Assembly (NCBI GenBank): GCA_035528115.1 | Contig: DATKZF010000003.1 | Coordinates: 227,795-291,794, forward strand | DNA: 64,000 bases | Direction: 5' to 3' | From: Candidatus Bipolaricaulota bacterium | GTDB lineage: Bacteria; Patescibacteriota; Patescibacteriia; UBA11705; DATKZF01 | Part shown: one piece after another, positions 1 to 64,000 of the stretch | How positions within the stretch are numbered: the stretch's first letter is position 1 | Layout of the letters: each line of letters begins with the position of its first letter | Program-made: the position numbers and the translations under genes | Notes under the pieces: generated by a model | Database searches by the model: none | What the model was told of the DNA's origin: nothing | What the model saw: only the letters and a program-made list of their open reading frames with translations

Positions 1-866
1 ATAAGATTTCCGCTGCTGTTGAACTTAACCACAAAGACATCACGTCCTAATGTGTAGTCCCGCACCGGCGCGCCCCAGGTGGCGTTACTATATCCATCGA
101 CATAAACGTTCCCGCTGCCATCTACGACAATATTACGGCCGACATCACTACCAGTAGTCCCCAAAAAAGTATTCCAGGTCATGTCAGGATCGATTATCAC
201 CGGGATGCCGGGAATGTAATCACCCAGAGAAAACCCGACCTCGCGTTCACCGTAAAGTGTGTAGTTTACTATTACCGATTCCCTATGTCCGTCAACATCC
301 TGCCAGGCGATCGGAGCTCCTTCGATAATTGTGCCGTCTTCATAAACAACGACGAGATTGCCATTTTCGTCAATCTGTACCGGACGGTTGTATCCCAACC
401 TAATGCGGTCAACCGGAATGCCTTCTTTGGTCGCATCTATGTAATATGTACTCTTGACAATTGATTGTTCATTGGCTTCATAAGCCACTGTTATCCCATC
501 CCAAACATTTGTATAAGTAACTCGATTTAGAGGAAGAGCCTGATCAATATTGTTTTCTGCCAAAACACCGTCGTCCGCTTCGGGAGACACTGCGTTGGAA
601 TTAAGAAAGTCCACTTTCAGCATGTGACGCGCCGAAGCGACAATGAGGCCATCTTTATCGAAACCAACCACGTGCCCCTCGGAGGTGAATTGAAGAAGTT
701 TTTCTTCGCCGATTTTTACAGCAGAATCAGGAGTGGCGGAGGTTAGTTGTAGCATTATCGCGCCCGCGTTGACGACGTTAAAAATCATTAAAACCGAAAT
801 TAGAACAGTTAATCCTGTCAGACAAAAACGGCGTATAAAAAACAAGCTTTGAGAAATTTTGAGCAT
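1..866 (-). CDS. Partial CDS (C-terminus lies beyond the window start). Secreted protein with an N-terminal signal peptide and beta-propeller-like repeats ('NATWGAPVRDYTLGRDVFVVKFNSSGN', 'VDGSGNVYVDGYS').
   Basis: Manual minus-strand translation from the ATG at 866 ('MLKISQSLFFIRRFCLTGLTVLISVLMIFNVVNAGA...') runs open to coordinate 1. It is absent from the ORF track because it runs off the window edge. The repeat motifs resemble SBBP/beta-propeller repeats. Confidence 0.5.
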   Translation of the reverse strand, partial: MLKISQSLFFIRRFCLTGLTVLISVLMIFNVVNAGAIMLQLTSATPDSAVKIGEEKLLQFTSEGHVVGFDKDGLIVASARHMLKVDFLNSNAVSPEADDGVLAENNIDQALPLNRVTYTNVWDGITVAYEANEQSIVKSTYYIDATKEGIPVDRIRLGYNRPVQIDENGNLVVVYEDGTIIEGAPIAWQDVDGHRESVIVNYTLYGEREVGFSLGDYIPGIPVIIDPDMTWNTFLGTTGSDVGRNIVVDGSGNVYVDGYSNATWGAPVRDYTLGRDVFVVKFNSSGNL

Positions 867-961
867 ATTGCTTTTATTATCTTAATGTTATAATTATAAC
901 ATTTTTCTCATTACTTACAAACCATAAGTGATATTTATCAATAATTTTAAAAGCGCCAACC

Positions 962-1303
962 GTGATTGACGCTAACGGGTTCGATACGGTTTGCCGCACT
1001 GACCGCAAATTGTAATTCGATACAATCTGCCTTCCTTGCTCTTCACCATCTGGGAATTGTGGCGCTGATTGCCGCAACCAGGGCAACTGTTGAGTTGCCC
1101 TTCCCCGAACGGCAAAGATTCTACATCCACGGCTTGCCATATTTCAGGTCTCCTTCGCCTATAAAAACCGCGCTGTCCTCTTGCCTTCCTACGTTGTCCC
1201 ATGGCTCTACGCTCCTTCCCGTTCCACATGGACTCCCTGATTATATTTTAACTTGAATAATAACCTTATTCAAATCGGCACAGCACCTGTCGTCAATTCC
1301 ATT
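962..1303 (-). ncRNA. rnpB: Candidate RNase P RNA (rnpB). The 5' end appears to overlap the last codons of recO.
   Basis: A 400-nt gap between CDSs has small ORFs in all frames. The minus-strand transcript is purine-rich. Its 3' end 'GAACCCGUUAGCGUCAAUCACG' resembles E. coli M1 RNA 'GAACCCGGCUUAUCGGUCAGUUUCACC' (P4 3' strand plus P1). A candidate P1 pairs AUUGACG (plus 1291-1297) with CGUCAAU (plus ~966-972). A P3-like hairpin is 'UUGAAUAAGGUUAUUAUUCAA'. 'AACGGG' can pair with 'CCCGUU' as P4. Other matches are 'GGUGAAGAGC' and 'GAGCAAGG'. The 342-nt length fits bacterial RNase P RNA. Confidence 0.45.
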
Positions 1304-2001
1304 TCAAACCGATAGCTCCAATACTGGCCGCTCAAGCGATCGAATTCTCCTGAAACCTCATCGCTGATTTTCAATTTCAAAAGTCCGCCGATATCGTTTC
1401 TTTTTATAAATCTCAAAATTTTAATGAATTCCTTGGAGACCAAAACTCCTTTTTCTTTTTGTTTTTTAAAACAGCTCTGGCAAAAAAATCCCCCCGGAGA
1501 GAAAACCAAATAATTATTTTCACCCAAATCAAATTTACACTCCAGACATTTTTCAACATCCATTTCAAATCCGAGCGCCGAGCCCAAACTCCACAAATAA
1601 ATATTTTTCAACAATGGCAATTTGTCCTCCTGCACATTTTCCAAATAATGATAAAAATCAGTTACCACTCGCCACAAATCAAAATCAACATCACCTTCTC
1701 TGACCAAGCTTGAAAAAACTTTCAAAGCGTCAAAATGAACCTTGTGTTTTTCCAATGTCCCCAGCTCATACCGATGAATCAAACTGGCGCCGGCGATATA
1801 ATTCACTTTTTTGCCGTTGACAAAAAAAATCTCGCACAGGCACGGCGGCTCGAGGTGGCCTGACATTTTACTGAGAGATTTTTTCGCCCCTCTGGCGGTC
1901 GCCTTGAGCAATCCTTTTTTTTCCGTGTAAATAATATAAAAATTAGACGCCTCCCCAGCGTCCTTTTTCCCCAATACAATGGCTTTGTCCTTAAAATACA
2001 T
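1270..2001 (-). CDS. recO: DNA repair protein RecO
   Basis: 243 aa. It has an N-terminal OB-fold-like region and a C-terminal zinc-binding Cys cluster (CLECKFD...FCQSCF) typical of RecO. Confidence 0.75.
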   Translation of the reverse strand: MYFKDKAIVLGKKDAGEASNFYIIYTEKKGLLKATARGAKKSLSKMSGHLEPPCLCEIFFVNGKKVNYIAGASLIHRYELGTLEKHKVHFDALKVFSSLVREGDVDFDLWRVVTDFYHYLENVQEDKLPLLKNIYLWSLGSALGFEMDVEKCLECKFDLGENNYLVFSPGGFFCQSCFKKQKEKGVLVSKEFIKILRFIKRNDIGGLLKLKISDEVSGEFDRLSGQYWSYRFEMELTTGAVPI

Positions 2002-2085
2002 ATCTGCTAAATTCTAAACACGAAATCCTAAATTCTAAATAAATCTCAATTTTCCAAATCACAAATTCTAAACTTTTAAAAAATT

Positions 2086-2100
2086 TGAACATTGGAATTT
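2086..2100 (-). promoter_or_regulatory. Shared upstream motif TTCCAATGTTCAA(A), about 85 nt upstream of recO. Candidate common operator.
   Basis: The same motif sits 100 nt upstream of ruvX (2624-2640). Neighbouring AAATTCTAAA direct and inverted repeats are present in both intergenic regions. Confidence 0.35.
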
Positions 2101-2123
2101 GTTTAAAATTTCGATATTATAAT

Positions 2124-2522
2124 TTAGGATTTATCCAAATAAGCTTGCAAAATAATCATAGCCGCCAATTTATCGTCAACCAGCTTTACCTTGTCTCTTT
2201 TCTCGGGAATCTCTTTGGCCAAGGATTCGGCCTGTTTGGTGCTGAATCGCTCATCCTGCCATTTAACCTCGATGACTTCCGCCAAAGCGTCGAACAATCG
2301 AGCCAATTCACCGGGAGTCTCATCTTCTCCTTTTAAATTAACGGGCTTCCCCAGCACCGCCGATTCAATTTCTTCTTGCTTGATGATTGTTTTCAACTCA
2401 TTCAATAATTCATCAAATCCTTTGTTCTTGATCGTTTTAAATCCAAAGGCCAGCTTGGTGATATCATCGCCGAGCGCCAAACCCACTTTGCTTTTACCGT
2501 AGTCAATGCCCAAAAATTGCAT
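2124..2522 (-). CDS. ruvX: Holliday junction resolvase-like RuvX/YqgF
   Basis: 132 aa. 'MQFLGIDYGKSKVGLALGDD...DERFSTKQAE...LAAMIILQAYL' matches the YqgF/RuvX pattern. Confidence 0.8.
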   Translation of the reverse strand: MQFLGIDYGKSKVGLALGDDITKLAFGFKTIKNKGFDELLNELKTIIKQEEIESAVLGKPVNLKGEDETPGELARLFDALAEVIEVKWQDERFSTKQAESLAKEIPEKRDKVKLVDDKLAAMIILQAYLDKS

Positions 2523-2623
2523 AAAATCATTTTTTAAATCCTAATCTCGAAATTCTAATTTCTAAACAATTTTCAAAATACAAATTTTCAAATTTCAAAA
2601 ACAGATAAAGTTTAAAATTTTGA

Positions 2624-2640
2624 ACATTGGAACATTAAAA
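2624..2640 (-). promoter_or_regulatory. Second copy of the TTCCAATGTTCAA motif, upstream of ruvX
   Basis: 'tttgaacattggaacatt' compared with 'tttgaacattggaatttg' at 2085-2102. Confidence 0.35.
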
Positions 2641-2679
2641 ATTGTTTAGTATTTAGAAATTAGGATTTAGAATTTCTAA

Positions 2680-3450
2680 TTATAGTTTCGTCAAAACTTC
2701 CGGCGCTCCGTCCGTCACCAATATAGTATGTTCAAAGTGCGCCGATGGTTTCCTATCTCGGGTCACGAAAGTCCAGCCGTCGTCCAGCATTTCCACCTGA
2801 TATTTGCCCAAACAAACCATGGGTTCCAACGCCAAAGTCATGCCCGGTTTCAGTACGATATCTTTATCTCCGGAAACGTAATTGGGAATTTGGGGATCTT
2901 CATGAACCTCTTTGCCCACGCCGTGTCCGACCAGTGTTCGAACAACCGAAAAGCCTTCTCTTTCGGCCGCCTGTTGAATCGCACGCGAAACTTCTGAAAG
3001 CAGATGGCCGTTTTTGCATTGAGCGATACCGAGATCAAGCGCTTTTTTCGTGGTTTTAATCAATTTTTGGACGTCCTTGTCTATCTTGCCGACCGGTACG
3101 GTAATGGCCATATCAGTATATGTTCCGCCTTTGGCCGGATATTGCATGCCGATATCCAAACTGACGATATCTCCTTCTTTTAATATTTTTTCCGAACTCG
3201 CGATGCCGTGCACCACTTCTTCATTGACGGATACGCAAAGAGTGCAAGGAAACGGATTTCGCGACCCGCCATATCCCTTGAATGACGGGCGTCCGCCGCG
3301 AGCGAGTATTAATTTTTCTGCGACTCGATCCAATTCCAAAGAACCTACTCCCGGCTTGACCAGAGCGGCGACTTCATGCAAAATCTCAGCCAAAATTTTC
3401 CCGCCCTCTTTCATCGTTTTGACTTCAGCCGGCGTTTTGATTATTATCAT
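2680..3450 (-). CDS. map: Methionine aminopeptidase type I
   Basis: 256 aa. The metal-ligand pattern (D..D..H..E..E) and overall similarity fit MetAP. The position after adk is conserved. Confidence 0.9.
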   Translation of the reverse strand: MIIIKTPAEVKTMKEGGKILAEILHEVAALVKPGVGSLELDRVAEKLILARGGRPSFKGYGGSRNPFPCTLCVSVNEEVVHGIASSEKILKEGDIVSLDIGMQYPAKGGTYTDMAITVPVGKIDKDVQKLIKTTKKALDLGIAQCKNGHLLSEVSRAIQQAAEREGFSVVRTLVGHGVGKEVHEDPQIPNYVSGDKDIVLKPGMTLALEPMVCLGKYQVEMLDDGWTFVTRDRKPSAHFEHTILVTDGAPEVLTKL

Positions 3451-4085
3451 ACTCTTATCTTCAAAATGATTTGCTTGAATACCTTATCTATCTCCTTGCT
3501 GGCGTCTATCTCGCGCACGGCCACATTATCAAATTGTCGAAAAAAATCAAGCAACGGCGCGGTGGATCGACGATATATTCCCAACCTCTTTCGAATCGAT
3601 TCGGCATGATCATCTTTTCGCTGTATCAATTTATCGCCGCATTCATCGCACACACCCTTATTTTTGGGAGGATTATTATCGAGATGATAAATTTTACCGC
3701 ATCGCGGACATATTCGCCTCCCGCCGATTCGCTCGATCGCGGTTTTATTGTCCAATTTTAAAGCAATGACTGTCAGCGGCGACTTTCTTTCCGTTAAAAA
3801 GGTCTCCAAGGCTCTGGCTTGATTTTTATTTCTGGGAAATCCGTCGAGAATGAAATTTTTGCCTCGTTCTTTCAATTCATCCATGATAATTTCAATGATG
3901 ATTTCATCGGGCACCAACCTACCCGATTTCAAATCTATTTTTCGACCGATAGACGTTCTTTTTTTGACTTCTTCTCTTAAAATATCTCCGGAAGAAATAA
4001 CTTTCAATTTGTATTTTTGAGCTAATTTTTTGGCTTGAGTGCCTTTGCCCGAGCCCTGCGGACCCATTATTAAAATATTTTTCAT
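3447..4085 (-). CDS. adk: Adenylate kinase with a zinc-binding lid
   Basis: P-loop 'GPQGSGKGTQA'. The lid carries CPRCG...CDECG (C4 zinc knuckle). Confidence 0.9.
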   Translation of the reverse strand: MKNILIMGPQGSGKGTQAKKLAQKYKLKVISSGDILREEVKKRTSIGRKIDLKSGRLVPDEIIIEIIMDELKERGKNFILDGFPRNKNQARALETFLTERKSPLTVIALKLDNKTAIERIGGRRICPRCGKIYHLDNNPPKNKGVCDECGDKLIQRKDDHAESIRKRLGIYRRSTAPLLDFFRQFDNVAVREIDASKEIDKVFKQIILKIRV

Positions 4086-4130
4086 ATTAACGAATATATT
4101 ATAGCTTCTATAATTGATTTAGTCCATAAA

Positions 4131-4156
4131 AAAATTCGAAGATATCTTCGAATTTT
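4131..4156. promoter_or_regulatory. 26-bp perfect palindrome 'aaaattcgaagatatcttcgaatttt' in the secY-adk intergenic region (candidate operator or terminator)
   Basis: Seen directly. Centred on GAT|ATC. Confidence 0.4.
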
Positions 4157-4179
4157 CAAAAATTTTTATAAAAAAACAT

Positions 4180-5451
4180 TTAAAACCCATCGTAATCTCT
4201 CATTACCACTTGCGATTCTATCTGCTTCACCGTCTCAATAACCACGCTGACCACGATGAGCAAACTGGTGCCGCCGATCACGAGCGACGTCATGCCCGTG
4301 GCTTGCCTCATAACCAGCGGTAAAACCGCGATCACGCCCAAAAACAACGCGCCAATCAAAGTGATTCTTTTGATGGTATTGCTCAAATACATTTCAGTAT
4401 GCTGACCGGGTCTGATGCCTGGAATAAAGCCGCCCTGTTTTTGCAAATTTTCCGCAATCTGTCCGGGATGGAAAATAACGGCGGTGTAAAAATAAGTGAA
4501 GCCGAAAACCAACAAGAAATAAAGCACTCCGTAAAAAAGCTGGTTTTGAAAAACATTGATTACGAACTGCGCCAAGTGAGCGATAAACTCGGTCTTGGCG
4601 TTGACAAAAAACTGAGCGACCATGGACGGAAACAATATCAAAGAAATCGCGAAAATAATCGGTATCACGCCGGCCTGATTTACTCGCAGCGGCAGATGAG
4701 TGCTCGAGCCTCCGTACATTTTCATGCCGCGAACGCGTCTGGCGTAAGACACCGGAATATTGCGCTGTCCTTCGGTAATTACCACCACGCCGATAATCGT
4801 AATCAAAGCGATGGCTACAAACACCACCAATGTCACCAAGTTCGATCGATCGAAATTAATCAATGTCTGTTGAATGATTTGAGGGATTCTGGAAACGATG
4901 CCGGCGAAAATTATCAATGAAATGCCGTTGCCGATTTTTTTATCGGAAATCAATTCGCCGATCCAGACCAAAAACATGGTGCCCGCCGATATGGTGATGA
5001 TCATGGCGATGTATTGAAAAAGACTTTTATCCGCAATGATCTGTTGCGACGATTGTCCCAAAATTCGAATCATGGCGTACGCCTGCATTACCGCCAATGG
5101 GATGGTGGCAATCCTGGTGTACATGTTGATTTTCTGTCTGCCGACTTCTTCCTTTTGCATTTCTTCAAGCTTCGGCACGATCATGCCCAAAAGCTGAAAA
5201 ATAATGGAAGCTGTAATGTACGGCGCCACGCCCATCATCACGATGGAAAAGTTTTCCATGCCGCCGCCCGAAAAAATATTCAACAATCCCAATATCTCAT
5301 TGGAAGCGAAAAATTCTTTTAAGTTGGCGAGATTGATGCCGGGAATCGGAATATGCGCCGCGAATCTAAAAATGGCCAACATGACCAGCACGTACAAAAT
5401 GCTGTTTCGCAAATCTTTTATTTTCCAAATCTGGGTCAATTTTTCCCACAT
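4180..5451 (-). CDS. secY: Preprotein translocase subunit SecY
   Basis: 423 aa polytopic membrane protein. Its position after rplO is conserved. SecY-like TM pattern. Confidence 0.95.
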   Translation of the reverse strand: MWEKLTQIWKIKDLRNSILYVLVMLAIFRFAAHIPIPGINLANLKEFFASNEILGLLNIFSGGGMENFSIVMMGVAPYITASIIFQLLGMIVPKLEEMQKEEVGRQKINMYTRIATIPLAVMQAYAMIRILGQSSQQIIADKSLFQYIAMIITISAGTMFLVWIGELISDKKIGNGISLIIFAGIVSRIPQIIQQTLINFDRSNLVTLVVFVAIALITIIGVVVITEGQRNIPVSYARRVRGMKMYGGSSTHLPLRVNQAGVIPIIFAISLILFPSMVAQFFVNAKTEFIAHLAQFVINVFQNQLFYGVLYFLLVFGFTYFYTAVIFHPGQIAENLQKQGGFIPGIRPGQHTEMYLSNTIKRITLIGALFLGVIAVLPLVMRQATGMTSLVIGGTSLLIVVSVVIETVKQIESQVVMRDYDGF

Positions 5452-5493
5452 AAAATAAGAATTTTCCGTCTGGTTATATTATAGCAGATATAA

Positions 5494-5979
5494 TTACTTT
5501 TTTTCAGCTTTCTTGTCTGACGAAACCGGCCTGTCCTTCTTTGCGCTTTCGATGACGCCGCCGGCAGCCGCGATTTTTTCAGCCGCAGCCTTTGAAAAAT
5601 GACAATCTTTGAATTGCAATTTCTTGGCGACTTTTCCGTCGGACAATATTTTAACGCCAAAAGACGCGTCTTTTATAAGATTCTTATCCGCCAATGTTAC
5701 CGGAGTTACGAGCTCGCCTTCGTTAAATCTCTTTTCCAAATCGGTTAAATTTACATTTTGCATTTTGGGAAACTGGCTATGAAATCCTCGCAATTTCGGA
5801 ATGGTAAGCAAACTTCTCTTAAAACCTTTGAGTTTAAGACCCTTTTTGCCGCCGGAACGGGATTTCTGCCCCTTTTGACCTCTGCCGGAATATGTGCCGT
5901 GACCGGAAGAATTACCTCGTCCGATTCTTTTCCTTTTTTTCCCATCAGCGGATTTAATTGTATGCAATTGTATTGGCAT
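5494..5979 (-). CDS. rplO: 50S ribosomal protein L15
   Basis: 'GRGNSSGHGTYSGRGQKGQKSRSG' is the Gly/Arg-rich L15 N-terminus. The C-terminal extension is lysine-rich. Confidence 0.9.
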   Translation of the reverse strand: MPIQLHTIKSADGKKRKRIGRGNSSGHGTYSGRGQKGQKSRSGGKKGLKLKGFKRSLLTIPKLRGFHSQFPKMQNVNLTDLEKRFNEGELVTPVTLADKNLIKDASFGVKILSDGKVAKKLQFKDCHFSKAAAEKIAAAGGVIESAKKDRPVSSDKKAEKK

Positions 5980-5981
5980 AA

Positions 5982-6581
5982 TTATTTCTTGTTAACGTCT
6001 TTCTTCTCCTTTTTGGGCTGGTTGTCTTTGCCCTGAAATTTGGGTCTGCCGCTATTATATCTTCGATCTTCTCTCTGAGATCCGGGTTCCGTTTTTTTCT
6101 CAGCTTTTTTATCCATAGAAAGACCGGTGGTTTTAAAACTTTTCAACGCGAGCATGACCGCCTGCACATTTACCAATTTGTTTCTGGTGCCTAAAATCTT
6201 GGCCACCACGTTCGGCACTCCGGCCAATTCCAAAACCTGACGAATCACACTGCCGGCTTTAATGCCCGTGCCGGCCGGAGCCGGTTTTAACATTATTTTA
6301 GCGGCTTTGTATTTCACTCTGATTTCATGAGGGATCGTTTGATTTACAATAGGCACATCAATCAAAACTTTCTTGGCTTGCTCGACAGCCTTGTTAATAG
6401 CCACGGTAACATCAGCTCCCTTGGCGACTCCGGCTCCCACTTTGCCCCTGCCGTCGCCAATGGCAACCACGGCGCGAAATCTCATTCTCTTTCCGCCGGC
6501 CATGACGCGTGTAACCCTAGCCAAGTGTATCAACTGCTGGTTATACTCGCGATCTTCCCTTTTTTTTCTACTTTTCATCAT
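5982..6581 (-). CDS. rpsE: 30S ribosomal protein S5 with a ~45-aa lysine-rich C-terminal extension
   Basis: 'VTRVMAGGKRMRFRAVVAIGDGRGKVGAGVAKG...KAGSVIRQVLELAGV' matches S5. Its stop abuts the rplO start, with no L30 gene between them. Confidence 0.9.
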   Translation of the reverse strand: MMKSRKKREDREYNQQLIHLARVTRVMAGGKRMRFRAVVAIGDGRGKVGAGVAKGADVTVAINKAVEQAKKVLIDVPIVNQTIPHEIRVKYKAAKIMLKPAPAGTGIKAGSVIRQVLELAGVPNVVAKILGTRNKLVNVQAVMLALKSFKTTGLSMDKKAEKKTEPGSQREDRRYNSGRPKFQGKDNQPKKEKKDVNKK

Positions 6582-6604
6582 AATGCTATGTAACTAATAA
6601 CTTC

Positions 6605-6952
6605 TTAAAATTTCAAACCCGCGGCTCTCGCGCTTTCCGCCACAGCCTTAACTCTTCCATGATATTTGAATCCGCCGCGATCAAAAACAACTTGTTCTAT
6701 TTTTTTCTTCAATGCCTCGGCCCCGACCTGCTCTCCCAATTTGGCCGCGCGTTCCGTTTTATTGCCTTTGATTTTTCGATCATCCAAGGCTAACAAAGTT
6801 TTTCCCGCCGTATCATCGATCAATTGAACATAACAATTCAACAGACTTTTATAAACCGCCAATCTCGGACATTTTGCCGTACCAAAAATCTTGGCGCGAA
6901 CACGCCTTTGTCTGAAATATTTTCGTTGATTTTTTTTCTGTTCTTTGTTCAT
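6605..6952 (-). CDS. rplR: 50S ribosomal protein L18
   Basis: 115 aa. 'RLAVYKSLLNCYVQLIDD...DRGGFKYHGRVKAVAESARAAGLKF' matches L18. Confidence 0.9.
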   Translation of the reverse strand: MNKEQKKNQRKYFRQRRVRAKIFGTAKCPRLAVYKSLLNCYVQLIDDTAGKTLLALDDRKIKGNKTERAAKLGEQVGAEALKKKIEQVVFDRGGFKYHGRVKAVAESARAAGLKF

Positions 6953-6968
6953 ATGTTAAAATTCGGCT

Positions 6969-7511
6969 TTATTCGCCGGATTTGGCGGTCTTGCCGGCTT
7001 TTCGGATAATTACTTCATCCACATATTTAATGCCTTTGCCTTTATACGGTTCGGGCTTTCTGACTTTTCTGATATTGGCGGCCACTTCTCCGACCAATTG
7101 CTTATCAATGCCCGAAATGGTAATAACGTTACCATCTACTTTCGCATCAATGCCCTCGGGCAATTCGAATTCCACCGGATGAGAATAACCGACGTTTAAG
7201 GTCAGCTTCTTCCCCACGACATTGGCCTTGTAACCGACGCCATTGATCTCCATTTTTTTTTCAAACCCTTCCGTAACGCCAACAATCATATTATTCACCA
7301 AGCTTCGGTACAACCCCCAGAAAGCGTTTGACTTTTTCGCGTCACCGACGATTTTACAAACAAGCTCATTATCGGTTTTTTCAAATTTAATACTCTGATG
7401 AATTTCCTGAAACAATTCACCCTTTGGTCCCTTGACGCTGACTTTCGTTCCATCCAAACTGACTTGGACATTATTCGGGATCTCTATCGGTTTTTTACCA
7501 ATTCTAGACAT
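6969..7511 (-). CDS. rplF: 50S ribosomal protein L6
   Basis: 180 aa. 'MSRIGKKPIEIPNNVQVSLDG' matches the L6 N-terminus. Confidence 0.9.
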   Translation of the reverse strand: MSRIGKKPIEIPNNVQVSLDGTKVSVKGPKGELFQEIHQSIKFEKTDNELVCKIVGDAKKSNAFWGLYRSLVNNMIVGVTEGFEKKMEINGVGYKANVVGKKLTLNVGYSHPVEFELPEGIDAKVDGNVITISGIDKQLVGEVAANIRKVRKPEPYKGKGIKYVDEVIIRKAGKTAKSGE

Positions 7512-7517
7512 ATTATA

Positions 7518-7904
7518 TTAATAAATTTCACAAATCACTTCTCCTCCAACACCCGATTTTTTCGCTTTCCTGTTGGTCATGATGCCTTTGGATGTTGAAA
7601 GGATGGCAATTCCTAAATTATTTAAAACAATCGGCAACTTGTCTTTTCCCGCATAAACGCGTCGTCCGCTCTTGCTGATTCTTTGAATATGCCTTATCAC
7701 CGACTTATTGTTATTATATTTCAATTTCAAAATCAGTTCCGGAAAAATTTCTTCCTTTTTTTTAACCTCTTCGATGAAACCTTCTTCAACCAAAATGTCA
7801 GCGATCGATTGCTTGATCTTTGAAAAAGGAATAACCACTTCAAGCTTTTTGACGGCTGAAGCGTTTCGAATTCTAGTTAACATGTCAGCGATAGGATCTG
7901 TCAT
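7518..7904 (-). CDS. rpsH: 30S ribosomal protein S8
   Basis: 128 aa. '[15 protein letters not shown]' is the S8 signature. Confidence 0.9.
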
Positions 7905-7931
7905 ATTTTAATAAATTTATAGATAAATATT

Positions 7932-8117
7932 TTACCAGCTACTTCTTGTAATTCCTGGGATTTCCCCTTTTTCCGCCAATTCACGGAAGCATATTCTACA
8001 CAAATCGAAATCTCTCATGTAGCCCCTTTTTCGACCGCACTTCCAACATCTCCGAACTTTCCTGGTCGAAAATTTGGGTTTCTTGTTCGATTTTATTATT
8101 TGCGCTTTAGTAGCCAT
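7932..8117 (-). CDS. rpsZ: 30S ribosomal protein S14, zinc-binding type Z
   Basis: 61 aa with CWKCGRKRG...CRIC (C4). Located between rplE and rpsH. Confidence 0.85.
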   Translation of the reverse strand: MATKAQIIKSNKKPKFSTRKVRRCWKCGRKRGYMRDFDLCRICFRELAEKGEIPGITRSSW

Positions 8118-8136
8118 ATTCTTTTATATTTTCAGA

Positions 8137-8688
8137 TTAATTGGTCTTGTCTTCCTTGAAAGGAAATCCGAGCAATTTTAGCAATTCATGCCCTTCGGCA
8201 TCATTTTTCGCAGTGGTGGAAATATTGATTTCCAATCCATGTATTTTATCTATTTCATCGGTTTTTATTTCCGGAAAAGCGATATGTTCTTTAAATCCGA
8301 TCGCGTAATTGCCTCGGCCATCGAATTTGCCCGCATCAAGTCCTCGGAAATCCCTGACTCGCGGCAAAGTGACATTTACCAATTTTTCCACAAAATCATA
8401 CATCCTCGGTCCACGCAAAGTCACTTTCACGCCGACCACCATGCCTTCTCTTATCTTAAAATTGGCGATTGATTTTTTAGCTTTGGTCTCCACCGGACGT
8501 TGGCCCGATATATTCAACAAAACCTTCTTAGCTGATTCCAAATAATCCGAATCTTTCAAGCCTTTGCTAATTCCAATATTGAGCGAGATTTTATCCAATC
8601 TCGGGACCTGCATATCATTTCCATAATTGAACTTCTTTTTCAACGCGGGAATGACCTTCTTTTTATATTGTTCTCTCAATCTATCCAT
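8137..8688 (-). CDS. rplE: 50S ribosomal protein L5
   Basis: 183 aa. 'MDRLREQYKKKVIPALKKKF' plus a conserved L5 core. Confidence 0.9.
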   Translation of the reverse strand: MDRLREQYKKKVIPALKKKFNYGNDMQVPRLDKISLNIGISKGLKDSDYLESAKKVLLNISGQRPVETKAKKSIANFKIREGMVVGVKVTLRGPRMYDFVEKLVNVTLPRVRDFRGLDAGKFDGRGNYAIGFKEHIAFPEIKTDEIDKIHGLEINISTTAKNDAEGHELLKLLGFPFKEDKTN

Positions 8689-8692
8689 AATA

Positions 8693-9058
8693 TTAATCTA
8701 TAGTTTCTTTACATTTTTTGCATATTCTAACCTTTTTGCTTTTACCTTCTTCGTTCTTGTTTACCGAAAAACCCACTCTGGTTGTTTTATTGCATTTCGA
8801 GCAAACCAACATAACATTGGAAATATCCATCGCGGCCGGCAATTCTATCTTCTGTCCCTTTTCTCCCATTTTCTTCGGTTTGACATGCTTAATTCTAATA
8901 TTTAATCCTTCAACGACAATTTTTTCCGCCTCAGGCAAAACCTGCAAAACCTTTCCCTGATTGGCTTTGTATGTTTTCTCGCCCTTTTTAGTCTTTTTCA
9001 ATCTATCCTTGCCGCAGACTATTTGGACTTTATCGCCTTTTTTTATCTTAATATTCAT
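8693..9058 (-). CDS. rplX: 50S ribosomal protein L24, with four Cys in the C-terminal region
   Basis: KOW motif 'IKKGDKVQIVCGKD'. The C-terminal part contains CSKC...CKKC. Confidence 0.85.
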   Translation of the reverse strand: MNIKIKKGDKVQIVCGKDRLKKTKKGEKTYKANQGKVLQVLPEAEKIVVEGLNIRIKHVKPKKMGEKGQKIELPAAMDISNVMLVCSKCNKTTRVGFSVNKNEEGKSKKVRICKKCKETID

Positions 9059-9075
9059 AATTAATAAATTAAGCT

Positions 9076-9447
9076 TTATAAAACCTCGGGCGCCAAAGAT
9101 ACTATCTTGGTAAAACCCTTCTTTCTTAATTCCCTGGCGACCGGTCCGAAAACACGGGTGCCTTTCAATTCTTTGGTTTTTTTATCAACAATAATTGCCG
9201 CGTTATCATCAAATCTGATATAAGTGCCGTCTTCTCTTTTCGTTTCTTTTCGCACTCGAACCAAAACCGCATGCAGCACGTCTCCCTTTTTCACCGAAGA
9301 GTGCGGTTTGGCTTCCTTGACCGAAACGGTGATAATATCTCCGAGTCGAGCGTATCTCTTCTTATATCCGCCAAGCACCTTAATGCACTGGAGTTTTTTG
9401 GCTCCGGTATTATCCGCTGACATTAACATTGCTCGATTTTGTATCAT
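9076..9447 (-). CDS. rplN: 50S ribosomal protein L14
   Basis: 123 aa. '[27 protein letters not shown]' matches L14. Confidence 0.9.
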
Positions 9448-9460
9448 ATTATTTCGCGGA

Positions 9461-9721
9461 TTATTTTATCTTTTTAATCACGCGCCATTTTTTATCTTTA
9501 CTCAAAGGTCGACATTCCTGAATTTCGACCACATCACCCGTCTTATACTGATTTTTCTCATCATGAGCTTTCAATTTATTGGTCAAAGTATATCTTTTCA
9601 GATATCTCGGGTGCATTTTGGATCTGGAAATCAAAACCACGACAGTCTTGTCCATTTTATCGCTGACAATCGTTCCTTGAAATTTTCGATAAATTTTCGG
9701 TTTTTTTTCTTCCATATTCAA
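9461..9721 (-). CDS. rpsQ: 30S ribosomal protein S17
   Basis: 86 aa. '[16 protein letters not shown]...[20 protein letters not shown]' matches S17. Confidence 0.9.
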
Positions 9722-9725
9722 TTTG

Positions 9726-9923
9726 TTATTTCGCTTTTCTTTCTTTTAATATCGTAAAAATTTTAGCGATTTCTTTCTTTTTCTTTCTGACATCTCTGAC
9801 GCTTTTCAATTGATCAATCGCCAATTTAAAATTCTGATCACGCAATTCATTCGTCAGCTCTTGATATTGCTCTCGCAATTGTTCATCAGATTTTGCTCGT
9901 AATTCGCTAATCTTCATATTCAT
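9726..9923 (-). CDS. rpmC: 50S ribosomal protein L29
   Basis: 65 aa. '[21 protein letters not shown]' matches the L29 helix pattern. Confidence 0.85.
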
Positions 9924-9926
9924 TAA

Positions 9927-10343
9927 TTATTTTTTCTCAACGAATTTCGTTATAACCGGCAATTTATGACCGGCAAGACGCATTGATTCGCGCGCCACTT
10001 CTCGCGATACCCCGGAAATTTCAAACATGACAGCGCCCGGTTTAACAATCACAACGAATTTTTCCGGAGCTCCTTTGCCGCCACCCATGGTGGACTGACT
10101 GCCTTTGGCCGTCACCGGTTTGTCCGGGAAAATTCTGATCCATACTTTTCCGCCTCGTTTGATATATCTGGTAATGGCTCTTCTCGCGGCTTCAATCTGC
10201 CTGGAATCTATCCAACATCCGGTGATTGCCTTTATTCCATAATCGCCAAAAGAAACTTCGGTCATCGAGGTGGCATGCGACTGCCTGTTTCTGCCTCGGC
10301 CCTTATGCCATTTTCTATGTTTTACTTTTTTCGGTAATAACAT
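9927..10343 (-). CDS. rplP: 50S ribosomal protein L16
   Basis: 138 aa. '[19 protein letters not shown]' matches the L16 N-terminus. Confidence 0.9.
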
Positions 10344-10348
10344 ACTGG

Positions 10349-11011
10349 TTACCTTTTAATTTCTTTTGATGATTTATCAAACTTTTCTCCGCGGAATATC
10401 CAAACTTTAACGCCGATAACGCCGTAGGTCGTATGAGCTTCCTCAAGCGCGTAATCGATATCCGCTCGAATTGTGTGCAACGGCAATTTGCCTAACACCA
10501 CCTTTTCGGTTCTGGCGATTTCCGCTCCGTTCAACCTGCCGGATACGATGATTTTCGCGCCCTTGGCTCCGGCCCGGTCGGTCTTTGACAACCCCTGCTT
10601 AATCGCTCGACGGAACGGGATTCTTCTTTCAATATCAAAGGCTATGCTTTGAGCTATCAAACAGGCATTCAAATTCGGCTGATTCACTTCCTTAATGATA
10701 ATATTGATATTATCCTTTTCTTCAAAAAATCTTTTTTTCACGTCTTTTTTCAAATCTTCGATCCCCGCACCGCCCTTGCCGATAATTGTTCCCGGTCTGG
10801 CGGAAAACAAATAAATCTTTATCTCATTAGCCGATCTTTCAATCTCAATTCCAGCCAAAAACGATTCTCGAAGCTTTTTTCTCAAATACGATTTCACTTG
10901 GGTGTCTTGTTTCAGGAATTTTCGAAAATCATTGCCATTGGCAAACCAGCGAGAAGTCCAAGTCTTCACTTTATTGATCCGAAATATAATTGGATTTATC
11001 TTCTTTCCCAT
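10349..11011 (-). CDS. rpsC: 30S ribosomal protein S3
   Basis: 220 aa. '[24 protein letters not shown]' plus a KH domain match S3. Confidence 0.9.
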
Positions 11012-11014
11012 ATA

Positions 11015-11608
11015 TTATGTGCCTGATTTTCGATTAAATATTTTCTTTAAAAATCCCTTATCCTTCCTTGATCTTTTATCTTCATGTTGCTGATTGCGTC
11101 TTTTGCCCTTGCTTCTCACGTCAAATATTTCCTTGGATTCTTCCGGGTCATCGATTGCTTTCGCGGATTCAACGTTAATCTGTTTGGCCGGGATATCCGA
11201 TTTCACCTGCTTTGGAGACACCTCAGACAACGCTTTCTCTTTTGCCTTTTTAACCTCAGGATTTTTCAAACTTTCCACCTTTTCAGCCAAAATCACGGAG
11301 ATGTGACTTGTTCTTTTCATTATCGGGGTGGCGCGACCGAACGCTCGAGGTCTCCATCTTTTCGCCGTCGGCCCTTCATCCACTTTGATTTCTTTAATAA
11401 ATAAATTATTTTTATCCAACTCAAAATTGTGTTCGGCGTTAGCTACAGCAGATTCCAATAACTTTTTTACCGGCATCGTCGCCGCTTTTTGCACAAATCG
11501 CAATTGCAACAAAGCCTCGGAGACATCCAAACCTCGCACCAAATTAACCACCAGTCTGGTTTTTCGTGGAGCTATTTTAATGAAATTTGCTTGTGCTTTC
11601 ACTTCCAT
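11015..11608 (-). CDS. rplV: 50S ribosomal protein L22 with a ~85-aa Lys/Glu-rich C-terminal extension
   Basis: '[26 protein letters not shown]' matches L22. At 197 aa it is nearly twice the typical length. Confidence 0.85.
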
Positions 11609-11621
11609 ATATTTTTATTGA

Positions 11622-11909
11622 TTATTTCCCGGTTTTTGCCTGTTCTTTGGCCATTCTGCCTCCATGACCCGGAAATTTTCTGGTTTGGGAAAATTCACCC
11701 AATTTATGGCCGACCATATCTTCGCTCACCGCCACTTCCACATGATCTCGTCCATTGTGCACTCCGAATTTAAAACCCACCATCTCAGGGGTAATCGTAG
11801 AGGCTCTGGCCCATGTTTTGATAACTTTATTGTCTTCCGGCTTTAGCTTCGAGACTTTTATCATGAGCTTTTCGTCTATATATGGTCCTTTTTTAAGACT
11901 TCTTGCCAT
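11622..11909 (-). CDS. rpsS: 30S ribosomal protein S19
   Basis: 95 aa. '[15 protein letters not shown]...HNGRDHVEV' matches S19. Confidence 0.9.
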
Positions 11910-11939
11910 ATGGCTTATTACAATCTGTTAATGATAAAC

Positions 11940-12782
11940 TTATTTCTTTCTCTTCTTGCGCCTTCTAAGTATCAAACGATCCGAAATATTCTTTTTCTTC
12001 CTGGTCTTAACGCCAAGAGCGGGCTTGCCCCACGGGGTCTTCGGATGCTTCAACCCGATCGGATTATGACCCTCGCCGCCGCCATGAGGATGATCCACGG
12101 GATTCATCGCTTTGCCTCTGACCGTCGGCTTGATGCCCATATGCCTCTTGCGACCAGCTTTGCCGATCTTGATATGCATGATATCGGGATTGCTGACCTG
12201 TCCTATAGTCGCCATACATTCTTTCGGCACCAATCTGACTTCTCCGGAAGGCAATCTAAGCTGAGCGTATTTCCCTTCAATAGCCATCAGCTTCGCGCTT
12301 TCTCCTGCCGCGCGAACCAAAGCGCCGCCGTGTCCCGGAACCAATTCTATATTATATACAAACAAACCAGCGGGTATTTTTTCAAGCGGCATGGCATTAC
12401 CCGACTTGATTTCAGCGATTTTTTTTGAAGAGATTATTTTAACGCCCGTTTTTAACTCGGTAGGAGCAATGATGTATCTTTTTTCTCCGTCAGGATACAC
12501 AATCAAAGCTATACGCGCGTTTCGGTTCGGATCATATTCTATCTCCCGCACATCTCCCTCTATATCAAATTTATCTCTTTTAAAATCTATTTGTCGGTAA
12601 AACCTTTTGTGACCGCCGCCTCGATGCCTAACCGTAATTCTGCCATACATGCCGCGACCCGCCTTTTTCTTGGTAATCGTCAACAATGATTTTTCGGATT
12701 TTCCGGTCGTGACATCAGCAAAATCATCCAATGTGAATTGGCGTCTGCCCGGGGTTGTTGGTTTTACTTTCTTTATTCCCAT
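11940..12782 (-). CDS. rplB: 50S ribosomal protein L2
   Basis: 280 aa. '[12 protein letters not shown]' is the L2 signature. Confidence 0.95.
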
Positions 12783-12784
12783 AT

Positions 12785-13210
12785 TTAAACTCCTTCGTAA
12801 ATTTCAATTTTATCGCCCGCGCTCAAAACCACAATGGCTTTCTTCCATGATTTTTTTCTGCCTTGACTTCTGCCATATCTGACTTTTTTGCCCGCAAAAT
12901 TAGCGGTTTGCACCTTAACCGGCTTCACGCCGTAAACATGTTCTATTTTAGTGGCGATTTGCGCTTTATTGGCGCTCGTTGGCACGATGAAAAGATATTG
13001 ATTCTTGGCTCCCAATTCCGTGGCCTTTTCAGTGATTAAAGGCTTTAACAAGCATCTGTACGCTTCAGAATCCATCTTCTTTGATATATTTTTAGATTTT
13101 TTGCCGATTGATTTGGCGACAACAACATCATTGGACGCTCCGTCTTTAGCGTCTTTTGTTTTTTCCGTTACTTTCTTTTCGCCTTTTAATTTTTTTAGTA
13201 AACCGGCCAT
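12785..13210 (-). CDS. rplW: 50S ribosomal protein L23 with an N-terminal extension
   Basis: The C-terminal ~95 aa match L23 ('[12 protein letters not shown]...FIVP...ANK.QI'). The N-terminal ~45 aa are Lys-rich. Confidence 0.85.
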
Positions 13211-13215
13211 ATTAA

Positions 13216-13881
13216 TTATTTATCGCTATTATTGTCAACGTCAGCTTTTGTTTCTTTGACAAACGTCTCAACAATGGCGCTGACGGAATCCGCGGTCATT
13301 AATAAATTTTTATATTTCAATAAATCGTACACATTGAGACTGTCCGCCCTCACCACTAAAGTCTTCGGAATATTATGGAATGCTCTGATCACGAGCTGAT
13401 CGGTTTTTTCGATAACCACCAGCACGCTCTTGCTTAATTCCAAATTCTTCATGACCTCTGCCGCCTGCTTTGTTTTCGCGGCCTCAAAATCCAATCTATC
13501 CACCAGCTTCATAACGCCGCTTTCAAATCGATCCGTTAAAACCATGGCAATCGCTTTGCGTCGCACTTTCTTGTTTATTTTCTTTTCAAAATTGCGATCT
13601 CTGCTCGGACCGAAAGTCACTCCACCGCCGATCCAAATCGGTGATCTGTTGGAACCGTGTCTGGCGCGGCCGGTGCCTTTTTGCTTCCAAGGCTTTCTGC
13701 CTCCGCCGCGAACTTCAGCTTTGGTCTTGGCATGAGCCAAAACCTGACGGCCATTGCATCTTTGCGCGACCAACGCTTGATTGATCACTTCCGTCTTCGG
13801 TTCTATTCCAAAAATGGATTTTGGCAAATCAATGGTTTTGACTTCTTGTCCGGCTTTATTGTAAACCTTGGCTTTTAACAT
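13216..13881 (-). CDS. rplD: 50S ribosomal protein L4
   Basis: 221 aa. 'GGGRKPWKQKGTGRARHGS' is the L4 signature. Confidence 0.9.
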   Translation of the reverse strand: MLKAKVYNKAGQEVKTIDLPKSIFGIEPKTEVINQALVAQRCNGRQVLAHAKTKAEVRGGGRKPWKQKGTGRARHGSNRSPIWIGGGVTFGPSRDRNFEKKINKKVRRKAIAMVLTDRFESGVMKLVDRLDFEAAKTKQAAEVMKNLELSKSVLVVIEKTDQLVIRAFHNIPKTLVVRADSLNVYDLLKYKNLLMTADSVSAIVETFVKETKADVDNNSDK

Positions 13882-13883
13882 AA

Positions 13884-14663
13884 TTATTTTTCTTCATTGG
13901 ACTTAGTTTGCGTGGGTTGCTCAGCTGCCGGCTCATTGGCGACAGCGTCATTTCCAACGCTCTCGTTCGCCGGAGCGACCCCTTCATCAGCCGGAGCTTC
14001 GATTGGTTGTTCCTCAACCTTTTTTTCTTCAACTATTTTAAATTCTTGCTCATTGCTTAAAATGACCAGGCCATTTCTGGCTCCCGGCACGGATCCTTTT
14101 ACAAATAATTCGTTTTTGTCCGCGTCAACGACTACAATCTGAACTCCGGCCAAACTGACCTGATCGTCACCCATATGGCCTCCCATTCTTGTTCCTTTGA
14201 AAACATGCGCCGGTCCGCCCGCACCGATAGATCCCGGCATTCTTAATTGATCTTTATGGCCGTGAGTCGCAGGTGATCCGCTAAAGCCGTGTCTTTTGAC
14301 AACGCCTTGAAACCCTTTGCCCCTTGACACGCCGGTCATCCTTACCTTATCTCCTTTTTCAAAAATCGCGGCCTTGATTTCTTGGCCGACTTTAATATTA
14401 TCCAAAATATTGTCATTTCCCATGACTCTAAATTCTTTCCTGAATTGATAAAAATTGGCCGAGCCAACACCTTTTAACAAATTGCTTTTCTTCCCTTTTT
14501 TCTTAGGTAAAAAAACCACCTGCACGGCTTTGTAGCCTTCTTTTTCCAGATTTTTGATGGCGGAAATATAACACGGGCCAGCTTGGATTCTGGTTACCGG
14601 CACTACCTTGCCATCTTCATAAACCTGAGTCATTTCTTTTTTTTGTCCTAAGATAAACTTCAT
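13884..14663 (-). CDS. rplC: 50S ribosomal protein L3. The start is placed at the internal Met ('MKFILGQKKEMTQV'). It has an acidic C-terminal extension.
   Basis: The L3 N-terminal pattern 'LGxKxxMTQ' begins at the Met at 14663. The track ORF starts 36 nt further upstream, within a hairpin. The tail is Glu/Ala/Pro-rich. Confidence 0.85.
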   Translation of the reverse strand: MKFILGQKKEMTQVYEDGKVVPVTRIQAGPCYISAIKNLEKEGYKAVQVVFLPKKKGKKSNLLKGVGSANFYQFRKEFRVMGNDNILDNIKVGQEIKAAIFEKGDKVRMTGVSRGKGFQGVVKRHGFSGSPATHGHKDQLRMPGSIGAGGPAHVFKGTRMGGHMGDDQVSLAGVQIVVVDADKNELFVKGSVPGARNGLVILSNEQEFKIVEEKKVEEQPIEAPADEGVAPANESVGNDAVANEPAAEQPTQTKSNEEK

Positions 14664-14677
14664 ATTTATAAAAAACA

Positions 14678-14694
14678 CCGGACATAAAGTCCGG
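14678..14694 (-). promoter_or_regulatory. Hairpin plus U-run immediately upstream of the rplC start, inside an unusually long (163-nt) rpsJ-rplC spacer. Candidate attenuator.
   Basis: Minus-strand 'ccggacuuuauguccgg' followed by 'uguuuuuuauaaauAUG'. A second hairpin 'cgcgaacgaucgcg' lies at 14780-14796. Confidence 0.35.
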
Positions 14695-14826
14695 GTCATA
14701 AACTGACGTCGACTTTAGTCTGTAAATTGTACTTAACCCGATTATTAATTCTCCATCAGTAAAATTCTCTTCTCGATACTTCGCGATCGTTCGCGGTTAT
14801 CGTGAAAAAAACAGAACCGATATGTT

Positions 14827-15156
14827 TTACATTTTGATCTCAACATCCACGCCCGCGGGCAAATTCAAGCTCATCAAGGCGTCCACTGTCTGCGGAGTCG
14901 GATTTAAAATATCAATCAATCGCTTATGCACTCTCATCTCGTATTGATCTCTGGCATCCTTATGAACAAAAGTTGATCTATTAACCGTGTACTTCTTCAT
15001 TTCAACCGGCAAAGGAACAGGGCCACAAATAGTGGCTCCTGTTCTTTCTCCGGCTTCCATTATAGTTTTGGTTGCTTGATCAATAATTTTATGGTCGTAT
15101 GCCTTTATCTTGATACGAATTCTAGAAGCGCTTTTCTCTTTTTCTTTCACTGCCAT
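14827..15156 (-). CDS. rpsJ: 30S ribosomal protein S10
   Basis: 109 aa. '[38 protein letters not shown]' matches S10. Confidence 0.9.
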
Positions 15157-15159
15157 AAA

Positions 15160-16350
15160 TTATTTAATGATTTTGGTCACCACGCCGGCGCCAATGGTTT
15201 TGCCACCTTCTCTGATAGCGAATCTTTGCTGTTCTTCAAGCGCAACAGGTACGATTAATTTAACATTGAAGGTAACGGTATCTCCGGGCATAACCATTTC
15301 AGTGCCCTCGGCCAAAGTCACTTCTCCGGTAACATCAGTGGTTCTGATATAAAACTGAGGCTTATATCCCTTGAAAAACGGTTTGTGTCTGCCTCCTTCA
15401 TCTTTACTCAAGATATAAACTTCTCCGTCAAATTCAGTATGCGGGGTAACAGTACCGGGCTTGGCCAAAACTTGGCCCCTTTCAACATCTTCTTTCTTAA
15501 TGCCTCGAAGCAAGATGCCCGCGTTGTCTCCGGCTCTGCCCTCATCCAATGTTTTTTTGAACATTTCAACTCCGGTAACGACGCTTTTTTGCGTGGGTTT
15601 CATACCGACGATTTCGATTTCCTCGTTAACTTTAACAATGCCTCTTTCGATTTTACCCGTAACTACCGTTCCTCGGCCTTCAATGGTAAAAATGTCTTCA
15701 ATAGGCATCAAAAAGGGTTTATCGATATCTCTTTCCGGCACCGGAATATATTCATCTAAGGCCTTAATCAATTCAAGAATCGGCTTAATAGCTTCCTCGT
15801 CTGTTGGATTTTCCAAAGCCTTTAAAGCCGAGCCTCGGATAATCGGAGTTTCATCTCCGGGAAATTCATATTTTTTCAATAAATCTCTAACTTCTTCTTC
15901 CACCAAATCAATCAATTCTTTTTCCTCAACCATATCGCATTTATTCAAAAATACGATAATGTAAGGCACGCCCACCTGCCTGGCGAGCAAAATGTGCTCT
16001 CGAGTCTGAGGCATCGGGCCGTCCGTGGCCGAAACAACCAAAATCGCGCCATCCATCTGAGCCGCGCCGGTAATCATGTTTTTGACATAATCGGCGTGTC
16101 CCGGACAATCAACGTGAGCATAGTGTCTCTTATCCGACTCATACTCAACGTGAGCGGTGGCGATAGTAATACCTCTGGCTTTTTCTTCCGGCGCTTTGTC
16201 GATTTGATCAACGTTCAACTCTTCCGCGTTCATGCCTTTAGCATGCAATACTTTCAAAATAGCCGCGGTTAATGTGGTCTTACCATGATCAACGTGGCCG
16301 ATGGTGCCCACGTTGACATGTGGTTTTGATCTATCAAATGTTACTGCCAT
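15160..16350 (-). CDS. tuf: Elongation factor Tu
   Basis: 396 aa. G-domain '[10 protein letters not shown]', 'DCPGHADY', 'NKCD'. Confidence 0.95.
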
Positions 16351-16470
16351 GTGTTTATACTCTCCTTAAAGCGACACCTTTAAAAGGTTTGTGATCCAGC
16401 CGCTTTTTTACTTAATTATAATTAATAAAAGTATAAAAATTATACCTTAAACTTAAAAATATTGCAAGTT

Positions 16471-16785
16471 TTACGATTCCAGCGGCTCAAGGTAGAATTT
16501 TTCCTCGTTTTCTTCCTGATTTTCCGCGAAATCCGATATTTCTTCGTCTCCCGTCCAGTTATCACGCAAATCATCCTGTCCGACTTTCCATAACGCAATA
16601 TCACGATTCATTCTATCCAATAATTCTTCCTGTGTCAAATCACGAATACCCGTATTTTCGCCAAGAATTCGCTGATATTCGCCGAGTGGCATGATCATCA
16701 AATTATTGCCGCTTTGAGCATCATAATATATGCATTTATCGCCCGTTTCCTGAATAAATTTAATGATTTTCTCTAAATTACGCAT
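16471..16785 (-). CDS. Hypothetical small acidic protein inserted between fusA and tuf
   Basis: 104-aa ORF with an acidic C-terminus ('DEEISDFAENQEENEEKFYLEPLES'). No recognisable family. It is co-directional with its neighbours and tightly spaced inside the str operon. Confidence 0.45.
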   Translation of the reverse strand: MRNLEKIIKFIQETGDKCIYYDAQSGNNLMIMPLGEYQRILGENTGIRDLTQEELLDRMNRDIALWKVGQDDLRDNWTGDEEISDFAENQEENEEKFYLEPLES

Positions 16786-16825
16786 AATATTTGATTAATT
16801 ATCCAAAACAACACTGACTTTTCCA

Positions 16826-18904
16826 TTATTTCTGCTTTTCTCCAATAATTTTATCTAAAACATTCTTCGGGACTTCGGCATAATGGGAAAATTCCATGGA
16901 ATAACTGGCTCTTCCTTGCGTAATAGATCTAAGCTCTGTGGCGTAACCGAACATTTCCGCCAATGGCACCGCAGCGCTAACCACCTTGATATTGGCCCTG
17001 TCTTTCATTTCATTTATTTGAGCTCTTTTGGAATTCAAGTCGCCCACCACATCTCCCATGAATTGTTCAGGCATCACTACCTCGACTTTCATGACCGGCT
17101 CAAGCAAAACCAAACCGGCTCTTTTTACCGCTTCCTGAAAAGCCATGGAGCCGGCAATCTTAAACGCCGCTTCGGACGAATCGACTTCATGAAAGGAACC
17201 GTCATAACAAGCGGTTCTGATATCGATCATCGGATAACCGGCTAAAACACCCCGGCCCATCGCTTCTTTAACTCCTTTGCCGATGGCGGGAATATATTCT
17301 CGGGGAATAACGCCTCCTTTAATTTCATCTTTGTATTCAAAACCTTGTCCGCGCTCCAATGGCTCGACTCTAAGCCAGCAATGTCCGTATTGACCGCGGC
17401 CTCCGGATTGTCTGACATATTTGCCTTCGGCTTCCGCGGTCTTTTTAATGGTTTCCTTGTAAGCGACCTGCGGCTGACCGATATTGGCCTCAACTTTGAA
17501 TTCTCTCTTCATTCGATCGACCAATATTTCCAAATGCAATTCTCCCATGCCTGAAATGATGGTCTGCAAAGTATCTTCATCCGTATGAACCTTAAATGTC
17601 GGATCTTCTTCCGCCAATTTCTGCAAAGCAACGCCCATCTTTTCTTGATCGGATTTCGTTTTCGGCTCGATGGCCACTGAAATAACCGGCTCGGGAAAAA
17701 CAATCGTTTCCAAAATGATCGGTCTTGATTCATCGCAAAGAGTATGGCCGGTAAAAGTATTTTTCAAACCGATGGCCGCGGCAATATCTCCGGAATAAAC
17801 CTCTTCAATGTCTTCACGATGATTGGCGTGCATTCTGACAATGCGGCCGATGCGCTCTCGCGCTCCGGTAGTGGTATTCAATACGTACGAACCGCTTTTT
17901 AATATGCCGGAATAAACTCTGATAAAGCATAATTTTCCGACAAACGGATCCGTGGCGATTTTAAATGCCAAAGCCGCGAACGGCGCTTCATCGGACGGCG
18001 CGATCGCCACTTCCTTTTCAGGATCTTTCGCGTCCAAACCGTTAATCGCCGGCACTTCCAGCGGATTGGGCAAATACGCGACCACCGCGTCCAAAAGCAA
18101 TTGCACGCCCTTATTTTTCAAAGCGCTGCCCACCAAAACCGGGACAATTTTATTATCTATGGTCGCTTTTCTCAATACTATCTTCAAATCCGCGGTGTCT
18201 ATTTCGGAACCGCTGAGATATTTGTCCATTAACGCTTCGTCATTTTCAACAATCGCCTCAATTAATTTATTTTTCGCTTCTTTTGTTTTCTCTTTCATGT
18301 CATCCGGGATTTCCACTTCTTGTACATCAACACCCATATCATCATTGTATACGTAAGCTTTCATTTCCATGAGATCTATAACGCCCTTAAATGTCTCGGC
18401 CGCGCCGATCGGCAATTGGATCGGAAAAGCGTTTTTCGTCAATCGTTCGTGAATTGATCTGACATCAGCTTCAAAATCAGCGCCCATTCTGTCCATTTTA
18501 TTGATGAACGCCAATCTGGGCACATTATATTTATCAGCTTGATGCCAAACGGTTTCCGATTGCGGCTCCACACCGGCCACGCCGTCGAAGACCACAACCC
18601 CGCCGTCCAAAACGCGCAAGGAACGTTCCACCTCCGCGGTAAAATCGACGTGTCCGGGAGTATCGATAATATTTATTCGGCAATCTTTCCAAAAACAAGT
18701 GGTGGCCGCCGAAGTGATGGTAATGCCTCTTTCTCTTTCCTGTTCCATCCAATCCATTTCGGCCGCGCCTTCATGAACCTCTCCGATTTTATGTTTTTTC
18801 CCCGTGTAAAATAAAATACGCTCGGAAACTGTGGTTTTCCCAGCATCAATATGAGCGATAATCCCAATATTTCTGGTTTTTTCCAATGTATATTCTCTGG
18901 GCAT
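16826..18904 (-). CDS. fusA: Elongation factor G
   Basis: 692 aa. '[13 protein letters not shown]', 'DTPGHVDF', 'NKMDR'. Confidence 0.95.
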
Positions 18905-18946
18905 AATGCAATATCAAATATAAAAATTTAGAGCAGGTTTTATTTT

Positions 18947-19438
18947 TTATCTCGCGAAATGAGCAAAGGCTCTATTAGCCTCCGCCATTCTTTGAACGTC
19001 CATTTTTTTCTTGATGGCGTCTCCTTCATTTTTTAAAGCCGCCAAAAGCTCGTCAGCCAATCTGTCGGCCATGGGTCTGCCTTTTTTATTTCTCGCGGAT
19101 TCAATAATCCATCTGAAAGCCAAAGCATAACGCCTCTCTCCTCTGACCGGATATGGCACTTGATAATTTCCGCCGCCGATTCTTTTGCCTCGGACTTCAA
19201 CCTGCGGCATAATATTTTTTATGGCCATGTCGAAAACATCCAATGAATTTTTCTGCGCGGCATCGACTTGACCCTTTTTGATTTTTTCTTCGATTATATC
19301 AAAACTTTTATAAACGACCTGCTCGGCCGTGGATTTTTTTCCGTCGCTCATGATGTAATTTATAAACTTGCCCACGACAGGACTGCCGTGCTTTACATCG
19401 GATTTGATTTTCCTTTTTGGTGCTCGTTTACCTCTCAT
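18947..19438 (-). CDS. rpsG: 30S ribosomal protein S7
   Basis: 163 aa. Conserved S7 core ('KKSTAEQVVY...AIKNIMPQVEV'). Confidence 0.9.
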   Translation of the reverse strand: MRGKRAPKRKIKSDVKHGSPVVGKFINYIMSDGKKSTAEQVVYKSFDIIEEKIKKGQVDAAQKNSLDVFDMAIKNIMPQVEVRGKRIGGGNYQVPYPVRGERRYALAFRWIIESARNKKGRPMADRLADELLAALKNEGDAIKKKMDVQRMAEANRAFAHFAR

Positions 19439-19473
19439 AAAATATCGCCCTGCTATTAGTTATTCAAATTGGA

Positions 19474-19893
19474 TTATTTGACCATTTTCGCCCCATATTT
19501 CGAGCGACTCTGCTTTCTGCCTTCAACGCCTCCGGAATCGTAAACACCGCGCAAAATATGATACCTGACGCCCGGAAGATCTTTTACTCTGCCGCCTCGA
19601 AGCAAGACGATCGAATGCTCCTGCAAATTGTGTTTTTCGCCCGGAATGTAAGCGGTGACTTCCATGCCGTTCGAAAGCCTGACACGAGCGATTTTTCGCA
19701 TGGCCGAGTTAGGTTTTTTCGGGGTCATGGTGGTCACTTTCAAGCATACGCCTCGTTTGAACGGCGCGCCTTTGGACAAAACAGTTCTTCTTCTTTTCAA
19801 GGTATTAAAAACAGTCAAAAGCGCCGGGGTTTTTGACTTTTGAAGTTTTGTCGGTCGTTTTTTCGATTTAACTAATTGACTGATTCTGGCCAT
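19474..19893 (-). CDS. rpsL: 30S ribosomal protein S12. The start is placed at the internal Met '[13 protein letters not shown]'.
   Basis: The S12 N-terminus '...INQLV.KGR' aligns at the Met at 19893. The track ORF extends upstream through a palindromic repeat and is probably too long. Confidence 0.85.
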
Positions 19894-19912
19894 ATTTTTA
19901 TTACGTGATATA

Positions 19913-19934
19913 CCTGCCTGCCGGTAGGCAGGCA
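19913..19934. repeat. CCTGCCTGCC-GGTA-GGCAGGCA palindrome, 20 nt upstream of the rpsL start. One member of a family.
   Basis: 8-bp perfect stem. The same core 'cctgcctgccggcaggcagg' recurs at 21091-21110 and 52044-52063. Confidence 0.6.
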
Positions 19935-20250
19935 AGATTTTTCTACAAGATATTACGAGATTATAAGATTCCTCATCTTGTGCCATCTTGTATTAATATC
20001 TCGTACATCTTGTAACTAATACAGATAAAAAACAGAGTAATCAATTACCCTATAAAAATTATAACTAACAAGAATTTAGCACGCCATTAAATAATAGTCA
20101 AGGTTTTTATTGATTTTTAGACAAATTTCACGACGAGGAAACAATTTGAGAAAATAGCTTGTTTACGTCCGCATTTTTAGCTAATTTTAGACAAAATATT
20201 AGAAATCAAATCAAATTCAAACAAAGACAATCCCCACCTTATTCACATTA

Positions 20251-20892
20251 TTAAAAAAACACGCGATATACGCCTTCAATAATAAAAGTGAATAAACCGC
20301 TAAAAATATTAATGTCCAAAATAAAATCCAAAAAGATCAAGGCCATTAAGAGCAATGGGCCTTTTTGGCTCAGCAACAATTTAATATGATTATATTTGGG
20401 AGCGCGCAAAACAGAAAATAAAACCTTTGAACCGTCGAGCGGAGGAATGGGAATTAAATTGAAAACCATTAAAACGATATTTATAATTATCAGTAAATTC
20501 AAAAACTCGATCAGCAAATTCCCTTCGGGCAAAACATTATAAACGAGCAACAATTTCAAAATGGCGCCGGAAATCAAAATCAAGATCAAATTGGAGGCCG
20601 GCCCGGCTAACGAAATCAAGGCCTCTCCCCATCTTTTGTTTTTCAAATTATAAGGATTGAACGGCACCGGCTTGCCCCAACCAAAGCCGATAAAAAGCAG
20701 CAACAAAAAACCGATGCCGCTCAAATGAGCCAATGGATTGAGGGTCAATCGCCCGTTGGCTTTGGCCGTATTGTCGCCCTGCCAAGTTCCGGCCAAAGCA
20801 TGGCTGAATTCATGAATGGTGATGGCGATAATAATGGCTATGAGCCAAGCGAAAAACATCGCGGGTTGTTGAAATAATAATGAAATAATCAT
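20251..20892 (-). CDS. Site-2 protease family zinc metalloprotease (peptidase M50)
   Basis: 213-aa polytopic membrane protein with 'HEFSH' (HExxH) in a TM segment and a downstream LDG motif. Confidence 0.7.
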   Translation of the reverse strand: MIISLLFQQPAMFFAWLIAIIIAITIHEFSHALAGTWQGDNTAKANGRLTLNPLAHLSGIGFLLLLFIGFGWGKPVPFNPYNLKNKRWGEALISLAGPASNLILILISGAILKLLLVYNVLPEGNLLIEFLNLLIIINIVLMVFNLIPIPPLDGSKVLFSVLRAPKYNHIKLLLSQKGPLLLMALIFLDFILDINIFSGLFTFIIEGVYRVFF

Positions 20893-21090
20893 AACAAGTT
20901 ACGAATTATTACCGCTAATTAGCTTGCCTTGGCGTTATATTTGTTACGAATATCGGTAATGGATGATGAGAAATTAGAAACTGGAAATTGGGGTTGGAAG
21001 CTGGGAAACCGGGGATGGAGAAATCTATTCCGAAGAATTAGGAAAAGATCTCTCCGCTTCGTCATCCTTCGCCGCGGCTTCGGACGACTT

Positions 21091-21110
21091 CCTGCCTGCC
21101 GGCAGGCAGG
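21091..21110. repeat. 20-bp perfect palindrome 'cctgcctgccggcaggcagg' (family member)
   Basis: Seen directly. It is embedded in a longer imperfect inverted repeat. Confidence 0.7.
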
Positions 21111-21308
21111 CGGTCGAGATGACAACAGCGTCGGCCTTGTTTCTCTATTTTTCTGTCTCATGTTCTTTTGTTTCATGCTTAATGATCCATGATACGTGTT
21201 ATGTGATACGTGCTATGTGTTCCGTGTTTCATGATCAAGACTTGATTTATTTTAACATACATGTTAAACTATTTCCATAATTCAGTAATTAACTAACGTC
21301 ACTATAAT

Positions 21309-21482
21309 ATGAAATCTTGCGAAATTTGCGGCAAAGGGCCGAAAAAAATGATTAAAAGAAGCCATTCCATGCAAGCGACGAAAACCTGGCAATATCCCAA
21401 TTTGCAATCGAAAAAAATAGACGGTAAAAAAGTCACGCTTTGCACCAGCTGCTTGAGCAGGAGAGCCAAAAACGCCAAGTAA
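21309..21482 (+). CDS. rpmB: 50S ribosomal protein L28
   Basis: 57-aa ORF, below the track threshold and found manually. 'MKSCEICGKGPKKMIKRSHSMQATKTWQYPNLQSKKIDGKKVTLCTSCLSRRAKNAK' matches the L28 pattern (C..C...G.......RSH.....K......PNLQ........V.LC..C). It is followed by a hairpin plus T-run terminator. Confidence 0.75.
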   Translation: MKSCEICGKGPKKMIKRSHSMQATKTWQYPNLQSKKIDGKKVTLCTSCLSRRAKNAK

Positions 21483-21498
21483 AAATTTTAGAAAAACT

Positions 21499-21524
21499 TA
21501 AAGCCCGCAAGGGCTTTTTTTGTT
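21499..21524 (+). terminator. Rho-independent terminator after rpmB
   Basis: 'aaagcccgcaagggcttttttt': a 7-bp GC-rich stem with a GCAA loop, followed by a T-run. Confidence 0.6.
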
Positions 21525-21579
21525 TTACTTTTAAAACAAAAAAACCGCCGTAAAAGGCGATGATTTTTAAATCTTTTTT

Positions 21580-21666
21580 TGGTGCCGGAGAGAGGACTCG
21601 AACCTCCATGGACTTGCGCCCACAGCGACCTGAACGCTGCGTGTATACCAATTTCACCACTCCGGC
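21580..21666 (-). tRNA. tRNA-Leu (anticodon CAG), CCA encoded
   Basis: The reverse complement 'GCCGGAGTGGTGAAATTGGTATACACGCAGCGTTCAGGTCGCTGTGGGCGCAAGTCCATGGAGGTTCGAGTCCTCTCTCCGGCACCA' folds as a cloverleaf. Acceptor pairs GCCGGAG with CTCCGGC. Anticodon loop is TTCAGGT. It has a long variable arm and a GGTTCGAGTCC T-arm. Confidence 0.8.
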
Positions 21667-21864
21667 CTACGCTTTCGCGCTGCTCAAGCTTCGGCCGGTC
21701 TTCGACTCCGAGGGCGACAATTTCGTCGCTCAGACTCGAGGAGCAGGCCGACTAAAGCTTGAAAAATTATTATAACAATCCTGTCTTCGATCCCCAAAAT
21801 GTCTAACAAGCGAAATGGCCTGCCATCCGAAGCTCCAACGAGCGGAGCGAGGAGGAGCGAAGGA

Positions 21865-21940
21865 TGGTGGACTTGAGGGGATTCGGACCCCTGACCTCTG
21901 CGATGCGAACGCAGCGCTCTACCAACTGAGCTACAAGCCC
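21865..21940 (-). tRNA. tRNA-Ala (anticodon CGC), CCA encoded
   Basis: The reverse complement 'GGGCTTGTAGCTCAGTTGGTAGAGCGCTGCGTTCGCATCGCAGAGGTCAGGGGTCCGAATCCCCTCAAGTCCACCA' is 76 nt. G3:U70 is present. Anticodon loop is TTCGCAT. Confidence 0.8.
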
Positions 21941-22158
21941 GAAATAATAAACCTCGCAACTGCCTGCCCGCCAAAACTTCAAATAAGCCTACAAGTGGCG
22001 GGCCTGCCCGCCGAAGCTCGAAGAGCGTAGGCGGGAGCTACAAGCCCTTGGGTCACATAGCACGTATCATGAAACATGAAACATGAAGCATGGGGCATGG
22101 GGCATTAAACAACATGCCGACTCATTATAGCCGATTTTTAAAATTTTTCCAAGGGGTT

Positions 22159-22626
22159 CTAATTCAACCGCCAAATTTGATAAGCCAAGTAAGTGGCGAA
22201 CGATACCCAAATAAAATAAGGTATAAGAAGCGCTGAGACTATTTTGAATTTTTTCCAAAAAATGATGATCAAGGCCAAAGTGGTCAAATTCAAAACAAGC
22301 ATCTCAATAATGGACCAGCCGATTTGATGCCAAGTAAAAAAAATCAAAGTCCAAGCCGCGTTCAAAATCGCGTTTGAAGAAAACAGCGCCAATATTTTAA
22401 ACGGAATTTTTTTTACATAAACTTTATTCCAAACCAGCAAAGCGGAAGCTGTTCCCAAAACATAAATAATCGTCCAAGCCGCGCCGATCAAAGATCCGGC
22501 CGGCGCGATTTTCGGCAAAGTCAAAGAATCATACCAATTCATTCCTTGGCCGGTAAAAAAAGAACCGAGCAAAGCCGCGGCCAAAACAACCAGCGGGATC
22601 GCGAGGTAATTAACTTTTATTTTCAT
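22159..22626 (-). CDS. TspO/MBR-like tryptophan-rich membrane protein
   Basis: 155 aa with five predicted TM helices, Trp-rich. Length and topology are typical of the TspO family. Confidence 0.5.
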   Translation of the reverse strand: MKIKVNYLAIPLVVLAAALLGSFFTGQGMNWYDSLTLPKIAPAGSLIGAAWTIIYVLGTASALLVWNKVYVKKIPFKILALFSSNAILNAAWTLIFFTWHQIGWSIIEMLVLNLTTLALIIIFWKKFKIVSALLIPYFIWVSFATYLAYQIWRLN

Positions 22627-23224
22627 AAAGATTCTTCAGTTTGATGAATTGCTTTAATTTTTTCACGGCCAAACCGCGATGACTCAAAGCGTTTTTTTCT
22701 TCATCCGTCATTTCCGCGAAAGTCGTTTCATAATCCGCGGGCGCGAAAATCAAATCATACGGCAAGCCCGGCCTTGGATCGCCTTTCGCCTGCTCAACGA
22801 TCTCGCCATCCACTCGGCCATCAAATGTCCATTCCTGGCCGTCCGAAGAAACCAAAGCAACCACGCATTCGAAATGAGCCGAGCGCTCCCCGACCGGAAC
22901 ATTGATCAATTGATTGAGCGCGTATTCGAATAAGCGATCGTGAGGAGTTTCTCCGTCTCCCCAACGCGCGGAATGAATGCCCGGCTGGCCATTGAGCGCG
23001 TCAATGCATAACCCGGAATCGTCGCCGATCGCCCACTCGCCCGTTTTTTCCGCGGCGAATCGAGCTTTTTTTAACGCATTTTCAGCGAATGTTTTGCCGT
23101 CTTCGACAATATCTTCACTAACCCCGGCGTCAGTCAAACTGACGATTTCCAAATTGGGATCATTAATCATCTCATTGAATTCTTTGACTTTGCCCGCGTT
23201 TTTCGTAGCGAAAATCAATTTCAT
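22610..23224 (-). CDS. rdgB: Non-canonical purine NTP pyrophosphatase (RdgB/HAM1 family)
   Basis: 204 aa. 'KLIFATKNAGKVKE...TFAENALKKAR...GDDSGLCIDALNGQPGIHSAR' matches the ITPase signature. Confidence 0.85.
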   Translation of the reverse strand: MKLIFATKNAGKVKEFNEMINDPNLEIVSLTDAGVSEDIVEDGKTFAENALKKARFAAEKTGEWAIGDDSGLCIDALNGQPGIHSARWGDGETPHDRLFEYALNQLINVPVGERSAHFECVVALVSSDGQEWTFDGRVDGEIVEQAKGDPRPGLPYDLIFAPADYETTFAEMTDEEKNALSHRGLAVKKLKQFIKLKNLYENKS

Positions 23225-23235
23225 ATTTTTTTTAT

Positions 23236-24429
23236 TTATTTTCCGACATAATCGATTCTGTAAATAACTCCGGCTTTGTCATCGGAAACGAACATGGCGC
23301 CCAAATTGTGAATGGCAATATCAACCGGCCGACCCAAAGCTTCATCGCCGGTCAACCAGCCGGTGATAAAATCTTCTGTTTCCAAATAATTTCCTTCAGC
23401 GTCGAATTTGACCCTGACGATTTTATAGCCGGTCGGCACTGTGCGATTCCACGACCCGTGGTAAGCGACCAACAAATCATTTTCATATTCCTTTGGCCAG
23501 GACGCGGTGGGCACAAATGATATGCCAAGCGGCGCCGAATGAGCAGGAATTTCCACGACAGGACTTTGAGTCGAAGCGCAAAAAGATTTTTTGGCGCCGG
23601 TCTCGTCAAAATTCGCGTCATTTACTTTATCGCCGTAACAATACGGCCAACCGTAATTTTTACCCTGAACTATTTCATTGATTTCATCCGGCGGCAATTC
23701 ATCGCCCAAGTTATCGCGACCCATTTCCGTGGCGAATAATTTTCCGGTCAACGGACTGATGGCCATAAAGACCGAATTTCTCAAACCGGAAGCGTAGGGT
23801 CTCAAATTCGAGCCGTCCGCATCGACAATCAAAATCGAGGCTCGGCGCCAATCGTCTTCCACGCAAGTGTCGCAAGAAGAACCGACCGAAATCAATAACT
23901 TGTCTTTATTCAAAAATTTAAGAGTGCGCGTCCAATGCTCGCCGTCGCCGGGCAAATCGATCAATTTTTCTTGATTGGTCGCGGTCATGGTGTCCGAATC
24001 ATAATCGAAAACGGAAACCTTGTCCGTCTCGGCCACATAAAGCCGACAATCGTTGACGCATCTTATGGCCAAGCCGTGCGGCTGATTCAAATTCTCGGCC
24101 ACCACAATCTGCTCATCAGCTTTTCTGTCCCCATCTTTGTCCGGCAGAGCTACCACTTTGCCTTCTTGCGGCAAACTGACCAACACATTGCTTTTCATGT
24201 CAAAAAGAATGACTCTCGGCTGATTCAAATCCTTGGCGAACACGGTGATGCTAAAACCATCTGGCACGCTGAGCGGCAAGTCGGTGTCATTGGCGGCAAT
24301 ATCATACGGAGCGTCAAGAAACGCCGGAGCGAGCCCGCGATAATATTTGCGGTACACAAACCCGACCGCGATCAGCGCCAAAACCGCTATTGCGGCGATA
24401 ATTATCAAAACCAAATTTTTTCTCTTCAT
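23236..24429 (-). CDS. Soluble quinoprotein glucose/sorbosone dehydrogenase-like beta-propeller protein with an N-terminal TM anchor
   Basis: 397 aa. Family-typical motifs ('GWPYCYG', 'RPVDIAI...DGA') and propeller-like repeats. Confidence 0.65.
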   Translation of the reverse strand: MKRKNLVLIIIAAIAVLALIAVGFVYRKYYRGLAPAFLDAPYDIAANDTDLPLSVPDGFSITVFAKDLNQPRVILFDMKSNVLVSLPQEGKVVALPDKDGDRKADEQIVVAENLNQPHGLAIRCVNDCRLYVAETDKVSVFDYDSDTMTATNQEKLIDLPGDGEHWTRTLKFLNKDKLLISVGSSCDTCVEDDWRRASILIVDADGSNLRPYASGLRNSVFMAISPLTGKLFATEMGRDNLGDELPPDEINEIVQGKNYGWPYCYGDKVNDANFDETGAKKSFCASTQSPVVEIPAHSAPLGISFVPTASWPKEYENDLLVAYHGSWNRTVPTGYKIVRVKFDAEGNYLETEDFITGWLTGDEALGRPVDIAIHNLGAMFVSDDKAGVIYRIDYVGK

Positions 24430-24488
24430 AAAAAAATTAAATTAATTCATCTATCTATCATTCTTCCATTTTTTGGGTGGATTTGTCA

Positions 24489-24520
24489 AAAATCAAAAGA
24501 GTCGGCCACCAGCCAAACTC
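24489..24520 (-). terminator. Hairpin terminator downstream of the DUF378 gene
   Basis: 'aaaagagtcggccaccagccaaactctttt': an 8-bp stem flanked by A/T runs. Confidence 0.45.
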
Positions 24521-24533
24521 TTTTGATGAGGAT

Positions 24534-24743
24534 TTACTTTTTCGCGAATTTCGGAGAAACAAAGATTAAATACAACGCGGCCAAACCGACCAGAACATAG
24601 ACGAGTCTCGCGATCGTGCTTCCCGCTCCGCCAAAAATCCAGGCCACGAGATCGAACTTAAAAATGCCCACCAAACCCCAATTCAGACCGCCGATAATCG
24701 CAAAAACCATGGCGACCCAATCGAGCGTGCTTAATTTTTTCAT
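24534..24743 (-). CDS. DUF378-family small membrane protein
   Basis: 69 aa with two TM helices and a 'GGLNWGL' motif typical of DUF378. Confidence 0.6.
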   Translation of the reverse strand: MKKLSTLDWVAMVFAIIGGLNWGLVGIFKFDLVAWIFGGAGSTIARLVYVLVGLAALYLIFVSPKFAKK

Positions 24744-24865
24744 ACGATTTTGCCCATTAATATTTTAAGCCTATATATAGTATAGCACAAAACAGGCTTT
24801 ATTCAATTTGACATTGTTCGATTCAGAAAATAAAATGGAAACGACTCAAACCAGGAAGGTGTGCC

Positions 24866-25072
24866 ATGGAATTCTCCTGTAAAGACTGCCGAAATGAGGA
24901 CGACTCCCGTCAAATACGCGCCCGCGCAATGAAAGGAGTTTTACCTGCGGAGGAAAGAGACGCCATCAACAATCATGTGGGAAAATGCACCTCGCCGGCC
25001 TGCGTCAGGCTCAAGAAATCGCTCGAGCTCATTGCCACCGCCATCATCAGACCCGGAGAGGCCTCCCCATGA
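24866..25072 (+). CDS. Hypothetical small Cys-containing protein (possible zinc-finger)
   Basis: 68-aa ORF with CKDC...H...C....C spacing. It sits in a GC-rich islet. Coding status is uncertain. Confidence 0.3.
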   Translation: MEFSCKDCRNEDDSRQIRARAMKGVLPAEERDAINNHVGKCTSPACVRLKKSLELIATAIIRPGEASP

Positions 25073-25104
25073 AGACCGCTTTGTCCTCGAACATCGCGGC
25101 CTTT

Positions 25105-25539
25105 TTAATTTCTCGAATATTTACCCATCAGTTCAGCTTGAGCGAGGATATGTCCTTTCATGGCCGAGTCAAGTTTAGAAATATCCGCTCCCCCGTCCAA
25201 GGTCAATTCAATGTCCAGAGCGAACAATTTGAAAAAATAACGATGCTCGCCCGACCCGGGGCACGGTCCGCCATAGCCGACCCGGCCGAAGCTGGTGACG
25301 CCTTCCACTCCGGGATCGGAATTTTCTTCGATTTTTAAAATTTTAGAATCAATGTTCCAGACAGTCCAATGCGTCCACGTTACTCTCGGAGAATCAGGAT
25401 CATCGCAAATTAAGACCAAACTTTTCGCGTTTTCCGGAACGTCCGAAATCATCAGCGGCGGATTGATATTTTCTCCGTCGCAAGTGTATTTGACCGGAAT
25501 GGCTCGGCCGGAAGTAAATTCCGGAGATTGAATTTTCAT
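25105..25539 (-). CDS. YbhB/YbcL family Raf-kinase-inhibitor-like protein (PEBP)
   Basis: 144 aa. 'LVLICDDPDSP...WTHWTVWNI', 'GYGGPCPGSGEHRYFFKLFAL' match the bacterial PEBP signature. Confidence 0.8.
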   Translation of the reverse strand: MKIQSPEFTSGRAIPVKYTCDGENINPPLMISDVPENAKSLVLICDDPDSPRVTWTHWTVWNIDSKILKIEENSDPGVEGVTSFGRVGYGGPCPGSGEHRYFFKLFALDIELTLDGGADISKLDSAMKGHILAQAELMGKYSRN

Positions 25540-25655
25540 ATTTTTGATGAATTATTCATTATTTTTTAATAATTTTCACACTGAGCACTTGACAAATCAC
25601 TAAAATATTAGTAAGTTTTAATGACCTGAAAAAACGCAAACACAGGAGGAACGCG

Positions 25656-26261
25656 GTGAAAAATATCACATTGACACTGGCGGCAATGGTCGTTCTTTTC
25701 CAGAGTCTGCCCGCCCGGGCCGAGGTCAGCTGGCAGGATGGCGCCCGAGTGAGACTGCTCCTACATGGAGGCAAGCAGCTGACGGAAAGTCTCAAAATCA
25801 AGGGGACGTTCATCCCCAGCGGCAACCTCGTCGGAGGATTATCGCCGCTGATGTACCTCGGGCTGAACATCAATCTGCCCAAGGGCTGGGCGATCGCGCC
25901 CACCGCTGGCTACTCGTTCGCGGCCGACGAAAATTCCCCGATCATCGCCGTGCAGATCAGCTTCGAAAACGACCTGGTGATGTCCTGGTCGGACGTCGAG
26001 TACTCGATGCTACCGCATCATTGTTTGTACTGGTTCAGTCAGCTCGAGGGCAAGGCCACGGACTGGCTGATGCTGGGCATCGAGGGCGAAGGTTGGGGCA
26101 GAATCGACAACATCAACTACCGCTCGGACGGTGGCGGGCTGAACATCTTGTTCGTCTTCAAAATGTTCGAGATTGACCTGGCCGTGCACGCTCGCACGCT
26201 GGCCGGAACTTCGGACACGGGCTTCGAGCTGGTGACGCGTGTCCACGCGTTCCTGTTCTGA
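25656..26261 (+). CDS. Hypothetical secreted protein (signal peptide, beta-rich) in a GC-rich islet
   Basis: 201 aa with an N-terminal signal peptide 'MKNITLTLAAMVVLFQSLPARA'. GC is about 60% against a ~40% background. A terminator-like hairpin plus T-run follows at 26290-26325. Confidence 0.45.
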   Translation: MKNITLTLAAMVVLFQSLPARAEVSWQDGARVRLLLHGGKQLTESLKIKGTFIPSGNLVGGLSPLMYLGLNINLPKGWAIAPTAGYSFAADENSPIIAVQISFENDLVMSWSDVEYSMLPHHCLYWFSQLEGKATDWLMLGIEGEGWGRIDNINYRSDGGGLNILFVFKMFEIDLAVHARTLAGTSDTGFELVTRVHAFLF

Positions 26262-26337
26262 CGGACACGACCGCTACAATTCAAAGGAGGTTTCCATGCC
26301 CAGCGCATCGCGCCGGGCTTTTTTTATTTTTCTATAA

Positions 26338-27552
26338 TCAAACTTTTTCCAATTTTACACATGGTTGTTTAACTTTTCGCACTCTGAAAAATATTATTAC
26401 AAATAGGCCGATCGCAAAAGAAAAAACAAACGGATATTCGATATTTTCGCTGATCAACCAAGCGCCGATAAATAATAGAGGGATATCGAATACGCTCTTG
26501 ATGAAATTCGACAAGGATAGGGTTGTCGCTCTGTTAAACGCGCAACATTTTTTATTGTAAAATTCCGAATACAGCGGCCAGCGCATCACCTCGAACATAT
26601 CCATGACAAAAAACGTAATCAACATCACATAGCCGTTTCGTAAAAAAACCAATTCCAAAACCAATAGAGCGGCCGCGGCCACAAATCCAGCATTGATCAA
26701 ATTTATTCTGCGCGCCAATGACTTGTTTTTTAAAAATGAAGAAACGTATTGATTTAGAAAAAAAACGACCGCGTGAAATATTCCCCAACCGATTCCCAAG
26801 GTCAAAACAGATATGCCGATATTAACAAAAAACTCTTGATGAAATCGCCAAATGATAAATGAAGCGATAAAGATCAAAGTTTTGCTTAAAATCGCTTTCA
26901 TGAATTGCCAATCCGATCTGATCAATTTTACCGCGTCTTTCATCACCCCGGCCTCCATTTTTTCAACATCGACGTGATGGTTGGGCTCGACGAGTCTAAA
27001 GGCGAAAATCAAAGATGCGACCGAGGCGACAAATTCCAGCGCTATTAAAATATCAAATTGCCATTCCAATAAATCTTTGGCGACCAGCGCGCCGATCACG
27101 GGCATGAATATTTTAAATATTCGCTGACCGGAATAATATTTGCCCAGTTTTTCCAAACTGTTTCCTTCATTTCCCAATTCTTTATTGGTGTCATACAGCA
27201 GCGCTTCGTCAGTGCCGGTAAAACAAGCGAATGACAAAGATAAAAGTCCGGCCGCGACGATAAACCACAAAAAATCCGCGGCGAAAAGCATTATTATCCA
27301 TTGAAAACACGCCAACGCTACGCCCAGTATCATTGTTTTCTTTCTCCCCCAGCGGTCAGCCAAATAACTGGAAGGGACCTCGAACAGTAATCCGACAACT
27401 GCCCAAGCGATGGCCAAATAAAAAATTTCGGCCAATGTCAGTCCCCTGTGCAAATAAAACAAAGTCATGACCACGTTCATGACCTTGAAATTCAGGAACG
27501 CTTGGAGCCAAAACATTAACTTATAATTTTTCTTCAAATATTTCTTTATCAT
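26338..27552 (-). CDS. MFS transporter
   Basis: 404 aa, about 12 TM helices. 'LADRWGRKKTMILG' matches the MFS motif A. Confidence 0.8.
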   Translation of the reverse strand: MIKKYLKKNYKLMFWLQAFLNFKVMNVVMTLFYLHRGLTLAEIFYLAIAWAVVGLLFEVPSSYLADRWGRKKTMILGVALACFQWIIMLFAADFLWFIVAAGLLSLSFACFTGTDEALLYDTNKELGNEGNSLEKLGKYYSGQRIFKIFMPVIGALVAKDLLEWQFDILIALEFVASVASLIFAFRLVEPNHHVDVEKMEAGVMKDAVKLIRSDWQFMKAILSKTLIFIASFIIWRFHQEFFVNIGISVLTLGIGWGIFHAVVFFLNQYVSSFLKNKSLARRINLINAGFVAAAALLVLELVFLRNGYVMLITFFVMDMFEVMRWPLYSEFYNKKCCAFNRATTLSLSNFIKSVFDIPLLFIGAWLISENIEYPFVFSFAIGLFVIIFFRVRKVKQPCVKLEKV

Positions 27553-27577
27553 GAAAAAACGTTATCAACTTTTGCGA

Positions 27578-28624
27578 CTATAGATGATTTTCAAATTTCT
27601 CCGCCAAATAATCGAACAACCTTTGATGAAGCGAAAGCAAATACTCGAAATATTTTCTATTTTCTTTTTCCCCGTAAAAATCTCCGGCGCCAAGGTCAAC
27701 CAAAATCGAACCCATGGTTCTTTCCAATAAAAGCAAATGAATTTTCTTGTCAAAATCCGGATCGAGTTTGACCACCGGAATTTGGCGGTAAACATCCAGC
27801 CATTTATTCACGTATTCAATCATTTCTTCGAAAGTATAACCAACGTCTCTGATATGAAGCAGGCACGCCCAGATATTAAACGCCAGATCATACCACTGCG
27901 GCCGATATGACCAAAATAAATTCGACAAAATAACATATTGGCCGCTTGGCATTTTATAAACATCGTCAGCGGTCAGGTGGCCGTGAGAAAATACCATGGC
28001 AAAATCAGCAAAATGCTTTTTTACAATTTCCAAATACTTTTCCAAATACTTTTCCAAATACGGCTCGTAATCTTCTTTCTTCAATCGGCCGACGGATTCT
28101 GAAATCTTTTGCCAATTTTCAGCGCGATCAAGCGAGAATTTTACTACGTCAAGATTCTCCGGCTCGAGCCAAGGCTTGGTTAAGGCGGAAGTTCTGTACT
28201 CTTGATAAAATTCCGCAAAATCATTCATTTCCTCGTCGTTGGCAAAAGGCATTTCAAAAATTTTCAACGCGTCAATATATTCGGTGATCAAATAACCGTA
28301 GCCTTTTTTTTCATCAAAAAATTCATAAGCGAAAAGCTCGGGCAAGCGGACTTTCTGGCTGCCATTTTGCTCGCTGAACTTTTCCAAAATCTTTGCTTCA
28401 TCAACTTCCGGTTTTAATCCCTGCAATTTCAAAACCGCGGGCTTGCCTTGGTATTCGCCTTTGTAAATCAAACTGCCGACTTTATTTTTTTGATAAATAA
28501 CGCCGCGAAAAATTTCTTTTTCAAGCTCAAAACCGGTTTTTGCCAGCACTTCGGCCAAAACTTCTTCTTCCCTGTCAGCGAAATTGGCTTGGCTGAAGTA
28601 TTTTTCCGTTATTTTATTGGACAT
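27578..28624 (-). CDS. Aminoglycoside-phosphotransferase-like / protein-kinase-like phosphotransferase
   Basis: 348 aa. 'SHGHLTADDV' resembles the catalytic loop and a Brenner-like motif. It contains an in-frame tandem codon repeat, EKYLEKYLE. Confidence 0.55.
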   Translation of the reverse strand: MSNKITEKYFSQANFADREEEVLAEVLAKTGFELEKEIFRGVIYQKNKVGSLIYKGEYQGKPAVLKLQGLKPEVDEAKILEKFSEQNGSQKVRLPELFAYEFFDEKKGYGYLITEYIDALKIFEMPFANDEEMNDFAEFYQEYRTSALTKPWLEPENLDVVKFSLDRAENWQKISESVGRLKKEDYEPYLEKYLEKYLEIVKKHFADFAMVFSHGHLTADDVYKMPSGQYVILSNLFWSYRPQWYDLAFNIWACLLHIRDVGYTFEEMIEYVNKWLDVYRQIPVVKLDPDFDKKIHLLLLERTMGSILVDLGAGDFYGEKENRKYFEYLLSLHQRLFDYLAEKFENHL

Positions 28625-28669
28625 AATGTTAACTACATTATAAAAAGCCCGCCATATTATAGCAAGCTT

Positions 28670-29194
28670 TCAGCTTTCCTCCATGATTTTTCTCCTCCTG
28701 GCCAGCATTGCCTCACGAACGGCCGGAACATGCAGACCGATGACATCAAGCGGCGTGGCGAGCAAGGTCTGCTTGAACCATTCGATCACTTTGCCGCTCA
28801 TGTCATAGGTGATGACCAGCGGCCACTTGCCCAAAATCAGCCGAGCCAGAACGCGGACCTTCATGGCCCGCGCCGCGTCGCAAAAGATGATGATCCGGTC
28901 TGGCCGCAACCTCTTTTCCGCCATGACTTTTCGCGCGCCATGGAGATTCTCGGCCGTGGTCCTGGCGGATTCGTCCAAATGGATGGGCTGAAATACTTTT
29001 TGCGACCGCAAGTACTCGGCTATCACACTCGCCTCGCTTTTGCCCGGCGCCGACCTTTTGTTCGTGAACCCGCCGCTGCAGATAATCGCGGCCAGCGAAT
29101 TATACCTGGCGAAGTTCGCCACCATATCCAAGTAGCGTTTCAAATCGTCGCTCAAATGACAGCCATAGCCCATGACAATGGCGATTGACTTCAT
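28670..29194 (-). CDS. YdcF/DUF218-family protein in a GC-rich islet
   Basis: 174 aa. 'IICSGGFTNKRSAPGKSEASVIAEYL...LDESARTTAENL' matches the DUF218 pattern. GC is about 60%. Confidence 0.6.
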   Translation of the reverse strand: MKSIAIVMGYGCHLSDDLKRYLDMVANFARYNSLAAIICSGGFTNKRSAPGKSEASVIAEYLRSQKVFQPIHLDESARTTAENLHGARKVMAEKRLRPDRIIIFCDAARAMKVRVLARLILGKWPLVITYDMSGKVIEWFKQTLLATPLDVIGLHVPAVREAMLARRRKIMEES

Positions 29195-29421
29195 CGGTCT
29201 TCTCCTTTCGACGGTTGACGATACTATATCGTAATGAATAAAAAAATCGCTGTCAAACGACCGGCGATTTTTTTATTATGTGCTACGTGTTACGAATTAC
29301 AATCGACTACTTAGCTTTCAAGCGATTGTTACGAATTACAAGATCCTTAGGCTTAAAGCTGTAAATGAATGTAATTTGTAACAATGCTCCATGATACGTG
29401 ACCCATGATACGTGATACGTG

Positions 29422-32400
29422 TTACACGTCTTCCTTGTCTCTGCCAAACTTCAAGTACAAAATCGGCACCACCATCAAAGTCAACACCATGGAAAAGCTT
29501 AAGCCGAAAACGATCGAGTAGCCCAGAGGCCCCCAAGTGGAATCGGACATGGCCAAAGGCAATATGCCGCAGACCGTGGTGATCGTTGTCAGCAAAATGG
29601 GACGAACTCTGGTCATGCAAGCGTCGGCAATGGCGTCCGGTTTGGACATGCCCACGGCGATATTTGAAGTGATTTTATCAATTAAGAAAATAGCGTTGTT
29701 GACCACGACGCCGGCCAAAGCGACCAAGCCGATCGCGGCCGGGAAACTGAGAGGCATATTCACCAAAAACAATCCGGGCAAAACCCCGATCAAGGCCAAA
29801 GGAATAGTGACCAAAATGAAAGCCACTTTTCTGAAAGATTTGAATTGCAAGACCAGCAAAGAGCCGATCATCACCACGCCGATGACAAAAGCGTACAATA
29901 AATCGGTGAATGACTCCTGAATATCTTCGGTCTCTCCGCCTTGGCTGACAATATAACCTTCTGGGATTACCAGCGCGGCCTGCTTTTCCGTAATCTTGTC
30001 ATAAATATCCTGCACGGACGCGCTTTCCTTAACATCTGAAGTAACGGTCATGATCCTGTCTCCGTCCAAATGAGAAATGGACGGCCTGCTGTAGCCTATG
30101 CCGCTATCGGTGAAACTGCTGATCGGAATGCCTCCGGACAAAGTGGCGATGTCAATCGACTCGATCGCGTTTATATCAAGAGCCTTGTCACCGGCGCCGT
30201 TGGCGTCCAAATCGTATTTAACCACCACATCAATGTCGTCCCCGCCTTCTCGAAGCACCGTGGCGCTCGTGCCGCTGATCGCGTTTCTCAAAGTGGCGGC
30301 GATCTGCATGGTGCTGACGCCGTACAGCTGAGCTTTCAAACGATCGATCGTAATAACGAATTCACCCGGAGATTCTTGAACGGAAGAAGAGACGGCTTTG
30401 GTGCCGGGAATTTCATTCAACATTTTTTCATATTCCTTCGCCAAAGATTCCAACACCTCAAGCTTTGGTCCGATGATTTTTATTTCCACCGGCGCGCCGG
30501 CGGGCGGACCTTCGTCCATCAAGGAAATGGTAATATCGAGTTTGGTAAAAGATTTAAACTTTTCATTATACTCATCGGCTATTTGCGCGCTCGTTTTTTC
30601 CCGTTCTTCCTTCAATTTAACGATAATATAAGCTTGATTGGAAGTGTTTGAATCCACAGAGACAAAACTGCCCGCGCTGGACTGCGAACCGATGACCGTC
30701 AAAAACGATTTCACGCTATTATCCTCGTACAAAATATTCTCAACTCCCAACGCTTGCCGATCGGTAACGGTCAGCGGCGTGCCCGCCGGCATTTTCATAT
30801 CAATGTAAATCAACTCATAATCCGAAATGGGGAACATATTGACTTCGAGCAAACCCGTCACGGGCAAAGCGACCGCGCCGACAAAAGCGATCAACACAAC
30901 AATGATAAACGCGGTTCTTTTCGCTTTGCTTCGCATGTAAGATTCTATTTTATTTTGATACCAACGATAAAACGGGCCGAGCAAACGCTCCCGTAAATTT
31001 CCCAAGGTGATTTTTTTCTGAAATTTACTATTTAAAAAATTTATTTCCGGCACGGGCAATTTATTCTTCATCACTCTGGCGGAAATGGTCGTCAAAAATC
31101 CCAGCGACACCGCGAATGAACCGATTAAAACCACGGTGATGGTGAAAGGAATGCTTTCAATGAATTTGCCGATGATGCCTCCCACGAACATCATGGGCAA
31201 AAAAGCGAAAACCGTGGTCAAGGTGCCCGCGATCAACGGCCACTGAAATTCTTCGATCGTGCGATATACCGCTTCTTTGACCGGCACTCCCCTGTTTCTA
31301 TATTTATTAATGCCTTCGCTCACCACAATGGAGCAATCCACCAACATGCCCAAACCCAAAATCAAGGAGAACAAAGAAAGAAAATTAATGGTGTAGCCGA
31401 ACTGATATAAAAAGATAAAAGTGATTAAAAAAGTCATGGGCACGGCCAAACCCGTTAAAATAGCCTCTTGCCAACCCAAAAATATCAAAAGCAAAACTAT
31501 TATAATAATGATAGTGGAAAGTCCGTTCGCGCTCAATCGACTCAGATCTTCTCTGACATATTGAGCCATGTTTTCCGTGACTTCAAATTCGATTCCTTCG
31601 GGCAAAATATCTCCCTTTACTTGATCCAATATTTCCATCACCTGCCGCTCGATGTTCACGATGTTGCCGCCGCTCACTTTATACACGGATAAAGACACGG
31701 CCGACTGCGACTGACCGCCGTCCAAACTCAATCTGGACACGCTGGCGGCTTCCACATAACCGTCAACGACTTCGGCCAGGTCATTCACGGTGATTACCGT
31801 ATCGCCGATACTGGCGATCGGCACGCGACTGATTTCTTCCACCGAAGACAGTCTGCCCGCGAACCTGACCAAATATTTGGTGTCCGACGTTTCGATCGAG
31901 CCGGCAGGAATATCGCTATTGGCCGAGGCGATCATGGAAGTTACCGACGACAGCGGCAAGCCATAGCCGTCGAGCTTGACTTTGTCGACAATGACCGAGA
32001 TTTCCCGGTCTTGGCCGCCGGATATTTTAACTTTGGATACTCCGCTGATGCTTTCCAATTGCCCTTGGACGCTTTTCGCGTATTCCACCAATTGATTTAT
32101 CGGAAACGGTCCGCTCAAAGAAAATGTCAAAACCGGCGTGTCGCTGAAATTCAATTTGCGGACGGAAGGATCGCTGGCGTCGCTCGGCAATTGCGTTTTA
32201 GCCTCGTCAACCGCTTCTTTGAGCGCCGACACTTTTTGATCCACATCCGCGTCAATATCGAATTGAACGAAAATAAATGATAAACCGCTGCTTGATTCCG
32301 AAGTGACGATATCCAATTCGTCCAAACTTTTTATTTTATCTTCGATCGGATCCGTCACCAATTCTTCCACATCTTCCGGGCTGGCGCCGGGATATGGCGT

Positions 32401-32562
32401 CATAACCAATGCGTAAGGCACTTCCACCTCGGGGCTGGATTCTTGGGGTATTTGCAAAATCGATACGGTGCCTAAAATAATCACTCCGGCAATAATAATA
32501 TAAGTGAATTTATGATTATTCACGAAAAATTTCCAAATTTTTCCGATTTCTTTTTGCTCCAT
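29422..32562 (-). CDS. RND-family efflux transporter permease (AcrB-like)
   Basis: 1046 aa with a 12-TM architecture and two large periplasmic loops. Confidence 0.9.
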   Translation of the reverse strand: MEQKEIGKIWKFFVNNHKFTYIIIAGVIILGTVSILQIPQESSPEVEVPYALVMTPYPGASPEDVEELVTDPIEDKIKSLDELDIVTSESSSGLSFIFVQFDIDADVDQKVSALKEAVDEAKTQLPSDASDPSVRKLNFSDTPVLTFSLSGPFPINQLVEYAKSVQGQLESISGVSKVKISGGQDREISVIVDKVKLDGYGLPLSSVTSMIASANSDIPAGSIETSDTKYLVRFAGRLSSVEEISRVPIASIGDTVITVNDLAEVVDGYVEAASVSRLSLDGGQSQSAVSLSVYKVSGGNIVNIERQVMEILDQVKGDILPEGIEFEVTENMAQYVREDLSRLSANGLSTIIIIIVLLLIFLGWQEAILTGLAVPMTFLITFIFLYQFGYTINFLSLFSLILGLGMLVDCSIVVSEGINKYRNRGVPVKEAVYRTIEEFQWPLIAGTLTTVFAFLPMMFVGGIIGKFIESIPFTITVVLIGSFAVSLGFLTTISARVMKNKLPVPEINFLNSKFQKKITLGNLRERLLGPFYRWYQNKIESYMRSKAKRTAFIIVVLIAFVGAVALPVTGLLEVNMFPISDYELIYIDMKMPAGTPLTVTDRQALGVENILYEDNSVKSFLTVIGSQSSAGSFVSVDSNTSNQAYIIVKLKEEREKTSAQIADEYNEKFKSFTKLDITISLMDEGPPAGAPVEIKIIGPKLEVLESLAKEYEKMLNEIPGTKAVSSSVQESPGEFVITIDRLKAQLYGVSTMQIAATLRNAISGTSATVLREGGDDIDVVVKYDLDANGAGDKALDINAIESIDIATLSGGIPISSFTDSGIGYSRPSISHLDGDRIMTVTSDVKESASVQDIYDKITEKQAALVIPEGYIVSQGGETEDIQESFTDLLYAFVIGVVMIGSLLVLQFKSFRKVAFILVTIPLALIGVLPGLFLVNMPLSFPAAIGLVALAGVVVNNAIFLIDKITSNIAVGMSKPDAIADACMTRVRPILLTTITTVCGILPLAMSDSTWGPLGYSIVFGLSFSMVLTLMVVPILYLKFGRDKEDV

Positions 32563-32563
32563 A

Positions 32564-34426
32564 TTAATTCAACTCGACTTTTTGTCCGTCTTTGATTCCT
32601 CTGGTGGATTCCAATATTTCCATGCCCGAAAAAAGTCCGTCATTCACCTCAATCATCTCTCCGACGACTTTGCCCAAGGCCACGGGCAAGGATTCCACGA
32701 CGCCATCTTGGCCGAACAAATAGACATAAGCCTGGTCGGAGGTTATTTTCACGGCGGCCAGCGGCAAAAAGTAAATATTATTGTGAATCAATTCTTCATT
32801 GATCCTTATTTGAGCTCGAGCGTATTGCCCGATCTTGACCGGCAGATTATCGCCGACCATGGCGATAATCGTTTCTATCTTTTTGGTTTGAGGATTCACT
32901 CTCGGCGAAATTTTGGCCACCGAACCTTCAATGCCGTCTTCGATCCTGGCAGCGGAACCCACGCCGATCATATTTATTTCTTTTTCATTCAAATAAACTT
33001 TCAATTGCAACCCTCCGGGATTCACCAAGGAAACAACCATTTGACCGAATGACACCAAATCACCCGTTGTTATTTTGACCTCGGAAATAATTCCGTCAAA
33101 AGGCGCTCTGATAAAAGCTTTGTTTTTATTATTTTGAATCAGGCCGACGGACGCTTTCGCTTCTTTGACCGAAGCAAGAAGTCCGGCCAAATCAACGTCT
33201 CGTGGACCGGCCACGGTCAAATTATAAGCGGCCTCGGCCTGAGCGAGAGAAGCTTCTTGCACCGCCACGGAAGCATCGGCGGACTTGAGATCATTTTTCG
33301 CTTGTTCTTTGGCGTCCGCCAAATCCTTGATCGCTTTCTGATAAGCGATTTGCGCGGCCGTGTCAGCGACCTTGGCGTTATCGACGCCGGCCGCGGCGCC
33401 GGACAAAGCCGAAGCGGCGCCCGAGACCGAAGCTCGCGCGGCGCCTATGCCGGCCTTAAAACCGTCGAGCATGGTCGGGGTCAAGTGACCCACGGCCGAA
33501 GTGGCGTTAAGCATGGCGGTCATGTCAGCCAAATGATCGGTCATGGTCTCCACAGCCGAGACGGCGTAAGTCGCCACGGAATCAATGTCATCATGATTGC
33601 TCGTATAGCTCAAATAGGAAACCATTTCCGCGACTTCCACCTTGGCTTTTTTGGCTTCATTATAACTGTCGATGGCCGCGTACCAGGCGACTTGGCTTTT
33701 TTGGCTCAAATCCGCCTCGAACACATCATTGATAATGGTGTTATCAATACCCATGATATTGTCGGAAGCGGTCAGCGCCGAAGCCAAAGTGGAAACCGTC
33801 GAATCCAAAACATTAACCAAATTTTTATAAGCGTTATCTATTATCTCGCTGTTATCTTGATCCGCGGCTTTTTGCAAATTATTTTCGGCTATTTTCAAAG
33901 CGGTCTCGACGGCCGAGACTCTTTGCTCGGACATCAATTTCGATTGCTCCCGCCCAACTTTCGTTTGCTCCAAAATGGCGGTCGCCTGAGCCACGGCGGC
34001 CGCGGCTCGCGCGATTTCTTGATCCGTAGCTCCGGCGACTCTTTGATCAACGCCGCTTTCCAATCTTTCAATGGTCGCGGCGGCCTGAGCCAACTGAGCG
34101 TCAATGTCCGCGTGATTCAATTCAACCAAAACATCGCCCGCATGGACTTCCTGTCCGATTGCGGCGTTTACCTTTACCGCTTTCGAAGACAATTCGCTTT
34201 TTATATCTATCTGTTCCAAGGATTCGACCACGCCCGTGGCCTCGATTTGCGCGTTCTTTTTCTGAAAATCGTCGACATTGAGCAATGAGACCTTTCTCAC
34301 CGTCTCTATTTCAATAACTTCTTCAGTATTCAATTCCTGATATATTCGAAAACCGAAAACGCCGATAACGGCCAAAATGATAATATAAATGATGAATTTG
34401 GCGAAATATGATTTTTTCTCTGGCAT
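32564..34426 (-). CDS. Efflux RND periplasmic adaptor (HlyD/MFP family) with a long Ala-rich coiled coil
   Basis: 620 aa. It has an N-terminal TM anchor, a long coiled-coil, and a C-terminal beta-barrel/lipoyl-like region. It is adjacent and co-directional with the RND pump. Confidence 0.8.
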   Translation of the reverse strand: MPEKKSYFAKFIIYIIILAVIGVFGFRIYQELNTEEVIEIETVRKVSLLNVDDFQKKNAQIEATGVVESLEQIDIKSELSSKAVKVNAAIGQEVHAGDVLVELNHADIDAQLAQAAATIERLESGVDQRVAGATDQEIARAAAAVAQATAILEQTKVGREQSKLMSEQRVSAVETALKIAENNLQKAADQDNSEIIDNAYKNLVNVLDSTVSTLASALTASDNIMGIDNTIINDVFEADLSQKSQVAWYAAIDSYNEAKKAKVEVAEMVSYLSYTSNHDDIDSVATYAVSAVETMTDHLADMTAMLNATSAVGHLTPTMLDGFKAGIGAARASVSGAASALSGAAAGVDNAKVADTAAQIAYQKAIKDLADAKEQAKNDLKSADASVAVQEASLAQAEAAYNLTVAGPRDVDLAGLLASVKEAKASVGLIQNNKNKAFIRAPFDGIISEVKITTGDLVSFGQMVVSLVNPGGLQLKVYLNEKEINMIGVGSAARIEDGIEGSVAKISPRVNPQTKKIETIIAMVGDNLPVKIGQYARAQIRINEELIHNNIYFLPLAAVKITSDQAYVYLFGQDGVVESLPVALGKVVGEMIEVNDGLFSGMEILESTRGIKDGQKVELN

Positions 34427-34561
34427 AATTGAAATTATTGTCTTTTAATATTTTAGAAACCTATCAATGAAAAATTATCTTAACATAAATCAAAAATTTG
34501 TCAAAAAAACAAAAAAAGCCCCTTAGGATTTTTTTTGTTTATCGCGCTACTTAATTTTTAT

Positions 34562-35128
34562 TTAAAATATGAGCACGGCCGCGGCCACCACCGTGGTCCA
34601 TAAACCGTCTTTGTGGCCTTCGGCCGACTGCGTGATATTCGAGGTTCTGATTATCTTGCCCGATGATTTATATACTTGCTCCCGCTCATCCCACGCCGCG
34701 GAGGAATCAAACTCCAAACCGACTATCGTGGCCAGCATGGTGGCGGCCAAATCCTCGGCATAATCTCCGGCTCGCTCGGCCGTCTCGCCGAAAGAATGAT
34801 GTTCTGACAAATAACCGTGTTGATTATGATCCTGTGGCAAAGCCAAACCGATGGAAGCGCACATCAAACGATTGGGCTCGCATGCGGCTTGTCTGGCCAT
34901 GACGACAAAAACTATTTGTCCCGGTTTTAAAAATTTTTTTCCTTCATCTCGAGAAATACGTTTGCAATCGGGAGGAAAAATGGAGCTGACGGTCACCAAA
35001 TTATATTCCGCTATGCCGGCGTCGCGCAAAGACATTTCAAATGACTGCAAATAATCTTTGTGCCGGCCGACACCCTTGGTTAAAAACATTTTAGTGGGAA
35101 CGAACATTGAACCGGTTTCATTTTCCAT
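34562..35128 (-). CDS. pdaD: Pyruvoyl-dependent arginine decarboxylase (PdaD-like)
   Basis: 188 aa. The '[10 protein letters not shown]' self-cleavage Ser-Ser site and overall similarity fit PvlArgDC. Confidence 0.65.
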
Positions 35129-35244
35129 AGGACGCGAAAATATTATTTTTTATTTTAGGATAATTAGAATATAGCAATTTATAAAAAATCTGTAAACAAA
35201 AAAATGGGCAAGGACCATGAACGGAAAAATTATTCATTAACCGA

Positions 35245-35595
35245 CTATCTTTTTAACATAGCGCCAATAAGACCAGAAAGCATTTTAGCAATGCCCTCCA
35301 AATCATCGTACGCTTTCCCAAACATATCATCATCAAGCAATCTTTCGATCTTCATTATTCTCATGATGGCCACGCATTCATTAACCGACCCTTTGGCCAC
35401 AACGTAAAAATTTTTCTTGTCGTTTTTGCTGTATTTACCGGCTCCTTCCGCAATATTTAACACAATGCTTATTGAAGCTCTTTTTAGTTGATCTTTAAGA
35501 TTTTTGTCTATCTTGGGATCGGAAAGAATTTTCAAAACTTTGACATAATAGAATTCCGCTTTCTGATAAACGGGAAATTGCTCAAAATCAAACAT
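35245..35595 (-). CDS. Four-helix-bundle protein (TIGR02436 / 23S rRNA-intervening-sequence protein family)
   Basis: 116 aa. 'IVLNIAEGAGKYSKNDKKNFYVVAKGSVNEC' is the family signature. Confidence 0.7.
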   Translation of the reverse strand: MFDFEQFPVYQKAEFYYVKVLKILSDPKIDKNLKDQLKRASISIVLNIAEGAGKYSKNDKKNFYVVAKGSVNECVAIMRIMKIERLLDDDMFGKAYDDLEGIAKMLSGLIGAMLKR

Positions 35596-35712
35596 ACTTT
35601 TAAAAATTTGCTTGCCTTAATTCTTCTCCTTAATCTTAATTCTCAATTCTATTATTAAACAACTTAAAGATTAGAATTAAGGATAAGGATGAGATTAAGA
35701 ATTAAGGTGCGG

Positions 35713-35788
35713 TGGTCGGGCTGGGGAGACTCGAACTCCCGGCCTCATCGTCCCGAACGATGCGCGCTACCAACTGCGCTACAGCCCG
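35713..35788 (-). tRNA. tRNA-Pro (anticodon CGG), CCA encoded
   Basis: The reverse complement 'CGGGCTGTAGCGCAGTTGGTAGCGCGCATCGTTCGGGACGATGAGGCCGGGAGTTCGAGTCTCCCCAGCCCGACCA'. Acceptor pairs CGGGCTG with CAGCCCG. Anticodon loop is TTCGGGA. Confidence 0.85.
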
Positions 35789-35820
35789 CGAAATAAAAAT
35801 TGAAAATCAGGGATCCAGCA

Positions 35821-36711
35821 TCAATAAAAGTAAAAAATCTGATGACTGGTCGTCGGCTCATCCGGTTTACCCAGCAGTTTCCCGGAATTAGTATGAAATA
35901 TACGCTCTGATCCGTCGATGCCCATGAACTTTAGATAGCTTAACATAAAATAAACAGCTGGTCGAGAGTCTAATTCCAAACTGTAAATTTTATCGAAATC
36001 ATAACTTAAAATCGCCTTATTGCTTAATTCATCAGCAATATCCGCCTGGTCAGCCTGCTTATCGTGAGAAAAATCAATACTGGCTAAAATCAAGGTTTTT
36101 TCCGGATCGACTGACCGCACAATGACCTTGGCCAATAATTCTGCTTCCAGCGAAGTTACAGTATCTTTGATAATGATCGGCATTATTTTCGCGTCCGGAA
36201 AACTTTTTTTAATAAAAGGCACAAGCCCGGTAATCCCATGCTCATTTTCAAATGGCGCTTCTTCAATTTTTACCTCAGTATTATCTATAATTGCTTTGAT
36301 CAAATCCTGATCCGGCAAAAGAACGCCATAAGGCGTGTTCCAGGCGGCAGTCGAGGTTATTCTCCGGGCATAGCCGGCATTATAATGGTTAGGTCCGATT
36401 AAAATAATCGTTTCATAGTCAAAATCTTCGATGCCCAAAAAAAAAGCGGCGATTTTATCTTTGACAATCAAATGATGCGGAACAATACCGGCGTAAACGC
36501 GGCTTGGCGGCCGATTGACTTGACCCGCGGCCTGCTCATATGCCTGGTCGTAAAAATTTCTGTCATTGATAAAAGAATAATGCATCGCGTCATACTCGAC
36601 AATCGAATCGGCTTCCCGGTTATTGCTTATGAAAATTAAAAGCAATCCTGCCTGTAGAGACACAAGCAGGATTACCGCGACAAGAATTATGTTGAAGACA
36701 TTTGATTTCAT
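35821..36711 (-). CDS. AmmeMemoRadiSam system protein B (MEMO1-like)
   Basis: 296 aa. 'ILIGPNH' and 'ASIDFSHD' match Memo family motifs. It has an N-terminal TM/signal region. Confidence 0.7.
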   Translation of the reverse strand: MKSNVFNIILVAVILLVSLQAGLLLIFISNNREADSIVEYDAMHYSFINDRNFYDQAYEQAAGQVNRPPSRVYAGIVPHHLIVKDKIAAFFLGIEDFDYETIILIGPNHYNAGYARRITSTAAWNTPYGVLLPDQDLIKAIIDNTEVKIEEAPFENEHGITGLVPFIKKSFPDAKIMPIIIKDTVTSLEAELLAKVIVRSVDPEKTLILASIDFSHDKQADQADIADELSNKAILSYDFDKIYSLELDSRPAVYFMLSYLKFMGIDGSERIFHTNSGKLLGKPDEPTTSHQIFYFY

Positions 36712-38541
36712 TTATTTGTGCAATGCTCCGCCCCACTCAACCACCGTAAAGCCTCTTCTCTCCGGAGTGACAATCTTTTGCGCTTCGACTTTTACGGGAT
36801 AATCCAATCCTTCGTAATCCATGAACACTCTGATGACCGTGTCCGGTCTCGGGCTGACAGTCAGCGGAGCCAATTTATCAAATTGAGACTGGGGCACAAA
36901 GGTCACGAAATAATAATTTTTATCCTGCATTCGAGGCAGCCAGAATTCAATAAATTCATCCGATTCATTCTCATTCAAACCGAGCAATGCCAGTTTTTCC
37001 CACAAAAATTTCTCAACATCGTTTTTAGCCACGACAAATCCTTGATTCGGCCTTTGATAAAACATTCCTTTGCCTTCCCAAAATAGATATGGATAATAAG
37101 TTTTATCAGCGTAATTGAATAATTTGCCTTCCGGCGTGGCGTTTACCTGCCAGCCGCCGTTGTAATCCGGTTCGGTGATGGAAAATCCGCCATTGGGATC
37201 GACTTTCACTGACACATCCATTTGCTTTTCAGGATAGAGGTAAATCACCGGCTTGCCACATTCAACCGCGGGGATAAACATCAGATTGCGGAATTCAACG
37301 AAACCTCCGAACGGATCTTTCCAGAAAATGGCCGGGTGCTCTTTGGTAAAAGTTTCATACGGAGTTTTATCCAGCTGAGTTTTATTGACTTCATCGTAGC
37401 CGGGATAATAATCATCATATATCTGCCGTATGTACGACACGCCGTCAGTCAGCAAAGCTCCATCTTTCAATTCATATATATCATATTTCCCTGAAAGCAC
37501 GCCTGACTTGACCAGATCCTTTTCAGTCGCGCCGGCAGCATAGTGATAGCATCTGCCCACGCCGCAGCCGCCGATTGTGCCTTTGAAAAATTCATATTTA
37601 TTATAGGCGCCGCTGGACCAGGCAATCGGGAGCTGAGTAGACAGCACGCCAAGCGTTTCTCCTCCAAGTATGTCAAATTCATATTCTCTGACAGTGCCGT
37701 CTTTGGCGACCGCGTAATAGCAAATTTCCGTCCCCATTTTGCCCATATCATATTTATAAATAAATTCTCCCCGGGCGAATTCGAAAAGCTTGGTTAAATC
37801 TTTTTCCTCGAGATTTTGAAATAGCAGAAACTTCTCTCCGGCCGCTTTGATTAAATTTATAGAGGAGTTAGGGATTCCGATTTTTCCCGGCGTTTCCAGA
37901 TTGCGAATTGAAATAGTCTCATTCACTGAATAAACAGAAGTATATATTCCATAAATTTCAGCTGAATGCTTGGATAAGACCACATATTGATCGCCGTTTT
38001 TGATCACTCGGAGAAAGCCGGTCGGACCCATTTCCTGCATGGGTATTATCAAATACAGCTCTTTATCTTTATATACGCCGCTGGCGATCTTTCCGATTTT
38101 GTAATATTCGGAATTATCAATCGAGTCTTTGGCATATTCTTTTCCGTAGGATGATATGATATCCTTGTTTTTTGAAAAACTGGCGATAACCGCATTATAA
38201 TTGTCTCCAAAAAATCCCGACGCGCCGACATCCTTGAGTTTTGCTATGTCATACCACTGCACGTCCACTTGCTCACTCGTCGTCAATCCGTCAGTGGTGA
38301 TTTCGTCCGCTGTCGAATTTGCGCTTTGTCCATCAGTCGTTTCAATTTCCGATGTCGCTACTCCCTTCTGCTCGAGAGCGGCCAACTTCTGTGTCTCAGA
38401 CACGGATTCAAACGCTCCTTTTTTGATCAATAAAAAGTAAACTGTAATGCCGTTGGTAATAATCAGCAAAGACAGTGCGATAATTAGAACGCACAGCAAC
38501 ACTTTGCTGTTTTTTCCGGAAGATTGATCTGATATTTGCAT
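36712..38541 (-). CDS. Hypothetical N-terminally anchored extracellular protein
   Basis: 609 aa, a single N-terminal TM helix, no recognisable family. Translationally coupled to the Memo-like gene (stop and start adjacent). Confidence 0.5.
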   Translation of the reverse strand: MQISDQSSGKNSKVLLCVLIIALSLLIITNGITVYFLLIKKGAFESVSETQKLAALEQKGVATSEIETTDGQSANSTADEITTDGLTTSEQVDVQWYDIAKLKDVGASGFFGDNYNAVIASFSKNKDIISSYGKEYAKDSIDNSEYYKIGKIASGVYKDKELYLIIPMQEMGPTGFLRVIKNGDQYVVLSKHSAEIYGIYTSVYSVNETISIRNLETPGKIGIPNSSINLIKAAGEKFLLFQNLEEKDLTKLFEFARGEFIYKYDMGKMGTEICYYAVAKDGTVREYEFDILGGETLGVLSTQLPIAWSSGAYNKYEFFKGTIGGCGVGRCYHYAAGATEKDLVKSGVLSGKYDIYELKDGALLTDGVSYIRQIYDDYYPGYDEVNKTQLDKTPYETFTKEHPAIFWKDPFGGFVEFRNLMFIPAVECGKPVIYLYPEKQMDVSVKVDPNGGFSITEPDYNGGWQVNATPEGKLFNYADKTYYPYLFWEGKGMFYQRPNQGFVVAKNDVEKFLWEKLALLGLNENESDEFIEFWLPRMQDKNYYFVTFVPQSQFDKLAPLTVSPRPDTVIRVFMDYEGLDYPVKVEAQKIVTPERRGFTVVEWGGALHK

Positions 38542-38871
38542 AAATACTCCAATTATTTTTAATTTTGTTAAATTATTTAATATTTAATTTTTAAAAACTC
38601 CACCTTCAACTGGCAAAATTCCGGCTAAACGCCAAGTGGGTGACCGCAATCTCGCTCCACGGAGCGAGACGATATGAGTCTCCCTAGAAATAAGTTTGTC
38701 CCGAAATTTAACCAGCCTCATGGTGAAGCTGTTATTATTTTAACATTTTTAAGAAATATTGTAAAAATTCGAACGAATATTGATTTTTTGCCTTAATTTC
38801 ACTATAATTAATAATAAATTTATGAGATTTCAACTCAAATCAAAATTCAGCCGCTCGACCGCGTCCAAACA

Positions 38872-38899
38872 AAAAACGGAAAGTTTTTCCGTTTTTTTA
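38872..38899 (-). terminator. Rho-independent terminator after ndk
   Basis: Minus-strand 'aaaacggaaaaactttccgttttttg'. Confidence 0.6.
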
Positions 38900-38907
38900 T
38901 TGACCCG

Positions 38908-39486
38908 TTATTTTTCCACTGTCCGATAAATCAACGCCTCGTCAACTCTTTGCCAATCATGCAATTCTTCATCTTTAAACCAAACTTTTATTTCTCTGTC
39001 CGCTTCGTCAACCGCGCCCGAAGCGTGAATCAGGTTTTGGATCGGCCGACCGGACTTGTCGGACAAAACATATGAGTCAACGGAATAGTCTCCCCGAATC
39101 GTGCCCGGTTCCGCATCCTGCGGACTGGTCGCGCCCACCAATTTTCTGATTTTAGCCACTGCGTTATGACCTTCAACGCAAATCGCCACGATCGGCGACA
39201 TGGTTAAGTATGAAATCAATTGATTGCGCACGCGCCGGCCGATTTCCATGGCCGTCTCGGTCATTTTATCGCCCCGGCTCTCAGCGGCTTTCAAAGCTTT
39301 TTCCCCCACGCTTAGCATCCAAGCTTCATCGTTGGCATAATGCTCCCCGGCCAGATCTTCGGTGGCGCGAACCACTTTCAAGCCGATTATTTTCAAACCG
39401 CTGCGTTCGAAACGGCTGATGATTTCTCCGACCAAAGCTCTCTGAACTCCATCCGGCTTGATCAGGACCAATGATTTTTCAGTCAT
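38908..39486 (-). CDS. ndk: Nucleoside diphosphate kinase (long form with an insertion)
   Basis: 192 aa. 'NLIHASG' is the active-site His motif. Start 'LVLIKPDGVQR'. Confidence 0.85.
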   Translation of the reverse strand: MTEKSLVLIKPDGVQRALVGEIISRFERSGLKIIGLKVVRATEDLAGEHYANDEAWMLSVGEKALKAAESRGDKMTETAMEIGRRVRNQLISYLTMSPIVAICVEGHNAVAKIRKLVGATSPQDAEPGTIRGDYSVDSYVLSDKSGRPIQNLIHASGAVDEADREIKVWFKDEELHDWQRVDEALIYRTVEK

Positions 39487-39533
39487 ACAAATTAAATTTA
39501 ATTGATAAAGTTATTGCCATTTTAGCAAATTAA

Positions 39534-40457
39534 TCAATTTTGTAAAGGCTTTCCCCCGCTTTTGCCGCTGAAAATTTCCAAATTGTCGCCATCGGAAAAT
39601 ATCGAAATTTGCTCGTCTTCATCCGTTCTGAAAATATCAATGCCCAGGCGCTCCAGACGACGAACCACGGAAAGATGCGGATGGCCGAAGCTATTGTTTT
39701 CGCCGACCGAAATAACGGAGTATTGCGGATTTACCGCGGTCAAAAATTCCTCGGAGGATGAACTCGAACTGCCATGATGGCCTATTTTTATAATATCGGA
39801 AGCGACATCAACTTCATAATTCAATATTTTATTCTCCACGGGAATTTCAGCGTCCCCCATGAACAAAAAACTTTTGCGGCCGAAAACCAATCGATTCACG
39901 ATCGAAGTATCATTCAAATCACCGGCCTCATCAATATCTTTTTTCTCAAAAGGATAAATGAATTTTAAAATCGCGCCATCGCCGAAATCCAGATCTCGGG
40001 GCGTATCGACTATTTCCAAAGTAATTTCTTTATCTTTGATAATTTGCAAAAATTCCAGAAATGCCGGGGAATTGGAGATCGCTCCCGTGTAATAAATCTT
40101 GCCCACCTCATATCTTTTAACGACTTCAATCAAACCGTTCAAATGATCCGCGTGCGGATGAGTTAAGACAACGGCGTCTATTTTTCGGTCAAAAAACGAC
40201 AAATTGGCTCCCAACTTATCCAAAACAGAAGTATCCGGACCGCCGTCGATCAATATTTTTTGCGCCGAAGGAGTGATGATCAAGCTGGCGTCGCCTTGGC
40301 CGACATCCAAAAAATAAACCGCCAGCCTGCTTTCGGCGGGCAGCGACGCTTGAGAATTGACGCCGAAACCGGTCAATTCTTCTTTGATGATCAAGCCCAT
40401 CAAAATCAATACCGCGGCCAATAAACTAACCGTTATTTTTTTTAAGTTTTTTCGCAT
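39534..40457 (-). CDS. ComEC/Rec2 C-terminal metallo-beta-lactamase-fold domain protein, as a separate ORF
   Basis: 307 aa. 'DVGQGDASLIITP...VLTHPHADHLNGL' is the MBL motif. It has its own N-terminal TM helix. It overlaps the upstream ComEC channel ORF by 32 nt in a different frame. Confidence 0.75.
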   Translation of the reverse strand: MRKNLKKITVSLLAAVLILMGLIIKEELTGFGVNSQASLPAESRLAVYFLDVGQGDASLIITPSAQKILIDGGPDTSVLDKLGANLSFFDRKIDAVVLTHPHADHLNGLIEVVKRYEVGKIYYTGAISNSPAFLEFLQIIKDKEITLEIVDTPRDLDFGDGAILKFIYPFEKKDIDEAGDLNDTSIVNRLVFGRKSFLFMGDAEIPVENKILNYEVDVASDIIKIGHHGSSSSSSEEFLTAVNPQYSVISVGENNSFGHPHLSVVRRLERLGIDIFRTDEDEQISIFSDGDNLEIFSGKSGGKPLQN

Positions 40458-41889
40458 AAAATATTATAAAGACGGAAATTATCGCGTAGCAAAAAAGCAT
40501 GGACGCCAAACCGAATTTCACATCAACGGACGCCCAGCCGATGGCTGACAAATATTTAACCGCGCTGATGATGTATTGCTCGACCAGCCAAGTCAACCAG
40601 CTGACGATTTGCCCCAATTCAACGGATATTATCGAGATGACCAGGCCGATAAAACCGCACAACATGGCCAGCGGGATTACGGATAAAATCAGAATATTGG
40701 CCAGAGGAGCGATAAGAGACACCCTGTTGAAATTATACATTATCAGCGGCATGGTGGCCATGATGGCCGCCAGTGTGGTGGAAAAATTTTCTCGCAACGC
40801 GAACTTTTGCGGCAGCCAGGAAAAAAACTTTTCCATCGGCTTCGAGATATAAATCAAGCCGATCGTGGCCAAAAAAGAAAGCTGAAAGCCAAGATCGAAA
40901 AAAAGTATTTTGGGATTGATCGCGGCCATGACAAACACGGCGAGAATCAAAACATGGCCGGTTTTGGTTTTTCTGCCCAGCTGCGAGGCGGCCATGATCG
41001 TCAACCCCATGACCGCGGCTCTGACCACGGCCGCGCTCATTCCGCACAAAAAAACAAAACAGATAACGCCGGCCGCGGAAAAATAAAACGCTTTTTTTCT
41101 GCCTATAAAAACGGCTTTCAAAAAATTGGCCAAAGCCGCGGCCACCACCGTGATGTTATAGCCGGAAACGGCAATGATGTGCGTGACGCCGACTCGAGTG
41201 AAAGCGTCGGTCAAATCCGACGGAATACCCTTTCGGGCGCCCAAGAGCAACCCGGCCAAAAAAGAAGCGTGAGGCTCCGGCAAAATCAAATTTATTTTGT
41301 TCAATAAATACTTTTTCGCTTTAAGCAAATATTTTTCGAAATAATGCCCGTCCACTTTCCCCAATATTTGCATCTTCGGATTATAACAAGTTGAAAAAAT
41401 CTTTTTGCCCGATAAATATCTGCCGTAATCGAATTCATCGATCAACCCCGGCTTCTTTAACAAGCATTCGATCTTTACTTTTTGTCCGAATTCATAAATC
41501 GGGTATGAGTCCACCTTGACCAAAACCAAACCCTCCGTTTTTTTGCCGTTCAATTCGGTCGCGGCCACGGTCAATTTCTGATGATCAGCTCTTTGATCGA
41601 CCTCTTGCGCGATATAGCCAGAAAACGAGACTTTTTCTTCATTGTAATAATGAATAAAGTTCTCGGTCATCGGCGGATCAAAACGGCCAAACCAATAAAA
41701 ACCCGAAACAAGTCCGATAATCGCCAACGCTGCGGCCAATCTGTACGAAGAGAACAAGACGCCAAGCATCAAACCCGAAATGACGACAAGCAAAATCAAG
41801 TCGGCGCCAAAACTGGCCAAGCAAATTCCTGCGATAAATAAAATCAGCGATAAATAAAATTTTTTGCTCAGTGAAAAATTTTTAAACAT
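40426..41889 (-). CDS. comEC: ComEC/Rec2 competence membrane channel (DUF4131 plus Competence domain)
   Basis: 487-aa polytopic membrane protein with the ComEC pattern ('GVTHIIAVSGYNI', 'LSFLATIGLI'). Confidence 0.75.
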   Translation of the reverse strand: MFKNFSLSKKFYLSLILFIAGICLASFGADLILLVVISGLMLGVLFSSYRLAAALAIIGLVSGFYWFGRFDPPMTENFIHYYNEEKVSFSGYIAQEVDQRADHQKLTVAATELNGKKTEGLVLVKVDSYPIYEFGQKVKIECLLKKPGLIDEFDYGRYLSGKKIFSTCYNPKMQILGKVDGHYFEKYLLKAKKYLLNKINLILPEPHASFLAGLLLGARKGIPSDLTDAFTRVGVTHIIAVSGYNITVVAAALANFLKAVFIGRKKAFYFSAAGVICFVFLCGMSAAVVRAAVMGLTIMAASQLGRKTKTGHVLILAVFVMAAINPKILFFDLGFQLSFLATIGLIYISKPMEKFFSWLPQKFALRENFSTTLAAIMATMPLIMYNFNRVSLIAPLANILILSVIPLAMLCGFIGLVISIISVELGQIVSWLTWLVEQYIISAVKYLSAIGWASVDVKFGLASMLFCYAIISVFIIFYAKKLKKNNG

Positions 41890-41930
41890 AAAACCCCTCC
41901 GGTTGGAGGGGTTCCGCTATGTTGAAAATT

Positions 41931-42344
41931 TTATTGTTGGGCTTTGAAATCCAAAATGGCGGTCACCACTTTGGAATCGTCTTGCAAGTCTTCGATAAAC
42001 AAAACATGGTCTTTGTTTATTTCCATTCTATCCATCGGTCCGTGCAGTTCATTTCCCAATTTAATCAAACTCAAATCAGGCGTTGTTTCGCTTCCCGCTT
42101 GTTGCTCTTGAAGCGGTTCTTTCAATTGCAAATAATAAATGTCTTTCAACAAGACATAACTCGCGTTTTTATTGGTTAATTTTCCGAAATATACCTGACC
42201 GTTTGTCAAAAAAACAGCTTGGTAATCCGATTTATTGAAGCCGCGCCGATAAATGAAAAAATATGCGGCCCCGGCGACAATAATCAAAATCATCAAGGCC
42301 AAAATCATGGCGAATTTTGAATTTGATCCTTCTTTTTGCGGCAT
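41931..42344 (-). CDS. Hypothetical small N-terminally anchored protein
   Basis: 137-aa ORF with one N-terminal TM helix, immediately downstream of the giant surface protein gene. Confidence 0.4.
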   Translation of the reverse strand: MPQKEGSNSKFAMILALMILIIVAGAAYFFIYRRGFNKSDYQAVFLTNGQVYFGKLTNKNASYVLLKDIYYLQLKEPLQEQQAGSETTPDLSLIKLGNELHGPMDRMEINKDHVLFIEDLQDDSKVVTAILDFKAQQ

Positions 42345-42410
42345 AAATATTTTTTATTTAATTTTCAATTATTAATATAATACAATAAAAAACACGCAAA
42401 TGCAAATGGG

Positions 42411-45400
42411 TTATTCACTTGGAGGTAAAGCCGGAGTCTGTTCGGCAGGCGCGGGTTCAACGGGCGTCGGCTCGATCGGCTCAGGTTCGACGGGAACGGG
42501 TTCGATCAGCGCTGGTTCTGCCGGAGTCGGCTCTGGCAAAACAGGTTCCTCGATTATTGGCTCGCTTGCCGGCTCAATGGGTTCCTCCGGCGCGTCAATA
42601 ATTTCTTCCGGAGCGATTGGCTCTTCTTCGGGAATAATGGGTTCATCCGGCGCAACGGGTTCAATATTGTTCTCCCCGAAAACCTGCTGAATTAAATCCG
42701 CGCCCAAAACTATCACCAAATCGCTGTTGCCGTAAAAACCGACTTCCCCGCTCATCAAATCAAACGGCACGACTTCTCCGCCCGTAATGCTTTGAATTTC
42801 CAGCAAAGCGTTTTGATCAATATTCAAATCGACCTGATAAATTTCAGTATTATCATAGCGCATGATCGGATCTTGACCTATATAAACGGTATAACCCAGC
42901 CCGCGCAAACTTTCCACGATATTTACGATATCCAAATTCGCTCCGTTAAGCAAAGTGATTTCAATCATTGACCGATCAATGGTCACTTCCGGTAAAACCG
43001 GCTCGCCGGCGTCCGCTTCGTTGCCCACGACTCCGAAAGCCAGCCAGGAAAAATTTATTGAGAAGGCGCAAACGCCATTATTATTGAACGTCTCTTCCGG
43101 CAAACAAAGCGGCTCGGCTATGTTTATGGTGAACCCTTCTTTGCTCTTGCCGGTAATGACGAATCTGCCGTCCCAGATGTCAAAAGCGTTGTCGGCCGCG
43201 GTCAAACCGTATAATTCCGGGGTCACGGAAATTCTGGGCAATTCTTCATAAGGCCTATCGAAATTGACCTTAACGAACGTCAGATCCGCCGAAGCGATGG
43301 TCGCGACTCCGGACATTTCGTCGCTGACATAAATTCTCTTTTCAGCGGTCAGATCTCCGGCCACGCTCAAACCGCCTTCGACTCGCAAGTCCGCCAAAAT
43401 CTTCATGTCCGTTTTCACTTCCAAATATTTGTCCGCTCCGTCAGGATAAACGACAGTCAAGACTTCGGCCAAGGAAGAATCGGTTAAATTAAGAGCCGCG
43501 TCCGGACCGATGATGGCCGAAATGGGATCGGAAACCAAATCTCCGGATCCTTCAAGCAAGGCCGCGGCCAAGGCGTTCGAGCCGTTATTTCTGGAAATTA
43601 AAACTTTGATGCTGTCAGACCCCGAGAACAAAGATTCCAACGCGATACCGATGGTCGGATCGCCGAGCGAAGCTTTCATGGCCACGCCGGGGATTGACGA
43701 GGTCGTCAAATAATCTCCTTGCCTGATGGCGCCGTTTTCGACATTGACTTTGGTGGGCAACTGTCCGATCAAACCGATCAATTTGTAATGTGTGTTGTTG
43801 TCGCCGTACCGATCGTTGCCGACAAATGCCGGGGACGTAGACACCACTCCCATGGCCAGCGCGTCCGACGAGGCAACGCAACGTTTCACCCCGTTGCTGT
43901 GTGCTCTGTCCACGCAAACTATTTCTCCGGGCACAAGATTAGAATCAATACTGAAGAAATATTCCGCATAGTCGGATCCGGTGGAAGCGTAAGTGACGCC
44001 ATCCGCGCCATTGCCGTGGATTTTTCCTCCTTCGGTGCCGTCGCCGTCCGCGAACTGCACCCATTTATTCGTGGCGCCAAAGCCCGCGTCTTCTCCGGCC
44101 TGAATCCAGACTCCCATATTGCCGGTGGTGCCGCCGTCATTGAATACTTTCAACGAATAATCCGAAGATTTGCTGTTGATCTCAGCGTCGCCGTTGATTC
44201 TAAAAAGCTGGTTGGCGATGGAACTCGCGAATTCCCCGTAAACCAAAGACAAAGTTTGATCTTGAAGTCTATTGGAGTTAGCAGAAGCTTTACTGCTTAT
44301 ATACAATTTATAAGAATCGGAAGTGGTGGTGGCGGAAGCTCCGGCATAAGATCCAATGGCCACATTATAAGTTCCAGTATCCAAATCATCCAAGGCGTAG
44401 TTTCCCAGCGCCACATTATATGAACCCGTGGTAAAATCATCCAGGGTCGACCTGCCTATACCGATATTATAATTGCCCCCGGCTGATGTTCCCGCTCCCG
44501 CCGCATTGTAACCGACGCCGATATTGTATGTTCCGGTGAGAATGTAATATCCGCTTTGAAAGCCAATCATGGTATTAGATCCTCCAGTCGCTCTATATAA
44601 CGAATCAGTACCAACCGCGGTGCTGTAACTGTTTGTTGAAATTGCTTGCAAAGAATTTCTGCCGACCGCTACATTCTCGTGGCCGCTAGTATTTGAATCA
44701 AGGGTGTTAGCGCCAACAGCAACACTGTCAAAACCACCTGCGGTGGCGGTCATTGAGTTAAACCCAATTGCCACGTTGTAATATGCCGTATCATCAGCGA
44801 CCGCCAAGGCGCTGCTTCCTATCGCCACATTATGATGAGCTAGAGAAGTTGCCACTGAACTCAAAGCGTTATTACCCATCGCCACATTATTGGCACCGAC
44901 ATTATTAGTCATGGCTCCGGAGCCTACCGCTACATTATAGTCTCCGGTATTAAGCATCAGGGCCTCATAACCAATGGCGGTATTATAACTGTTTGCGCTG
45001 ACCGCTGATAATGATGAATATCCAACTGCGGTATTGTATGATCCCGTATGGGAATTCATGGCATTATATCCCACCGCCGTGAGACCAGACTGGGTGTTCG
45101 CCGTCTGCAACACGCCCGGACCTATACCGACGTTATAATCGCCCGTGGTGAGAGCGGCCAGCGCTGACTCGCCGACAGAAATATTGTATGTGCCTCCGGC
45201 CTGAACCACCGCCAGAGCGCTCGGACCGACGGCCACCGAATTGTTGTCAAAATCAAGATAACCGCTGCCCACTGTCAATCTCTTCCCGGCGACATTAAAC
45301 CACAATTCAGCATCAGCGGTCGCGTTAGAGCCGATGACCAAATCATCATTGCTTGCGGTTAAATATGTAAAAGTTCCGGCATCGGTAAAAAGACCGGATC

Positions 45401-48400
45401 CTCCCGGCGCGGCGCCGGTCAGGCTCGCCCAAGTCGCGCCCGTGTAGCCTTCAAAATCCCCTCCCGTCCAGCGCAAATTACCGGCCGTGGTATCATCCGT
45501 ATTGCCTATTCTGATGCCGTCGCTGAAACCGACCACGGTGGCCGTCGCGTTGTCGATGATCGAACCGTTGCTGAGCTGAATGTCTCCGCTGGTAAAAGTC
45601 AGGCCGTTCATGTCAATTCCATAGCCCGCGCTGCCGCTGTCCGAAGCCAGACTGATATAACTGTCGATAAAAGCGTTTTTGGAAACGACTTGCAAACCGT
45701 ACGCTCCGTTGACTTCAGTTCCGGAAGCATCGACGATAATTTTACCGCCGTAAATGCTGTCCGCGGACGCGCCTCCCGAATTGGTCACGGACACATTGAA
45801 TCCATATAACTTTTGAGCGACCGCGCTTTGATTGGTTAAAGCGAAATTGTAACCGTACAAAGAACCGCTGAAACCCGCTTGTCCCAAGGCCGAACCGCCG
45901 TATCCGGTCGCATTTCCGCTGCCGGAATGATATAGAAGATTGTCAAAACCCGTTAAACTGCCCGCCCCGGAATGCGAAAGGATGTTCCATGAACCTCTTA
46001 CCGAACCGACACCGTCAAAGCCGCCTTGTCCGGTATCCGCAAAATCCCAAAAAGTGTAACCGACTATATCAGAAGTGGCGGTCGTGCCATCAACATTCAC
46101 ATTATTTGCGATGCGCAAAGTGCCGGCCTCATCAGCGGCATGGATTCCCAGCGTAATTTGCTGGCCCATTAAATTATTATATGCTCCCGTTAAAGCGGCC
46201 GATGAGCCCGCGTAAATATCTATCGCCTGAAGATTGTTGGTGTTGCCGCGGAAATTAACGTCCAAGGCGGCCGACGCGTGAGCGTCGCTTGAAGCGTCAA
46301 TGGCCAATTGCTGCGAACCGACCGTATTGTTGAATAAAAACGGAGCGTCAGCCGTGGCATTTGAACCGATAACCAAATCATCGCCGCTAGCCGTTAAATA
46401 TGTAAAAGTTCCGGCATCGGTAAAAAGACTTGATCCTCCCGGAGCGGCGCCGGTCAGGCTCTCCCAAGTCGCGCCCGTGTACCCTTCGAAATCCGCGCCC
46501 GTCCATCTAATATTGCCGGCCGTGGTATCGTCGGTATTGCCGATTCTGATGCCATCGCTGAAACCGGTTACGGTCGCGGTGGCATTGGAAATGATCGAAC
46601 CGTTGCTCAGCTCGATATCGCCACTGGCGAAAGTCAGTCCATTCATGGTCAAACCATAGCCGGCGCTGCCGCTGTCCGAGGTCAAACTGATATAATTTTC
46701 GATGTAAGCGTTTTTTGAAACTATCTGCAATCCGTAAGCGCCATTAACTTCGGCCCCGGACGCGTCAACCGTAATTTTTCCTCCATAGATGGAATCCGCT
46801 GACGCGCCTCCGGAATTGGTCACGGCAATATCCATGCCAAGCAAACTCTGCGCGGACGCGCTTTGATTGGTTAACGTAAGTTTGTAGCCGTACAATGACC
46901 CGCTGAATGAACCCGAACCATACACTTGCGGATTCACTCCATAAACGGTGCCGCTGCCCGAGCTGGTGGTGGAGCCGCCAAGGCCGGTTACCGAACCGCT
47001 ACCCGTATGCCACAAATAATTTTGAAAACCGGTCAGACTACCGCTGCCCGTATGGGAGATTAAAGAATACGCGCCGGTCGCCGAACCGACTCCGGACAAA
47101 CCATCTTGTCCGGTCTGAGAATTATCGAAAAAAGCGTAACCAATGATATCCGAAGTGGCGTTCGTGCCATCCACGTCGACATTATTCGCAATGCGAAAAG
47201 TGCCGGCCGTGTCCGCCGCGTTATAACCCAGCGTGACTGCTTGACCGAAAAGAAAAGCGCTGGCGCCCAAACCCGCTGATGACCCAGCGTAAATATCAAC
47301 GGCTTTAAGATTATCCGCGCTGCCGCGAAAATCAATATTCAAAGCTGATGTCGCGTTAGCGTCCGTGGAAGCATTAATTGCCAATTGACGCGAACCGCTG
47401 GTAGGGTCAAATAAAAACGGAGCGTCAGCCGTGGCGTTCGCGCCGAAAACCAATTGATCGGTCGAGGCCGTCAAATACGTGAACGAGCCGGCATCCGTAA
47501 ACAAACTGCCGCCCGGTCCGATGCCCGCGATGGCCGCGTCCAAATCTTCGATCACTCCTTGCACATTATTTTTCGTTGAATAAGTCAAACCATCGGAATA
47601 CACGCCGACATTATACGCGCCGCTGTCATCGGCGGCCGTAAATTCGCCCAAGGCGGTGGTGCCGATCACCAAGTCGCTGGACGCGGTCAAAGTCAGTTGA
47701 TTAACCACGGTTAAATTTTGTCCGAAATAGCCGTCATCTTCCACGTAAAGTCCGTAATCCCAAGCCGTGCCCGCCTGATAAATGGCGTATTCATTGCCGG
47801 CGCCGGCAGCGCCTTGCAAATCTTTGATATAAAGTCCGTACAAAGCGTCGCCGTCGGTCGCGTCTTGAGTGGCGGTCATTTGCAAAATCGACATGGTGTT
47901 GGCGCCGGAGTTCGTATTGGCCGTGAATTGCAAATTCAAAGCGTCGCCCGTCGTTCCCGAAACCGTATGTGAATATTTGCCCGTGACAATTTCGTCTTCA
48001 GCCAAAATGGCGAATCCGTCACCGTCCTGACCGTTTAATTTACCCGCGTTAATCGCGTAAGCCACGGCCGTGATTTCTTTTCGGGGCGACATCTCGCCAT
48101 CCCAAGACGCGGCGCCGGCTTTGCCGCCGACTTCCACGCTCAGCCAATAACCGGCTTCGGTCTGAAAATCGAGCGTGGCCGGAAAGGCCATCAAATCTCC
48201 GAGCTTCAATGAAAATAATCCCGAATCAACCGTCGCCAACGAAGTCGTGTCAGTCCAAGTCTCCGTCCAAAGCAAATCACCTGCGCTTTCGGCGTTGTAA
48301 ATTTTGAATCTGACATGATAATATCCGTCTTTGACTTCTTTGCCGTTGCTGTCAAAAAGCCTGGCTTGATAATTCAAATAATTGCTCACCGCGGCTTTGG

Positions 48401-48524
48401 TTTCCGGAGAATGCGTATTAAAAGCGTAAAAACCCATGGCCAAACAAACAATCAAAAATATCACCAGCTTGTACGGGCTCGCTTGATCGCGGGTCGAAAT
48501 AATTTTATCGAATTGTCTTTTCAC
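42411..48524 (-). CDS. Giant (2037-aa) N-terminally anchored cell-surface repeat protein. It has about 340-aa tandem domain repeats, tail-fibre-like NxAxGxxAL repeats and a Pro/Glu/Ile-rich C-terminal tail.
   Basis: Single long ORF with an N-terminal TM segment 'LVIFLIVCLAMGFYAF'. An about 340-aa unit occurs 2.5 times ('GGSLFTDAG(S/T)FTYLTAS...GDI(E/Q)LSNGSII(S/D)NATATV'). A block of 'YN(T/V)A(I/V)G..A(L/M)..NT.G' repeats follows. The C-terminus is 'EPIIPEEEPIAPEE...PVPVEPEPIEPTPVEP'. Confidence 0.8.
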   Translation of the reverse strand: MKRQFDKIISTRDQASPYKLVIFLIVCLAMGFYAFNTHSPETKAAVSNYLNYQARLFDSNGKEVKDGYYHVRFKIYNAESAGDLLWTETWTDTTSLATVDSGLFSLKLGDLMAFPATLDFQTEAGYWLSVEVGGKAGAASWDGEMSPRKEITAVAYAINAGKLNGQDGDGFAILAEDEIVTGKYSHTVSGTTGDALNLQFTANTNSGANTMSILQMTATQDATDGDALYGLYIKDLQGAAGAGNEYAIYQAGTAWDYGLYVEDDGYFGQNLTVVNQLTLTASSDLVIGTTALGEFTAADDSGAYNVGVYSDGLTYSTKNNVQGVIEDLDAAIAGIGPGGSLFTDAGSFTYLTASTDQLVFGANATADAPFLFDPTSGSRQLAINASTDANATSALNIDFRGSADNLKAVDIYAGSSAGLGASAFLFGQAVTLGYNAADTAGTFRIANNVDVDGTNATSDIIGYAFFDNSQTGQDGLSGVGSATGAYSLISHTGSGSLTGFQNYLWHTGSGSVTGLGGSTTSSGSGTVYGVNPQVYGSGSFSGSLYGYKLTLTNQSASAQSLLGMDIAVTNSGGASADSIYGGKITVDASGAEVNGAYGLQIVSKNAYIENYISLTSDSGSAGYGLTMNGLTFASGDIELSNGSIISNATATVTGFSDGIRIGNTDDTTAGNIRWTGADFEGYTGATWESLTGAAPGGSSLFTDAGTFTYLTASGDDLVIGSNATADAPFLFNNTVGSQQLAIDASSDAHASAALDVNFRGNTNNLQAIDIYAGSSAALTGAYNNLMGQQITLGIHAADEAGTLRIANNVNVDGTTATSDIVGYTFWDFADTGQGGFDGVGSVRGSWNILSHSGAGSLTGFDNLLYHSGSGNATGYGGSALGQAGFSGSLYGYNFALTNQSAVAQKLYGFNVSVTNSGGASADSIYGGKIIVDASGTEVNGAYGLQVVSKNAFIDSYISLASDSGSAGYGIDMNGLTFTSGDIQLSNGSIIDNATATVVGFSDGIRIGNTDDTTAGNLRWTGGDFEGYTGATWASLTGAAPGGSGLFTDAGTFTYLTASNDDLVIGSNATADAELWFNVAGKRLTVGSGYLDFDNNSVAVGPSALAVVQAGGTYNISVGESALAALTTGDYNVGIGPGVLQTANTQSGLTAVGYNAMNSHTGSYNTAVGYSSLSAVSANSYNTAIGYEALMLNTGDYNVAVGSGAMTNNVGANNVAMGNNALSSVATSLAHHNVAIGSSALAVADDTAYYNVAIGFNSMTATAGGFDSVAVGANTLDSNTSGHENVAVGRNSLQAISTNSYSTAVGTDSLYRATGGSNTMIGFQSGYYILTGTYNIGVGYNAAGAGTSAGGNYNIGIGRSTLDDFTTGSYNVALGNYALDDLDTGTYNVAIGSYAGASATTTSDSYKLYISSKASANSNRLQDQTLSLVYGEFASSIANQLFRINGDAEINSKSSDYSLKVFNDGGTTGNMGVWIQAGEDAGFGATNKWVQFADGDGTEGGKIHGNGADGVTYASTGSDYAEYFFSIDSNLVPGEIVCVDRAHSNGVKRCVASSDALAMGVVSTSPAFVGNDRYGDNNTHYKLIGLIGQLPTKVNVENGAIRQGDYLTTSSIPGVAMKASLGDPTIGIALESLFSGSDSIKVLISRNNGSNALAAALLEGSGDLVSDPISAIIGPDAALNLTDSSLAEVLTVVYPDGADKYLEVKTDMKILADLRVEGGLSVAGDLTAEKRIYVSDEMSGVATIASADLTFVKVNFDRPYEELPRISVTPELYGLTAADNAFDIWDGRFVITGKSKEGFTINIAEPLCLPEETFNNNGVCAFSINFSWLAFGVVGNEADAGEPVLPEVTIDRSMIEITLLNGANLDIVNIVESLRGLGYTVYIGQDPIMRYDNTEIYQVDLNIDQNALLEIQSITGGEVVPFDLMSGEVGFYGNSDLVIVLGADLIQQVFGENNIEPVAPDEPIIPEEEPIAPEEIIDAPEEPIEPASEPIIEEPVLPEPTPAEPALIEPVPVEPEPIEPTPVEPAPAEQTPALPPSE
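45480..47510 (-). repeat. Intragenic tandem repeat (about 1.0-kb unit, two full copies plus a partial one) inside the giant surface protein gene
   Basis: Near-identical long protein segments recur with about 340-aa periodicity. Coordinates are approximate and derived from residue positions. Confidence 0.6.
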
Positions 48525-48527
48525 AGA

Positions 48528-49517
48528 CTACTTTTTTTCAACTTCTTCTTTTATTTCGTTTTTCTTTTGAGCCATTTTAATGATCGCCTTGTTGTAGCTT
48601 CTGAGCATCAGGTATAAAATCGCCAAGATCGCCAAACCGACCAACATCAAATGCCATGGAATAATCCAAAATTTCAAATTGCCGATGATTTTCTCATCAG
48701 GATCATCCTGCCAAGCCATTTCCAAATGAGCGGTGTATCTGCCAAAGCCGAAATTATGCCATTCGTTTTTCAATTCCTGAACGAAACTGCCCCGTTCTTC
48801 CGGACCTCGCCAAATCGGGTGAAACGCCCTGATGCTGTTCGGTAAAATATTGCCTTTTTTCGGATTGGCGGCAATCAACGCGGACGCGCCGATCCAGCCT
48901 GAAACCGAAATATCGCCGATCGGCTTGAAATGAACATTGCCCGAATTTTTGATTCTGATCAAAAATTCCACGGGCGGGCGATTAAAAACCTTTTTTCCGC
49001 TGGCCAAGGAAAACTCCACCAAATCCGCTCCCTGCCTGATATTGCCGGGCACCGTGACCAAAGTCAGCACACCCGTGTTCTCTCCCAAGCCCACGCCGCC
49101 GCTCTGCTCGGAACCCGGAGGTTCAGTGCTGGTGAACAAGGCCGCGTAATGTCCTCCCGGCTCGGCGTCGCTCGGCACTTTTATTTTAAAATTGATTTCT
49201 TTGGTCTCGCCGACCATAACCAGCATAAAAGGAAATTCGAATTCAACCCAGCTGGCCAAACCCATTTGACTGTCTTCTTCGGAAGCCAAACCGGCATCGC
49301 CTTCTTCGCCCCTGGCGTCGAAATTTCTGGCCATGAAATAATATATGCGCGGCGAATCCGTTTCATTTCTGATGCGATATGATCCTTCATAAACTTTGCC
49401 AGGCTCGACCACAATACCTTCAAGCACCGGTGGCATTACGGTCACGGCAAAACTCTCGCCGACAAAACCGAAAAATAATATTGAAACAAGTCCTAAAATA
49501 ATGAAAGTTTTTTTCAT
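48528..49517 (-). CDS. Cell-surface protein with a signal peptide, an Ig-like secreted domain, a C-terminal TM anchor and a Lys-rich tail (DUF916/DUF3324-like architecture)
   Basis: 329 aa. Signal peptide 'MKKTFIILGLVSILFFGFVGESFA'. A C-terminal TM 'WHLMLVGLAILAILYLML' is followed by a KK-rich cytoplasmic tail. The pattern of beta-strand motifs resembles WxL-locus DUF916 proteins. Confidence 0.5.
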   Translation of the reverse strand: MKKTFIILGLVSILFFGFVGESFAVTVMPPVLEGIVVEPGKVYEGSYRIRNETDSPRIYYFMARNFDARGEEGDAGLASEEDSQMGLASWVEFEFPFMLVMVGETKEINFKIKVPSDAEPGGHYAALFTSTEPPGSEQSGGVGLGENTGVLTLVTVPGNIRQGADLVEFSLASGKKVFNRPPVEFLIRIKNSGNVHFKPIGDISVSGWIGASALIAANPKKGNILPNSIRAFHPIWRGPEERGSFVQELKNEWHNFGFGRYTAHLEMAWQDDPDEKIIGNLKFWIIPWHLMLVGLAILAILYLMLRSYNKAIIKMAQKKNEIKEEVEKK

Positions 49518-49538
49518 AAAATGCGGAATTGGGAAATA

Positions 49539-50651
49539 TTAAAAACTGGCGGTCACGTAATATGTCATTGTTTGCGTGTAAGTGCCGGAACTGGTGCCGT
49601 CGTCGATTTTGGCGCGATGCTGAATCAACGCGGTATTGGTCAGATCCGTTGAAATCGGAGAATTCACGCCCGCGCAATCATACAAATCTTCCACAGTGCT
49701 GCCGTCAACGGGCATGGGAGAATCGTCATCCGTGTAATTGCCCAATTCCGTAGCCGCGGTGCCGCCGCTATAACTGCAGCTGCCCGCGGTCACGGCGATG
49801 CCATAGGCTTCGGCGCTGCTGTTGGTTATCGCGCCCGCGCCTTCAGTCACCAAATCAATGTCCAACCCGTCGGCCACGGCGCCCGAACCGGACGTGCGCA
49901 AGTCGCCGTCACTCGTTATCTTAACCGTGTAACCTCCGCTGGCCGTGGAATAAACTTTCAAACGGTATTCGCAAGTGGCCACCGTGTTTAACCCCAGCAA
50001 ACCCAAACCGCAGGCGTTGGTATATCCCGTGTCAGTCGTGTTTCTTATTTCAAATCTTAAAATTGTTTCCACTGAAGCCGTCACAGTCACGTCATTTTCA
50101 TCTCCGGAGTAAAGCAACACTGCGCCGAATTCACTATTGACGCTGGAAGCGGTTAAATAAACGGCATCCATTTGATCCGGAGCGACGGCGGGCGCGGTCA
50201 AGGTCAGACAAAATTCCACGCCGTTGCTTGAGGACGTGGTGGTCGATCCGGAAAAAGTATATGTCGCAATCAGACCTATCGAGGTCCAAGCGCCGTCCGG
50301 AGTGATGTCTCCATCAATATCCGTGGTGTTGCCGCTGACGCAAGCGGTGTCGAGGCTCCAACCGGCAGGCAATTCTAGAGAAATGGTGTCATCCGAAGCG
50401 AACTCTCCCTCAGCGACAAAAGAGAAGAAAACTTCATCGGTCGCGCTCTCCGCGATGTTCGGCCAGGCGCCATGCGAGGCGGGCAGAGCGGGCGTAATCG
50501 TGCCGCCGCCATTGTAATTGGCGTCTTCATTGAGATCGGCGTATAAAATTACGCCGTTATCGGCCTGGGCGTCGATCGGAACCAAGGCGACCGAGAAAGT
50601 CGCCGTGAAAATAATTATGAAGATGAGGGACGAGATGCTTTTTCTATACAT
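49539..50651 (-). CDS. Secreted protein, paralog A of a pair with a conserved C-terminal motif ('YTQTMTYYVTASF')
   Basis: 370 aa with a signal peptide. It shares 'SGGYTVKITSDGDLR' and the C-terminal 'T.T.YY...F' with the next gene. It contains 'AGWSLD' (W-x-L). Confidence 0.5.
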   Translation of the reverse strand: MYRKSISSLIFIIIFTATFSVALVPIDAQADNGVILYADLNEDANYNGGGTITPALPASHGAWPNIAESATDEVFFSFVAEGEFASDDTISLELPAGWSLDTACVSGNTTDIDGDITPDGAWTSIGLIATYTFSGSTTTSSSNGVEFCLTLTAPAVAPDQMDAVYLTASSVNSEFGAVLLYSGDENDVTVTASVETILRFEIRNTTDTGYTNACGLGLLGLNTVATCEYRLKVYSTASGGYTVKITSDGDLRTSGSGAVADGLDIDLVTEGAGAITNSSAEAYGIAVTAGSCSYSGGTAATELGNYTDDDSPMPVDGSTVEDLYDCAGVNSPISTDLTNTALIQHRAKIDDGTSSGTYTQTMTYYVTASF

Positions 50652-50687
50652 ACATATTTTATTTATATTTTATATATTTTATTTTTT

Positions 50688-51653
50688 TCAAAAACCGGCC
50701 ACGCAATAATAGCTGGTGGTATGAGTGTAAACTCCTCCGGCCATTTCCGCTGAATCGATTGACGCTTTGTAAATCACGGCCACGCGAGCGTTATCTTGCT
50801 TGTCAGTGGAAACGGCCACGTCCTGAGCGGTCGAGCTGATCGGCCAATCACCTGACCCGACGGCTTGATCGCCCGTGGTGGAGATGCCGTATTCCGTGCT
50901 GCCGATGCTGACCGTGCCGTCGCTGACATCCACGGTCACATACGGTCCTTCGCCCAATCTCAAATCATGATCTTCGGTAATGTAAACGGTGTAACCGGAC
51001 TCCGCATTGGTATCGACTTCGGCCATGGCCACGCCCGTGGCCACCGTCGCGTCGGTCAATTGTCCGAGCGACAACATCTGTCTATCCAACAAATACACGG
51101 CGTCGTCTCCGCCGGCCGGACTCGCGCTCATGGTCGCTTGATCGCCTGACCATTTATCAACCGTAAAGTCATTGCCAATCACCGAAACGATTTCGCCTAT
51201 GGCCACTTTTTGCCCTTGACCTTCATTTTCAACCACGGCGATAAAGTCGCCGCTGGCAAAACCGATTGCCGAAGAAACCGTCACCGAAAAAGCGGCCAAG
51301 TCAAAAGCGGAATAATCCACCCGACTGCCGTCGTTTTGCGCGTTGACTCGAAATTGCAATTTGGGTTTTTCCGCCTGTCTGTATCCGGCGTTCACCGACC
51401 AATTGCTGCTGGCGCTCTGGCCCGAGCTCAATTGCCCCAAGGTGTCTATGGCTTGATAATTGGTCGAAGACGAATTGTCCGTGCCGCCCGAATTCAGAGA
51501 ATCCCAATCAATAATGTAATTCGAGCTGGTCATGGCAAACACAATCTCCTTGCCGCCGAAAATTTGGCAAGTCAAAAGCGTCAATAAAATCGCGATCGTA
51601 AATTTAACATTTTTTAAAACCATAAAAACCGGAAGTATTTCCTCAATATTCAA
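50688..51653 (-). CDS. Secreted protein, paralog B ('SGYTVYITEDHDLR ... YTHTTSYYCVAGF')
   Basis: 321 aa with a signal peptide. Same conserved internal and C-terminal motifs as paralog A. Confidence 0.5.
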   Translation of the reverse strand: MNIEEILPVFMVLKNVKFTIAILLTLLTCQIFGGKEIVFAMTSSNYIIDWDSLNSGGTDNSSSTNYQAIDTLGQLSSGQSASSNWSVNAGYRQAEKPKLQFRVNAQNDGSRVDYSAFDLAAFSVTVSSAIGFASGDFIAVVENEGQGQKVAIGEIVSVIGNDFTVDKWSGDQATMSASPAGGDDAVYLLDRQMLSLGQLTDATVATGVAMAEVDTNAESGYTVYITEDHDLRLGEGPYVTVDVSDGTVSIGSTEYGISTTGDQAVGSGDWPISSTAQDVAVSTDKQDNARVAVIYKASIDSAEMAGGVYTHTTSYYCVAGF

Positions 51654-52030
51654 AATGAAACCTCATACACTGAAATGGGCTTAAAAATTTAAATTTCTTC
51701 GACTTTTTCTCCCGGAGAAAAAAGAATTCTCCATATAAAATTATACCACAAAACATTGAAATAAATCTGACTTTATTGTGAAAATGTGGATAAAAAAAAG
51801 AAAGCGCGCTCGCTTTCATGGCTTTGTTTCAAATTCATTGGCAAAATCAAACCATTTTCCCAGCTGTTTTGCCGATATTTCTTTTATAATCCGCTGATTT
51901 TCTCCTTGACGGCGTGCGGTATCGGGTCAATTTTTTATTTGTTTTTTTCGAATAATTTTTCATAATGACAAACTTCCCCCCTAGTCCAAACCGATGCTGT
52001 CATCTCGACCGTAGTACCGCCCCGTTCGTC

Positions 52031-52070
52031 ATTCCCGCGAAAGCCTGCCTGCCGGCAGGCAGGCGGGAAT
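52031..52070. repeat. Extended palindrome 'attcccgcgaaagcctgcctgccggcaggcaggcgggaat' (family member)
   Basis: Seen directly. Intergenic, upstream of femAB. Confidence 0.7.
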
Positions 52071-52221
52071 CCACAAAACAGCGACAATGGCATAGGCGGT
52101 GCGTTTAATGAAAAAGATTCTTCCATTCCAGCTTGCTCCGAGCGACCCCGAGTGGGAGTCGAGGGGGCGAAATGACAAACACTATTTAACGCGCAAAATC
52201 TTGCTGATCTTTTATCTGGTA

Positions 52222-53310
52222 CTATCTCGCACGCAAAATCTTGTACATCTTGTACCCCAAATCCCACACCTTCAAAACAACCGGCCTGAAAATAAGCTGA
52301 TAGCACCCCAAATACTCAAAAATCGGCCGGCTCGGGTCAAAACCTTGTTTGAATCTGGTAATACCCTGCCAGGACTTTTCCTTTTTCACTTTGGAATCAG
52401 CGGGCGCGGCTCCCCAAAAATCATAAATTTCAAAGCCTTCTTTTTTCGCGTCGCAAATAGCGCGCCACTGTAAAAGGTGCGGGGCCATGACATTGCGATA
52501 TTTATCCGAAGAGGCGCCGAAAAGGTAGGTGGCCACGTTTTTATAATAAACGCACAAAATCCCGGCCACAACTTTGTTTTCAAATTTCGCCAAATACAAT
52601 TTCGAAAAATCGAATTTTAAAATATCCTCGAAATATTTCAGCGGGTACGCGCCGAATTTTTGCCGAGCCGTTGTTTGTTTCAATAATTCAAAGAACGTGG
52701 CCGCGTCTTTTGACTCCTCGACCTTCACTCCCTTTTTCTCAGCCAGCCTGATATTATATCTGGTTTTCTGGCTCATTTTCGCCAGCAATTCGTCTTCAGA
52801 CTGTGAAATATCGAGCATGATGGTGTGGGCCGGCTGGACTTCGTCATTTGATTTTTTCAAACCCAGATTCTCAAAAGCTTTTTTCCAAACATTTTTTTCA
52901 TCAATGGCCAAGCTCGACCACTTTTCTTTTTCCGGCAAATTTCCGGCGTCAATTATCACATTGGGATCGATTCGAAAAAGCAATGATTTGTTTTCTTTGG
53001 CAATCGCACGGACTTTTTCAAATAATAATTTCAAAACCTGCTCGAGCTTTTGCTCGTCATTTAAAATTTCATCGCAAACGACCGGGCCTCTGGGGCAATA
53101 CAAGCCGTTTTGTCCGATCAAAAACCGATGTTTCCAAAAAAACATTTGCGCCAAGATTTTCTCGCCGTCTTTTACCTCCAATCGCCAGATTTTTTGCTGG
53201 CGGCCGGACTGAAATTCGCCCCATTCAAAAGATTGTAAAAGAGAGCCGGTTTTTTGGGCGGCGTTGAAGGAAGAATAGGGGGTTTGAATTTGAGATTGTT
53301 CGACAATCAT
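52222..53310 (-). CDS. FemAB-family peptidoglycan interpeptide-bridge aminoacyltransferase
   Basis: 362 aa. Family-typical motifs ('YNIRLAEKKG', 'GAYPLKYF', 'APHLLQWRAI'). Confidence 0.75.
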   Translation of the reverse strand: MIVEQSQIQTPYSSFNAAQKTGSLLQSFEWGEFQSGRQQKIWRLEVKDGEKILAQMFFWKHRFLIGQNGLYCPRGPVVCDEILNDEQKLEQVLKLLFEKVRAIAKENKSLLFRIDPNVIIDAGNLPEKEKWSSLAIDEKNVWKKAFENLGLKKSNDEVQPAHTIMLDISQSEDELLAKMSQKTRYNIRLAEKKGVKVEESKDAATFFELLKQTTARQKFGAYPLKYFEDILKFDFSKLYLAKFENKVVAGILCVYYKNVATYLFGASSDKYRNVMAPHLLQWRAICDAKKEGFEIYDFWGAAPADSKVKKEKSWQGITRFKQGFDPSRPIFEYLGCYQLIFRPVVLKVWDLGYKMYKILRAR

Positions 53311-53346
53311 AATGCAAAGGTGTAAGCCTAATAAAATTATTCAATT

Positions 53347-54192
53347 TCAATGACGAGGATTTTTGTTTTTCAATTGCCGCTCATTACTGCCATTAATGAC
53401 GCTCTTTCCGGTTTTGCTTTCAATGTCCTTTCTGGCATTACCGGCCACGCTTCCGCCATCTCTTGCCACGATTTTATTTTCATCCATATTTTTCGGCTGA
53501 CGTTTTTGGGAAATTTCGGTCGTGGCGGTTTCGGCAAGCATATTCAAAACCAGCTCAAGATTCGTCATATTATCGCGTAAATTTTCCTTTTTCAAATTTT
53601 TCAACCGCTTGTATTCTTTGGTGGTCAATCCTGCCCAAGCCTTGATTATCTCATCGGTGAGAATGGCAAATTCCAATCCATCTTTCACGCCGCGCTTTTC
53701 CCATTCATCGGTCAACGCTTTTCTTATTTCAATACTTTTTAAGCGTTGATTGATCCATTCCTGACTGTACCCCTTTTGCCAATAAGTCTTTAGCGCGCGG
53801 TCTATCGCCAATTCCGGATCAGCGGTCTCCTCCAGCCGTTCATATCCCACGCGCGCCAGCCAAAGTTTAAATGGTTCGGCATTGGGAGAAGGGATGGACT
53901 GGATAAGACGAAGCATGGTTTCGGTATCAGCCGCGTCAGTAAGACGCATTTTGCCGTCCGGGGCAATCATTTTCAAAGCGTTACATTTTGTAACGGTTTC
54001 ATTTGAACCTTCATCAATCAATCGTTTTTTCAGCACGCGCCAATAAACCTGCGGATTATCACTCTTTGTAAGAACCGCTATTACATCAGCTACCGAGAAA
54101 TACCAGATTTCCTTTTCTCCGTCCCAATGACGGCGAATTTGATTTCCTTCAAAAATCGCTATTGTTTTGTTTTTTGATTCCTTTTTTGCCAT
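53347..54192 (-). CDS. DinD-like DNA-damage-inducible protein with a Bro-N/KilAC-like N-terminal domain
   Basis: 281 aa. 'IAIFEGNQIRRHWDGEKEIWYFSVADVIAVLT' is Bro-N-like. The overall layout resembles E. coli DinD. Confidence 0.6.
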   Translation of the reverse strand: MAKKESKNKTIAIFEGNQIRRHWDGEKEIWYFSVADVIAVLTKSDNPQVYWRVLKKRLIDEGSNETVTKCNALKMIAPDGKMRLTDAADTETMLRLIQSIPSPNAEPFKLWLARVGYERLEETADPELAIDRALKTYWQKGYSQEWINQRLKSIEIRKALTDEWEKRGVKDGLEFAILTDEIIKAWAGLTTKEYKRLKNLKKENLRDNMTNLELVLNMLAETATTEISQKRQPKNMDENKIVARDGGSVAGNARKDIESKTGKSVINGSNERQLKNKNPRH

Positions 54193-54218
54193 GATATTTA
54201 CAAATTTATTTCAAAAAC

Positions 54219-54395
54219 TTATTTTTCTTTCCGGCTAAAAATTTTCTCTCCGTCTTTTACCTCCAACCGCCGGATTTTTTGCTGGCGGGTTTTTTGGAAT
54301 TCGGACCAATTCAAGGATTGCAAAAGAGAGGAGGTTTTTGGGGAAAGGGCAAAATTTTGCCAGGAGGTTTGATCAGAAAATTCTTCGATTCTCAT
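54219..54395 (-). pseudogene. Diverged duplicate of the femAB 5' end (N-terminal 55 codons), a remnant
   Basis: Nucleotides 54225-54400 are about 80% identical to 53160-53310. It translates to 'MRIEEFSDQTSWQNFALSPKTSSLLQSLNWSEFQKTRQQKIRRLEVKDGEKIF', against femAB 'MIVEQSQIQTPYSSFNAAQKTGSLLQSFEWGEFQSGRQQKIWRLEVKDGEKIL'. It then terminates. Confidence 0.55.
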
Positions 54396-54407
54396 TATAT
54401 TAAAAAA

Positions 54408-54920
54408 TTATTCTTTAAATATTAAATATTTTTTAAAAAGTTCTCTTGATTCGTCAAATTGTTTTTGAAACCAAGTCAACAAATCATAACTTTCTTGAGC
54501 CAACCCTGTTCTTTTATCTCCAATAGGTAACCTTGCATCATTCAATAATCTGCTCACCATTGCTAAACGTATCGCCTTTCCTCTTAGAGTGTCAATATAA
54601 TTGGGAATCTCTTTATCAAATAGAAATTCTCTTTCATTTGTATCTGCGATAAATTGATTTAGGACTTTAGGGTTAACTGTCGCATTAATCATGGCATCAC
54701 GCAATAAAGCAGTGATTGCCTTATATATCGTGTATCTTCTGTCATATAGATTTAATTTAAATTGATCAGATCTTGTTCTGTGTTCTTGATATGCGATATA
54801 CGCTACAAAAATAGCAATCATGGGGGTCAATAGGCCTGATAGTATTACTATCAATCTAACATATTCGATCATCTCCGTTATTTTATGAATTATTGACACG
54901 GTAAACATAACGACAAACAT
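54408..54920 (-). CDS. Hypothetical single-pass membrane protein, downstream partner of the Rx4HG (HEPN-like) gene
   Basis: 170 aa with an N-terminal TM 'VRLIVILSGLLTPMIAIFVAYIAY' and a cytoplasmic helical domain. A 2-nt gap to the upstream gene suggests an operon. Confidence 0.45.
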   Translation of the reverse strand: MFVVMFTVSIIHKITEMIEYVRLIVILSGLLTPMIAIFVAYIAYQEHRTRSDQFKLNLYDRRYTIYKAITALLRDAMINATVNPKVLNQFIADTNEREFLFDKEIPNYIDTLRGKAIRLAMVSRLLNDARLPIGDKRTGLAQESYDLLTWFQKQFDESRELFKKYLIFKE

Positions 54921-54922
54921 AC

Positions 54923-56065
54923 TTAACTGTAAAAAAATAATTGATCAAGAATCAAAATCAACTGTAAAGCACGTTGCTTTGTATATTGTTGTGGTTCCGC
55001 AACTCCGTGGCCCGCTGAATTGCGCGACATACCAATATTTCCAGCCTCGACATTAAAGGTTGCAAAGACAACATCCTTTAAGTATGTTAAAAATGGCAGA
55101 GGAAATAACAATGAATGATCTGAACCAGTTTTATTTTTCGCCTTTTCGACAATGTGTTTGGATAACTCGTATGATTTTATTCCAACGCCTTTCCCCGTAT
55201 CTACAAAATAAAGTATTCTCAATACTCCTTCAATCTCAGACCACAATGTTTTTATGCAAGTCACAAATCCATCCGGATTATTTTGCATATAAGCATTAAC
55301 ACCAGCCCCAATCAAAGCCTTTTTTTCTGAAAAAATTTTGTTTTGCCACCACTTTTCTGTTATTTTCTTTATGCGACTTGAATCAAAACTATCTACAATA
55401 ATTTTAATTCTGTTTTCAAAATCAAATCTGTTTTGATAGACTTCAGTCAATTGCTTGTAAGCAATGGCAATAATCTCTATAAAAGGGAACCAACCATCTT
55501 TCCTCATATCAGCGAACTGAGCCCCCGCCTCCAGGGTTTTATAAACATGATAAAAAGAAAGATATCTATACAATCCGCCTATAGATAATTCCATTTTCTC
55601 CATATCTAATTGTTGGTGATCTCCCGTGTGGAAATCAACCGCAGTAAAATCAAAAAATAATCCAAATCGCCATCCAACTTTAAAACAATAAATTACACTG
55701 TCATTTGAAACAATACTTATATCACCAAACTTTATTTTTCTGATGTCTGCGACGTCGGCATCGGTTATGGCCTCTCCAACCTTTACATCTCTCTTTGCCT
55801 TAATTTCAACTAATACTTTAAAATCATTCACATATAGATCCGCGCTCAAATCATCATGTATAACAATGAGGAACTGGCATACTGAATCTTCCAGAACACC
55901 TGCTCGGGATAGAAACAAGTTTGATATTTGATCCATGTATTTGTAAAAAACCGGCTCGTCTGACGTTAACTTAGCGCGTATTAAAATTTCTGCCACCTCG
56001 CCGTCTTTTACATTCTTGGTAGAAAAGCCAGCAAGATTATCGACTTTATCAAAGTAAAATTTCAT
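54923..56065 (-). CDS. Hypothetical protein with a C-terminal Rx4HG (HEPN-like) motif. Candidate RNase toxin / abortive-infection effector.
   Basis: 380 aa. 'NIGMSRNSAGHGVAEP' carries R-x4-H-G near the C-terminus (compare 'RNxxAHG' of many HEPN nucleases). No other family recognised. GC is lower than the background. Confidence 0.4.
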   Translation of the reverse strand: MKFYFDKVDNLAGFSTKNVKDGEVAEILIRAKLTSDEPVFYKYMDQISNLFLSRAGVLEDSVCQFLIVIHDDLSADLYVNDFKVLVEIKAKRDVKVGEAITDADVADIRKIKFGDISIVSNDSVIYCFKVGWRFGLFFDFTAVDFHTGDHQQLDMEKMELSIGGLYRYLSFYHVYKTLEAGAQFADMRKDGWFPFIEIIAIAYKQLTEVYQNRFDFENRIKIIVDSFDSSRIKKITEKWWQNKIFSEKKALIGAGVNAYMQNNPDGFVTCIKTLWSEIEGVLRILYFVDTGKGVGIKSYELSKHIVEKAKNKTGSDHSLLFPLPFLTYLKDVVFATFNVEAGNIGMSRNSAGHGVAEPQQYTKQRALQLILILDQLFFYS

Positions 56066-56141
56066 ATTAATTTAATGTCTCAAAAATCTTCTTTACTAAT
56101 TTCGTCCTCGCGTAAAAAGCGCGCGTTATCGGTCGCCTTTA

Positions 56142-56333
56142 CTAAACCCACCACGCCTGAAACTCCGGATACGTCAGGGAATCGTAAAAATCCAAATATT
56201 TATCATCCTCCCAAACCAGCTCCGTGAAATTCTTCAGATCTTCATTATATCCGCGGCACATGACTTTCAAGCGCGCCAGCGGATTGAATCTTAACATGAT
56301 TTTAGCGGAAGTGGGAGAGATATTGATTTCCAT
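56142..56333 (-). CDS. Hypothetical small protein (63 aa)
   Basis: ORF between the DpnI-like gene and the Rx4HG gene. No recognisable motif. Confidence 0.3.
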   Translation of the reverse strand: MEINISPTSAKIMLRFNPLARLKVMCRGYNEDLKNFTELVWEDDKYLDFYDSLTYPEFQAWWV

Positions 56334-56338
56334 ATTTT

Positions 56339-57109
56339 TTAATTGAGTTTGTATTTCCCTCTGCCCAAAAACTTCAAATACCCGCCATCGCGCAAAAACT
56401 GCAACTGCTGGCGGATTTTGTCTTTGATATGCTTATTTTCTGGATGCAAAAGGCTTAATTCTTTTTCAAAAGCATACATTTCATCGAGCGAAAATTCTTT
56501 TTTCCCGACTTGATCAACGCAGCACATGACGTCAAGCGTCCAGCCTTTGGCTGATATTTCTTTTTCTTCTCGCAAAAACAAAGTTTTCTTCCAGTCGTCC
56601 AGCACCTTTTTCTTCGGCGCAATTCGCTTATCTCGGACGAAAAATATTTTGCCGGTTTGAGGAATGCTTTTTAGAATGATATTGCAGCCCACCCAGCCGG
56701 CGCGGCGAGCGGATGGAGGAAGCGGCTTTCGTTTCTCGATCATTTCAGGCACGAAAAAATGTTTGGGGATCACGATAAAATTTATTACCTGCAAGCTCTT
56801 CAAATTATAATTTAGAAAAAAGAAATTGGGATTGGCGCTGCTTTTCAGACGATCCAACATGGTCTTATACGCTCCGTCGACTATTTTCAAACCCATGGAA
56901 TCTCTTTTACTTTTCAATTCATAATCTTCCAGGCAATTGGCGCAATAAAAATCGGCTGCCGGCCGATTATTCGGATATTTATCGATTTCAACGCGGCCGC
57001 AATTCGGACAAAAGATGGAATGATCAACCCAATTTTCCGTCAAAACGCGCGCTTTTTGCGAAGCGCTTTTATAATTTGTAGCTAACTTTTTATCAAAAAA
57101 TAATTTCAT
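56339..57109 (-). CDS. DpnI-like methyl-directed restriction endonuclease (Dam-replacing protein family)
   Basis: 256 aa. 'YKSASQKARVLTENWV...FCPNCG...NRPAADFYCANC...YELKSKRD' matches the DpnI/DRP catalytic domain pattern. A C-terminal winged-helix-like region ends 'FLGRGKYKLN'. Confidence 0.6.
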   Translation of the reverse strand: MKLFFDKKLATNYKSASQKARVLTENWVDHSIFCPNCGRVEIDKYPNNRPAADFYCANCLEDYELKSKRDSMGLKIVDGAYKTMLDRLKSSANPNFFFLNYNLKSLQVINFIVIPKHFFVPEMIEKRKPLPPSARRAGWVGCNIILKSIPQTGKIFFVRDKRIAPKKKVLDDWKKTLFLREEKEISAKGWTLDVMCCVDQVGKKEFSLDEMYAFEKELSLLHPENKHIKDKIRQQLQFLRDGGYLKFLGRGKYKLN

Positions 57110-57128
57110 GTTTATTAGACTTTAAAAT

Positions 57129-57758
57129 TTATTTACAAGCCCGCGCGACCCATCTGCCATGGCTATCCAAATCCAATTGCAGATCTCTAAATTTTGAAAA
57201 CAATTTTTGAACTTCCTCCCTTGTATAAAAACTGTGAGGCAATCCTTTTTCCGGACCCGATAATGGGGCGAAAGTCCCTTCGGATATTTCCTGATGATTT
57301 TTAAAAGTATTCCATTTCTTACTGCTTTCAAGATCAGGCAACGTAATGAAGGTTCTTCCATTGGTAACAATTGACTCAAAAATTCTATTTATCAAAGATT
57401 GAACCTGCGCCTTTGTTCCATGGTGGATCGTGGCGATGGACAGTATCAAATCGTATTTATCCTTAGGAATTTCAAATTCAAACATATTCGAGCAAAGAAT
57501 GACGGAATCATCGCCCAGCTCTTTTTTTGTCATTTCCACCGCTGTTTCACTCGAATCAATGCCATCTGTTTTAAATCCGCCTGCTTCCAAAAATTGCAAA
57601 TATTTTCCCGTACCGCACCCGATATCCAAAACATATTTAATTTCAAAATCAGATTGATTTAAAAATTCTTTAAATAAAGGATGGATTTCTTCCGAAAGAG
57701 TCGCCCAAGCTTGGCCGCCTTGCTGATAATTCTTATAAATTTTATCCCAAATAGTCAT
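57129..57758 (-). CDS. Class I SAM-dependent methyltransferase (TehB-like small-molecule MTase)
   Basis: 209 aa. 'VLDIGCGTGKYLQFL' is motif I. It lacks DNA-MTase target-recognition features. Confidence 0.75.
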   Translation of the reverse strand: MTIWDKIYKNYQQGGQAWATLSEEIHPLFKEFLNQSDFEIKYVLDIGCGTGKYLQFLEAGGFKTDGIDSSETAVEMTKKELGDDSVILCSNMFEFEIPKDKYDLILSIATIHHGTKAQVQSLINRIFESIVTNGRTFITLPDLESSKKWNTFKNHQEISEGTFAPLSGPEKGLPHSFYTREEVQKLFSKFRDLQLDLDSHGRWVARACK

Positions 57759-57760
57759 AT

Positions 57761-58363
57761 TTATTTTATTGATCCAACCAATTCCACTTCATCCCCCTCG
57801 ACCAAAACAGCTTGATTATCCGTTATTTCCTTAATTTCATAAGAGACCTTTTTCTTCCATTCATCAATAACATCCTTGTCGCTTTCTTCATAGTGCGGCG
57901 CCACGGCGAAATCGACAAACCCCAATCCTTTTGTATTCCGCAAATCAACATCGTTTTCATCCCAAGGAGCGGCGGTTTCAATGTCAGGCCCGGCCACAAT
58001 GCTGCCGGCGCTGACGCCGACGTAAACGCCATCAAAACCGTTTAATATCCGGTCAAATTCCGATTCGCGGATCTTATTCAATAAATAAAAACTATTGCCT
58101 CCGCAGACGTAAATGACATCATAGCCGGCAACTTCATCGGTTTTTATTGTATGATCCAATTCCAGCGTTTTTATGTCTTTAATCCCCAAATCCAGTAATT
58201 CTTTATATGATTCCTTTACGTATTTTAATTCTTCATCGCTTCGCGAGGCTGTCGGCACGAAAATCACTCGTATTTCGCGTGACGGTTTGCCGCACAATTC
58301 AATAAATTTTTCAGCGACCTTTTTATTCAAAAACCCCGCCGATGTAAGTAAAATTTTTTCCAT
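57761..58363 (-). CDS. pepE: Peptidase E (S51, type-1 glutamine amidotransferase-like fold). Start at the internal Met 'MEKILLTSAGF'.
   Basis: 'ILLTSAG...VIFVPTAS...YVGVSAGS' matches peptidase S51 motifs. The track ORF start (58417) adds 18 non-conserved residues. Confidence 0.65.
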   Translation of the reverse strand: MEKILLTSAGFLNKKVAEKFIELCGKPSREIRVIFVPTASRSDEELKYVKESYKELLDLGIKDIKTLELDHTIKTDEVAGYDVIYVCGGNSFYLLNKIRESEFDRILNGFDGVYVGVSAGSIVAGPDIETAAPWDENDVDLRNTKGLGFVDFAVAPHYEESDKDVIDEWKKKVSYEIKEITDNQAVLVEGDEVELVGSIK

Positions 58364-58419
58364 ATTAATTACAAATTCCAGCTTCCATGCCCTCGTCCCT
58401 AACCTCCAGCCTCCCAAAA

Positions 58420-58995
58420 TTACCGTCCTCCTAAAAACTTTAACGCCTCTTTCAATTGCTCCCCCGAATCCACGATTTCCTTTGAAACTTTGCTCAAAGC
58501 GTCTCTGGCCTGCTGTTTGCTGTAGCCGAGAGTCATCAAGGCTTCTACGGTATCATTATTAATTGACACCGCTTCAAACGAATCAGCGCCTTCCAAATAC
58601 TCGACTTTATTTTTTAATTCCAAAACGATTCGCTCGGCCGTTTTTTTGCCCAAGCCCGACACTTCATCGAAAACTTCGGCTTGCCCATTGGCAATGGCTG
58701 ACAATATCTGATTGACCGAATACGCGGCAAAGACATTGAGCGCGGTTTTCGGGCCCACGCCATTAACCGAGATCAATTTTTCAAAAAGCCCCAGCTCTTC
58801 AAAGCTCGAAAACCCGAAAAGGTCATCAGCGTCTTCCCTGATATTTTCATAAAGATAAAATTCTGCCGCGTCGCCGATACTCAACTCGGCCAACAGTTTT
58901 TTATTGGTGAATATTTTATAACCCAGGTCATTTCTTGCCAAAATTACGAAATTTTCGCCTTTGTTTTTGATTGTTCCCTTGATGAATGAAAGCAT
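58420..58995 (-). CDS. ruvA: Holliday junction DNA helicase RuvA
   Basis: 191 aa. 'LISVNGVGPKTALNVF...GLGKKTAERIVLEL' are tandem HhH motifs. Confidence 0.9.
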   Translation of the reverse strand: MLSFIKGTIKNKGENFVILARNDLGYKIFTNKKLLAELSIGDAAEFYLYENIREDADDLFGFSSFEELGLFEKLISVNGVGPKTALNVFAAYSVNQILSAIANGQAEVFDEVSGLGKKTAERIVLELKNKVEYLEGADSFEAVSINNDTVEALMTLGYSKQQARDALSKVSKEIVDSGEQLKEALKFLGGR

Positions 58996-59100
58996 ATTTA
59001 TATCTATTTTAGCACGAATTGGGTGAGTTTACGAGATTACAGATAAACATACAGATTGTACAGATTGGAAATTATGGAGCTAATCTCGTATAATCTGTAC

Positions 59101-60477
59101 TCAAATCTCGTAATCTTGTATATTCAACTTCCTCAATACCGTAAACTCCGGCGCTGGCCTATCCAGTCCAATCAAAACACTCAAACCCTGCCCGCCATGA
59201 GCTTCGGTCAATGGCTCTTTGGTCTTTGAATCAAACATTTCCTTTATGGTCATTGAAAAATTTTCACCCTTTGGCGCCACCAGCTCCACCTCGTCTCCTA
59301 TTTTAATAACATTATGAACCTTGACTTCCGCATATTTGTAATTATTCGTAATTTCATCATTTTTTGTATTTGTAACCATCCCAACGAATTCATAATCGCA
59401 ACCCTCATGCCCGCTCTCATACCTTTGCTCGACATTTTCTTTTCCAAATAAAAATCCGGTCGTAAATCCGCGATTGATGTTTTTTTTCAATTCTTCTTTC
59501 AATCTTGCCGCTATGTTTTTGAAATCTTTTTCATTGATTGAATCAATCGCTTGGCGATAAGCTTTGGTGGCCGTGGCCGCGTAATAAACGCTCTTGGCCC
59601 GACCTTCAATTTTAAAGCTCGACACGCCGGCCTTTGCCAAATCCTTCAAATATTCAATCAAACACAAATCTTTGGAATTTAAAATGTACGTTCCATGCTC
59701 GTCTTCGGTTATTTCCAAAAATTCTCCAGGCCTTTTCACTTCTTCAATATAAAAATCCGATCTTTTATTTTCGAGGGATCGGAAAGGCAAGCTTTCCGCC
59801 GGTGATTTTCCCTCCATTAAAATATCATCCATTTTTTTTATTTTTGATATTTTATTTTTTATTTTATATTCCCACCGGCACGGCTGCGTGCAATCGCCCA
59901 GGTTGGCGCTTTGATTCATAAAATATTTCGACAATAAACATCTGCCCGAATACGACACGCACATGGCGCCGTGAACGAAAGCTTCCAATTCGACCTCGGG
60001 AACTTTTTCGTGAATTTCTTTGATCTGATCAAGCGTGACTTCGCGCGCCAAAATGATTCTTTTCACTCCTTGATCAAACCAAAACTTGGCCGCGCGCCAA
60101 TTCGTGCAATTCGCTTGCGTGCTAAGATGAATTTCCGCCTCCGGCCAAATTTCTTTGATCAAAGTCAAAACTCCGGGATCGGAGACGATCAGCGCATCCG
60201 GTTTTATTTTTTTCAATTCAAGCAAATATTTTTCAAGCTCGGGCAAATGAAAATTGTGCGCGAAAATATTAACCGTGATAAAAACTTTTTTGCCCAGATC
60301 ATGAGCGTATTCAATGCCGTCTTTCAAACATTCCAAATCGAATTGATTGATTCGAACCCGAAGCGAAAAATCCGGAATACCGCAATACACCGCGTCCGCT
60401 CCAAAAGCGAATGCAGTCTTTAATTTTTCCAAATTTCCGGCCGGGGCCAGCAATTCCGATTTTATAAAATCGTTCAT
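59101..60477 (-). CDS. Peptidase U32 family protein (YhbU/RlhA-like)
   Basis: 458 aa. 'ELLAPAGN...GADAVYCG', 'E.FVHGAMC.SYSGRC' are U32 signatures. Confidence 0.85.
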   Translation of the reverse strand: MNDFIKSELLAPAGNLEKLKTAFAFGADAVYCGIPDFSLRVRINQFDLECLKDGIEYAHDLGKKVFITVNIFAHNFHLPELEKYLLELKKIKPDALIVSDPGVLTLIKEIWPEAEIHLSTQANCTNWRAAKFWFDQGVKRIILAREVTLDQIKEIHEKVPEVELEAFVHGAMCVSYSGRCLLSKYFMNQSANLGDCTQPCRWEYKIKNKISKIKKMDDILMEGKSPAESLPFRSLENKRSDFYIEEVKRPGEFLEITEDEHGTYILNSKDLCLIEYLKDLAKAGVSSFKIEGRAKSVYYAATATKAYRQAIDSINEKDFKNIAARLKEELKKNINRGFTTGFLFGKENVEQRYESGHEGCDYEFVGMVTNTKNDEITNNYKYAEVKVHNVIKIGDEVELVAPKGENFSMTIKEMFDSKTKEPLTEAHGGQGLSVLIGLDRPAPEFTVLRKLNIQDYEI

Positions 60478-60515
60478 ATTAACGAAATTTTAGCATATTT
60501 TGGGAAAAAATCAAT

Positions 60516-60599
60516 GGCGCGGGCGGACGGGCAATCGCCCGTTGTAGAGACGCGCCATGGCGCGTCTCTACGCGCCGCAACGCGGCGCCCGCCCGCGCC
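60516..60599. repeat. GC-rich composite palindromic element, copy 1 (outer 11-bp stem enclosing three hairpins)
   Basis: 'ggcgcgggcgg acgggcaatcgcccgt tgtagagacgcgccatggcgcgtctctac gcgccgcaacgcggcgc ccgcccgcgcc' in a ~40% GC genome. It shares its core with 61593-61651. Confidence 0.7.
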
Positions 60600-60605
60600 A
60601 ATCAA

Positions 60606-60636
60606 AAAACCGCCTGATTGGAATTTGGCGGTTTTT
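60606..60636. terminator. Bidirectional hairpin terminator
   Basis: 'aaaaccgcc tgattggaatttg gcggtttttt': a 9-bp stem flanked by A-run and T-run. Confidence 0.5.
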
Positions 60637-60640
60637 TATT

Positions 60641-61579
60641 TTAAATTCTTTTATGCCTGATCAACCCAGAACACGGAATTATTTCCAGCTTCTTTTTTTC
60701 CAATTGATCCAAAAGCAAATTGACGCCGATCGAATCAGATGACATATGCCCGGCGATCAGAGCGTTCAAATGATTTTTCTCCGCTTCTTCTTTATGCTGT
60801 TCGCTAATGTGCATGCCGATGATCGTGCCAATGCCGGCATTGGCCATCTTTTCGTAAATCTGCGGATTGCCTTCCGTGCCGCCCGTAATTTCAGTAATCG
60901 CTATTTTGCCGCAACGATTGTTTTCATGACCGGAAAAAAGCATTGGTCCGGCGCCCATCTTTCTCGCTTCCTCATATTCCGGAATCGCGTTGAAAAGCTT
61001 CATCAAATCTCCGACGTATTCGAATTTCTTTTTCGAAATTTGTTTTTTCAAAAAATCAGCCACCAAATTATCGCAAATGGTGTGGCAACATATGAAATTG
61101 ATATCAAGCAGTTGGGCGGCGTCCACAGCGCTGTTGTAATTTTTGCTCCCGACATTTCGCGCCACCTCGGAAATCTTCACCTTAAAAAGTCCTTCGGCCA
61201 CATTGACGGGCACTCCGTATCCGGCCAACACCTCGACTTGAAGATCAATCACTTGCGGCACGTTGGCCAGGGCTTTGCCTCGAGGATGATGGGAAATCAC
61301 CAAATCCACGCCCAGTTCTTTGGCCAAAAGAATTTCAGCGGTATCAATATCTATGCCGACCAAAATCTTTTTCACCTCTTTTTTATTGTCATACAAAATC
61401 GCGGAATCAGCGTACGGATTGACCAGCCGATCCTTGTCGAAGAATCTTTTTTCCTCTTTGGACGCTTTGTCGAAAAGATCTTTTTGTCTGGCCAAATATT
61501 TTTGCACGGACTTTGTCCCGCGAAGATCCGCGGCTTGACCCATCTTTAAAGCCAATTCGAATATTTGTTGTACTTTCAT
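60641..61579 (-). CDS. Nif3-family dinuclear metal centre protein (YqfO/YbgI-like)
   Basis: 312 aa. 'DLVISHHP' and a C-terminal 'GHMSSD'-like metal-ligand pattern. Confidence 0.75.
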   Translation of the reverse strand: MKVQQIFELALKMGQAADLRGTKSVQKYLARQKDLFDKASKEEKRFFDKDRLVNPYADSAILYDNKKEVKKILVGIDIDTAEILLAKELGVDLVISHHPRGKALANVPQVIDLQVEVLAGYGVPVNVAEGLFKVKISEVARNVGSKNYNSAVDAAQLLDINFICCHTICDNLVADFLKKQISKKKFEYVGDLMKLFNAIPEYEEARKMGAGPMLFSGHENNRCGKIAITEITGGTEGNPQIYEKMANAGIGTIIGMHISEQHKEEAEKNHLNALIAGHMSSDSIGVNLLLDQLEKKKLEIIPCSGLIRHKRI

Positions 61580-61592
61580 ATTGTTATTTAAA

Positions 61593-61651
61593 GCGCGGGC
61601 GACGTGTAGAGTCGCGCCATGGCGCGTCTCTACACGTCGCCCGCCCGCGCC
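61593..61651. repeat. GC-rich palindromic element, copy 2
   Basis: 'gcgcgggcgacgtgtagagtcgcgccatggcgcgtctctacacgtcgcccgcccgcgcc': an about 24-bp stem centred on CCATGG. Confidence 0.7.
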
Positions 61652-61654
61652 ATA

Positions 61655-64000
61655 TTAATTTTTCTCCAACCCAAACCAAACTTCCTTGCCATTGATTTTA
61701 AGCTGCGCGCAAGCGCTGTCTTCAAGCTCTTTTTTCCCTTCGATTATTTCATCGACCAAAGTCTTTTTCTTTATCTCTTCCCCGAATTCTCCGGTCAAAA
61801 TCTCGCGCAAATCCTCCTCGGATGTTTCGAAATATATTTTCGCCCGATCCTCAATGGAATAACCCGCGCCTTTTCTCAAATTATTGATTGACCTGATGAT
61901 TTCCCTGACCAAACCTTCCTTTTCCAACTCGGGAGTGATTTCCGTATTCAACGCCACTTTAACGGGCGCGTCCTCGATCGTTCGCCATTCTCCCCCGTAA
62001 GTCAAATCGGAGACCACGCTGATTTTTTTCACGTTCAATTCGTCTTTGATCAAGTCCGAATACTCATCCTTAAATTTATGATCAACGATTTCCAGCTCGG
62101 ACAGAGCCTGCCTGACTTTGACTCCTTTTCTCTGCCTGATGGCCAGACCGATTTCAATGACTTGCTTGGCTTTGTCCATCATGGACAAAACATTTTGATC
62201 AATTAGCTTTTCGTCAAACAAAGGCCAATCTTCCAGATGAACCGATTTTTTCTCCCCGCCGATGCGGTCATAAATGAATTCGGCCAAAAACGGAGTGAAC
62301 GGCGCCATGGTTTGGCTTAAAGTCATCAAGGATTGATAAAGCGTCGATAACGCGGCTTCTTTGTCCGCCAAGTCATCGCCTTTGACTCGTTCCCTGCTTC
62401 GGCGCACGTACCAGGTCGATAATTCGTTGATAAAATCCTGAATGCTCTTTTGAGCGCGATTCAAATCATACTTGTTCAAATTCTCCGTGACTTCCTTGAC
62501 CATCAAATTCAATTTGCTGAAAATCCATTTGTCCAAAATATTTTCGCCGGAAACGATTTTCGGTTTCTCGGTCGCGTACATCAAATAAAACGACAACACA
62601 TTGGTGGCCAGCAAAATCACTTTTTTGTAAACTTCATCAACGCCTTTTTCGCTGAACCGTAAATCTTCAGCTCGCACCACGGGCGAGGACATCAGATAAA
62701 ATCTGAGCGCGTCCGCGCTGTATTTATCGACCACGGCCATGAGATCCGGATAATTCTTTTTCGATTTGGCCATTTTCTGCCCGTCTTCGGCCAAAACCAT
62801 GCCGTTGACCACCACGTTCTTGAACGCGGGTTGGTCAAACAAAGCGGTTGATAAAACCAGCAAGGTGTAAAACCAGCCGCGCGTTTGATCCTGGCCTTCG
62901 GCGATGAAATCGGCCGGAAAATGATTTTTGAAATATTCTTCGTTTTCAAAGGGATAATGCATTCGAGCGAACGGCACTGATCCGCTTTCCATCCAACAGT
63001 CAAAAACTTCCGGCACCCTTTGCATGGCGGAGCCGCATTTTTCGCACGGAAACATTATCTTATCCACGAAATGTTTGTGAAGATCAGTCACTTTCTGACC
63101 GCTTAATTCTTCGAGCTCTTTGATCGAGCCAACCACTTTCTTTTCCCCGCACACGCATTTCCAAACCGGAATCGGATTGCCCCAAAATCTGGCTCGAGAA
63201 ATCGACCAGTCGCGGACGTTCTCCAGCCATTTGCCGAACCGTCCTTGTTTCAAATGCTCGGGCATCCAATTTATTTGATCGTTCATTTTAATCATTTCGT
63301 TTTTTATATCCGTCACTTTCACGAACCACGAGGAGGTGGCGTAATTTAAAAGCGGGGTGTCGCAACGCCAACAATGCGGATAGCTGTGTTCGAAATCTTC
63401 GAATAAAAAAACATTGCCTTGCGCGGCCAAAAAAGCTACTATTTCCTTGTCCGTTTTGGTGGGATCGCCCTTGGGTTTGACTTCCTGTCCGGAAAATTCG
63501 CGAACCTGATCAATGAATTTACCGTTTGGCGTCACATGCTGAATGAAAGATAAATTTTTCTCTTGTCCCAAATTAAGATCGTCTTCGCCGAAAGCCGGGG
63601 CAATATGCACCACGCCCGTGCCTTCTTCCGTGGACACGAAATCCGCGGAGACAATTTTGTATAAATTTTCCTTATTCGGCAGTTCCTCGCTTAAAAAATA
63701 ATCGAACAGCGGGACATATTTTTTGTTTTCCAATTCCGCCCCCCTGATCTTCTTTATGAATTCAAACTTGAAATCGCGGTTGGCCTCGGTCTCGTGAAAA
63801 ACAAACGATTTGTCTCCCTCGGAATATTCCGCGTAATGTCCGAACACTCTCGGTTCCGCGGTCTGCGCCAAAATCAAAAGTTCCTCGGCTCCGCCATCGA
63901 CTTCTTGTTTTTTCCAAATTGAATAATCCATGTCCGCGCCCACGGCCAAAGCCACATTGCCCGGCAACGTCCACGGCGTGGTCGTCCAGGCCAGCACGAA
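61655..64000 (-). CDS. ileS: Isoleucine--tRNA ligase, type 2 (partial; N-terminus beyond the window end)
   Basis: 'WTTTPWTLPGNVALAV' and 'KMAKSKKNYPD' (a KMSKS variant followed by NYPD) match the type-2 IleS pattern. The ORF is open to the window edge. Confidence 0.85.
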   Translation of the reverse strand, partial: FVLAWTTTPWTLPGNVALAVGADMDYSIWKKQEVDGGAEELLILAQTAEPRVFGHYAEYSEGDKSFVFHETEANRDFKFEFIKKIRGAELENKKYVPLFDYFLSEELPNKENLYKIVSADFVSTEEGTGVVHIAPAFGEDDLNLGQEKNLSFIQHVTPNGKFIDQVREFSGQEVKPKGDPTKTDKEIVAFLAAQGNVFLFEDFEHSYPHCWRCDTPLLNYATSSWFVKVTDIKNEMIKMNDQINWMPEHLKQGRFGKWLENVRDWSISRARFWGNPIPVWKCVCGEKKVVGSIKELEELSGQKVTDLHKHFVDKIMFPCEKCGSAMQRVPEVFDCWMESGSVPFARMHYPFENEEYFKNHFPADFIAEGQDQTRGWFYTLLVLSTALFDQPAFKNVVVNGMVLAEDGQKMAKSKKNYPDLMAVVDKYSADALRFYLMSSPVVRAEDLRFSEKGVDEVYKKVILLATNVLSFYLMYATEKPKIVSGENILDKWIFSKLNLMVKEVTENLNKYDLNRAQKSIQDFINELSTWYVRRSRERVKGDDLADKEAALSTLYQSLMTLSQTMAPFTPFLAEFIYDRIGGEKKSVHLEDWPLFDEKLIDQNVLSMMDKAKQVIEIGLAIRQRKGVKVRQALSELEIVDHKFKDEYSDLIKDELNVKKISVVSDLTYGGEWRTIEDAPVKVALNTEITPELEKEGLVREIIRSINNLRKGAGYSIEDRAKIYFETSEEDLREILTGEFGEEIKKKTLVDEIIEGKKELEDSACAQLKINGKEVWFGLEKN

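Follow-up and report, generated by a model that had tools for sequence, protein, structure and literature searches.

A likely minimal and divergent pilus operon of the Pam type in a CPR bacterium, coupled to a giant MAT-like or tail-spike-like fibre gene

How CPR bacteria attach to a host cell, the central step of their life, is poorly understood. The closest described system to the locus analysed here is the Pam pilus, identified in 2026 in one cultured species of Saccharimonadia; the pam operon of Candidatus Mycosynbacter amalyticus carries pilins, transmembrane (TM)-anchored PapD-like chaperones, and a gene for a tail-fibre-like protein that is central to pam neighbourhoods (Troman et al., bioRxiv 10.64898/2026.03.03.709456). 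According to the same preprint, the founding members of the Pam pilins are cryo-EM filaments, PamA and PamB have cysteine pairs and a conserved linker that mediates polymerisation, and PamC and PamD end in a C-terminal TM helix. The tip pilin PamT is a single domain without a linker, and NCBIfam carries the models NF058578-81 for PamT, PamR, and the Pam pilins. Also relevant are the WxL/WxLIP (Csc) clusters of Lactobacillales (Hassan et al. 2023, PMC10599100; PDB 9i25, 9i1y) and the mosaic adhesive trimer (MAT) fibres of Bdellovibrio (Caulton et al. 2024, PMC10769870).

The window, by which we mean the whole stretch of 64,000 nucleotides that was analysed, contains five same-direction genes (A-E) at 41931-51653 of the minus strand, flanked by hairpins at both ends. 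An N-terminal hydrophobic export segment is common to all five products, in agreement with the claim of an earlier sequence-only reading that these co-directional genes encode only exported or anchored proteins. From upstream to downstream, the features are:

51800..51817, minus strand: terminator-like hairpin GAAAGCG-AGCG-CGCTTTC followed by T8, which closes the upstream FemAB unit.
51740..51748, minus strand: extended -10-like element TGGTATAAT, ~90 nt upstream of A, read by eye.
50688-51653, minus strand: gene A from a TTG start (50688-51623, 311 aa, from the NCBI start at Met11); signal peptide, PamT-type N-terminus with three 'S-x-N-Y' strands, insert of ~100 aa, Pam pilin C-terminal domain.
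49539-50651, minus strand: gene B, 370 aa; signal peptide, N-terminal beta-sandwich (~65-182), linker 'GDENDVTVTASV' (181-194), C-terminal Ig-like domain (198-370), three cysteine pairs.
48528-49517, minus strand: gene C, 329 aa; signal peptide, beta-sandwich domains 25-130 and 148-285, TM helix from 288, Lys-rich cytoplasmic tail.
42411-48524, minus strand: gene D, 2037 aa, with a GTG start 4 nt after the stop of C.
41931-42344, minus strand: gene E, 137 aa.
41894..41911, minus strand: hairpin between E and ComEC, terminator-like (CCCCTCC-AACC-GGAGGGG, then TTTT), read by eye.

The element TGGTATAAT has no -35 match, hence its absence from the promoter scan list, and is a candidate promoter of operon A-E; the hairpin at 41894..41911 is not in the terminator scan list because its T-run is short. 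Bro-N and DpnI-like genes and a low-GC stretch lie upstream of the cluster, at 53-57 kb.

We consider it likely that these genes form a divergent and minimal CPR operon for a pilus of the Pam type, together with an adhesive fibre of its own that is MAT-like or tail-spike-like. The paralogy of A and B extends over the ~150 residues at their C-termini (32% identity, E 6e-7 by BLASTP), and the internal and C-terminal motifs on which they had earlier been called paralogs both fall inside this alignment. A matches the PamT model NF058579, an equivalog, over the PamT N-terminus only (E 4.3e-15, 55.8 bits; curated cut-off 240 bits), as well as NF058581 (CPR_Pam_pilin_C; E 7.3e-6, 26.1 bits; cut-off 55 bits), a model that B also matches below its cut-off (E 5e-5, 23.4 bits). 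The pilin homology of B is supported transitively, since a jackhmmer search from its C-terminal domain reaches Pam pilins above the 55-bit cut-off in two related loci, L053 (161 bits) and L117 (175 bits). By these matches, A appears to be a tip pilin of the PamT kind that carries an additional domain of ~100 aa, inserted at roughly residues 85-190 and missing in bona fide PamT (as aligned with a 312-bit PamT); an A-like gene opens the operon in 13 related loci. B, in turn, has the features expected of a two-domain Pam-type shaft pilin: its AF2 model (pLDDT 73) consists of two beta domains with a low-confidence linker at 186-194, its six cysteines make three pairs, and its most conserved windows are the linker (181-194), a candidate donor strand, and the strands of the C-terminal domain at 336-353. 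The paralogs are pilin-like beta-sandwich proteins, a possibility that the sequence-only reading had proposed to check by structure prediction. The locus has in common with Pam the Sec-exported two-domain pilins with a conserved linker, a C-terminal Ig-like domain, and paired cysteines; no filament has been seen for this lineage, which counts against the pilus reading.

Gene C is a membrane-anchored two-Ig chaperone of the PamC/D type and is homologous to WxLIP (DUF916 + DUF3324). Besides its N-terminal hydrophobic segment it has a C-terminal one at 282-308, followed by the Lys-rich tail, and its AF2 model (pLDDT 93.4) places a TM helix at 288-328. Foldseek matched the model best to 9i25_C (WxLIP), and further to RbmA and the chaperones CfaA, CsuC, Caf1M, DraB, and EcpB, with a probability of 1.0 for WxLIP, CfaA, CsuC, and Caf1M. 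Although C itself has no direct Pfam match, PF06030 is matched by 29 of 62 C-family members, the C-family profile matches EfmWxLIP1 in the PDB (E 5e-4), and the hhalign comparison with seven Firmicute WxLIPs spans 226 columns and both Ig domains (98.8% probability, E 1e-16), so that the earlier comparison of the 329-aa protein with DUF916/DUF3324 proteins was well founded. The link to Pam comes from locus L117, a bona fide pam operon: it contains P0112, a C-family member (E 1.5e-31 to C), and its order of PamT (312 bits, cut-off 240), Pam pilin, and P0112 is the same as A-B-C.

[quoted passage not shown] 2026), and the NCBIfam PamT and Pam-pilin models match A and B. Shared with Pam are a first subunit that appears PamT-like (A), a PapD-like two-Ig chaperone with a C-terminal helix as its membrane anchor (C), a co-localised tail-fibre-like gene (D), the L117-type gene order, and the absence of both usher and ATPase. 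Several features differ. There is a single chaperone instead of PamC and PamD, with no second C-family gene found within the 64-kb window, and one shaft pilin (B) instead of PamA, PamB, and PamE, no PamE homologue having been found. The RbmA-like PamR terminator or anchor is absent: C does not match NF058578, and a phmmer search that used L117's PamR-like protein as query retrieved nothing in the window. Beyond the inserted domain of A and HMM scores of A and B far below the curated cut-offs, the locus also differs in that the fibre gene follows the chaperone stop by 4 nt, that no ATP synthase, corB, or MFS neighbours were found among the subset of window ORFs scanned, and that its closest relatives carry the labels Uhrbacteria or Patescibacteria instead of Saccharimonadia or Microgenomatia.

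The homology of C also invites another explanation, in which A, B, and possibly D are monomers held by C at the membrane or wall in a non-filamentous WxL-type surface complex, of the kind suggested for Firmicute WxL clusters, and no pilus is polymerised; descriptions of WxL proteins speak of complexes bound to peptidoglycan and not of filaments. C and WxLIP are homologous over both domains, end in a C-terminal TM helix, and have a first-domain strand predicted to insert into a client protein. The order of small secreted proteins, WxLIP-like protein, and giant surface protein is that of Firmicute plasmid loci (small WxL, WxLIP, giant protein), and the wider family includes small proteins made of the C-terminal domain alone and giant proteins ending in it, a parallel to small and large WxL proteins. 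The WxL domain itself, however, was not detected: neither A, B, nor any of 91 C-terminal-domain sequences of the family matched Pfam WxL (PF13731, dual Trp-x-Leu motif), the C-terminal-domain HMM gave E >= 0.2 against nine WxL proteins, and hhalign gave 3% probability. These tests, in line with a check for WxL-like folds that the sequence-only reading had suggested, gave no support to a link between the pilin and WxL domains; what A and B share with WxL proteins is a short C-terminal 'Y-x-x-T-x-T-Y/W' resemblance (P 0.015), and D has no C-terminal WxL or pilin domain. Moreover, A and B match pilin models founded on cryo-EM filaments, and B keeps the linker that mediates PamA/B polymerisation. 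We therefore regard the non-filamentous complex as unlikely and prefer the Pam-type pilus.

A Pam-type pilus at this locus would also resemble chaperone-usher systems (Pap/Fim, CFA/I, Csu, Caf1) in the two-Ig chaperone fold seen by Foldseek (CfaA, CsuC, Caf1M, DraB, EcpB), in the donor-strand complementation and exchange that it would use, and in encoding the tip subunit together with shaft subunits. The differences from those systems are these: sequence similarity is absent, the chaperone is membrane-anchored, and the pilins are two-domain proteins whose donor strand would be an internal linker in place of an N-terminal extension. No outer-membrane usher gene was found in or beside the cluster, and CPR cells are generally described as having no outer membrane; the locus differs in both respects.

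Among 114 motif-selected loci from relatives, 102 have a C-family gene and 92 of those 102 a pilin gene as well, with a same-strand pilin gene no more than 400 bp from the C-family gene in 112 of 159 cases; two or three C-family copies occur in 39 of the 102. The order A-like, B-like, C, giant is seen repeatedly. The gene set is thus co-conserved in related genomes, a point on which the earlier proposal of a dedicated surface locus in a CPR-type genome had been made to depend and which supports it. The closest relative has FemAB and A-C together with a D orthologue of 4,978 aa, in which D's ~350-aa repeat unit recurs at 67% identity, and the housekeeping neighbours IleRS and FemAB are kept in synteny in one relative. 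Further family members come from MAGs labelled Paceibacteria, Berkelbacteria, and Gracilibacteria.

The giant protein encoded by D is composed of the following parts:

48000..48407, minus strand: conserved beta-rich module at the N-terminus, immediately behind the signal peptide, residues ~40-175.
45396..47504, minus strand: tandem repeats of ~350 aa, residues 341-1043, two full copies.
44325..45272, minus strand: tail-spike-like YNxAxG beta-helix repeats, residues ~1085-1400, recognised by PHROG matches and motif spacing.
42414..42674, minus strand: Pro/Glu-rich C-terminal tail without an anchor signal, residues 1951-2037.

The tandem units (341-699 and 700-1043) are 70% identical and are followed by a partial third copy at 1045-1082. 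Between residues 1130 and 1390 there are at least 11 [YHF][NSD]x[AMG]xG motifs, spaced mostly by ~17 residues, and the block matches the PHROG tail-spike family phrog_4636 (E 2.8e-38), together with phrog_6002 and phrog_23837; Pro makes up 30% and Glu 26% of the final 87 residues. The sequence-only reading had described an anchored giant protein, and its repeats (2.5 copies of 340 aa), YNxAxG block, and Pro/Glu tail were all recovered, but not the anchoring: across the D family an AxA-type signal-peptidase motif follows the hydrophobic N-terminus, 5-10 residues before a conserved 'INYQG' strand, and D has no C-terminal anchor, so that D is probably secreted.

From its sequence, D appears to be the pam-associated tail-fibre-like, or MAT-like, fibre, with an N-module apparently related to the N-domain of Bdellovibrio MAT fibres. 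D matches NF053851, the model of that domain, over residues 43-110 (25.5 bits, E 9.4e-6), as do 12 of 14 D-family members (best 1.3e-9), all below the cut-off of 60 bits. The N-module is widespread, with 9,480 cluster representatives matching at E<=1e-3; in the 150 best of these the match is nearly always N-terminal and mostly in proteins of 800-5,900 aa. Further likenesses to MAT fibres are a signal peptide directly before a conserved beta-rich N-domain of ~130-150 aa, a long repetitive tail-spike-like shaft, distal modules that vary across the family (tail-spike repeats in D, LVIVD propellers elsewhere), and an organism that lives on other bacteria. On the other side, the match falls well short of the curated cut-off, Pfam detects no Peptidase_S74 (S74) domain in D, D is much larger and has the 350-aa tandem repeats and Pro/Glu tail, and its gene lies inside a pilus operon, a setting not reported for MAT genes.

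That Bdellovibrio MAT fibres function without Pam pili, and that ~9,500 protein clusters with the N-module are too many for all to be pam-linked, could mean that adhesin genes have come to be neighbours here by chance and that D stands alone as a fibre, with no relation to the A-B-C module; many related loci do have another protein of ~1,150 aa between C and the D-like gene. We find this very improbable in view of the 4-nt spacing between C and D, the D-family genes after C in at least 15 loci, the direct C-D adjacency kept in the two closest relatives, the D-type N-module protein in the pam locus L117, and the co-localisation reported independently in the pam preprint (bioRxiv 10.64898/2026.03.03.709456). 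Less credible still is a degraded prophage or tail-fibre cassette with D as the phage tail spike. Its support lies in the PHROG tail-spike and virion-protein matches in D and in the Bro-N, DpnI, and low-GC region at 53-57 kb, whereas no further phage structural genes were detected, D carries a Sec signal peptide together with an N-module of cellular type, synteny with IleRS and FemAB is kept in one relative, and none of A, B, C, or E matches a PHROG family.

For the Pam-type operon with its fibre, we infer the course of polymerisation, the order of subunits, and the roles of C and D from these parts as follows. Sec would export all five products, and C would be retained in the membrane by its C-terminal helix, where its two Ig domains may cap the putatively incomplete C-terminal Ig domain of each pilin by strand donation. 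A, as the PamT-like subunit, would start the filament and end at its distal tip, with its lineage-specific inserted domain as a candidate adhesin. Copies of B would then polymerise by donor-strand exchange, the linker (181-194) of the incoming B displacing the chaperone strand in the C-terminal domain of the previous subunit, and neither an usher nor an ATPase would be necessary for this step. With no PamR encoded, C itself is the most likely holder of the base subunit, by analogy with WxLIP, which holds WxL proteins in Firmicutes. We expect that D forms a secreted, probably trimeric fibre, whose conserved N-module would dock to a conserved cell-surface partner while its variable distal repeats would bind the host cell. 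E may act as a small membrane accessory protein.

What the locus offers is a known system in a new, divergent variant, a Pam operon reduced and joined to a giant fibre. This reduced set (a tip and a shaft pilin, a single chaperone, the fibre, and a small accessory protein) defines the indispensable parts and suggests that the chaperone can also act as membrane anchor. Because the curated HMMs miss divergent forms at their cut-offs, the Pam system must extend far more widely than present annotation indicates. By its close genetic linkage of a MAT-like fibre to pilus genes, the locus offers a candidate for the way in which such fibres are fixed to the cell, and the solid homology of C and WxLIP links the CPR pilus with a surface system of Firmicutes that has long been puzzling and predicts strand donation there too. 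A wider and more speculative idea, which we hold only tentatively, is that CPR Pam pili, Firmicute WxL/WxLIP complexes, and similar loci of small proteins and chaperones in Actinomycetota MAGs are branches of one ancient usher-less, single-membrane system built on a membrane-anchored two-Ig strand-donating chaperone, with the D-type N-module docking, in CPR, on its pilus or chaperone. If so, the type of surface partner of Bdellovibrio MAT fibres would be identified, and the operon would be a complete host-capture device in which the pilus gives reach and the fibre specificity.

The last gene of the operon, E, encodes an N-terminal TM segment and has no family match in Pfam or NCBIfam searches; in six loci a homologue sits immediately upstream of one pilin gene plus two chaperone genes, and E is a recurrent small accessory protein of Pam-like operons.

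Five co-directional ORFs, all on the minus strand, occupy positions 41931-51653, and each of their products, A to E, begins with a hydrophobic N-terminal segment:

50688-51653, minus strand: gene A (PamT-like), from TTG; the NCBI start is Met11, giving 50688-51623 and 311 aa
49539-50651, minus strand: gene B (pilin), 370 aa
48528-49517, minus strand: gene C (chaperone), 329 aa
42411-48524, minus strand: gene D (giant fibre), 2037 aa
48000-48407, minus strand: N-terminal module of D, residues ~40-175
41931-42344, minus strand: gene E (accessory), 137 aa
51817-51800: terminator-like hairpin upstream of A
upstream of A: extended -10-like TGGTATAAT
between E and ComEC: GC-rich hairpin with a T-run

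These flanking elements bracket A to E as a unit. C has a second hydrophobic segment at residues 282-308, followed by a Lys-rich tail, and its stop codon lies 4 nt from the start of D. D contains two tandem repeats of ~350 aa, 70% identical, and a partial third copy. The paralogy of A and B extends over their C-terminal ~150 residues (E 6e-7). The ORF, repeat, paralogy and boundary data thus confirm the sequence-only reading, which had described a cluster of co-directional genes for exported proteins, among them a repetitive giant and two paralogs. None of the five proteins has a significant match in Pfam, and no PDB sequence match was obtained for A, B, C or D.

The NCBIfam Pam models, which A and B match, derive from the Pam pilus of Candidatus Mycosynbacter amalyticus (Troman et al., bioRxiv 2026). 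Pam pilins have two domains, an N-terminal beta-sandwich and a truncated Ig-like C-terminal domain, with a donor-strand linker; in PamA and PamB the linker and the binding site are conserved and the cysteines occur in pairs, and PamT is a single-domain tip pilin. [quoted passage not shown] A matches the NCBIfam models CPR_pilus_PamT (E 4e-15) and CPR_Pam_pilin_C (E 7e-6), and B the latter (E 5e-5), all under the curated cut-offs. A aligns with bona fide PamT at the N-terminus (three S-x-N-Y strands) and in the C-terminal domain and carries, relative to it, an inserted domain of ~100 aa, conserved within A's own clade, which in a tip subunit would be a natural site for an adhesin domain. In B, conservation within the family peaks in the linker (residues 181-194, YSGDENDVTVTASV) and in strands of the C-terminal domain, and there are three cysteine pairs. 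The B model, two beta domains with a low-confidence linker between them, is only moderate (pLDDT 73) because the alignment is shallow, the pilin homologue searches having given 9-10 proteins and saturated on low-complexity words. Fold searches with this model returned generic tandem-Ig matches and nothing else, and a PDB search with a profile of 91 pilin C-terminal domains found no match.

To collect related loci, C's AEPGGHYAA motif was turned into a degenerate DNA pattern and searched for in one genome per species, yielding 114 loci (8-kb blocks, designated L plus a number), in which C-family and pilin genes were called with HMMs from our own alignments. A C-family gene is present in 102 of the 114, the other 12 being chance matches in unrelated genomes. 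In this motif-selected set, where the operon is often cut at a block edge, in 92 of the 102 loci the same block also encodes a protein with the pilin C-terminal domain, and a same-strand pilin gene lies at most 400 bp from 112 of 159 C-family genes. In three cases a pilin ORF beside a C-family gene scores above the curated Pam cut-off (L053, 161 bits; L056, 58; L117, 175). L117 is a bona fide pam locus from Saccharimonadales, in which PamT (312 bits; equivalog cut-off 240), a Pam pilin and the C-family protein P0112 (E 1.5e-31 against C) repeat the order of A, B and C, with a separate PamR-like gene (247 bits) close by. From the place of P0112 in this order, beside a separate PamR-like gene, it follows that C is a PamC/D-type chaperone; we rejected its assignment as PamR, since it has no PamR model match and the two genes are distinct in L117.

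The related loci run A-like, B-like, C, usually a protein of 1,100-1,200 aa, and then a D-like giant, so that the gene set first noted in one genome is co-conserved in its relatives. The intervening protein (L042:2515-6111, L110:4595-7930 and L078:1532-5143, with equivalents in L007, L072, L091, L109, L068, L001 and L035) carries, besides a signal peptide, two fn3/Pur_ac_phosph_N domains, SdrD_B, CarboxypepD_reg and 2-3 C-terminal TM segments, and could be a large PamR-like anchor; it is missing from the window and its two nearest relatives. E homologues lie directly upstream of a pilin gene and two chaperone genes in six loci, and E is therefore part of the system. The closest relative, L115 (C 63% identical), runs IleRS ... 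FemAB, A-like, B-like, C and a 4,978-aa giant that is 57% identical to D in the N-terminal module, 67% in the 350-aa repeat unit and 52% in the YN-repeat region. Because the window (61655-63997 and 52222-53310) and L115 (1-230 and 5796-6887) alike have IleRS and FemAB upstream of the cluster, the pilus operon is in a stable chromosomal context and not on a mobile element. A reading of the cluster as a prophage remnant was rejected. No ATP synthase was found among the window ORFs scanned, the candidates at 59-64 kb proving to be an unknown protein and IleRS.

The locus is a distinct variant of the Pam system. The sequence-only reading had taken the combination to be undescribed as a unit, which no longer holds, the Pam system being already known from the 2026 preprint and its curated HMMs. 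Compared with Pam, the window locus is minimal, with one chaperone, one shaft pilin and no PamR (neither a PamR homologue nor a second chaperone was found in the window); its PamT homologue has an insertion, its scores are sub-threshold, and its fibre gene starts 4 nt past the chaperone stop. The preprint lays emphasis on two classes, and the labels of the locus's closest relatives, Uhrbacteria or Patescibacteria, lie outside both.

For C, 170 homologues are detectable, nearly all of those with a named source coming from Patescibacteria MAGs. In its confident AF2 model (pLDDT 93.4) a signal helix is followed by two beta-sandwich domains and then a long C-terminal helix. Foldseek matches it best to the E. 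faecium WxLIP (9i25_C, 9i1y), WxLIP being the DUF916+DUF3324 protein of Firmicute WxL clusters, to RbmA and to the chaperone-usher chaperones CfaA, CsuC, Caf1M, DraB, EcpB and CupB2. The likening of C to DUF916/DUF3324 proteins was correct at family level: PF06030 is matched by 29 of 62 C-family members, the C-family profile finds EfmWxLIP1 in the PDB (E 5e-4), WxLIPs from Firmicute plasmids reach up to 42 bits with the C HMM, and hhalign pairs the C family with WxLIP at 98.8% probability (E 1e-16) over 226 columns covering both Ig domains. By these comparisons the chaperone-WxLIP link is solid; we found it neither in the Pam preprint, which mentions neither WxL nor DUF916, nor in the other literature searched.

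The likeness extends to gene order, since Firmicute WxL loci share the succession of small WxL protein, WxLIP and giant surface protein. In the Lactococcus/Enterococcus plasmid loci L121, L122 and L124 the genes for a small WxL protein, a WxLIP and a giant of 922-1,507 aa (WxL or BspA-LRR) follow in fixed order, which is the layout of A/B, C and D; a small LPXTG protein is often encoded there too. The pilin C-terminal-domain family comprises ~200-aa single-domain proteins and 650-1,180-aa proteins with the domain at the end, mirroring small and large WxL proteins. Giants of the second kind (L039:4464-8000, L002:2-3292, L092:3011-5647, L060:5567-7648, L012:1-2241 and L107) may be pilus-incorporated adhesins, parallel to the 'large WxL' proteins. 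In some plasmid WxL C-termini Tyr or Phe replaces the second Trp ('TITYNL', 'NITFDL'), which brings them near the pilin motif 'T-x-T-Y'. An equation of the pilin C-terminal domain with the WxL domain was not borne out, three tests finding no significant similarity: Pfam WxL has no matches in pilin C-terminal domains, the pilin C-terminal-domain HMM reaches E 0.2 or worse against WxL proteins, and hhalign gives 3% probability, with the last hairpin alone aligned.

In the D family, a hydrophobic N-terminus and an AxA-type cleavage motif precede a conserved 'INYQG(R/K)L...G..V.DG.Y...F.IY....GG..LWT' domain. The last 87 residues of D are 30% Pro and 26% Glu. D has no C-terminal anchor; rather than anchored, as first read, it is probably secreted, to judge from the family-wide cleavage motif and the missing C-terminal anchor. 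Its YNxAxG repeats, spaced mostly about 17 residues apart, match PHROG tail-spike and virion families (best E 2.8e-38). The N-terminal module has no Pfam model and is touched only by a Bdellovibrio-specific NCBIfam model, that of the MAT (mosaic adhesive trimer) N-domain (E 9e-6 for D; 12 of 14 family members match, best 1e-9; all below cut-off). MAT fibres are trimeric and phage-tail-like, with a conserved ~130-aa beta-rich domain directly after the signal peptide, thought to bind an unidentified predator-surface element, and variable C-terminal tips that bind prey (Caulton et al. 2024). An exhaustive search of cluster representatives with D residues 1-340 gave 9,480 at E<=1e-3, of which 1,843 reach E<=1e-10. 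In the best 150 the match is nearly always N-terminal, most often in a protein of 800-5,900 aa. D-family proteins in other pam-like loci keep the module and have LVIVD propeller repeats in place of the tail-spike repeats, and L117 encodes a protein with the module (E 1e-43). The module in L117 and the family architecture therefore identify D as the 'tail-fibre-like protein' of pam neighbourhoods, and we infer that its conserved end serves for docking and its variable end for binding.

We expect that the locus most likely works by usher-less, chaperone-assisted donor-strand polymerisation, in which A would sit at the tip and B would form the shaft, C would serve as chaperone and, PamR being absent, as membrane anchor, and D would be a separately secreted host-binding fibre docked via its N-terminal module. 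We consider the main rival, a WxL-like complex that does not polymerise, less likely, given that the founding members of the family of A and B form filaments and that the polymerisation linker is retained in B.

The source contig (762,837 bp; locus tags VMX18_03335/40/45) bears the NCBI label 'Candidatus Bipolaricaulota bacterium', which is probably wrong, since Patescibacteria account for nearly all homologues with a named source and for the syntenic closest relative, and S5 (5982-6581) abuts L15 (5494-5979) without an L30 gene between them, as is typical of CPR. C-family chaperone genes also occur in MAGs of GC 0.50-0.66 labelled Thermoleophilia, Gaiellales or Actinomycetes (L006, L061, L096, L114, L013 and L098, also L004, L050, L085 and L087). 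Several of these chaperones have a ~150-aa C-terminal extension past the second hydrophobic segment, and adjoining them are proteins of ~180-200 aa that carry the pilin C-terminal domain and terminate in '...SGSYAANLTVTATTL'. The Pam system has been described as exclusive to CPR (Troman et al., bioRxiv 2026); if the Actinomycetota binning is right, a Pam-type system is not CPR-exclusive, contrary to the preprint. The interest of the locus lies mainly in this pairing of chaperone and small protein in Actinomycetota-labelled MAGs, in the WxLIP homology and in the link to MAT fibres.

Elsewhere in the window, 29422-34426 (minus strand) encodes an AcrB-type RND transporter (1046 aa, 622 bits) and a HlyD-like membrane-fusion protein of 620 aa. 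The two make up a tripartite-pump-style pair, in a genome otherwise single-membrane CPR in appearance. Between FemAB and A, at ~52020-52080 (minus strand), lies a GC-rich palindromic element, 'TTCCCGCCTGCCTGCCGGCAGGCAGGCTTTCGCGGGAATGACG', from which a spurious ORF gives the translation '...FRGNDE...'; the element resembles a short interspersed repeat, and Rfam returned no RNA family there. A Bro-N domain protein, two ORFs without family and a DpnI-like restriction enzyme (53347-57109, minus strand) fall in the window's lowest-GC stretch (0.35 at 54-56 kb); immediately upstream of FemAB, they may form a small mobile or defence island.

Follow-up and report, generated by a model that had tools for sequence, protein, structure and literature searches.

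A diverged copy of the femAB 5′ end beside a Bro-N gene is the probable relic of a single-gene insertion in a Patescibacteria genome

In a 64,000-nt stretch of the genome of a Candidatus Bipolaricaulota bacterium (Patescibacteriota in GTDB; contig DATKZF010000003.1, positions 227,795–291,794; hereafter the window), a gene for a Bro-N domain protein lies between an intact femAB gene and a second, diverged copy of the 5′ end of that gene. This fragment is probably the relic of an insertion that brought in the Bro-N gene alone and duplicated its target, in an event distinct from the acquisition of the other parts of the accessory island around it. Since the repeats enclose nothing but the Bro-N gene and brackets of the same kind recur at unrelated sites, the scar is most likely that of an independent insertion of one gene within the island and does not mark the island's edge.

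All features with coordinates given here lie on the (−) strand. Intact femAB (52222..53310) encodes a 362-aa FemAB-family peptidoglycan bridge aminoacyltransferase, which passes the Pfam model PF02388 (164.9 bits vs. a cut-off of 24) and has full-length orthologues at 59–76% identity. Its codons 1–55 (53146..53310) constitute the downstream copy of a direct repeat, the upstream copy of which is a pseudo-femAB 5′ fragment at 54231..54395. In the list of open reading frames, the fragment corresponds to an ORF of 58 codons (54219–54395); the first-pass annotation had correctly recognized an N-terminal fragment, yet counted 57 residues. The ORF product agrees with residues 1–55 of intact FemAB at 31 of 55 positions (BLASTP, E 2e-17), and a tblastn search of FemAB against the whole 64-kb window found the fragment again at 54395–54231 (E 1.6e-12) and no further femAB-like piece. 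On the DNA level, the core of the repeat (54238–54343 vs. 53153–53258) comprises 106 nt aligned without gaps at 80% identity (E 3e-21). The match is collinear, in frame and begins at the femAB start codon, and the pair is the sole significant repeat in the 52–59 kb interval. The copy noted in the first-pass annotation is thus real, but the identity of about 80% given there applies to this core only, as the full 165 nt (54231–54395 vs. 53146–53310) are ~68% identical, with ~45–65% over the initial 100 nt and a rise to 90% over the last 51 nt (codons 37–53).

The two copies are spaced 1085 nt from start to start, and the Bro-N gene (53347..54192) is the sole gene in the 920-nt segment between them. 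As had been described before, it sits exactly between the copies, with 38 nt between the fragment homology and its start codon (54193..54230) and 36 nt between its stop codon and the femAB ATG (53311..53346). A scan of the latter spacer revealed no terminator-like site on the (−) strand; because all genes point in the same direction and no such site intervenes, femAB is probably co-transcribed with the Bro-N gene. Promoter-like sites lie at 54407–54457. Part of the 38-nt junction may represent more strongly decayed femAB sequence. Past the fragment's stop codon, a collinear match of 14/17 nt to femAB nt 177–193 (~54211–54227; a score reached by 74 of 2000 shuffles) tentatively suggests that femAB homology probably extends ~30 nt beyond this stop, with a frameshift from an 8-nt deletion; the homology ends 18–38 nt short of the Bro-N ATG. 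On its other side, the fragment begins 12 nt beyond the stop codon of the ORF u170, resembling a native operon junction. No tRNA or Rfam features were detected at the site, the three tRNAs of the window all being distant.

Judged from its sequence, the 58-codon fragment is not a functional femAB: it spans FemAB residues 1–55 only and not the catalytic domains, has no Pfam match on its own and departs, by G22 to S and W42 to R, from residues that the ten close orthologues all share. Its mismatches are spread evenly over the three codon positions (17/16/20). An assembly accident does not account for this arrangement, as identical FemAB and Bro-N proteins are encoded on eight contigs (seven of them >200 kb), which were counted as one place, the other seven being collapsed, with most neighbouring genes the same; a graph artefact, moreover, would not leave two copies this dissimilar.

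The product of the inserted gene, 281 aa long, combines a Bro-N domain at its N-terminus (Pfam PF02498, residues 20–113; 36.1 bits vs. a cut-off of 25.6) with a helical C-terminal half. The latter is predicted to be all-helical with low confidence, the AlphaFold model being poor in this part (mean pLDDT of 57.6). Over nearly its full length (residues 7–278 of 281), the protein matches the PADLOC family PDC-S13 (PDLC04920; E 6.3e-131), a candidate single-gene defence protein, as well as phrog_15286 (E 6.5e-123). A literature search for the name 'PDC-S13' gave no match, and a sequence search returned no relative in the PDB. The gene had earlier been called DinD-like, which is only loosely appropriate: the NCBIfam equivalog model of E. 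coli DinD (NF008573) reaches 29.4 bits where the cut-off is 242, with a match confined to residues 143–258, suggesting a resemblance that is weak and C-terminal rather than membership. Neither sequence nor model makes evident an enzymatic activity of the Bro-N protein able to drive insertion. Likewise, Pfam and NCBIfam searches found no integrase, transposase or recombinase domain between the repeats or in the island, nor is the gene framed by a pair of inverted repeats.

In comparison with 80 other loci, DNA homology of the cassette is confined to the ORF (region positions 503–1341, with the ORF at 509–1354), the exception being one short weak match that begins 6 nt upstream (L085); conserved cassette ends or terminal motifs outside the ORF were not found among these loci. 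The protein itself is strongly conserved, at 62–87% identity across phyla, and its family is large, with more than 590 loci in each collection and over 8000 proteins in total. Its closest homologues (84–87%) reside in unrelated gene contexts, and no locus was found with a Bro-N homologue immediately next to femAB. At two loci (L022, L098), ruvA–femAB precedes a Bro-N gene by ~1.4 kb, without direct adjacency. The phage collection yielded four short metagenomic contigs only. Among plasmids there were 23 records, including two Haliscomenobacter copies that sit on a shared plasmid backbone and give no sign of independent movement.

In five related Patescibacteria lineages (L003; L005–L008; L009–L010; L011–L013; L014), the site holds a single femAB, without a fragment and without a Bro-N gene. 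This supports the insertion or rearrangement scar proposed in the first-pass annotation, and tandem femAB paralogues, named there as the observation that would speak against it, occur in none of the five. femAB follows ruvA directly in L003, L011 and L014, and is separated from it by one small unrelated gene in L005 and L009, with no repeats around these small genes. By this comparison, ruvA is the ancestral upstream neighbour of femAB.

In the window, ruvA (58420..58995; Pfam RuvA_N, HHH_5 and RuvA_C on the gene called on the same genome's contig, L001) forms the conserved flank. It is followed by an S51 peptidase gene (pepE, 57761–58417; Pfam), a class I SAM methyltransferase gene (57129–57758; Pfam) and the gene for a DpnI-type methyl-directed restriction enzyme (56339–57109; Pfam), with PADLOC matches to mREase_II (E 2e-116) and mad2 (E 3.9e-17) within 56339..58417. 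Between these genes and the fragment, and directly upstream of the latter, lies a low-GC block (54408..56333) of three unannotatable ORFs (170, 380 and 63 aa; GC of 0.32–0.35 and GC3 of 0.27–0.32 vs. 0.44 for the window) without a match in Pfam, NCBIfam, PADLOC or PHROGs; this block is older island cargo. The DpnI-type enzyme, the methyltransferase and the S51 peptidase are all absent between ruvA and femAB in the five related lineages, such that, of the femAB neighbours asked after in the first-pass annotation (methyltransferase, pepE, ruvA), only ruvA is present there, adjacent or one gene away. Given the ruvA–femAB adjacency in relatives, pepE and the methyltransferase gene also form part of the variable stretch, which is thus the whole 5.1 kb from 53311 to 58419 and not just the part up to 57.1 kb, where the segment had been thought to end. 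The second boundary repeat suspected near 57.1 kb exists neither there nor elsewhere in the 52–59 kb interval, and the island boundary in this genome shifts to the ruvA–femAB junction. That junction is a hotspot, its cargo differing in three of six lineages. For this locus, an unoccupied site could not be found in any close strain, the nearest relative having a FemAB only 76% identical, and we infer the target duplication at femAB from distant comparisons.

Similar brackets were observed around other Bro-N genes. Same-strand flanking repeats (E<1e-3) occur at 19 of 150 other Bro-N loci compared with 3 of 130 size-matched control ORFs taken from the same loci (Fisher p 0.0013), and the difference persists at E<1e-10 (13/150 vs. 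2/130; Fisher p 0.008) and in a shifted-window comparison (18/145 vs. 13/420; p 8e-5). Loci without such repeats are nevertheless the majority, repeats being present at only 9–13% of Bro-N loci. No flanking repeat was found, for instance, at the other Bro-N copy of this genome (P0178, L175), flanked by cysS and a peptidase/dus pair, or at the loci of the closest homologues (L181, L184). Brackets of equal strength also occur around other accessory genes, namely at two of the control ORFs and in part of the shifted windows (L166, L158); the structure is therefore not unique to Bro-N, and these two cases hint that small insertions may generally take such a route.

Where present at other Bro-N loci, the repeats measure 27–123 nt or more and consist of local host sequence that differs at each site, without a common core and with varying length. 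At five loci, as at femAB, it is the 5′ end of the gene lying downstream that occurs twice (L025; L055, ArsC family; L075, beta-lactamase family; L109; L128, GFO/IDH/MocA). In other cases, the duplicated sequence is the 3′ end of the upstream gene (L044, hsdM; L072, serS; L149) or a terminator or promoter region (L041, L169, L061). L041 comes from an isolate, F. tiangeerense CGMCC 1.6847, and its bracket is young, the repeats being 97% identical. The hosts of bracketed Bro-N genes range from Patescibacteria to Bacteroidota and Clostridia. One pair of loci permits a comparison of a filled with an unoccupied site: at L072, the last 36–38 nt of serS stand on both sides of the Bro-N insert, whereas at L180 (SerS 95% identical to that of L072) serS is directly followed by a TPR gene and the repeat is single-copy. 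The downstream copy at L072 retains the TAA stop found at L180. A search of E. coli genomes as within-species filled/empty pairs gave no DNA match.

The femAB repeat itself is not of uniform age. Over codons 1–36, fragment and intact gene are 60% identical and agree at 22 of 36 third positions, comparable to the 21 of 36 shared by the fragment and the orthologue of L003. Over codons 37–53, by contrast, identity reaches 90%, and 13 of 17 third positions agree vs. 6–10 of 17 against orthologues. With identity this uneven across the repeat, a single simple event does not fit. Relative to L003, codons 1–36 of the fragment are slightly closer than those of the intact gene (62% vs. 56% of nucleotides; 21 vs. 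15 of 36 third positions), a difference that is not significant. The first 36 codons are the sole part of intact femAB not close to the sister gene P0002, with 47% identity and a normalised ratio of 0.63, compared to at least 0.95 in all other windows of the alignment. Shared derived residues, read from the alignment as ~2:1:2, are ambiguous as to which copy is original, and base composition was uninformative as a test for a foreign origin of the intact femAB 5′ end.

From these observations, we infer the following mechanism of insertion. ORF-sized DNA bearing the Bro-N gene alone would have entered the first ~165–190 nt of femAB, duplicating its target. The downstream copy, having kept the femAB body, would have continued as a working gene, and the upstream copy, severed from that body, would have turned into the decaying 58-codon pseudogene. 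Because the repeat is not of uniform age, one of two histories would apply. It is possible, if tentative, that the Bro-N gene came pre-linked to a foreign femAB 5′ end, e.g. on a circle excised via flanking repeats in a related donor or on a linear fragment; recombination in the conserved patch (codons 37–55) followed by heteroduplex repair would have left this patch nearly identical in both copies. The lack of a Bro-N homologue adjacent to femAB weakens this version. The other history, somewhat unlikely when taken by itself, assumes in-situ insertion with long target duplication in the distant past, and a subsequent gene-conversion tract over the part nearest the junction. Under either history, recombination from repeat to repeat could remove the Bro-N gene and leave femAB unharmed.

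We consider it unlikely that the fragment arrived with the left-hand island instead of with the Bro-N gene, such that the bracket would be coincidental and the fragment would indeed mark the island's edge. A donor u380–u170 block together with the donor's femAB 5′ end would then have entered homologously on one side and, on the other, through an illegitimate joint just upstream of a Bro-N gene already preceding femAB, i.e. by homology-facilitated illegitimate recombination or allele displacement. The operon-like junction 12 nt past the u170 stop codon and the different cargo in three of six lineages at the ruvA–femAB hotspot are consistent with this scenario; codons 1–36 of the fragment, equally far from the resident gene and from another genus, fit a foreign origin, and gene-end remnants of one-sided recombination have reportedly been documented, e.g. 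for the displacement of T6SS effectors (PMC5361080). Flanking repeats are, however, ~5 times commoner at Bro-N genes than at control genes, making a coincidence less likely, and the 90%-identical patch by the junction, synonymous sites included, is left unexplained. The slightly greater proximity of the fragment than of the intact 5′ end to L003, though not significant, runs opposite to the prediction.

The strong divergence of codons 1–36 would also suit an old tandem femAB paralogue, comparable to the staphylococcal femA–femB pair, with the rest of the paralogue deleted or overwritten and the Bro-N gene between the former paralogues. In Gram-positive bacteria, several gene copies of the FemAB family are frequently present. 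Such an origin is nonetheless very improbable here: a second femAB or a remnant thereof occurs in none of the five related lineages, the window holds no other femAB-like piece, and the synonymous sites of codons 37–53 common to the neighbouring gene (13/17) are unexpected for an old paralogue. Moreover, other Bro-N loci show this bracket geometry too, involving unrelated genes. Extremely unlikely is a site-specific integrative element in femAB whose attachment site supplied a substitute 5′ end, with the conserved patch as att core. The 51-nt, 90%-identical patch does close the upstream copy on its inner side, the position expected of an att core, and a replaced 5′ end would account for the unusual codons 1–36 of intact femAB; yet the 920 nt between the repeats hold the Bro-N gene only, no integrase or recombinase is encoded there or in the island, the repeats across loci differ in length and sequence without a common core, and terminal motifs are not conserved outside the ORF. 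The probability of a chance similarity in AT-rich DNA or of an assembly artefact is negligible, even though short two-copy repeats are common in the region, as chance is refuted by the alignment statistics of an in-frame, collinear match from the start codon (BLASTP E 2e-17, blastn E 3e-21) and the same proteins recur on eight contigs with mostly the same neighbouring genes.

Returning to the single-gene insertion with target duplication, its closest known counterpart appears to be insertion with long target duplication, reportedly described for restriction-modification genes by Nobusato et al. in 2000 and said to have been on record for these genes since then. For restriction-modification inserts, Furuta, Abe and Kobayashi (2010, NAR; PMC2853133) found repeats of 46 to over 400 bp, proposed excision and re-invasion via these repeats, suggested DNA breakage by restriction enzymes as the common cause, and operationally limited the class to inserts with both R and M genes. 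Like those inserts, the Bro-N gene is a small defence-type unit lacking a transposase or integrase and flanked by direct repeats of the local target, which are >30 bp and variable (here 27 to 165 nt or more), single-copy, at least at the serS site, where the insert is absent, and commoner than around average genes. Unlike them, it is a single gene without a recognisable nuclease, in a Patescibacteria host, and the repeat in the window is old and mosaic, with 68% overall identity as compared to 90–100%. Set against the definition of Furuta et al., the insert has same-strand direct repeats >30 bp (the 165-nt pair with its 106-nt core) and no other mobile element, Bro-N being its sole gene; R and M homologues are not both contained in it, the DpnI-type enzyme lying outside the repeats. 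As for a single-copy target, the five femAB relatives have one femAB 5′ end and no Bro-N gene, although they are distant (59–76% FemAB identity) and differ in upstream context, while the family member L072 clearly shows one at serS when compared with L180.

Homology-facilitated illegitimate recombination, which combines one homologous anchor with an illegitimate joint, is described for naturally competent bacteria as well as for conjugation in E. coli (PMC3240628). It is similar in that foreign DNA is inserted beside a conserved gene without an element-encoded enzyme and a resident-gene leftover of arbitrary length stays behind, and it would explain donor- and recipient-type differences between the copies. 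It differs in requiring a donor with a Bro-N gene beside the same gene, an arrangement that was not found among the loci compared. Spread between related genomes would follow from it, but the initial insertions at numerous unrelated sites would not.

Two classes of enzyme-encoding elements are less similar. In E. coli, e14 and phage 21 integrate at the 3′ end of icd and supply a substitute gene end. As in these cases, a diverged partial duplicate of a gene end lies beside the insert at femAB and the gene is still functional; however, e14 and phage 21 have an integrase as well as a fixed att core, and the end they replace is the 3′ one, whereas the 5′ end is involved here and neither an integrase nor a shared att core was found. 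Transposons and IS elements generate target-site duplications of ~2–14 bp and have a transposase and terminal inverted repeats. Direct target repeats flank the Bro-N insert as well, but they span 27–165 nt or more and are accompanied by neither inverted repeats, conserved ends nor a transposase.

While the scar alone is ordinary, its significance is that of one instance of a recurring pattern around a conserved candidate defence gene. We think it quite unlikely, though worth stating, that the Bro-N/PDC-S13 gene is a transposase-free single-gene mobile unit that crosses phyla via long, variable target duplications, leaves and re-enters through the repeats, and is either helped by its own product or favoured by a general host pathway. 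Features of the product that may be relevant to such a role are the DNA-binding Bro-N domain and the weak C-terminal resemblance to DinD, a protein reported to inhibit RecA. If true, insertion with long target duplication would be independent of cleavage by a restriction enzyme, contrary to the proposal for restriction-modification genes; a bracket around a gene without a recognisable nuclease weakens such cleavage as the cause. With ~0.9 kb, the Bro-N gene constitutes a one-gene system that is also present in cultivable hosts such as Flavobacterium. For genome annotation, the case illustrates that a short ORF similar to either end of an adjacent gene can be the footprint of an insertion.

Every gene in this region of the window lies on the minus strand. 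The intact femAB gene (52222–53310) encodes a full-length FemAB-family protein (Pfam, 164.9 bits), and upstream of it lies a diverged partial copy of its start, hereafter the fragment, whose ORF (54219–54395, 58 codons) matches FemAB residues 1–55 (31/55 identical; BLASTP, E 2e-17). A tblastn search with FemAB against the whole 64-kb window recovered the fragment as a second femAB-like piece at 54395–54231 (E 1.6e-12) and no further femAB fragments. The two copies share an ungapped 106-nt DNA repeat (54238–54343 vs. 53153–53258; 80%, E 3e-21), the only significant DNA repeat found within 52–59 kb. The identity of about 80% that the first-pass annotation ascribed to the fragment holds for this core only, and falls to 68% across the 165 nt counted from the start codon. 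As that annotation had it, a gene with a Bro-N domain (53347–54192) lies between the copies, and it is the sole gene there, starting 38 nt past the point where clear homology of the fragment stops and ending 36 nt before the femAB ATG. Past the fragment, a collinear 14/17 match to femAB was observed; as 74 of 2000 shuffles equaled its score, we tentatively suggest that decayed femAB sequence may reach to ~18 nt from the Bro-N ATG, an 8-nt deletion having made the early stop.

The proposed insertion or rearrangement scar is supported, and the fragment is probably the footprint of a single-gene Bro-N insertion with target duplication. Bro-N would have inserted into the 5′ part of femAB, duplicating its target, with the downstream copy keeping femAB whole and the upstream copy decaying.

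Identity inside the repeat is uneven. Over codons 1–36 the fragment and intact femAB are 60% identical, with mismatches spread evenly across codon positions and third-position agreement (22/36) no higher than that of the fragment with the orthologue at locus L003 (21/36). Over codons 37–53 they are 90% identical and share 13/17 third positions, compared to 6–10/17 with any orthologue. One duplication event, of the same age throughout, cannot yield both values: ~10% drift of the fragment, as in the patch, would require ~35% change in codons 1–36 of the working gene in the same period. It is also solely in these codons that intact femAB is not close to the sister protein P0002 (47% identity, normalized ratio 0.63, with P0002 itself somewhat divergent there; at least 0.95 in all other 36-codon windows). 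Shared derived residues, on reading of the alignment, did not decide which copy is ancestral. The mosaic therefore calls for one of two histories. Possibly, Bro-N came in attached to a femAB 5′ end of foreign origin and recombined in the conserved patch; somewhat more doubtfully, an old in situ duplication was later partly homogenized by gene conversion.

FemAB homologues with 59–76% identity came from Patescibacteria contigs. The first-pass annotation had asked whether femAB in relatives directly adjoins the methyltransferase/pepE/ruvA genes; ruvA itself adjoins femAB in L003 (76% FemAB identity), L011–L013 (66%) and L014 (59%), or lies one small gene away, namely a 134-aa 23S_rRNA_IVP family gene in L005–L008 (63%; L005 9530–9934) and a 127-aa ORF in L009–L010 (66%; L009 9664–10047). 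From this arrangement, the ancestral order is U32 peptidase, ruvA, femAB. The ruvA–femAB junction is an insertion hotspot in the clade, holding the 23S_rRNA_IVP gene, the 127-aa ORF or, in the window, a 5.1-kb islet, and being empty in three lineages. In the present genome, the variable stretch is the whole of 53311–58419, including pepE (the S51 peptidase gene) and the methyltransferase gene. Rather than forming the edge of an accessory segment, as had been supposed, the fragment sits inside this stretch, between Bro-N and a low-GC block of 170-aa, 380-aa and 63-aa ORFs (GC 0.32–0.35) without family match; beyond these follow genes for a DpnI-type methyl-directed restriction enzyme, a class I SAM methyltransferase, the S51 peptidase and ruvA. 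No unoccupied femAB site was found in a close strain of this genome.

To survey repeats bracketing Bro-N elsewhere, we compared 500 nt upstream with 500 nt downstream of the gene in fetched loci, covering 160 of the >1000 available, at BLAST thresholds that overlook old repeats. Repeats flanked 19 of 150 Bro-N loci at E<1e-3 and 13 at E<1e-10, vs. three and two of 130 size-matched control ORFs from the same loci (Fisher p 0.0013 and 0.008); earlier flank criteria gave 18 of 145 Bro-N loci vs. 13 of 420 shifted control windows (E<1e-3; Fisher p 8e-5). Most control ORFs are core genes, so the enrichment holds against average genes, not other accessory genes. Other accessory genes can carry the same bracket structure, as in the two strong control matches, L158 and L166. 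At L158 (942–2305), an HTH and Spo0A_C-like gene pair lies between 270-nt repeats (81%) that extend into the start of a DUF1016-family gene; at L166 (~4720–6075), a Fib_succ_major-domain gene lies between ~110–205-nt repeats (91–94%).

The bracket repeats are local sequence, different at each site. Five loci share the window's arrangement, in which Bro-N is preceded by a duplicate of the 5′ end of the gene that follows it, either alone or along with the promoter region: L025 (58 nt, 88%), L055 (ArsC family; 105 nt, 84%), L075 (beta-lactamase family; at least 123 nt, 97%), L109 (53 nt, 85%) and L128 (GFO/IDH/MocA; 32 nt, 91%). Bro-N is followed by a duplicate of the 3′ end of the gene preceding it in L044 (the final 60 nt of hsdM together with ATGAAAAA, the latter serving as start for Bro-N and the next gene alike; 68 nt, 97%), L072 (serS; 36 nt, 94%) and L149 (50 nt, 84%). 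The duplicated sequence is a terminator or promoter region in L041, L169 and L061. For one filled site, a related locus without the insert was available: in L180, whose SerS is 95% identical to that of L072, a TPR gene directly follows serS, and in L072 the last 36–38 nt of serS stand on both sides of the Bro-N insert, the downstream copy retaining the TAA stop as in L180. Cassette DNA homology across genomes ends at the ORF ends. In L061, a Peptostreptococcaceae contig, the 38-nt repeat (333–370 and 1296–1333) holds GAACAAATGTTC beside TATAAT, a combination resembling a LexA box of Gram-positive type placed over a –10 element; this hints that the L061 Bro-N copy may be damage-inducible.

The main rival has the fragment arriving with the low-GC block directly upstream of it, via one-sided homologous recombination, its position beside Bro-N being coincidental. 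This is unlikely, since brackets are ~five times as frequent around Bro-N as around control genes and the repeat contains a nearly identical patch. A remnant of a tandem femAB paralogue is highly improbable: a second femAB, a femAB fragment and a Bro-N gene were all absent from the site in the relatives examined (five lineages), which likewise lack the tandem paralogues with the same internal gene that the first-pass annotation had named as speaking against an insertion. Insertion of an integrase-carrying element into femAB is scarcely credible; no conserved termini, inverted repeats or recombinase gene were found with Bro-N cassettes. The probability of chance similarity or an assembly artefact is negligible: identical FemAB and Bro-N proteins occur on eight contigs, seven of these >200 kb (one place displayed, the other seven collapsed since most neighbor genes match), and the structure is no assembly accident.

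The gene enclosed by the two copies carries an N-terminal Bro-N domain (Pfam, 36.1 bits vs. a cut-off of 25.6), and its product aligns along its entire length with PDC-S13, a candidate defence family of PADLOC (E 6e-131), and also matches PHROG 15286, a family without assigned function. Only the C-terminal half matched the E. coli DinD equivalog, weakly and well under the cut-off (29 vs. 242 bits), and the gene is therefore not a DinD orthologue. The Bro-N protein is exceptionally well conserved and widely distributed. Over 8000 database proteins match it; the best 120 are 79–87% identical and stem from many Patescibacteria lineages, whose FemAB is only ~40% identical to that of the window. 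Genome and metagenome scans each yielded >590 loci (61–85% identity) from Bacteroidota, Clostridia, Gammaproteobacteria, Cloacimonadota and others. Among loci L015–L174, homologues from Bacteroidota, Clostridia, Gammaproteobacteria and others show 61–70% identity. Among 44 sequences, 136 of 281 positions are invariant, which is unusual for an accessory gene without assigned function. The nearest relatives show ~78% DNA identity where the protein is 85% identical, so that the conservation reflects strong purifying selection and not a very recent transfer. Elsewhere in the same genome, cysS and a peptidase/dus pair enclose a further copy of the gene, 82% identical. Phage copies are rare (four short contigs in a phage collection), and plasmid copies are uncommon. 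A bolder reading, in which Bro-N would be a self-spreading unit without transposase, is rather unlikely and has no direct support, since no nuclease fold is evident for the protein, near-identical intragenomic copies were seen only within a shared plasmid backbone, and the majority of loci lack flanking repeats.

Among described phenomena, the nearest is "insertion with long target duplication", reported for restriction-modification genes, in which repeats of variable length (>30 bp to >400 bp) lie beside units without transposase, are single-copy in genomes lacking the insert and are commoner than around average genes (PMC2853133). That work left the mechanism unexplained, although its authors put forward breakage of DNA by the restriction enzyme as a common cause and proposed a virus-like cycle through the repeats (PMC2853133). 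The window case resembles this class structurally, but its insert carries no R and M genes and so falls outside the operational definition. There is partial resemblance to homology-facilitated illegitimate recombination and to icd-type substitute gene ends, but not to transposon-type target duplications. In itself, the femAB scar is ordinary; the recurrence of such brackets in different phyla around a lone, highly conserved gene of non-restriction type extends a known, unexplained class.

Several minor observations concern the wider surroundings. In an Andersenbacteria genome (L022, 2958–6831), and likewise at L098, ruvA–femAB lies ~1.4 kb upstream of a Bro-N homologue, in the same neighborhood though not adjacent and without the fragment. 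Locus L083 (79–2220) carries two different Bro-N-domain genes in tandem (172–1023, 1193–2029), with a ~100-nt intergenic sequence before each and after the second. One NCBI record (source records of proteins P0001/P0121) labels the source genome 'Candidatus Bipolaricaulota bacterium'; the nearest FemAB relative bearing an organism label is labelled Patescibacteria, and the former label may be wrong. The SAM methyltransferase (57129–57758, minus strand), of small-molecule type, adjoins the DpnI-type enzyme, an odd combination with a methyl-directed restriction enzyme, and partially matches PADLOC mad2 (E 3.9e-17), a component of a methylation-associated defence system. A 28-nt direct repeat (57089–57116 and 56045–56072; 82%, spacing 1044 nt) spans, in both the DpnI gene and the 380-aa ORF, the start codon and first seven codons (MKLFFDK and MKFYFDK, respectively), bracketing the DpnI gene and the 63-aa ORF; it may be the trace of another small insertion, or chance in AT-rich DNA. 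Finally, the long gap after femAB contains a perfect 22-nt palindrome, GCCTGCCTGCCGGCAGGCAGGC (52043–52064), with an identical 23-nt copy at 21091–21113, which may be a dispersed hairpin repeat.

What the first reader, a model, noticed from the sequence alone, without database searches (positions are those of the whole stretch)
56339..57109. DpnI-like methylation-dependent restriction endonuclease next to a non-DNA SAM methyltransferase
The protein carries the Dam-replacing/DpnI catalytic-domain signature ('YKS.SQKAR..TE.W......CP.CG...NRP.ADFYC..C...ELKSK') plus a C-terminal winged-helix-like region. The layout is that of type IIM enzymes that cut G(m6A)TC DNA. It implies the host lacks Dam methylation and uses modification-dependent restriction. 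The adjacent methyltransferase (57129-57758) looks TehB-like (small-molecule), not a DNA MTase, so this is a solitary modification-dependent enzyme. Together with the Rx4HG/membrane pair it forms a compact defence cluster.
Basis: partly seen in the sequence, partly recalled or inferred. Interest (0 to 1): 0.55.

Follow-up and report, generated by a model that had tools for sequence, protein, structure and literature searches.

The report
DpnI-type methyl-directed restriction cassette
This gene encodes an ordinary, already annotated relative of the restriction enzyme DpnI, which cuts only adenine-methylated GATC DNA; what is new is that it travels with a conserved, uncharacterised 63-residue protein as a two-gene cassette that has overwritten an older GATC restriction-modification operon, a scrap of which is still in this window.

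Summary
ORF 56339-57109(-) encodes a full-length 256-aa DpnI orthologue: both Pfam domains match, and PDB 4esj gives E 3e-86. Every catalytic, zinc-binding, GATC-reading and methyl-pocket residue of R.DpnI is kept. The exact protein is already in NCBI as a "DpnI domain-containing protein", and thousands of homologues exist.

The neighbouring 209-aa methyltransferase is a generic class I SAM enzyme without a DNA-adenine motif. It never recurs beside DpnI.

The enzyme is not solitary. The 63-aa ORF 6 nt downstream (56142-56333) belongs to a conserved, unannotated family. It lies directly after DpnI in 18 of 79 assessable reference-genome loci. Of 86 loci retrieved through orf63 itself, 68 have DpnI directly upstream. 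Its dN/dS is 0.10.

In related genomes the DpnI-orf63 pair sits between the 5' stub of a DpnA/LlaDCHIB-like adenine methyltransferase and the 3' stub of a MutH/Sau3AI-family endonuclease. The window keeps the last 23 codons of that endonuclease (56067-56138). DpnI therefore replaced a GATC restriction-modification operon, as happened in pneumococcus and Neisseria.

The 380-aa neighbour has a HEPN fold and a conserved Rx4H motif. A PDC-S13 defence-candidate gene lies further downstream.

Verdict: a new member of a known kind, of moderate interest.

The parts
56339..57109 (-). Gene for a 256-aa R.DpnI orthologue (type IIM, G(m6A)TC-dependent endonuclease)
   Evidence: ORF. Matches PF06044 and PF17726, PDB 4esj at E 3e-86 and PADLOC mREase_II at E 2e-116. 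It is 50% identical to S. pneumoniae R.DpnI.
56567..57109 (-). N-terminal PD-(D/E)XK catalytic domain with a Cys4 zinc site (aa 1-181). Contains E25, D53, E64 and K66; C34, C37, C56 and C59; and the GATC/m6A readout residues Q18, N48, R127, L130, R136, W139 and G141.
   Evidence: Pfam stretch 1-181. Residue roles come from PMC3424567 and PMC4117772. Conservation in the window protein and 75 homologues is shown.
56348..56551 (-). C-terminal winged-helix domain (aa 187-254), whose recognition helix carries D230, K231, R233 and Q234
   Evidence: PF17726 at E 5.5e-32. The R.DpnI wH contacts are E228, K229, R231 and Q232. In the window E228 is D, which is the majority state (68 of 76), and the other three are invariant.
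56142..56333 (-). orf63: a conserved 63-aa acidic protein (pI 4.65) of unknown function, 6 nt downstream of the DpnI stop codon; the second gene of the cassette
   Evidence: The family has 168 clusters, all labelled 'hypothetical', with no Pfam domain. 15 columns are invariant. It is at +1 of DpnI in 18 of 79 assessable genome loci, and 68 of 86 orf63 loci have DpnI directly upstream. dN/dS is 0.10. The AF2 model has pLDDT 74.7 and no fold match.
56067..56138 (-). Scar: the last 23 codons and the stop codon (RRPITRAFYARTKLVKKIFETLN*) of a deleted MutH/Sau3AI-family endonuclease gene. It fills the spacer between orf63 and the next gene.
   Evidence: tblastn gives 20 of 20 identical residues to the C-terminal end of the 121-aa stub (E 4.8e-7). 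The sequence was read directly. The stub is the C-terminal 60% of 206-aa PF02976 proteins.
57129..57758 (-). Upstream neighbour: a 209-aa class I SAM methyltransferase that is not part of the cassette
   Evidence: Matches Methyltransf_23/25/11/12/31 and, weakly, TehB. All NCBIfam hits are far below their cut-offs. PDB relatives are small-molecule, tRNA or protein methyltransferases. It is absent from all 166 other DpnI or orf63 loci.
54923..56065 (-). Downstream neighbour: a 380-aa protein with an N-terminal beta-rich domain and a C-terminal HEPN domain (R348-x4-H353-G354)
54408..54920 (-). 170-aa protein with one predicted transmembrane helix (about aa 20-44), overlapping or abutting the HEPN gene
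   Evidence: ORF; hydropathy. No family hit. It was not found next to HEPN-protein homologues in three other contexts.
54219..54395 (-). 58-codon duplicate of the N-terminus of the FemAB gene (about 56% identical), marking a second insertion junction
   Evidence: tblastn of FemAB; gene call in L001; translation.
53347..54192 (-). 281-aa BRO-N / DinD-like protein, equivalent to the PADLOC single-gene defence candidate PDC-S13
   Evidence: PDLC04920 at E 6.3e-131, full length. Bro-N at E 1.1e-8. phrog_15286 at E 6.5e-123.

Best explanation
The ORF encodes a functional orthologue of R.DpnI. This is a monomeric type IIM restriction endonuclease in which an N-terminal zinc-bearing PD-(D/E)XK domain and a C-terminal winged helix each read fully adenine-methylated G(m6A)TC, and the catalytic domain cuts it. 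The cell's own GATC sites must be unmethylated. The enzyme therefore destroys incoming DNA (phage, plasmid or transforming DNA) that was replicated in Dam-positive or GATC-RM-positive neighbours.

The gene is not solitary. It is the first gene of a two-gene cassette, DpnI plus a 63-aa acidic protein (orf63). In Patescibacteria-type genomes this cassette replaced the interior of an older two-gene operon made of a DpnA/LlaDCHIB-like adenine methyltransferase and a MutH/Sau3AI-family endonuclease, most likely a GATC restriction-modification system. Removing that methyltransferase is what makes DpnI tolerable. The window keeps only the last 23 codons of the old endonuclease gene.

Shown here: homology, intact functional residues, the conserved partner gene under purifying selection, the intact ancestral operon elsewhere, and the scars. 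Inferred: the enzyme's activity and specificity, the GATC specificity of the ancestral system, the absence of GATC methylation in this genome, and the role of orf63. My best guess for orf63, held with low confidence, is an accessory that modulates the nuclease, for example while the cassette establishes itself in a chromosome that is still methylated. The cassette lies in a small low-GC patch together with a HEPN-domain protein and a PDC-S13 candidate, so the region behaves as a defence islet.
For: DpnI identity:
- PF06044 and PF17726 both match at full length; 4esj matches at E 3e-86; PADLOC mREase_II matches at E 2e-116.
- E25, D53, E64 and K66, the four zinc cysteines, and Q18, N48, R126, L129, R135, W138, G140, K229, R231 and Q232 are all conserved. 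Their roles come from PMC3424567 and PMC4117772.
- dN/dS is 0.085.

Cassette:
- orf63 is at +1 of DpnI in 18 of 79 assessable reference-genome loci, and 68 of 86 orf63 loci have DpnI directly upstream.
- The family has 168 clusters and 15 invariant columns, and dN/dS is 0.10.
- A related longer family (hhalign probability 86%, E 5e-6) occupies the same position in 9 more loci.

Replacement:
- Methyltransferase and endonuclease stubs of varying length, anchored at their outer ends, flank DpnI-orf63. 17 loci have both stubs, and one example is L133: M(1-147)-DpnI-orf63-R(118-206).
- The intact M285-R206 operon is seen in L168-L171.
- The R stub is PF02976 MutH/Sau3AI.
- M285 is 50.6% identical over 95% of its length to the second methyltransferase of the DpnII-type LlaDCHI system on pSRQ700. 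The companion methyltransferase of that system, LlaDCHIA, makes GmATC (PMC4132740).
- The window scar lies at 56067-56138.
- orf63 is not a fragment of either old gene.

No other DNA methyltransferase was detected among the 64 window ORFs.

Precedents: the pneumococcal dpnC/dpnD cassette versus DpnII and the Neisseria dam-replacing gene.
Against: - No biochemical or methylome data exist for this organism.
- Only 64 kb (plus 7 kb in L001) of a contig of at least 438 kb could be inspected, so a Dam-type enzyme elsewhere is not excluded. It would, however, be lethal alongside an active DpnI.
- GATC occurs at the expected frequency (O/E 1.01), which is uninformative.
- The best PDB match of the ancestral methyltransferase is CcrM, which recognises GANTC, so its GATC specificity is not proven.
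- 31 DpnI-orf63 loci have no stubs, and the window lacks the methyltransferase stub.
- orf63 also occurs after GmrSD, MvaI/BcnI and Dam-class RM genes, and even after XseAB. Its link to DpnI is therefore not exclusive, and it may be positional rather than functional.
- orf63 has no recognisable fold or motif.
Confidence: 0.85

Rival explanations
1. DpnI is functionally solitary, and orf63 is a passenger. On this reading orf63 is a small gene that happens to mark the 3' edge of a recombination hot spot where restriction genes are swapped, and it has no role in DpnI activity.
For: In 16 of 86 orf63 loci the upstream slot holds something else: GmrSD, GmrSD_N-HNH plus DUF4238, a MvaI/BcnI restriction-modification pair, a Dam-class methyltransferase, an unknown 251-aa protein, XseAB or an AlkD-like gene. 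47 DpnI loci have neither orf63 nor stubs, and R.DpnI is active alone in vitro (PMC3424567). Different DpnI loci carry unrelated small ORFs downstream.
Against: orf63 is under purifying selection as strong as that on DpnI (dN/dS 0.10 against 0.085), with synonymous sites near saturation, so it is not merely a DNA homology arm. The gap to DpnI is 3-6 nt in most loci. A diverged homologous family occupies the same +1 position in other DpnI loci. The pair moved together into many unrelated genomic contexts.
Confidence: 0.35
2. The enzyme is kept for a non-defence role, such as genome maintenance, regulation or an effect on cell physiology as reported for the Neisseria Drg protein, and not for restricting foreign DNA.
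For: Deleting drg in N. gonorrhoeae changes viability and biofilm formation (PMC4269198, abstract). CPR bacteria have small genomes in which retained genes are often multifunctional (general knowledge).
Against: The gene sits in a low-GC patch with a HEPN protein and a PDC-S13 candidate. It is patchily distributed and found in unrelated contexts. It is interchangeable at the same slot with GmrSD and classical restriction-modification systems. All of these are typical of defence genes.
Confidence: 0.1
3. The protein is a DpnI homologue with altered specificity, or it has lost catalysis and acts only as a methyl-GATC DNA-binding protein.
For: It is only 50% identical to the characterised enzyme, and E228 of the recognition helix is Asp here.
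Against: All four catalytic residues, the zinc ligands, and every base-contacting and methyl-pocket residue identified crystallographically are identical. The E228D change is the family majority state.
Confidence: 0.05
4. The adjacent 209-aa methyltransferase is a DNA methyltransferase functionally coupled to the endonuclease, forming an unusual M-plus-methyl-dependent-R pair.
For: There is a 19-nt gap on the same strand. PADLOC mad2 matches at E 3.9e-17, and mad2 of MADS is a predicted DNA N6-methyltransferase. There are weak MTase_II hits.
Against: There is no (D/N/S)PP(Y/F/W) motif, no target-recognition domain in 209 aa, and no DNA-methyltransferase Pfam family. PDB relatives are UbiG, tRNA, PRMT and BamL-type enzymes. 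It was never found beside DpnI or orf63 in 166 other loci. GATC methylation by it would be lethal.
Confidence: 0.03

Closest known systems
R.DpnI of Streptococcus pneumoniae (dpnC; PDB 4esj/4kyw) and its dpnC-dpnD cassette
   Same: It has the same two-domain architecture, 50% identity over the full length, and identical catalytic, zinc-binding, base-readout and methyl-pocket residues. As in pneumococcus, the endonuclease gene is followed by a second gene of unknown function, and it is allelic with a GATC restriction-modification system.
   Different: The partner is not DpnD: there is no PF14207 hit, and hhalign probability against DpnD/PcfM-like proteins is 1.3%. The system it replaced pairs a DpnA-like methyltransferase with a MutH/Sau3AI-family endonuclease rather than DpnM/DpnA/DpnII. 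Replacement left gene stubs rather than clean allelic cassettes.
Neisseria Drg/Drp ('dam-replacing gene', NmeBII), the founding members of Pfam PF06044
   Same: It belongs to the same family. The endonuclease is GmeATC-specific, and its gene physically replaces an adenine methyltransferase gene (PMC516771 and PMC4269198).
   Different: In Neisseria, drg replaces the solitary dam gene at the leuS locus. Here a whole methyltransferase-endonuclease operon was overwritten, a small partner gene came along, and the composite then spread to many genomic locations.
DpnII-type GATC systems (DpnII, LlaDCHI of pSRQ700) and MutH/Sau3AI endonucleases
   Same: The ancestral methyltransferase (M285) is 50.6% identical to the second methyltransferase of LlaDCHI. 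The ancestral endonuclease is PF02976 MutH/Sau3AI. Both families act on GATC.
   Different: In the window these survive only as a 23-codon remnant, so the functional gene present is the opposite, methyl-dependent kind.
HEPN-domain toxins and abortive-infection proteins (HEPN/MNT, AbiV, RnlA, Csm6), relevant to the 380-aa neighbour
   Different: It belongs to no described HEPN family: no Pfam, NCBIfam or PADLOC hit in 55 members. It has an unassigned 140-residue N-terminal beta domain and no MNT-type or other conserved partner.

Membership tests
DpnI / Dam-replacing family (type IIM endonuclease; PF06044 + PF17726) | Full-length match to the catalytic-domain profile above Pfam's gathering score | tested here: met
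   PF06044 residues 1-181 against profile positions 1-182 of 183; 268.4 bits against a cut-off of 26.7
DpnI / Dam-replacing family (type IIM endonuclease; PF06044 + PF17726) | C-terminal winged-helix DNA-binding domain | tested here: met
   PF17726 residues 187-254; 110.2 bits against a cut-off of 23. Aligned with 4esj to residue 254.
DpnI / Dam-replacing family (type IIM endonuclease; PF06044 + PF17726) | PD-(D/E)XK catalytic residues E25, D53, E64 and K66 | tested here: met
   All four are present at the same positions and are invariant in 76 of 76 homologues.
DpnI / Dam-replacing family (type IIM endonuclease; PF06044 + PF17726) | Cys4 zinc site formed by two CXXC motifs | tested here: met
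   C34, C37, C56 and C59 are present and invariant.
DpnI / Dam-replacing family (type IIM endonuclease; PF06044 + PF17726) | GATC base readout and m6A methyl pocket in the catalytic domain (Q18, N48, R126, L129, R135, W138, G140) | tested here: met
   All are identical in the window protein, numbered Q18, N48, R127, L130, R136, W139 and G141.
DpnI / Dam-replacing family (type IIM endonuclease; PF06044 + PF17726) | Winged-helix recognition-helix contacts E228, K229, R231 and Q232 | tested here: met
   The window has D230, K231, R233 and Q234. Asp is the majority state (68 of 76), and the other three are invariant.
DpnI / Dam-replacing family (type IIM endonuclease; PF06044 + PF17726) | Cleavage of G(m6A)TC that depends on methylation | not testable with these tools
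   This needs purified protein tested on Dam+ and Dam- DNA.
DpnI / Dam-replacing family (type IIM endonuclease; PF06044 + PF17726) | Host genome lacks GATC adenine methylation | tested here: inconclusive
   Among 64 window ORFs the only DNA-methyltransferase model hit is a weak SAM-motif match by the 209-aa enzyme. The local DpnA-like methyltransferase gene is deleted.
DpnD/PcfM-like protein (PF14207), considered for orf63 | Match to the DpnD-PcfM profile | tested here: not met
   No hit at E up to 10. A Psychrobacter small ORF served as a positive control and does hit (E 7.7e-11). hhalign of A2 against A5 gives probability 1.3%.
DNA N6-adenine methyltransferase, considered for the 209-aa neighbour | Catalytic motif IV (D/N/S)PP(Y/F/W) and membership of a DNA-methyltransferase profile (N6_N4_Mtase, MethyltransfD12, N6_Mtase) | tested here: not met
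   The sequence has no such motif. Only generic Methyltransf_11/12/23/25/31 and weak TehB hits are found. PADLOC MTase_II reaches only E 2.4e-4 over the SAM motif, but mad2 at E 3.9e-17 is a caveat.
HEPN superfamily, considered for the 380-aa neighbour | Conserved Rx4-6H motif | tested here: met
   R348, H353 and G354 are each conserved in at least 90% of 55 diverse homologues; the consensus is SRHSxxHGVA.
HEPN superfamily, considered for the 380-aa neighbour | All-alpha HEPN fold | tested here: met
HEPN superfamily, considered for the 380-aa neighbour | RNase activity or a toxic phenotype | not testable with these tools
MutH/Sau3AI endonuclease family (PF02976), considered for the 56067-56138 remnant | Sequence continuity with the C-terminus of full-length family members | tested here: met
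   20 of 20 residues are identical to the 121-aa stub (E 4.8e-7). The stub is 75-79% identical to 206-aa PF02976 proteins. The remnant ends at its own stop codon.
PADLOC candidate system PDC-S13, considered for the 281-aa gene | Full-length match to the PDC-S13 model | tested here: met
   PDLC04920 at E 6.3e-131, residues 7-278 against profile positions 3-273 of 286.

The most novel reading that the evidence does not exclude
orf63, together with its longer homologue that occupies the same position, is a dedicated partner of modification-dependent restriction endonucleases (DpnI, and occasionally GmrSD and an unknown HARE-HTH protein). It could be a small acidic modulator or transient inhibitor that lets a methyl-directed nuclease be installed in a chromosome that is still GATC-methylated at the moment the cassette overwrites the methyltransferase gene. 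On this reading it is a functional analogue of the long-unexplained pneumococcal DpnD, even though the two are not homologous.
Probability: 0.2. Interest if true: 0.6.

Novelty: new member of a known kind. Interest (0 to 1): 0.35.

Why it matters
The endonuclease itself adds nothing new, because it is already annotated and belongs to a family with thousands of members.

The context has more value. It shows that the switch between DpnI-type and DpnII-type GATC defence, known from pneumococcus and Neisseria, also operates widely in ultra-small CPR/Patescibacteria-type genomes. Visible scars allow the direction of replacement to be read: the methyl-dependent enzyme overwrote the methylase-based system.

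The context also identifies a tightly conserved, completely unannotated 63-aa protein that travels with DpnI. That protein is a concrete candidate for testing how a methyl-directed nuclease can be introduced into a methylated chromosome without killing the cell, a question left open since dpnD was described.

Tried and rejected
- orf63 against Pfam (E up to 10), PADLOC and PHROGs, plus NCBIfam at E up to 0.01: no hits.
- The orf63 AF2 model against PDB and BFVD with Foldseek: nothing better than E 0.09. The afdb50 library was unavailable.
- orf63 in viral contigs: none found.
- orf63 as a DpnD/PcfM relative: rejected.
- orf63 as a leftover fragment of the ancestral methyltransferase or endonuclease in any reading frame: rejected.
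- Conserved linkage of DpnI with the 209-aa methyltransferase, the 380-aa HEPN protein, the 170-aa membrane protein, the S51 peptidase, RuvA or FemAB: none in 166 other loci. PDC-S13 relatives appear near DpnI or orf63 in only about 5 loci.
- A conserved HEPN-380 / TM-170 pair: not seen in three independent homologue contexts.
- The apparent in-frame fusion of the 251-aa slot protein with orf63 in L163/L164: it results from a frameshift near the 3' end of the upstream gene, so it is weak evidence.
- GATC avoidance as a proxy for methylation status: O/E 1.01, uninformative.
- The promoter/terminator scan around the cassette: counts were at chance level.
- CcrM as the best PDB match of the methyltransferase stub raised the possibility of GANTC specificity. 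This is countered by the 50.6% full-length identity to the LlaDCHI second methyltransferase, though not excluded.
- R206 against plasmids: no match.
- A viral scan with the HEPN alignment could not be run.
Full report
**Observation.** An ATG-to-stop ORF of 256 aa lies at exactly 56339..57109 on the minus strand. Nearly every gene in the 64-kb window is on the same strand. The 209-aa ORF at 57129..57758 ends 19 nt upstream of it.

**What the protein is.** It matches Pfam DpnI (PF06044; residues 1-181, 268 bits against a gathering score of 26.7) and DpnI_C (PF17726; residues 187-254, 110 bits). It matches the solved S. pneumoniae R.DpnI (4esj/4kyw) at E 3e-86 from end to end, and PADLOC's type II methyl-directed restriction enzyme model at E 2e-116.

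The R.DpnI structure papers define the following residues (PMC3424567 and PMC4117772):
- a catalytic Glu25 and the D53...E64-x-K66 motif;
- a zinc ion held by two CXXC pairs;
- base contacts by Gln18, Asn48, Arg126 and Arg135;
- a methyl pocket of Leu129, Arg135 and Trp138, packed against Gly140;
- winged-helix contacts E228, K229, R231 and Q232.

I aligned the pneumococcal sequence with the window protein and 75 homologues. Every one of these residues is identical in the window protein except E228, which is Asp here, and Asp is the majority state in the family. Overall identity to R.DpnI is 50%. Membership of the family is therefore met on every sequence criterion. Only the enzymatic activity and the host's methylation state remain untested.

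**How new it is.** The exact protein is already in NCBI, named "DpnI domain-containing protein" from a MAG labelled Candidatus Bipolaricaulota, on contigs up to 763 kb. More than 7,900 homologues were scored, and the closest (70-77% identical) come largely from Patescibacteria MAGs. A scan of species-representative genomes returned 80 loci. Most are CPR/Patescibacteria, with some from Psychrobacter, Firmicutes, Alphaproteobacteria and others.

**The neighbouring methyltransferase.**
- It hits only generic class I SAM-methyltransferase families (Methyltransf_23/25/11/12/31; TehB weakly).
- All its NCBIfam hits are far below their cut-offs.
- It has DLILSIATIHH where DNA adenine methyltransferases carry (D/N/S)PP(Y/F/W).
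- Its PDB relatives are UbiG, tRNA, phosphoethanolamine, PRMT and BamL-type enzymes.
- It has one unexplained stronger hit to PADLOC 'mad2' (E 3.9e-17), and mad2 is the predicted DNA N6-methyltransferase of MADS. I treat this as a caveat.
- It was never found beside a DpnI or orf63 gene in 166 other loci.

Six nucleotides after the DpnI stop codon begins a 63-aa ORF (56142..56333), which is called as a gene in the public assembly.
- Distribution: it lies directly after DpnI, on the same strand, in 18 of the 79 reference-genome loci that could be assessed.
- Family: 168 clusters in the 5.8-billion-protein collection, nearly all 63 aa, all 'hypothetical', none with a Pfam domain. Fifteen of its 63 columns are invariant.
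- Linkage: of 86 loci retrieved through orf63 itself, 68 have DpnI directly upstream.
- Selection: pairwise dN/dS is 0.10, against 0.085 for DpnI in the same loci, with synonymous sites near saturation and third-position identity of 58%. It is thus a protein under selection and not just a conserved stretch of DNA.
- Properties: it is acidic (pI 4.65). The AF2 model is of moderate quality (pLDDT 74.7; order of elements beta, alpha, beta, beta, beta). It has no significant structural neighbour in the PDB or among viral proteins and no family hit.
- Relatives: it is unrelated to DpnD/PcfM (hhalign probability 1.3%), even though true DpnD/PcfM-like ORFs do follow DpnI in Psychrobacter. A longer family of 89-154 aa occupies the same +1 position in nine more loci and shares a homologous core with orf63 (probability 86%, E 5e-6). 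In L158 both occur in tandem.

**What the cassette replaced.** In many CPR loci DpnI is preceded by the N-terminal stub of a DPPY methyltransferase, and orf63 is followed by a truncated ORF.
- The downstream piece is the C-terminal part of a 206-aa MutH/Sau3AI-family endonuclease (PF02976). There are 1,206 homologues, and the full-length forms are 75-79% identical.
- The upstream piece is the start of a 285-aa N6_N4 methyltransferase. The two genes form an intact, abutting operon in L168 and L169-171.
- The stubs vary in length but are anchored at their outer ends. The methyltransferase stub ends anywhere from residue 33 to 163, and the endonuclease stub begins anywhere from residue 55 to 171. 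Seventeen loci have both stubs, for example L133: M(1-147)-DpnI-orf63-R(118-206).
- orf63 is not similar to either old gene in any frame.
- The intact methyltransferase is 50.6% identical over 95% of its length to the second methyltransferase of the three-gene LlaDCHI system on Lactococcus plasmid pSRQ700. That system is related to DpnII, and its companion methyltransferase LlaDCHIA makes GmATC (PMC4132740 and PMC6458302).
- MutH and Sau3AI both act on GATC (established knowledge).

The ancestral operon was therefore very probably a GATC restriction-modification system. A methylase of that kind cannot coexist with DpnI. One caveat is that the best solved relative of the stub is CcrM, which recognises GANTC.

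**The scar in the window.** The 76-nt spacer between orf63 and the next gene is not anonymous. Positions 56138-56067 read RRPITRAFYARTKLVKKIFETLN-stop, which is the last 23 codons of that endonuclease gene. Twenty consecutive residues are identical to the 121-aa stub (E 4.8e-7). No methyltransferase stub survives upstream. The window thus carries an eroded copy of the same composite: DpnI-orf63 inside the wreck of a GATC operon.

**The slot is exchangeable.** In 16 orf63 loci the upstream position holds something other than DpnI:
- GmrSD (L082/L083);
- an EcoRI-type methylase plus GmrSD_N-HNH plus DUF4238;
- an N6_N4 methyltransferase plus a MvaI/BcnI endonuclease;
- a Dam-class methyltransferase;
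- an unknown 251-aa protein with a faint HARE-HTH match, sitting between the same methyltransferase and endonuclease stubs;
- XseAB.

This is why the functional link between orf63 and DpnI stays open. It may serve modification-dependent nucleases generally, or it may simply be the stable right-hand edge of a swap site.

**Does the host lack Dam?** This could not be tested genome-wide.
- Among the 64 window ORFs, the only hit to any PADLOC DNA-methyltransferase model is the weak SAM-motif match of the 209-aa enzyme.
- The 7 kb beyond the window end holds none either.
- GATC occurs at its expected frequency (302 sites, O/E 1.01), which says nothing either way.
- The deleted local methyltransferase gene is the best indirect evidence.

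**The rest of the cluster.**
- The 170-aa protein has one predicted transmembrane helix and is not found next to homologues of the 380-aa protein in three other contexts.
- Further downstream a 58-codon duplicate of the FemAB N-terminus (54219-54395) precedes a full-length PDC-S13 candidate (53347-54192; E 6e-131), which abuts the intact FemAB gene.
- GC content falls to 0.34-0.41 across 54.0-57.5 kb, against 0.44 for the window as a whole.

Calling this a small defence islet is fair, but it is an assemblage of independent insertions and not one system.

**Mechanism and verdict.** Most likely (confidence 0.85) the gene makes an active G(m6A)TC-dependent endonuclease that restricts DNA coming from GATC-methylating neighbours. 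Those neighbours include relatives that still carry the ancestral operon. This gives a population-level DpnI/DpnII-style polymorphism like the ones in pneumococcus and Neisseria. The enzyme is a new member of a known kind and is already annotated. The conserved 63-aa partner and the readable replacement scars lift the interest to moderate.

Noticed in passing
window 54219-54395 (-), between the 170-aa gene and the PDC-S13 gene: A 58-codon ORF duplicates the N-terminus of the FemAB gene (52222-53310) at about 56% identity. This suggests the PDC-S13 gene was inserted into or beside a FemAB gene, or arrived with foreign FemAB flanking sequence.
   Followed up: partly
L013, L021, L022, L023, L026, L031, L034, L037, L038, L043 and about 20 metagenome loci (e.g. 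L133: 2766-3206 and 4189-4479): DpnI-orf63 is bracketed by the 5' stub of a DpnA/LlaDCHIB-like methyltransferase and the 3' stub of a MutH/Sau3AI-family endonuclease. There are many different breakpoints, so there was either repeated replacement or progressive erosion.
   Followed up: yes
L169-L171: 2511-4001; L084: 4588-5223: In some intact loci the methyltransferase is fused to an N-terminal LexA_DNA_bind plus Peptidase_S24 module (496 aa). In L084 a free-standing 211-aa LexA-like gene sits directly upstream of DpnI, possibly what is left of such a fusion after the methyltransferase part was overwritten. An SOS-type repressor fused to a restriction-modification methylase is unusual.
   Followed up: no
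L082: 4093-6192; L083: 995-3094: An orf63 homologue (76% identical) lies downstream of a GmrSD type IV modification-dependent endonuclease instead of DpnI. It is followed by a 59-aa remnant of the same MutH/Sau3AI gene.
   Followed up: partly
L139, L150, L153: 3244-3999; L155: 576-1331; L163: 2219-3202; L164: 1792-2775: An unknown 251-aa protein (only a faint HARE-HTH match) occupies the DpnI slot between the same methyltransferase stub and orf63, so it is possibly another nuclease. In L163/L164 a frameshift near its 3' end joins it in frame to orf63.
   Followed up: partly
L128: 72-824; L066: 5255-5962; L080: 5295-5954: Full-length beta-class DNA methyltransferases, only 23-40% identical to the ancestral one, sit immediately upstream of DpnI genes. 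They presumably have a non-GATC specificity. Pairing a methyltransferase with a methyl-dependent endonuclease is curious.
   Followed up: no
L068-L078 (Psychrobacter loci), +2/+3 of DpnI; other CPR loci at +1/+2: DpnI genes are usually followed by short same-strand ORFs from several unrelated families: DpnD/PcfM in Psychrobacter, and families beginning 'MNYKILQ', 'MPPFIF' and 'MNLGKF' in CPR. Only 8 of 79 loci have no such ORF within 120 nt.
   Followed up: partly
window, elsewhere (ORFs not identified individually): The PADLOC scan of all 64 ORFs also gave single hits to LmuA (E 1.8e-23), RTasMBL (5e-21), Avs1a (3e-15) and PDC-M48B (1e-14). These may be housekeeping proteins cross-matching, or further defence genes.
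   Followed up: no
L001: 291-1472 (beyond the window's 64000 end): A 393-aa protein with a Cas_csx3 domain lies about 5 kb upstream of the isoleucyl-tRNA synthetase gene that runs off the window.
   Followed up: no
whole window: CTAG is strongly under-represented (10 observed against 22 expected, O/E 0.45) and CATG is over-represented (O/E 1.29), while GATC is neutral.
   Followed up: no
whole window / source record: NCBI labels the source MAG Candidatus Bipolaricaulota, yet the closest homologues of DpnI, orf63 and the stubs are almost all from Patescibacteria/CPR MAGs. The window has the one-strand gene layout typical of those genomes, so the taxonomic label may be wrong.
   Followed up: no
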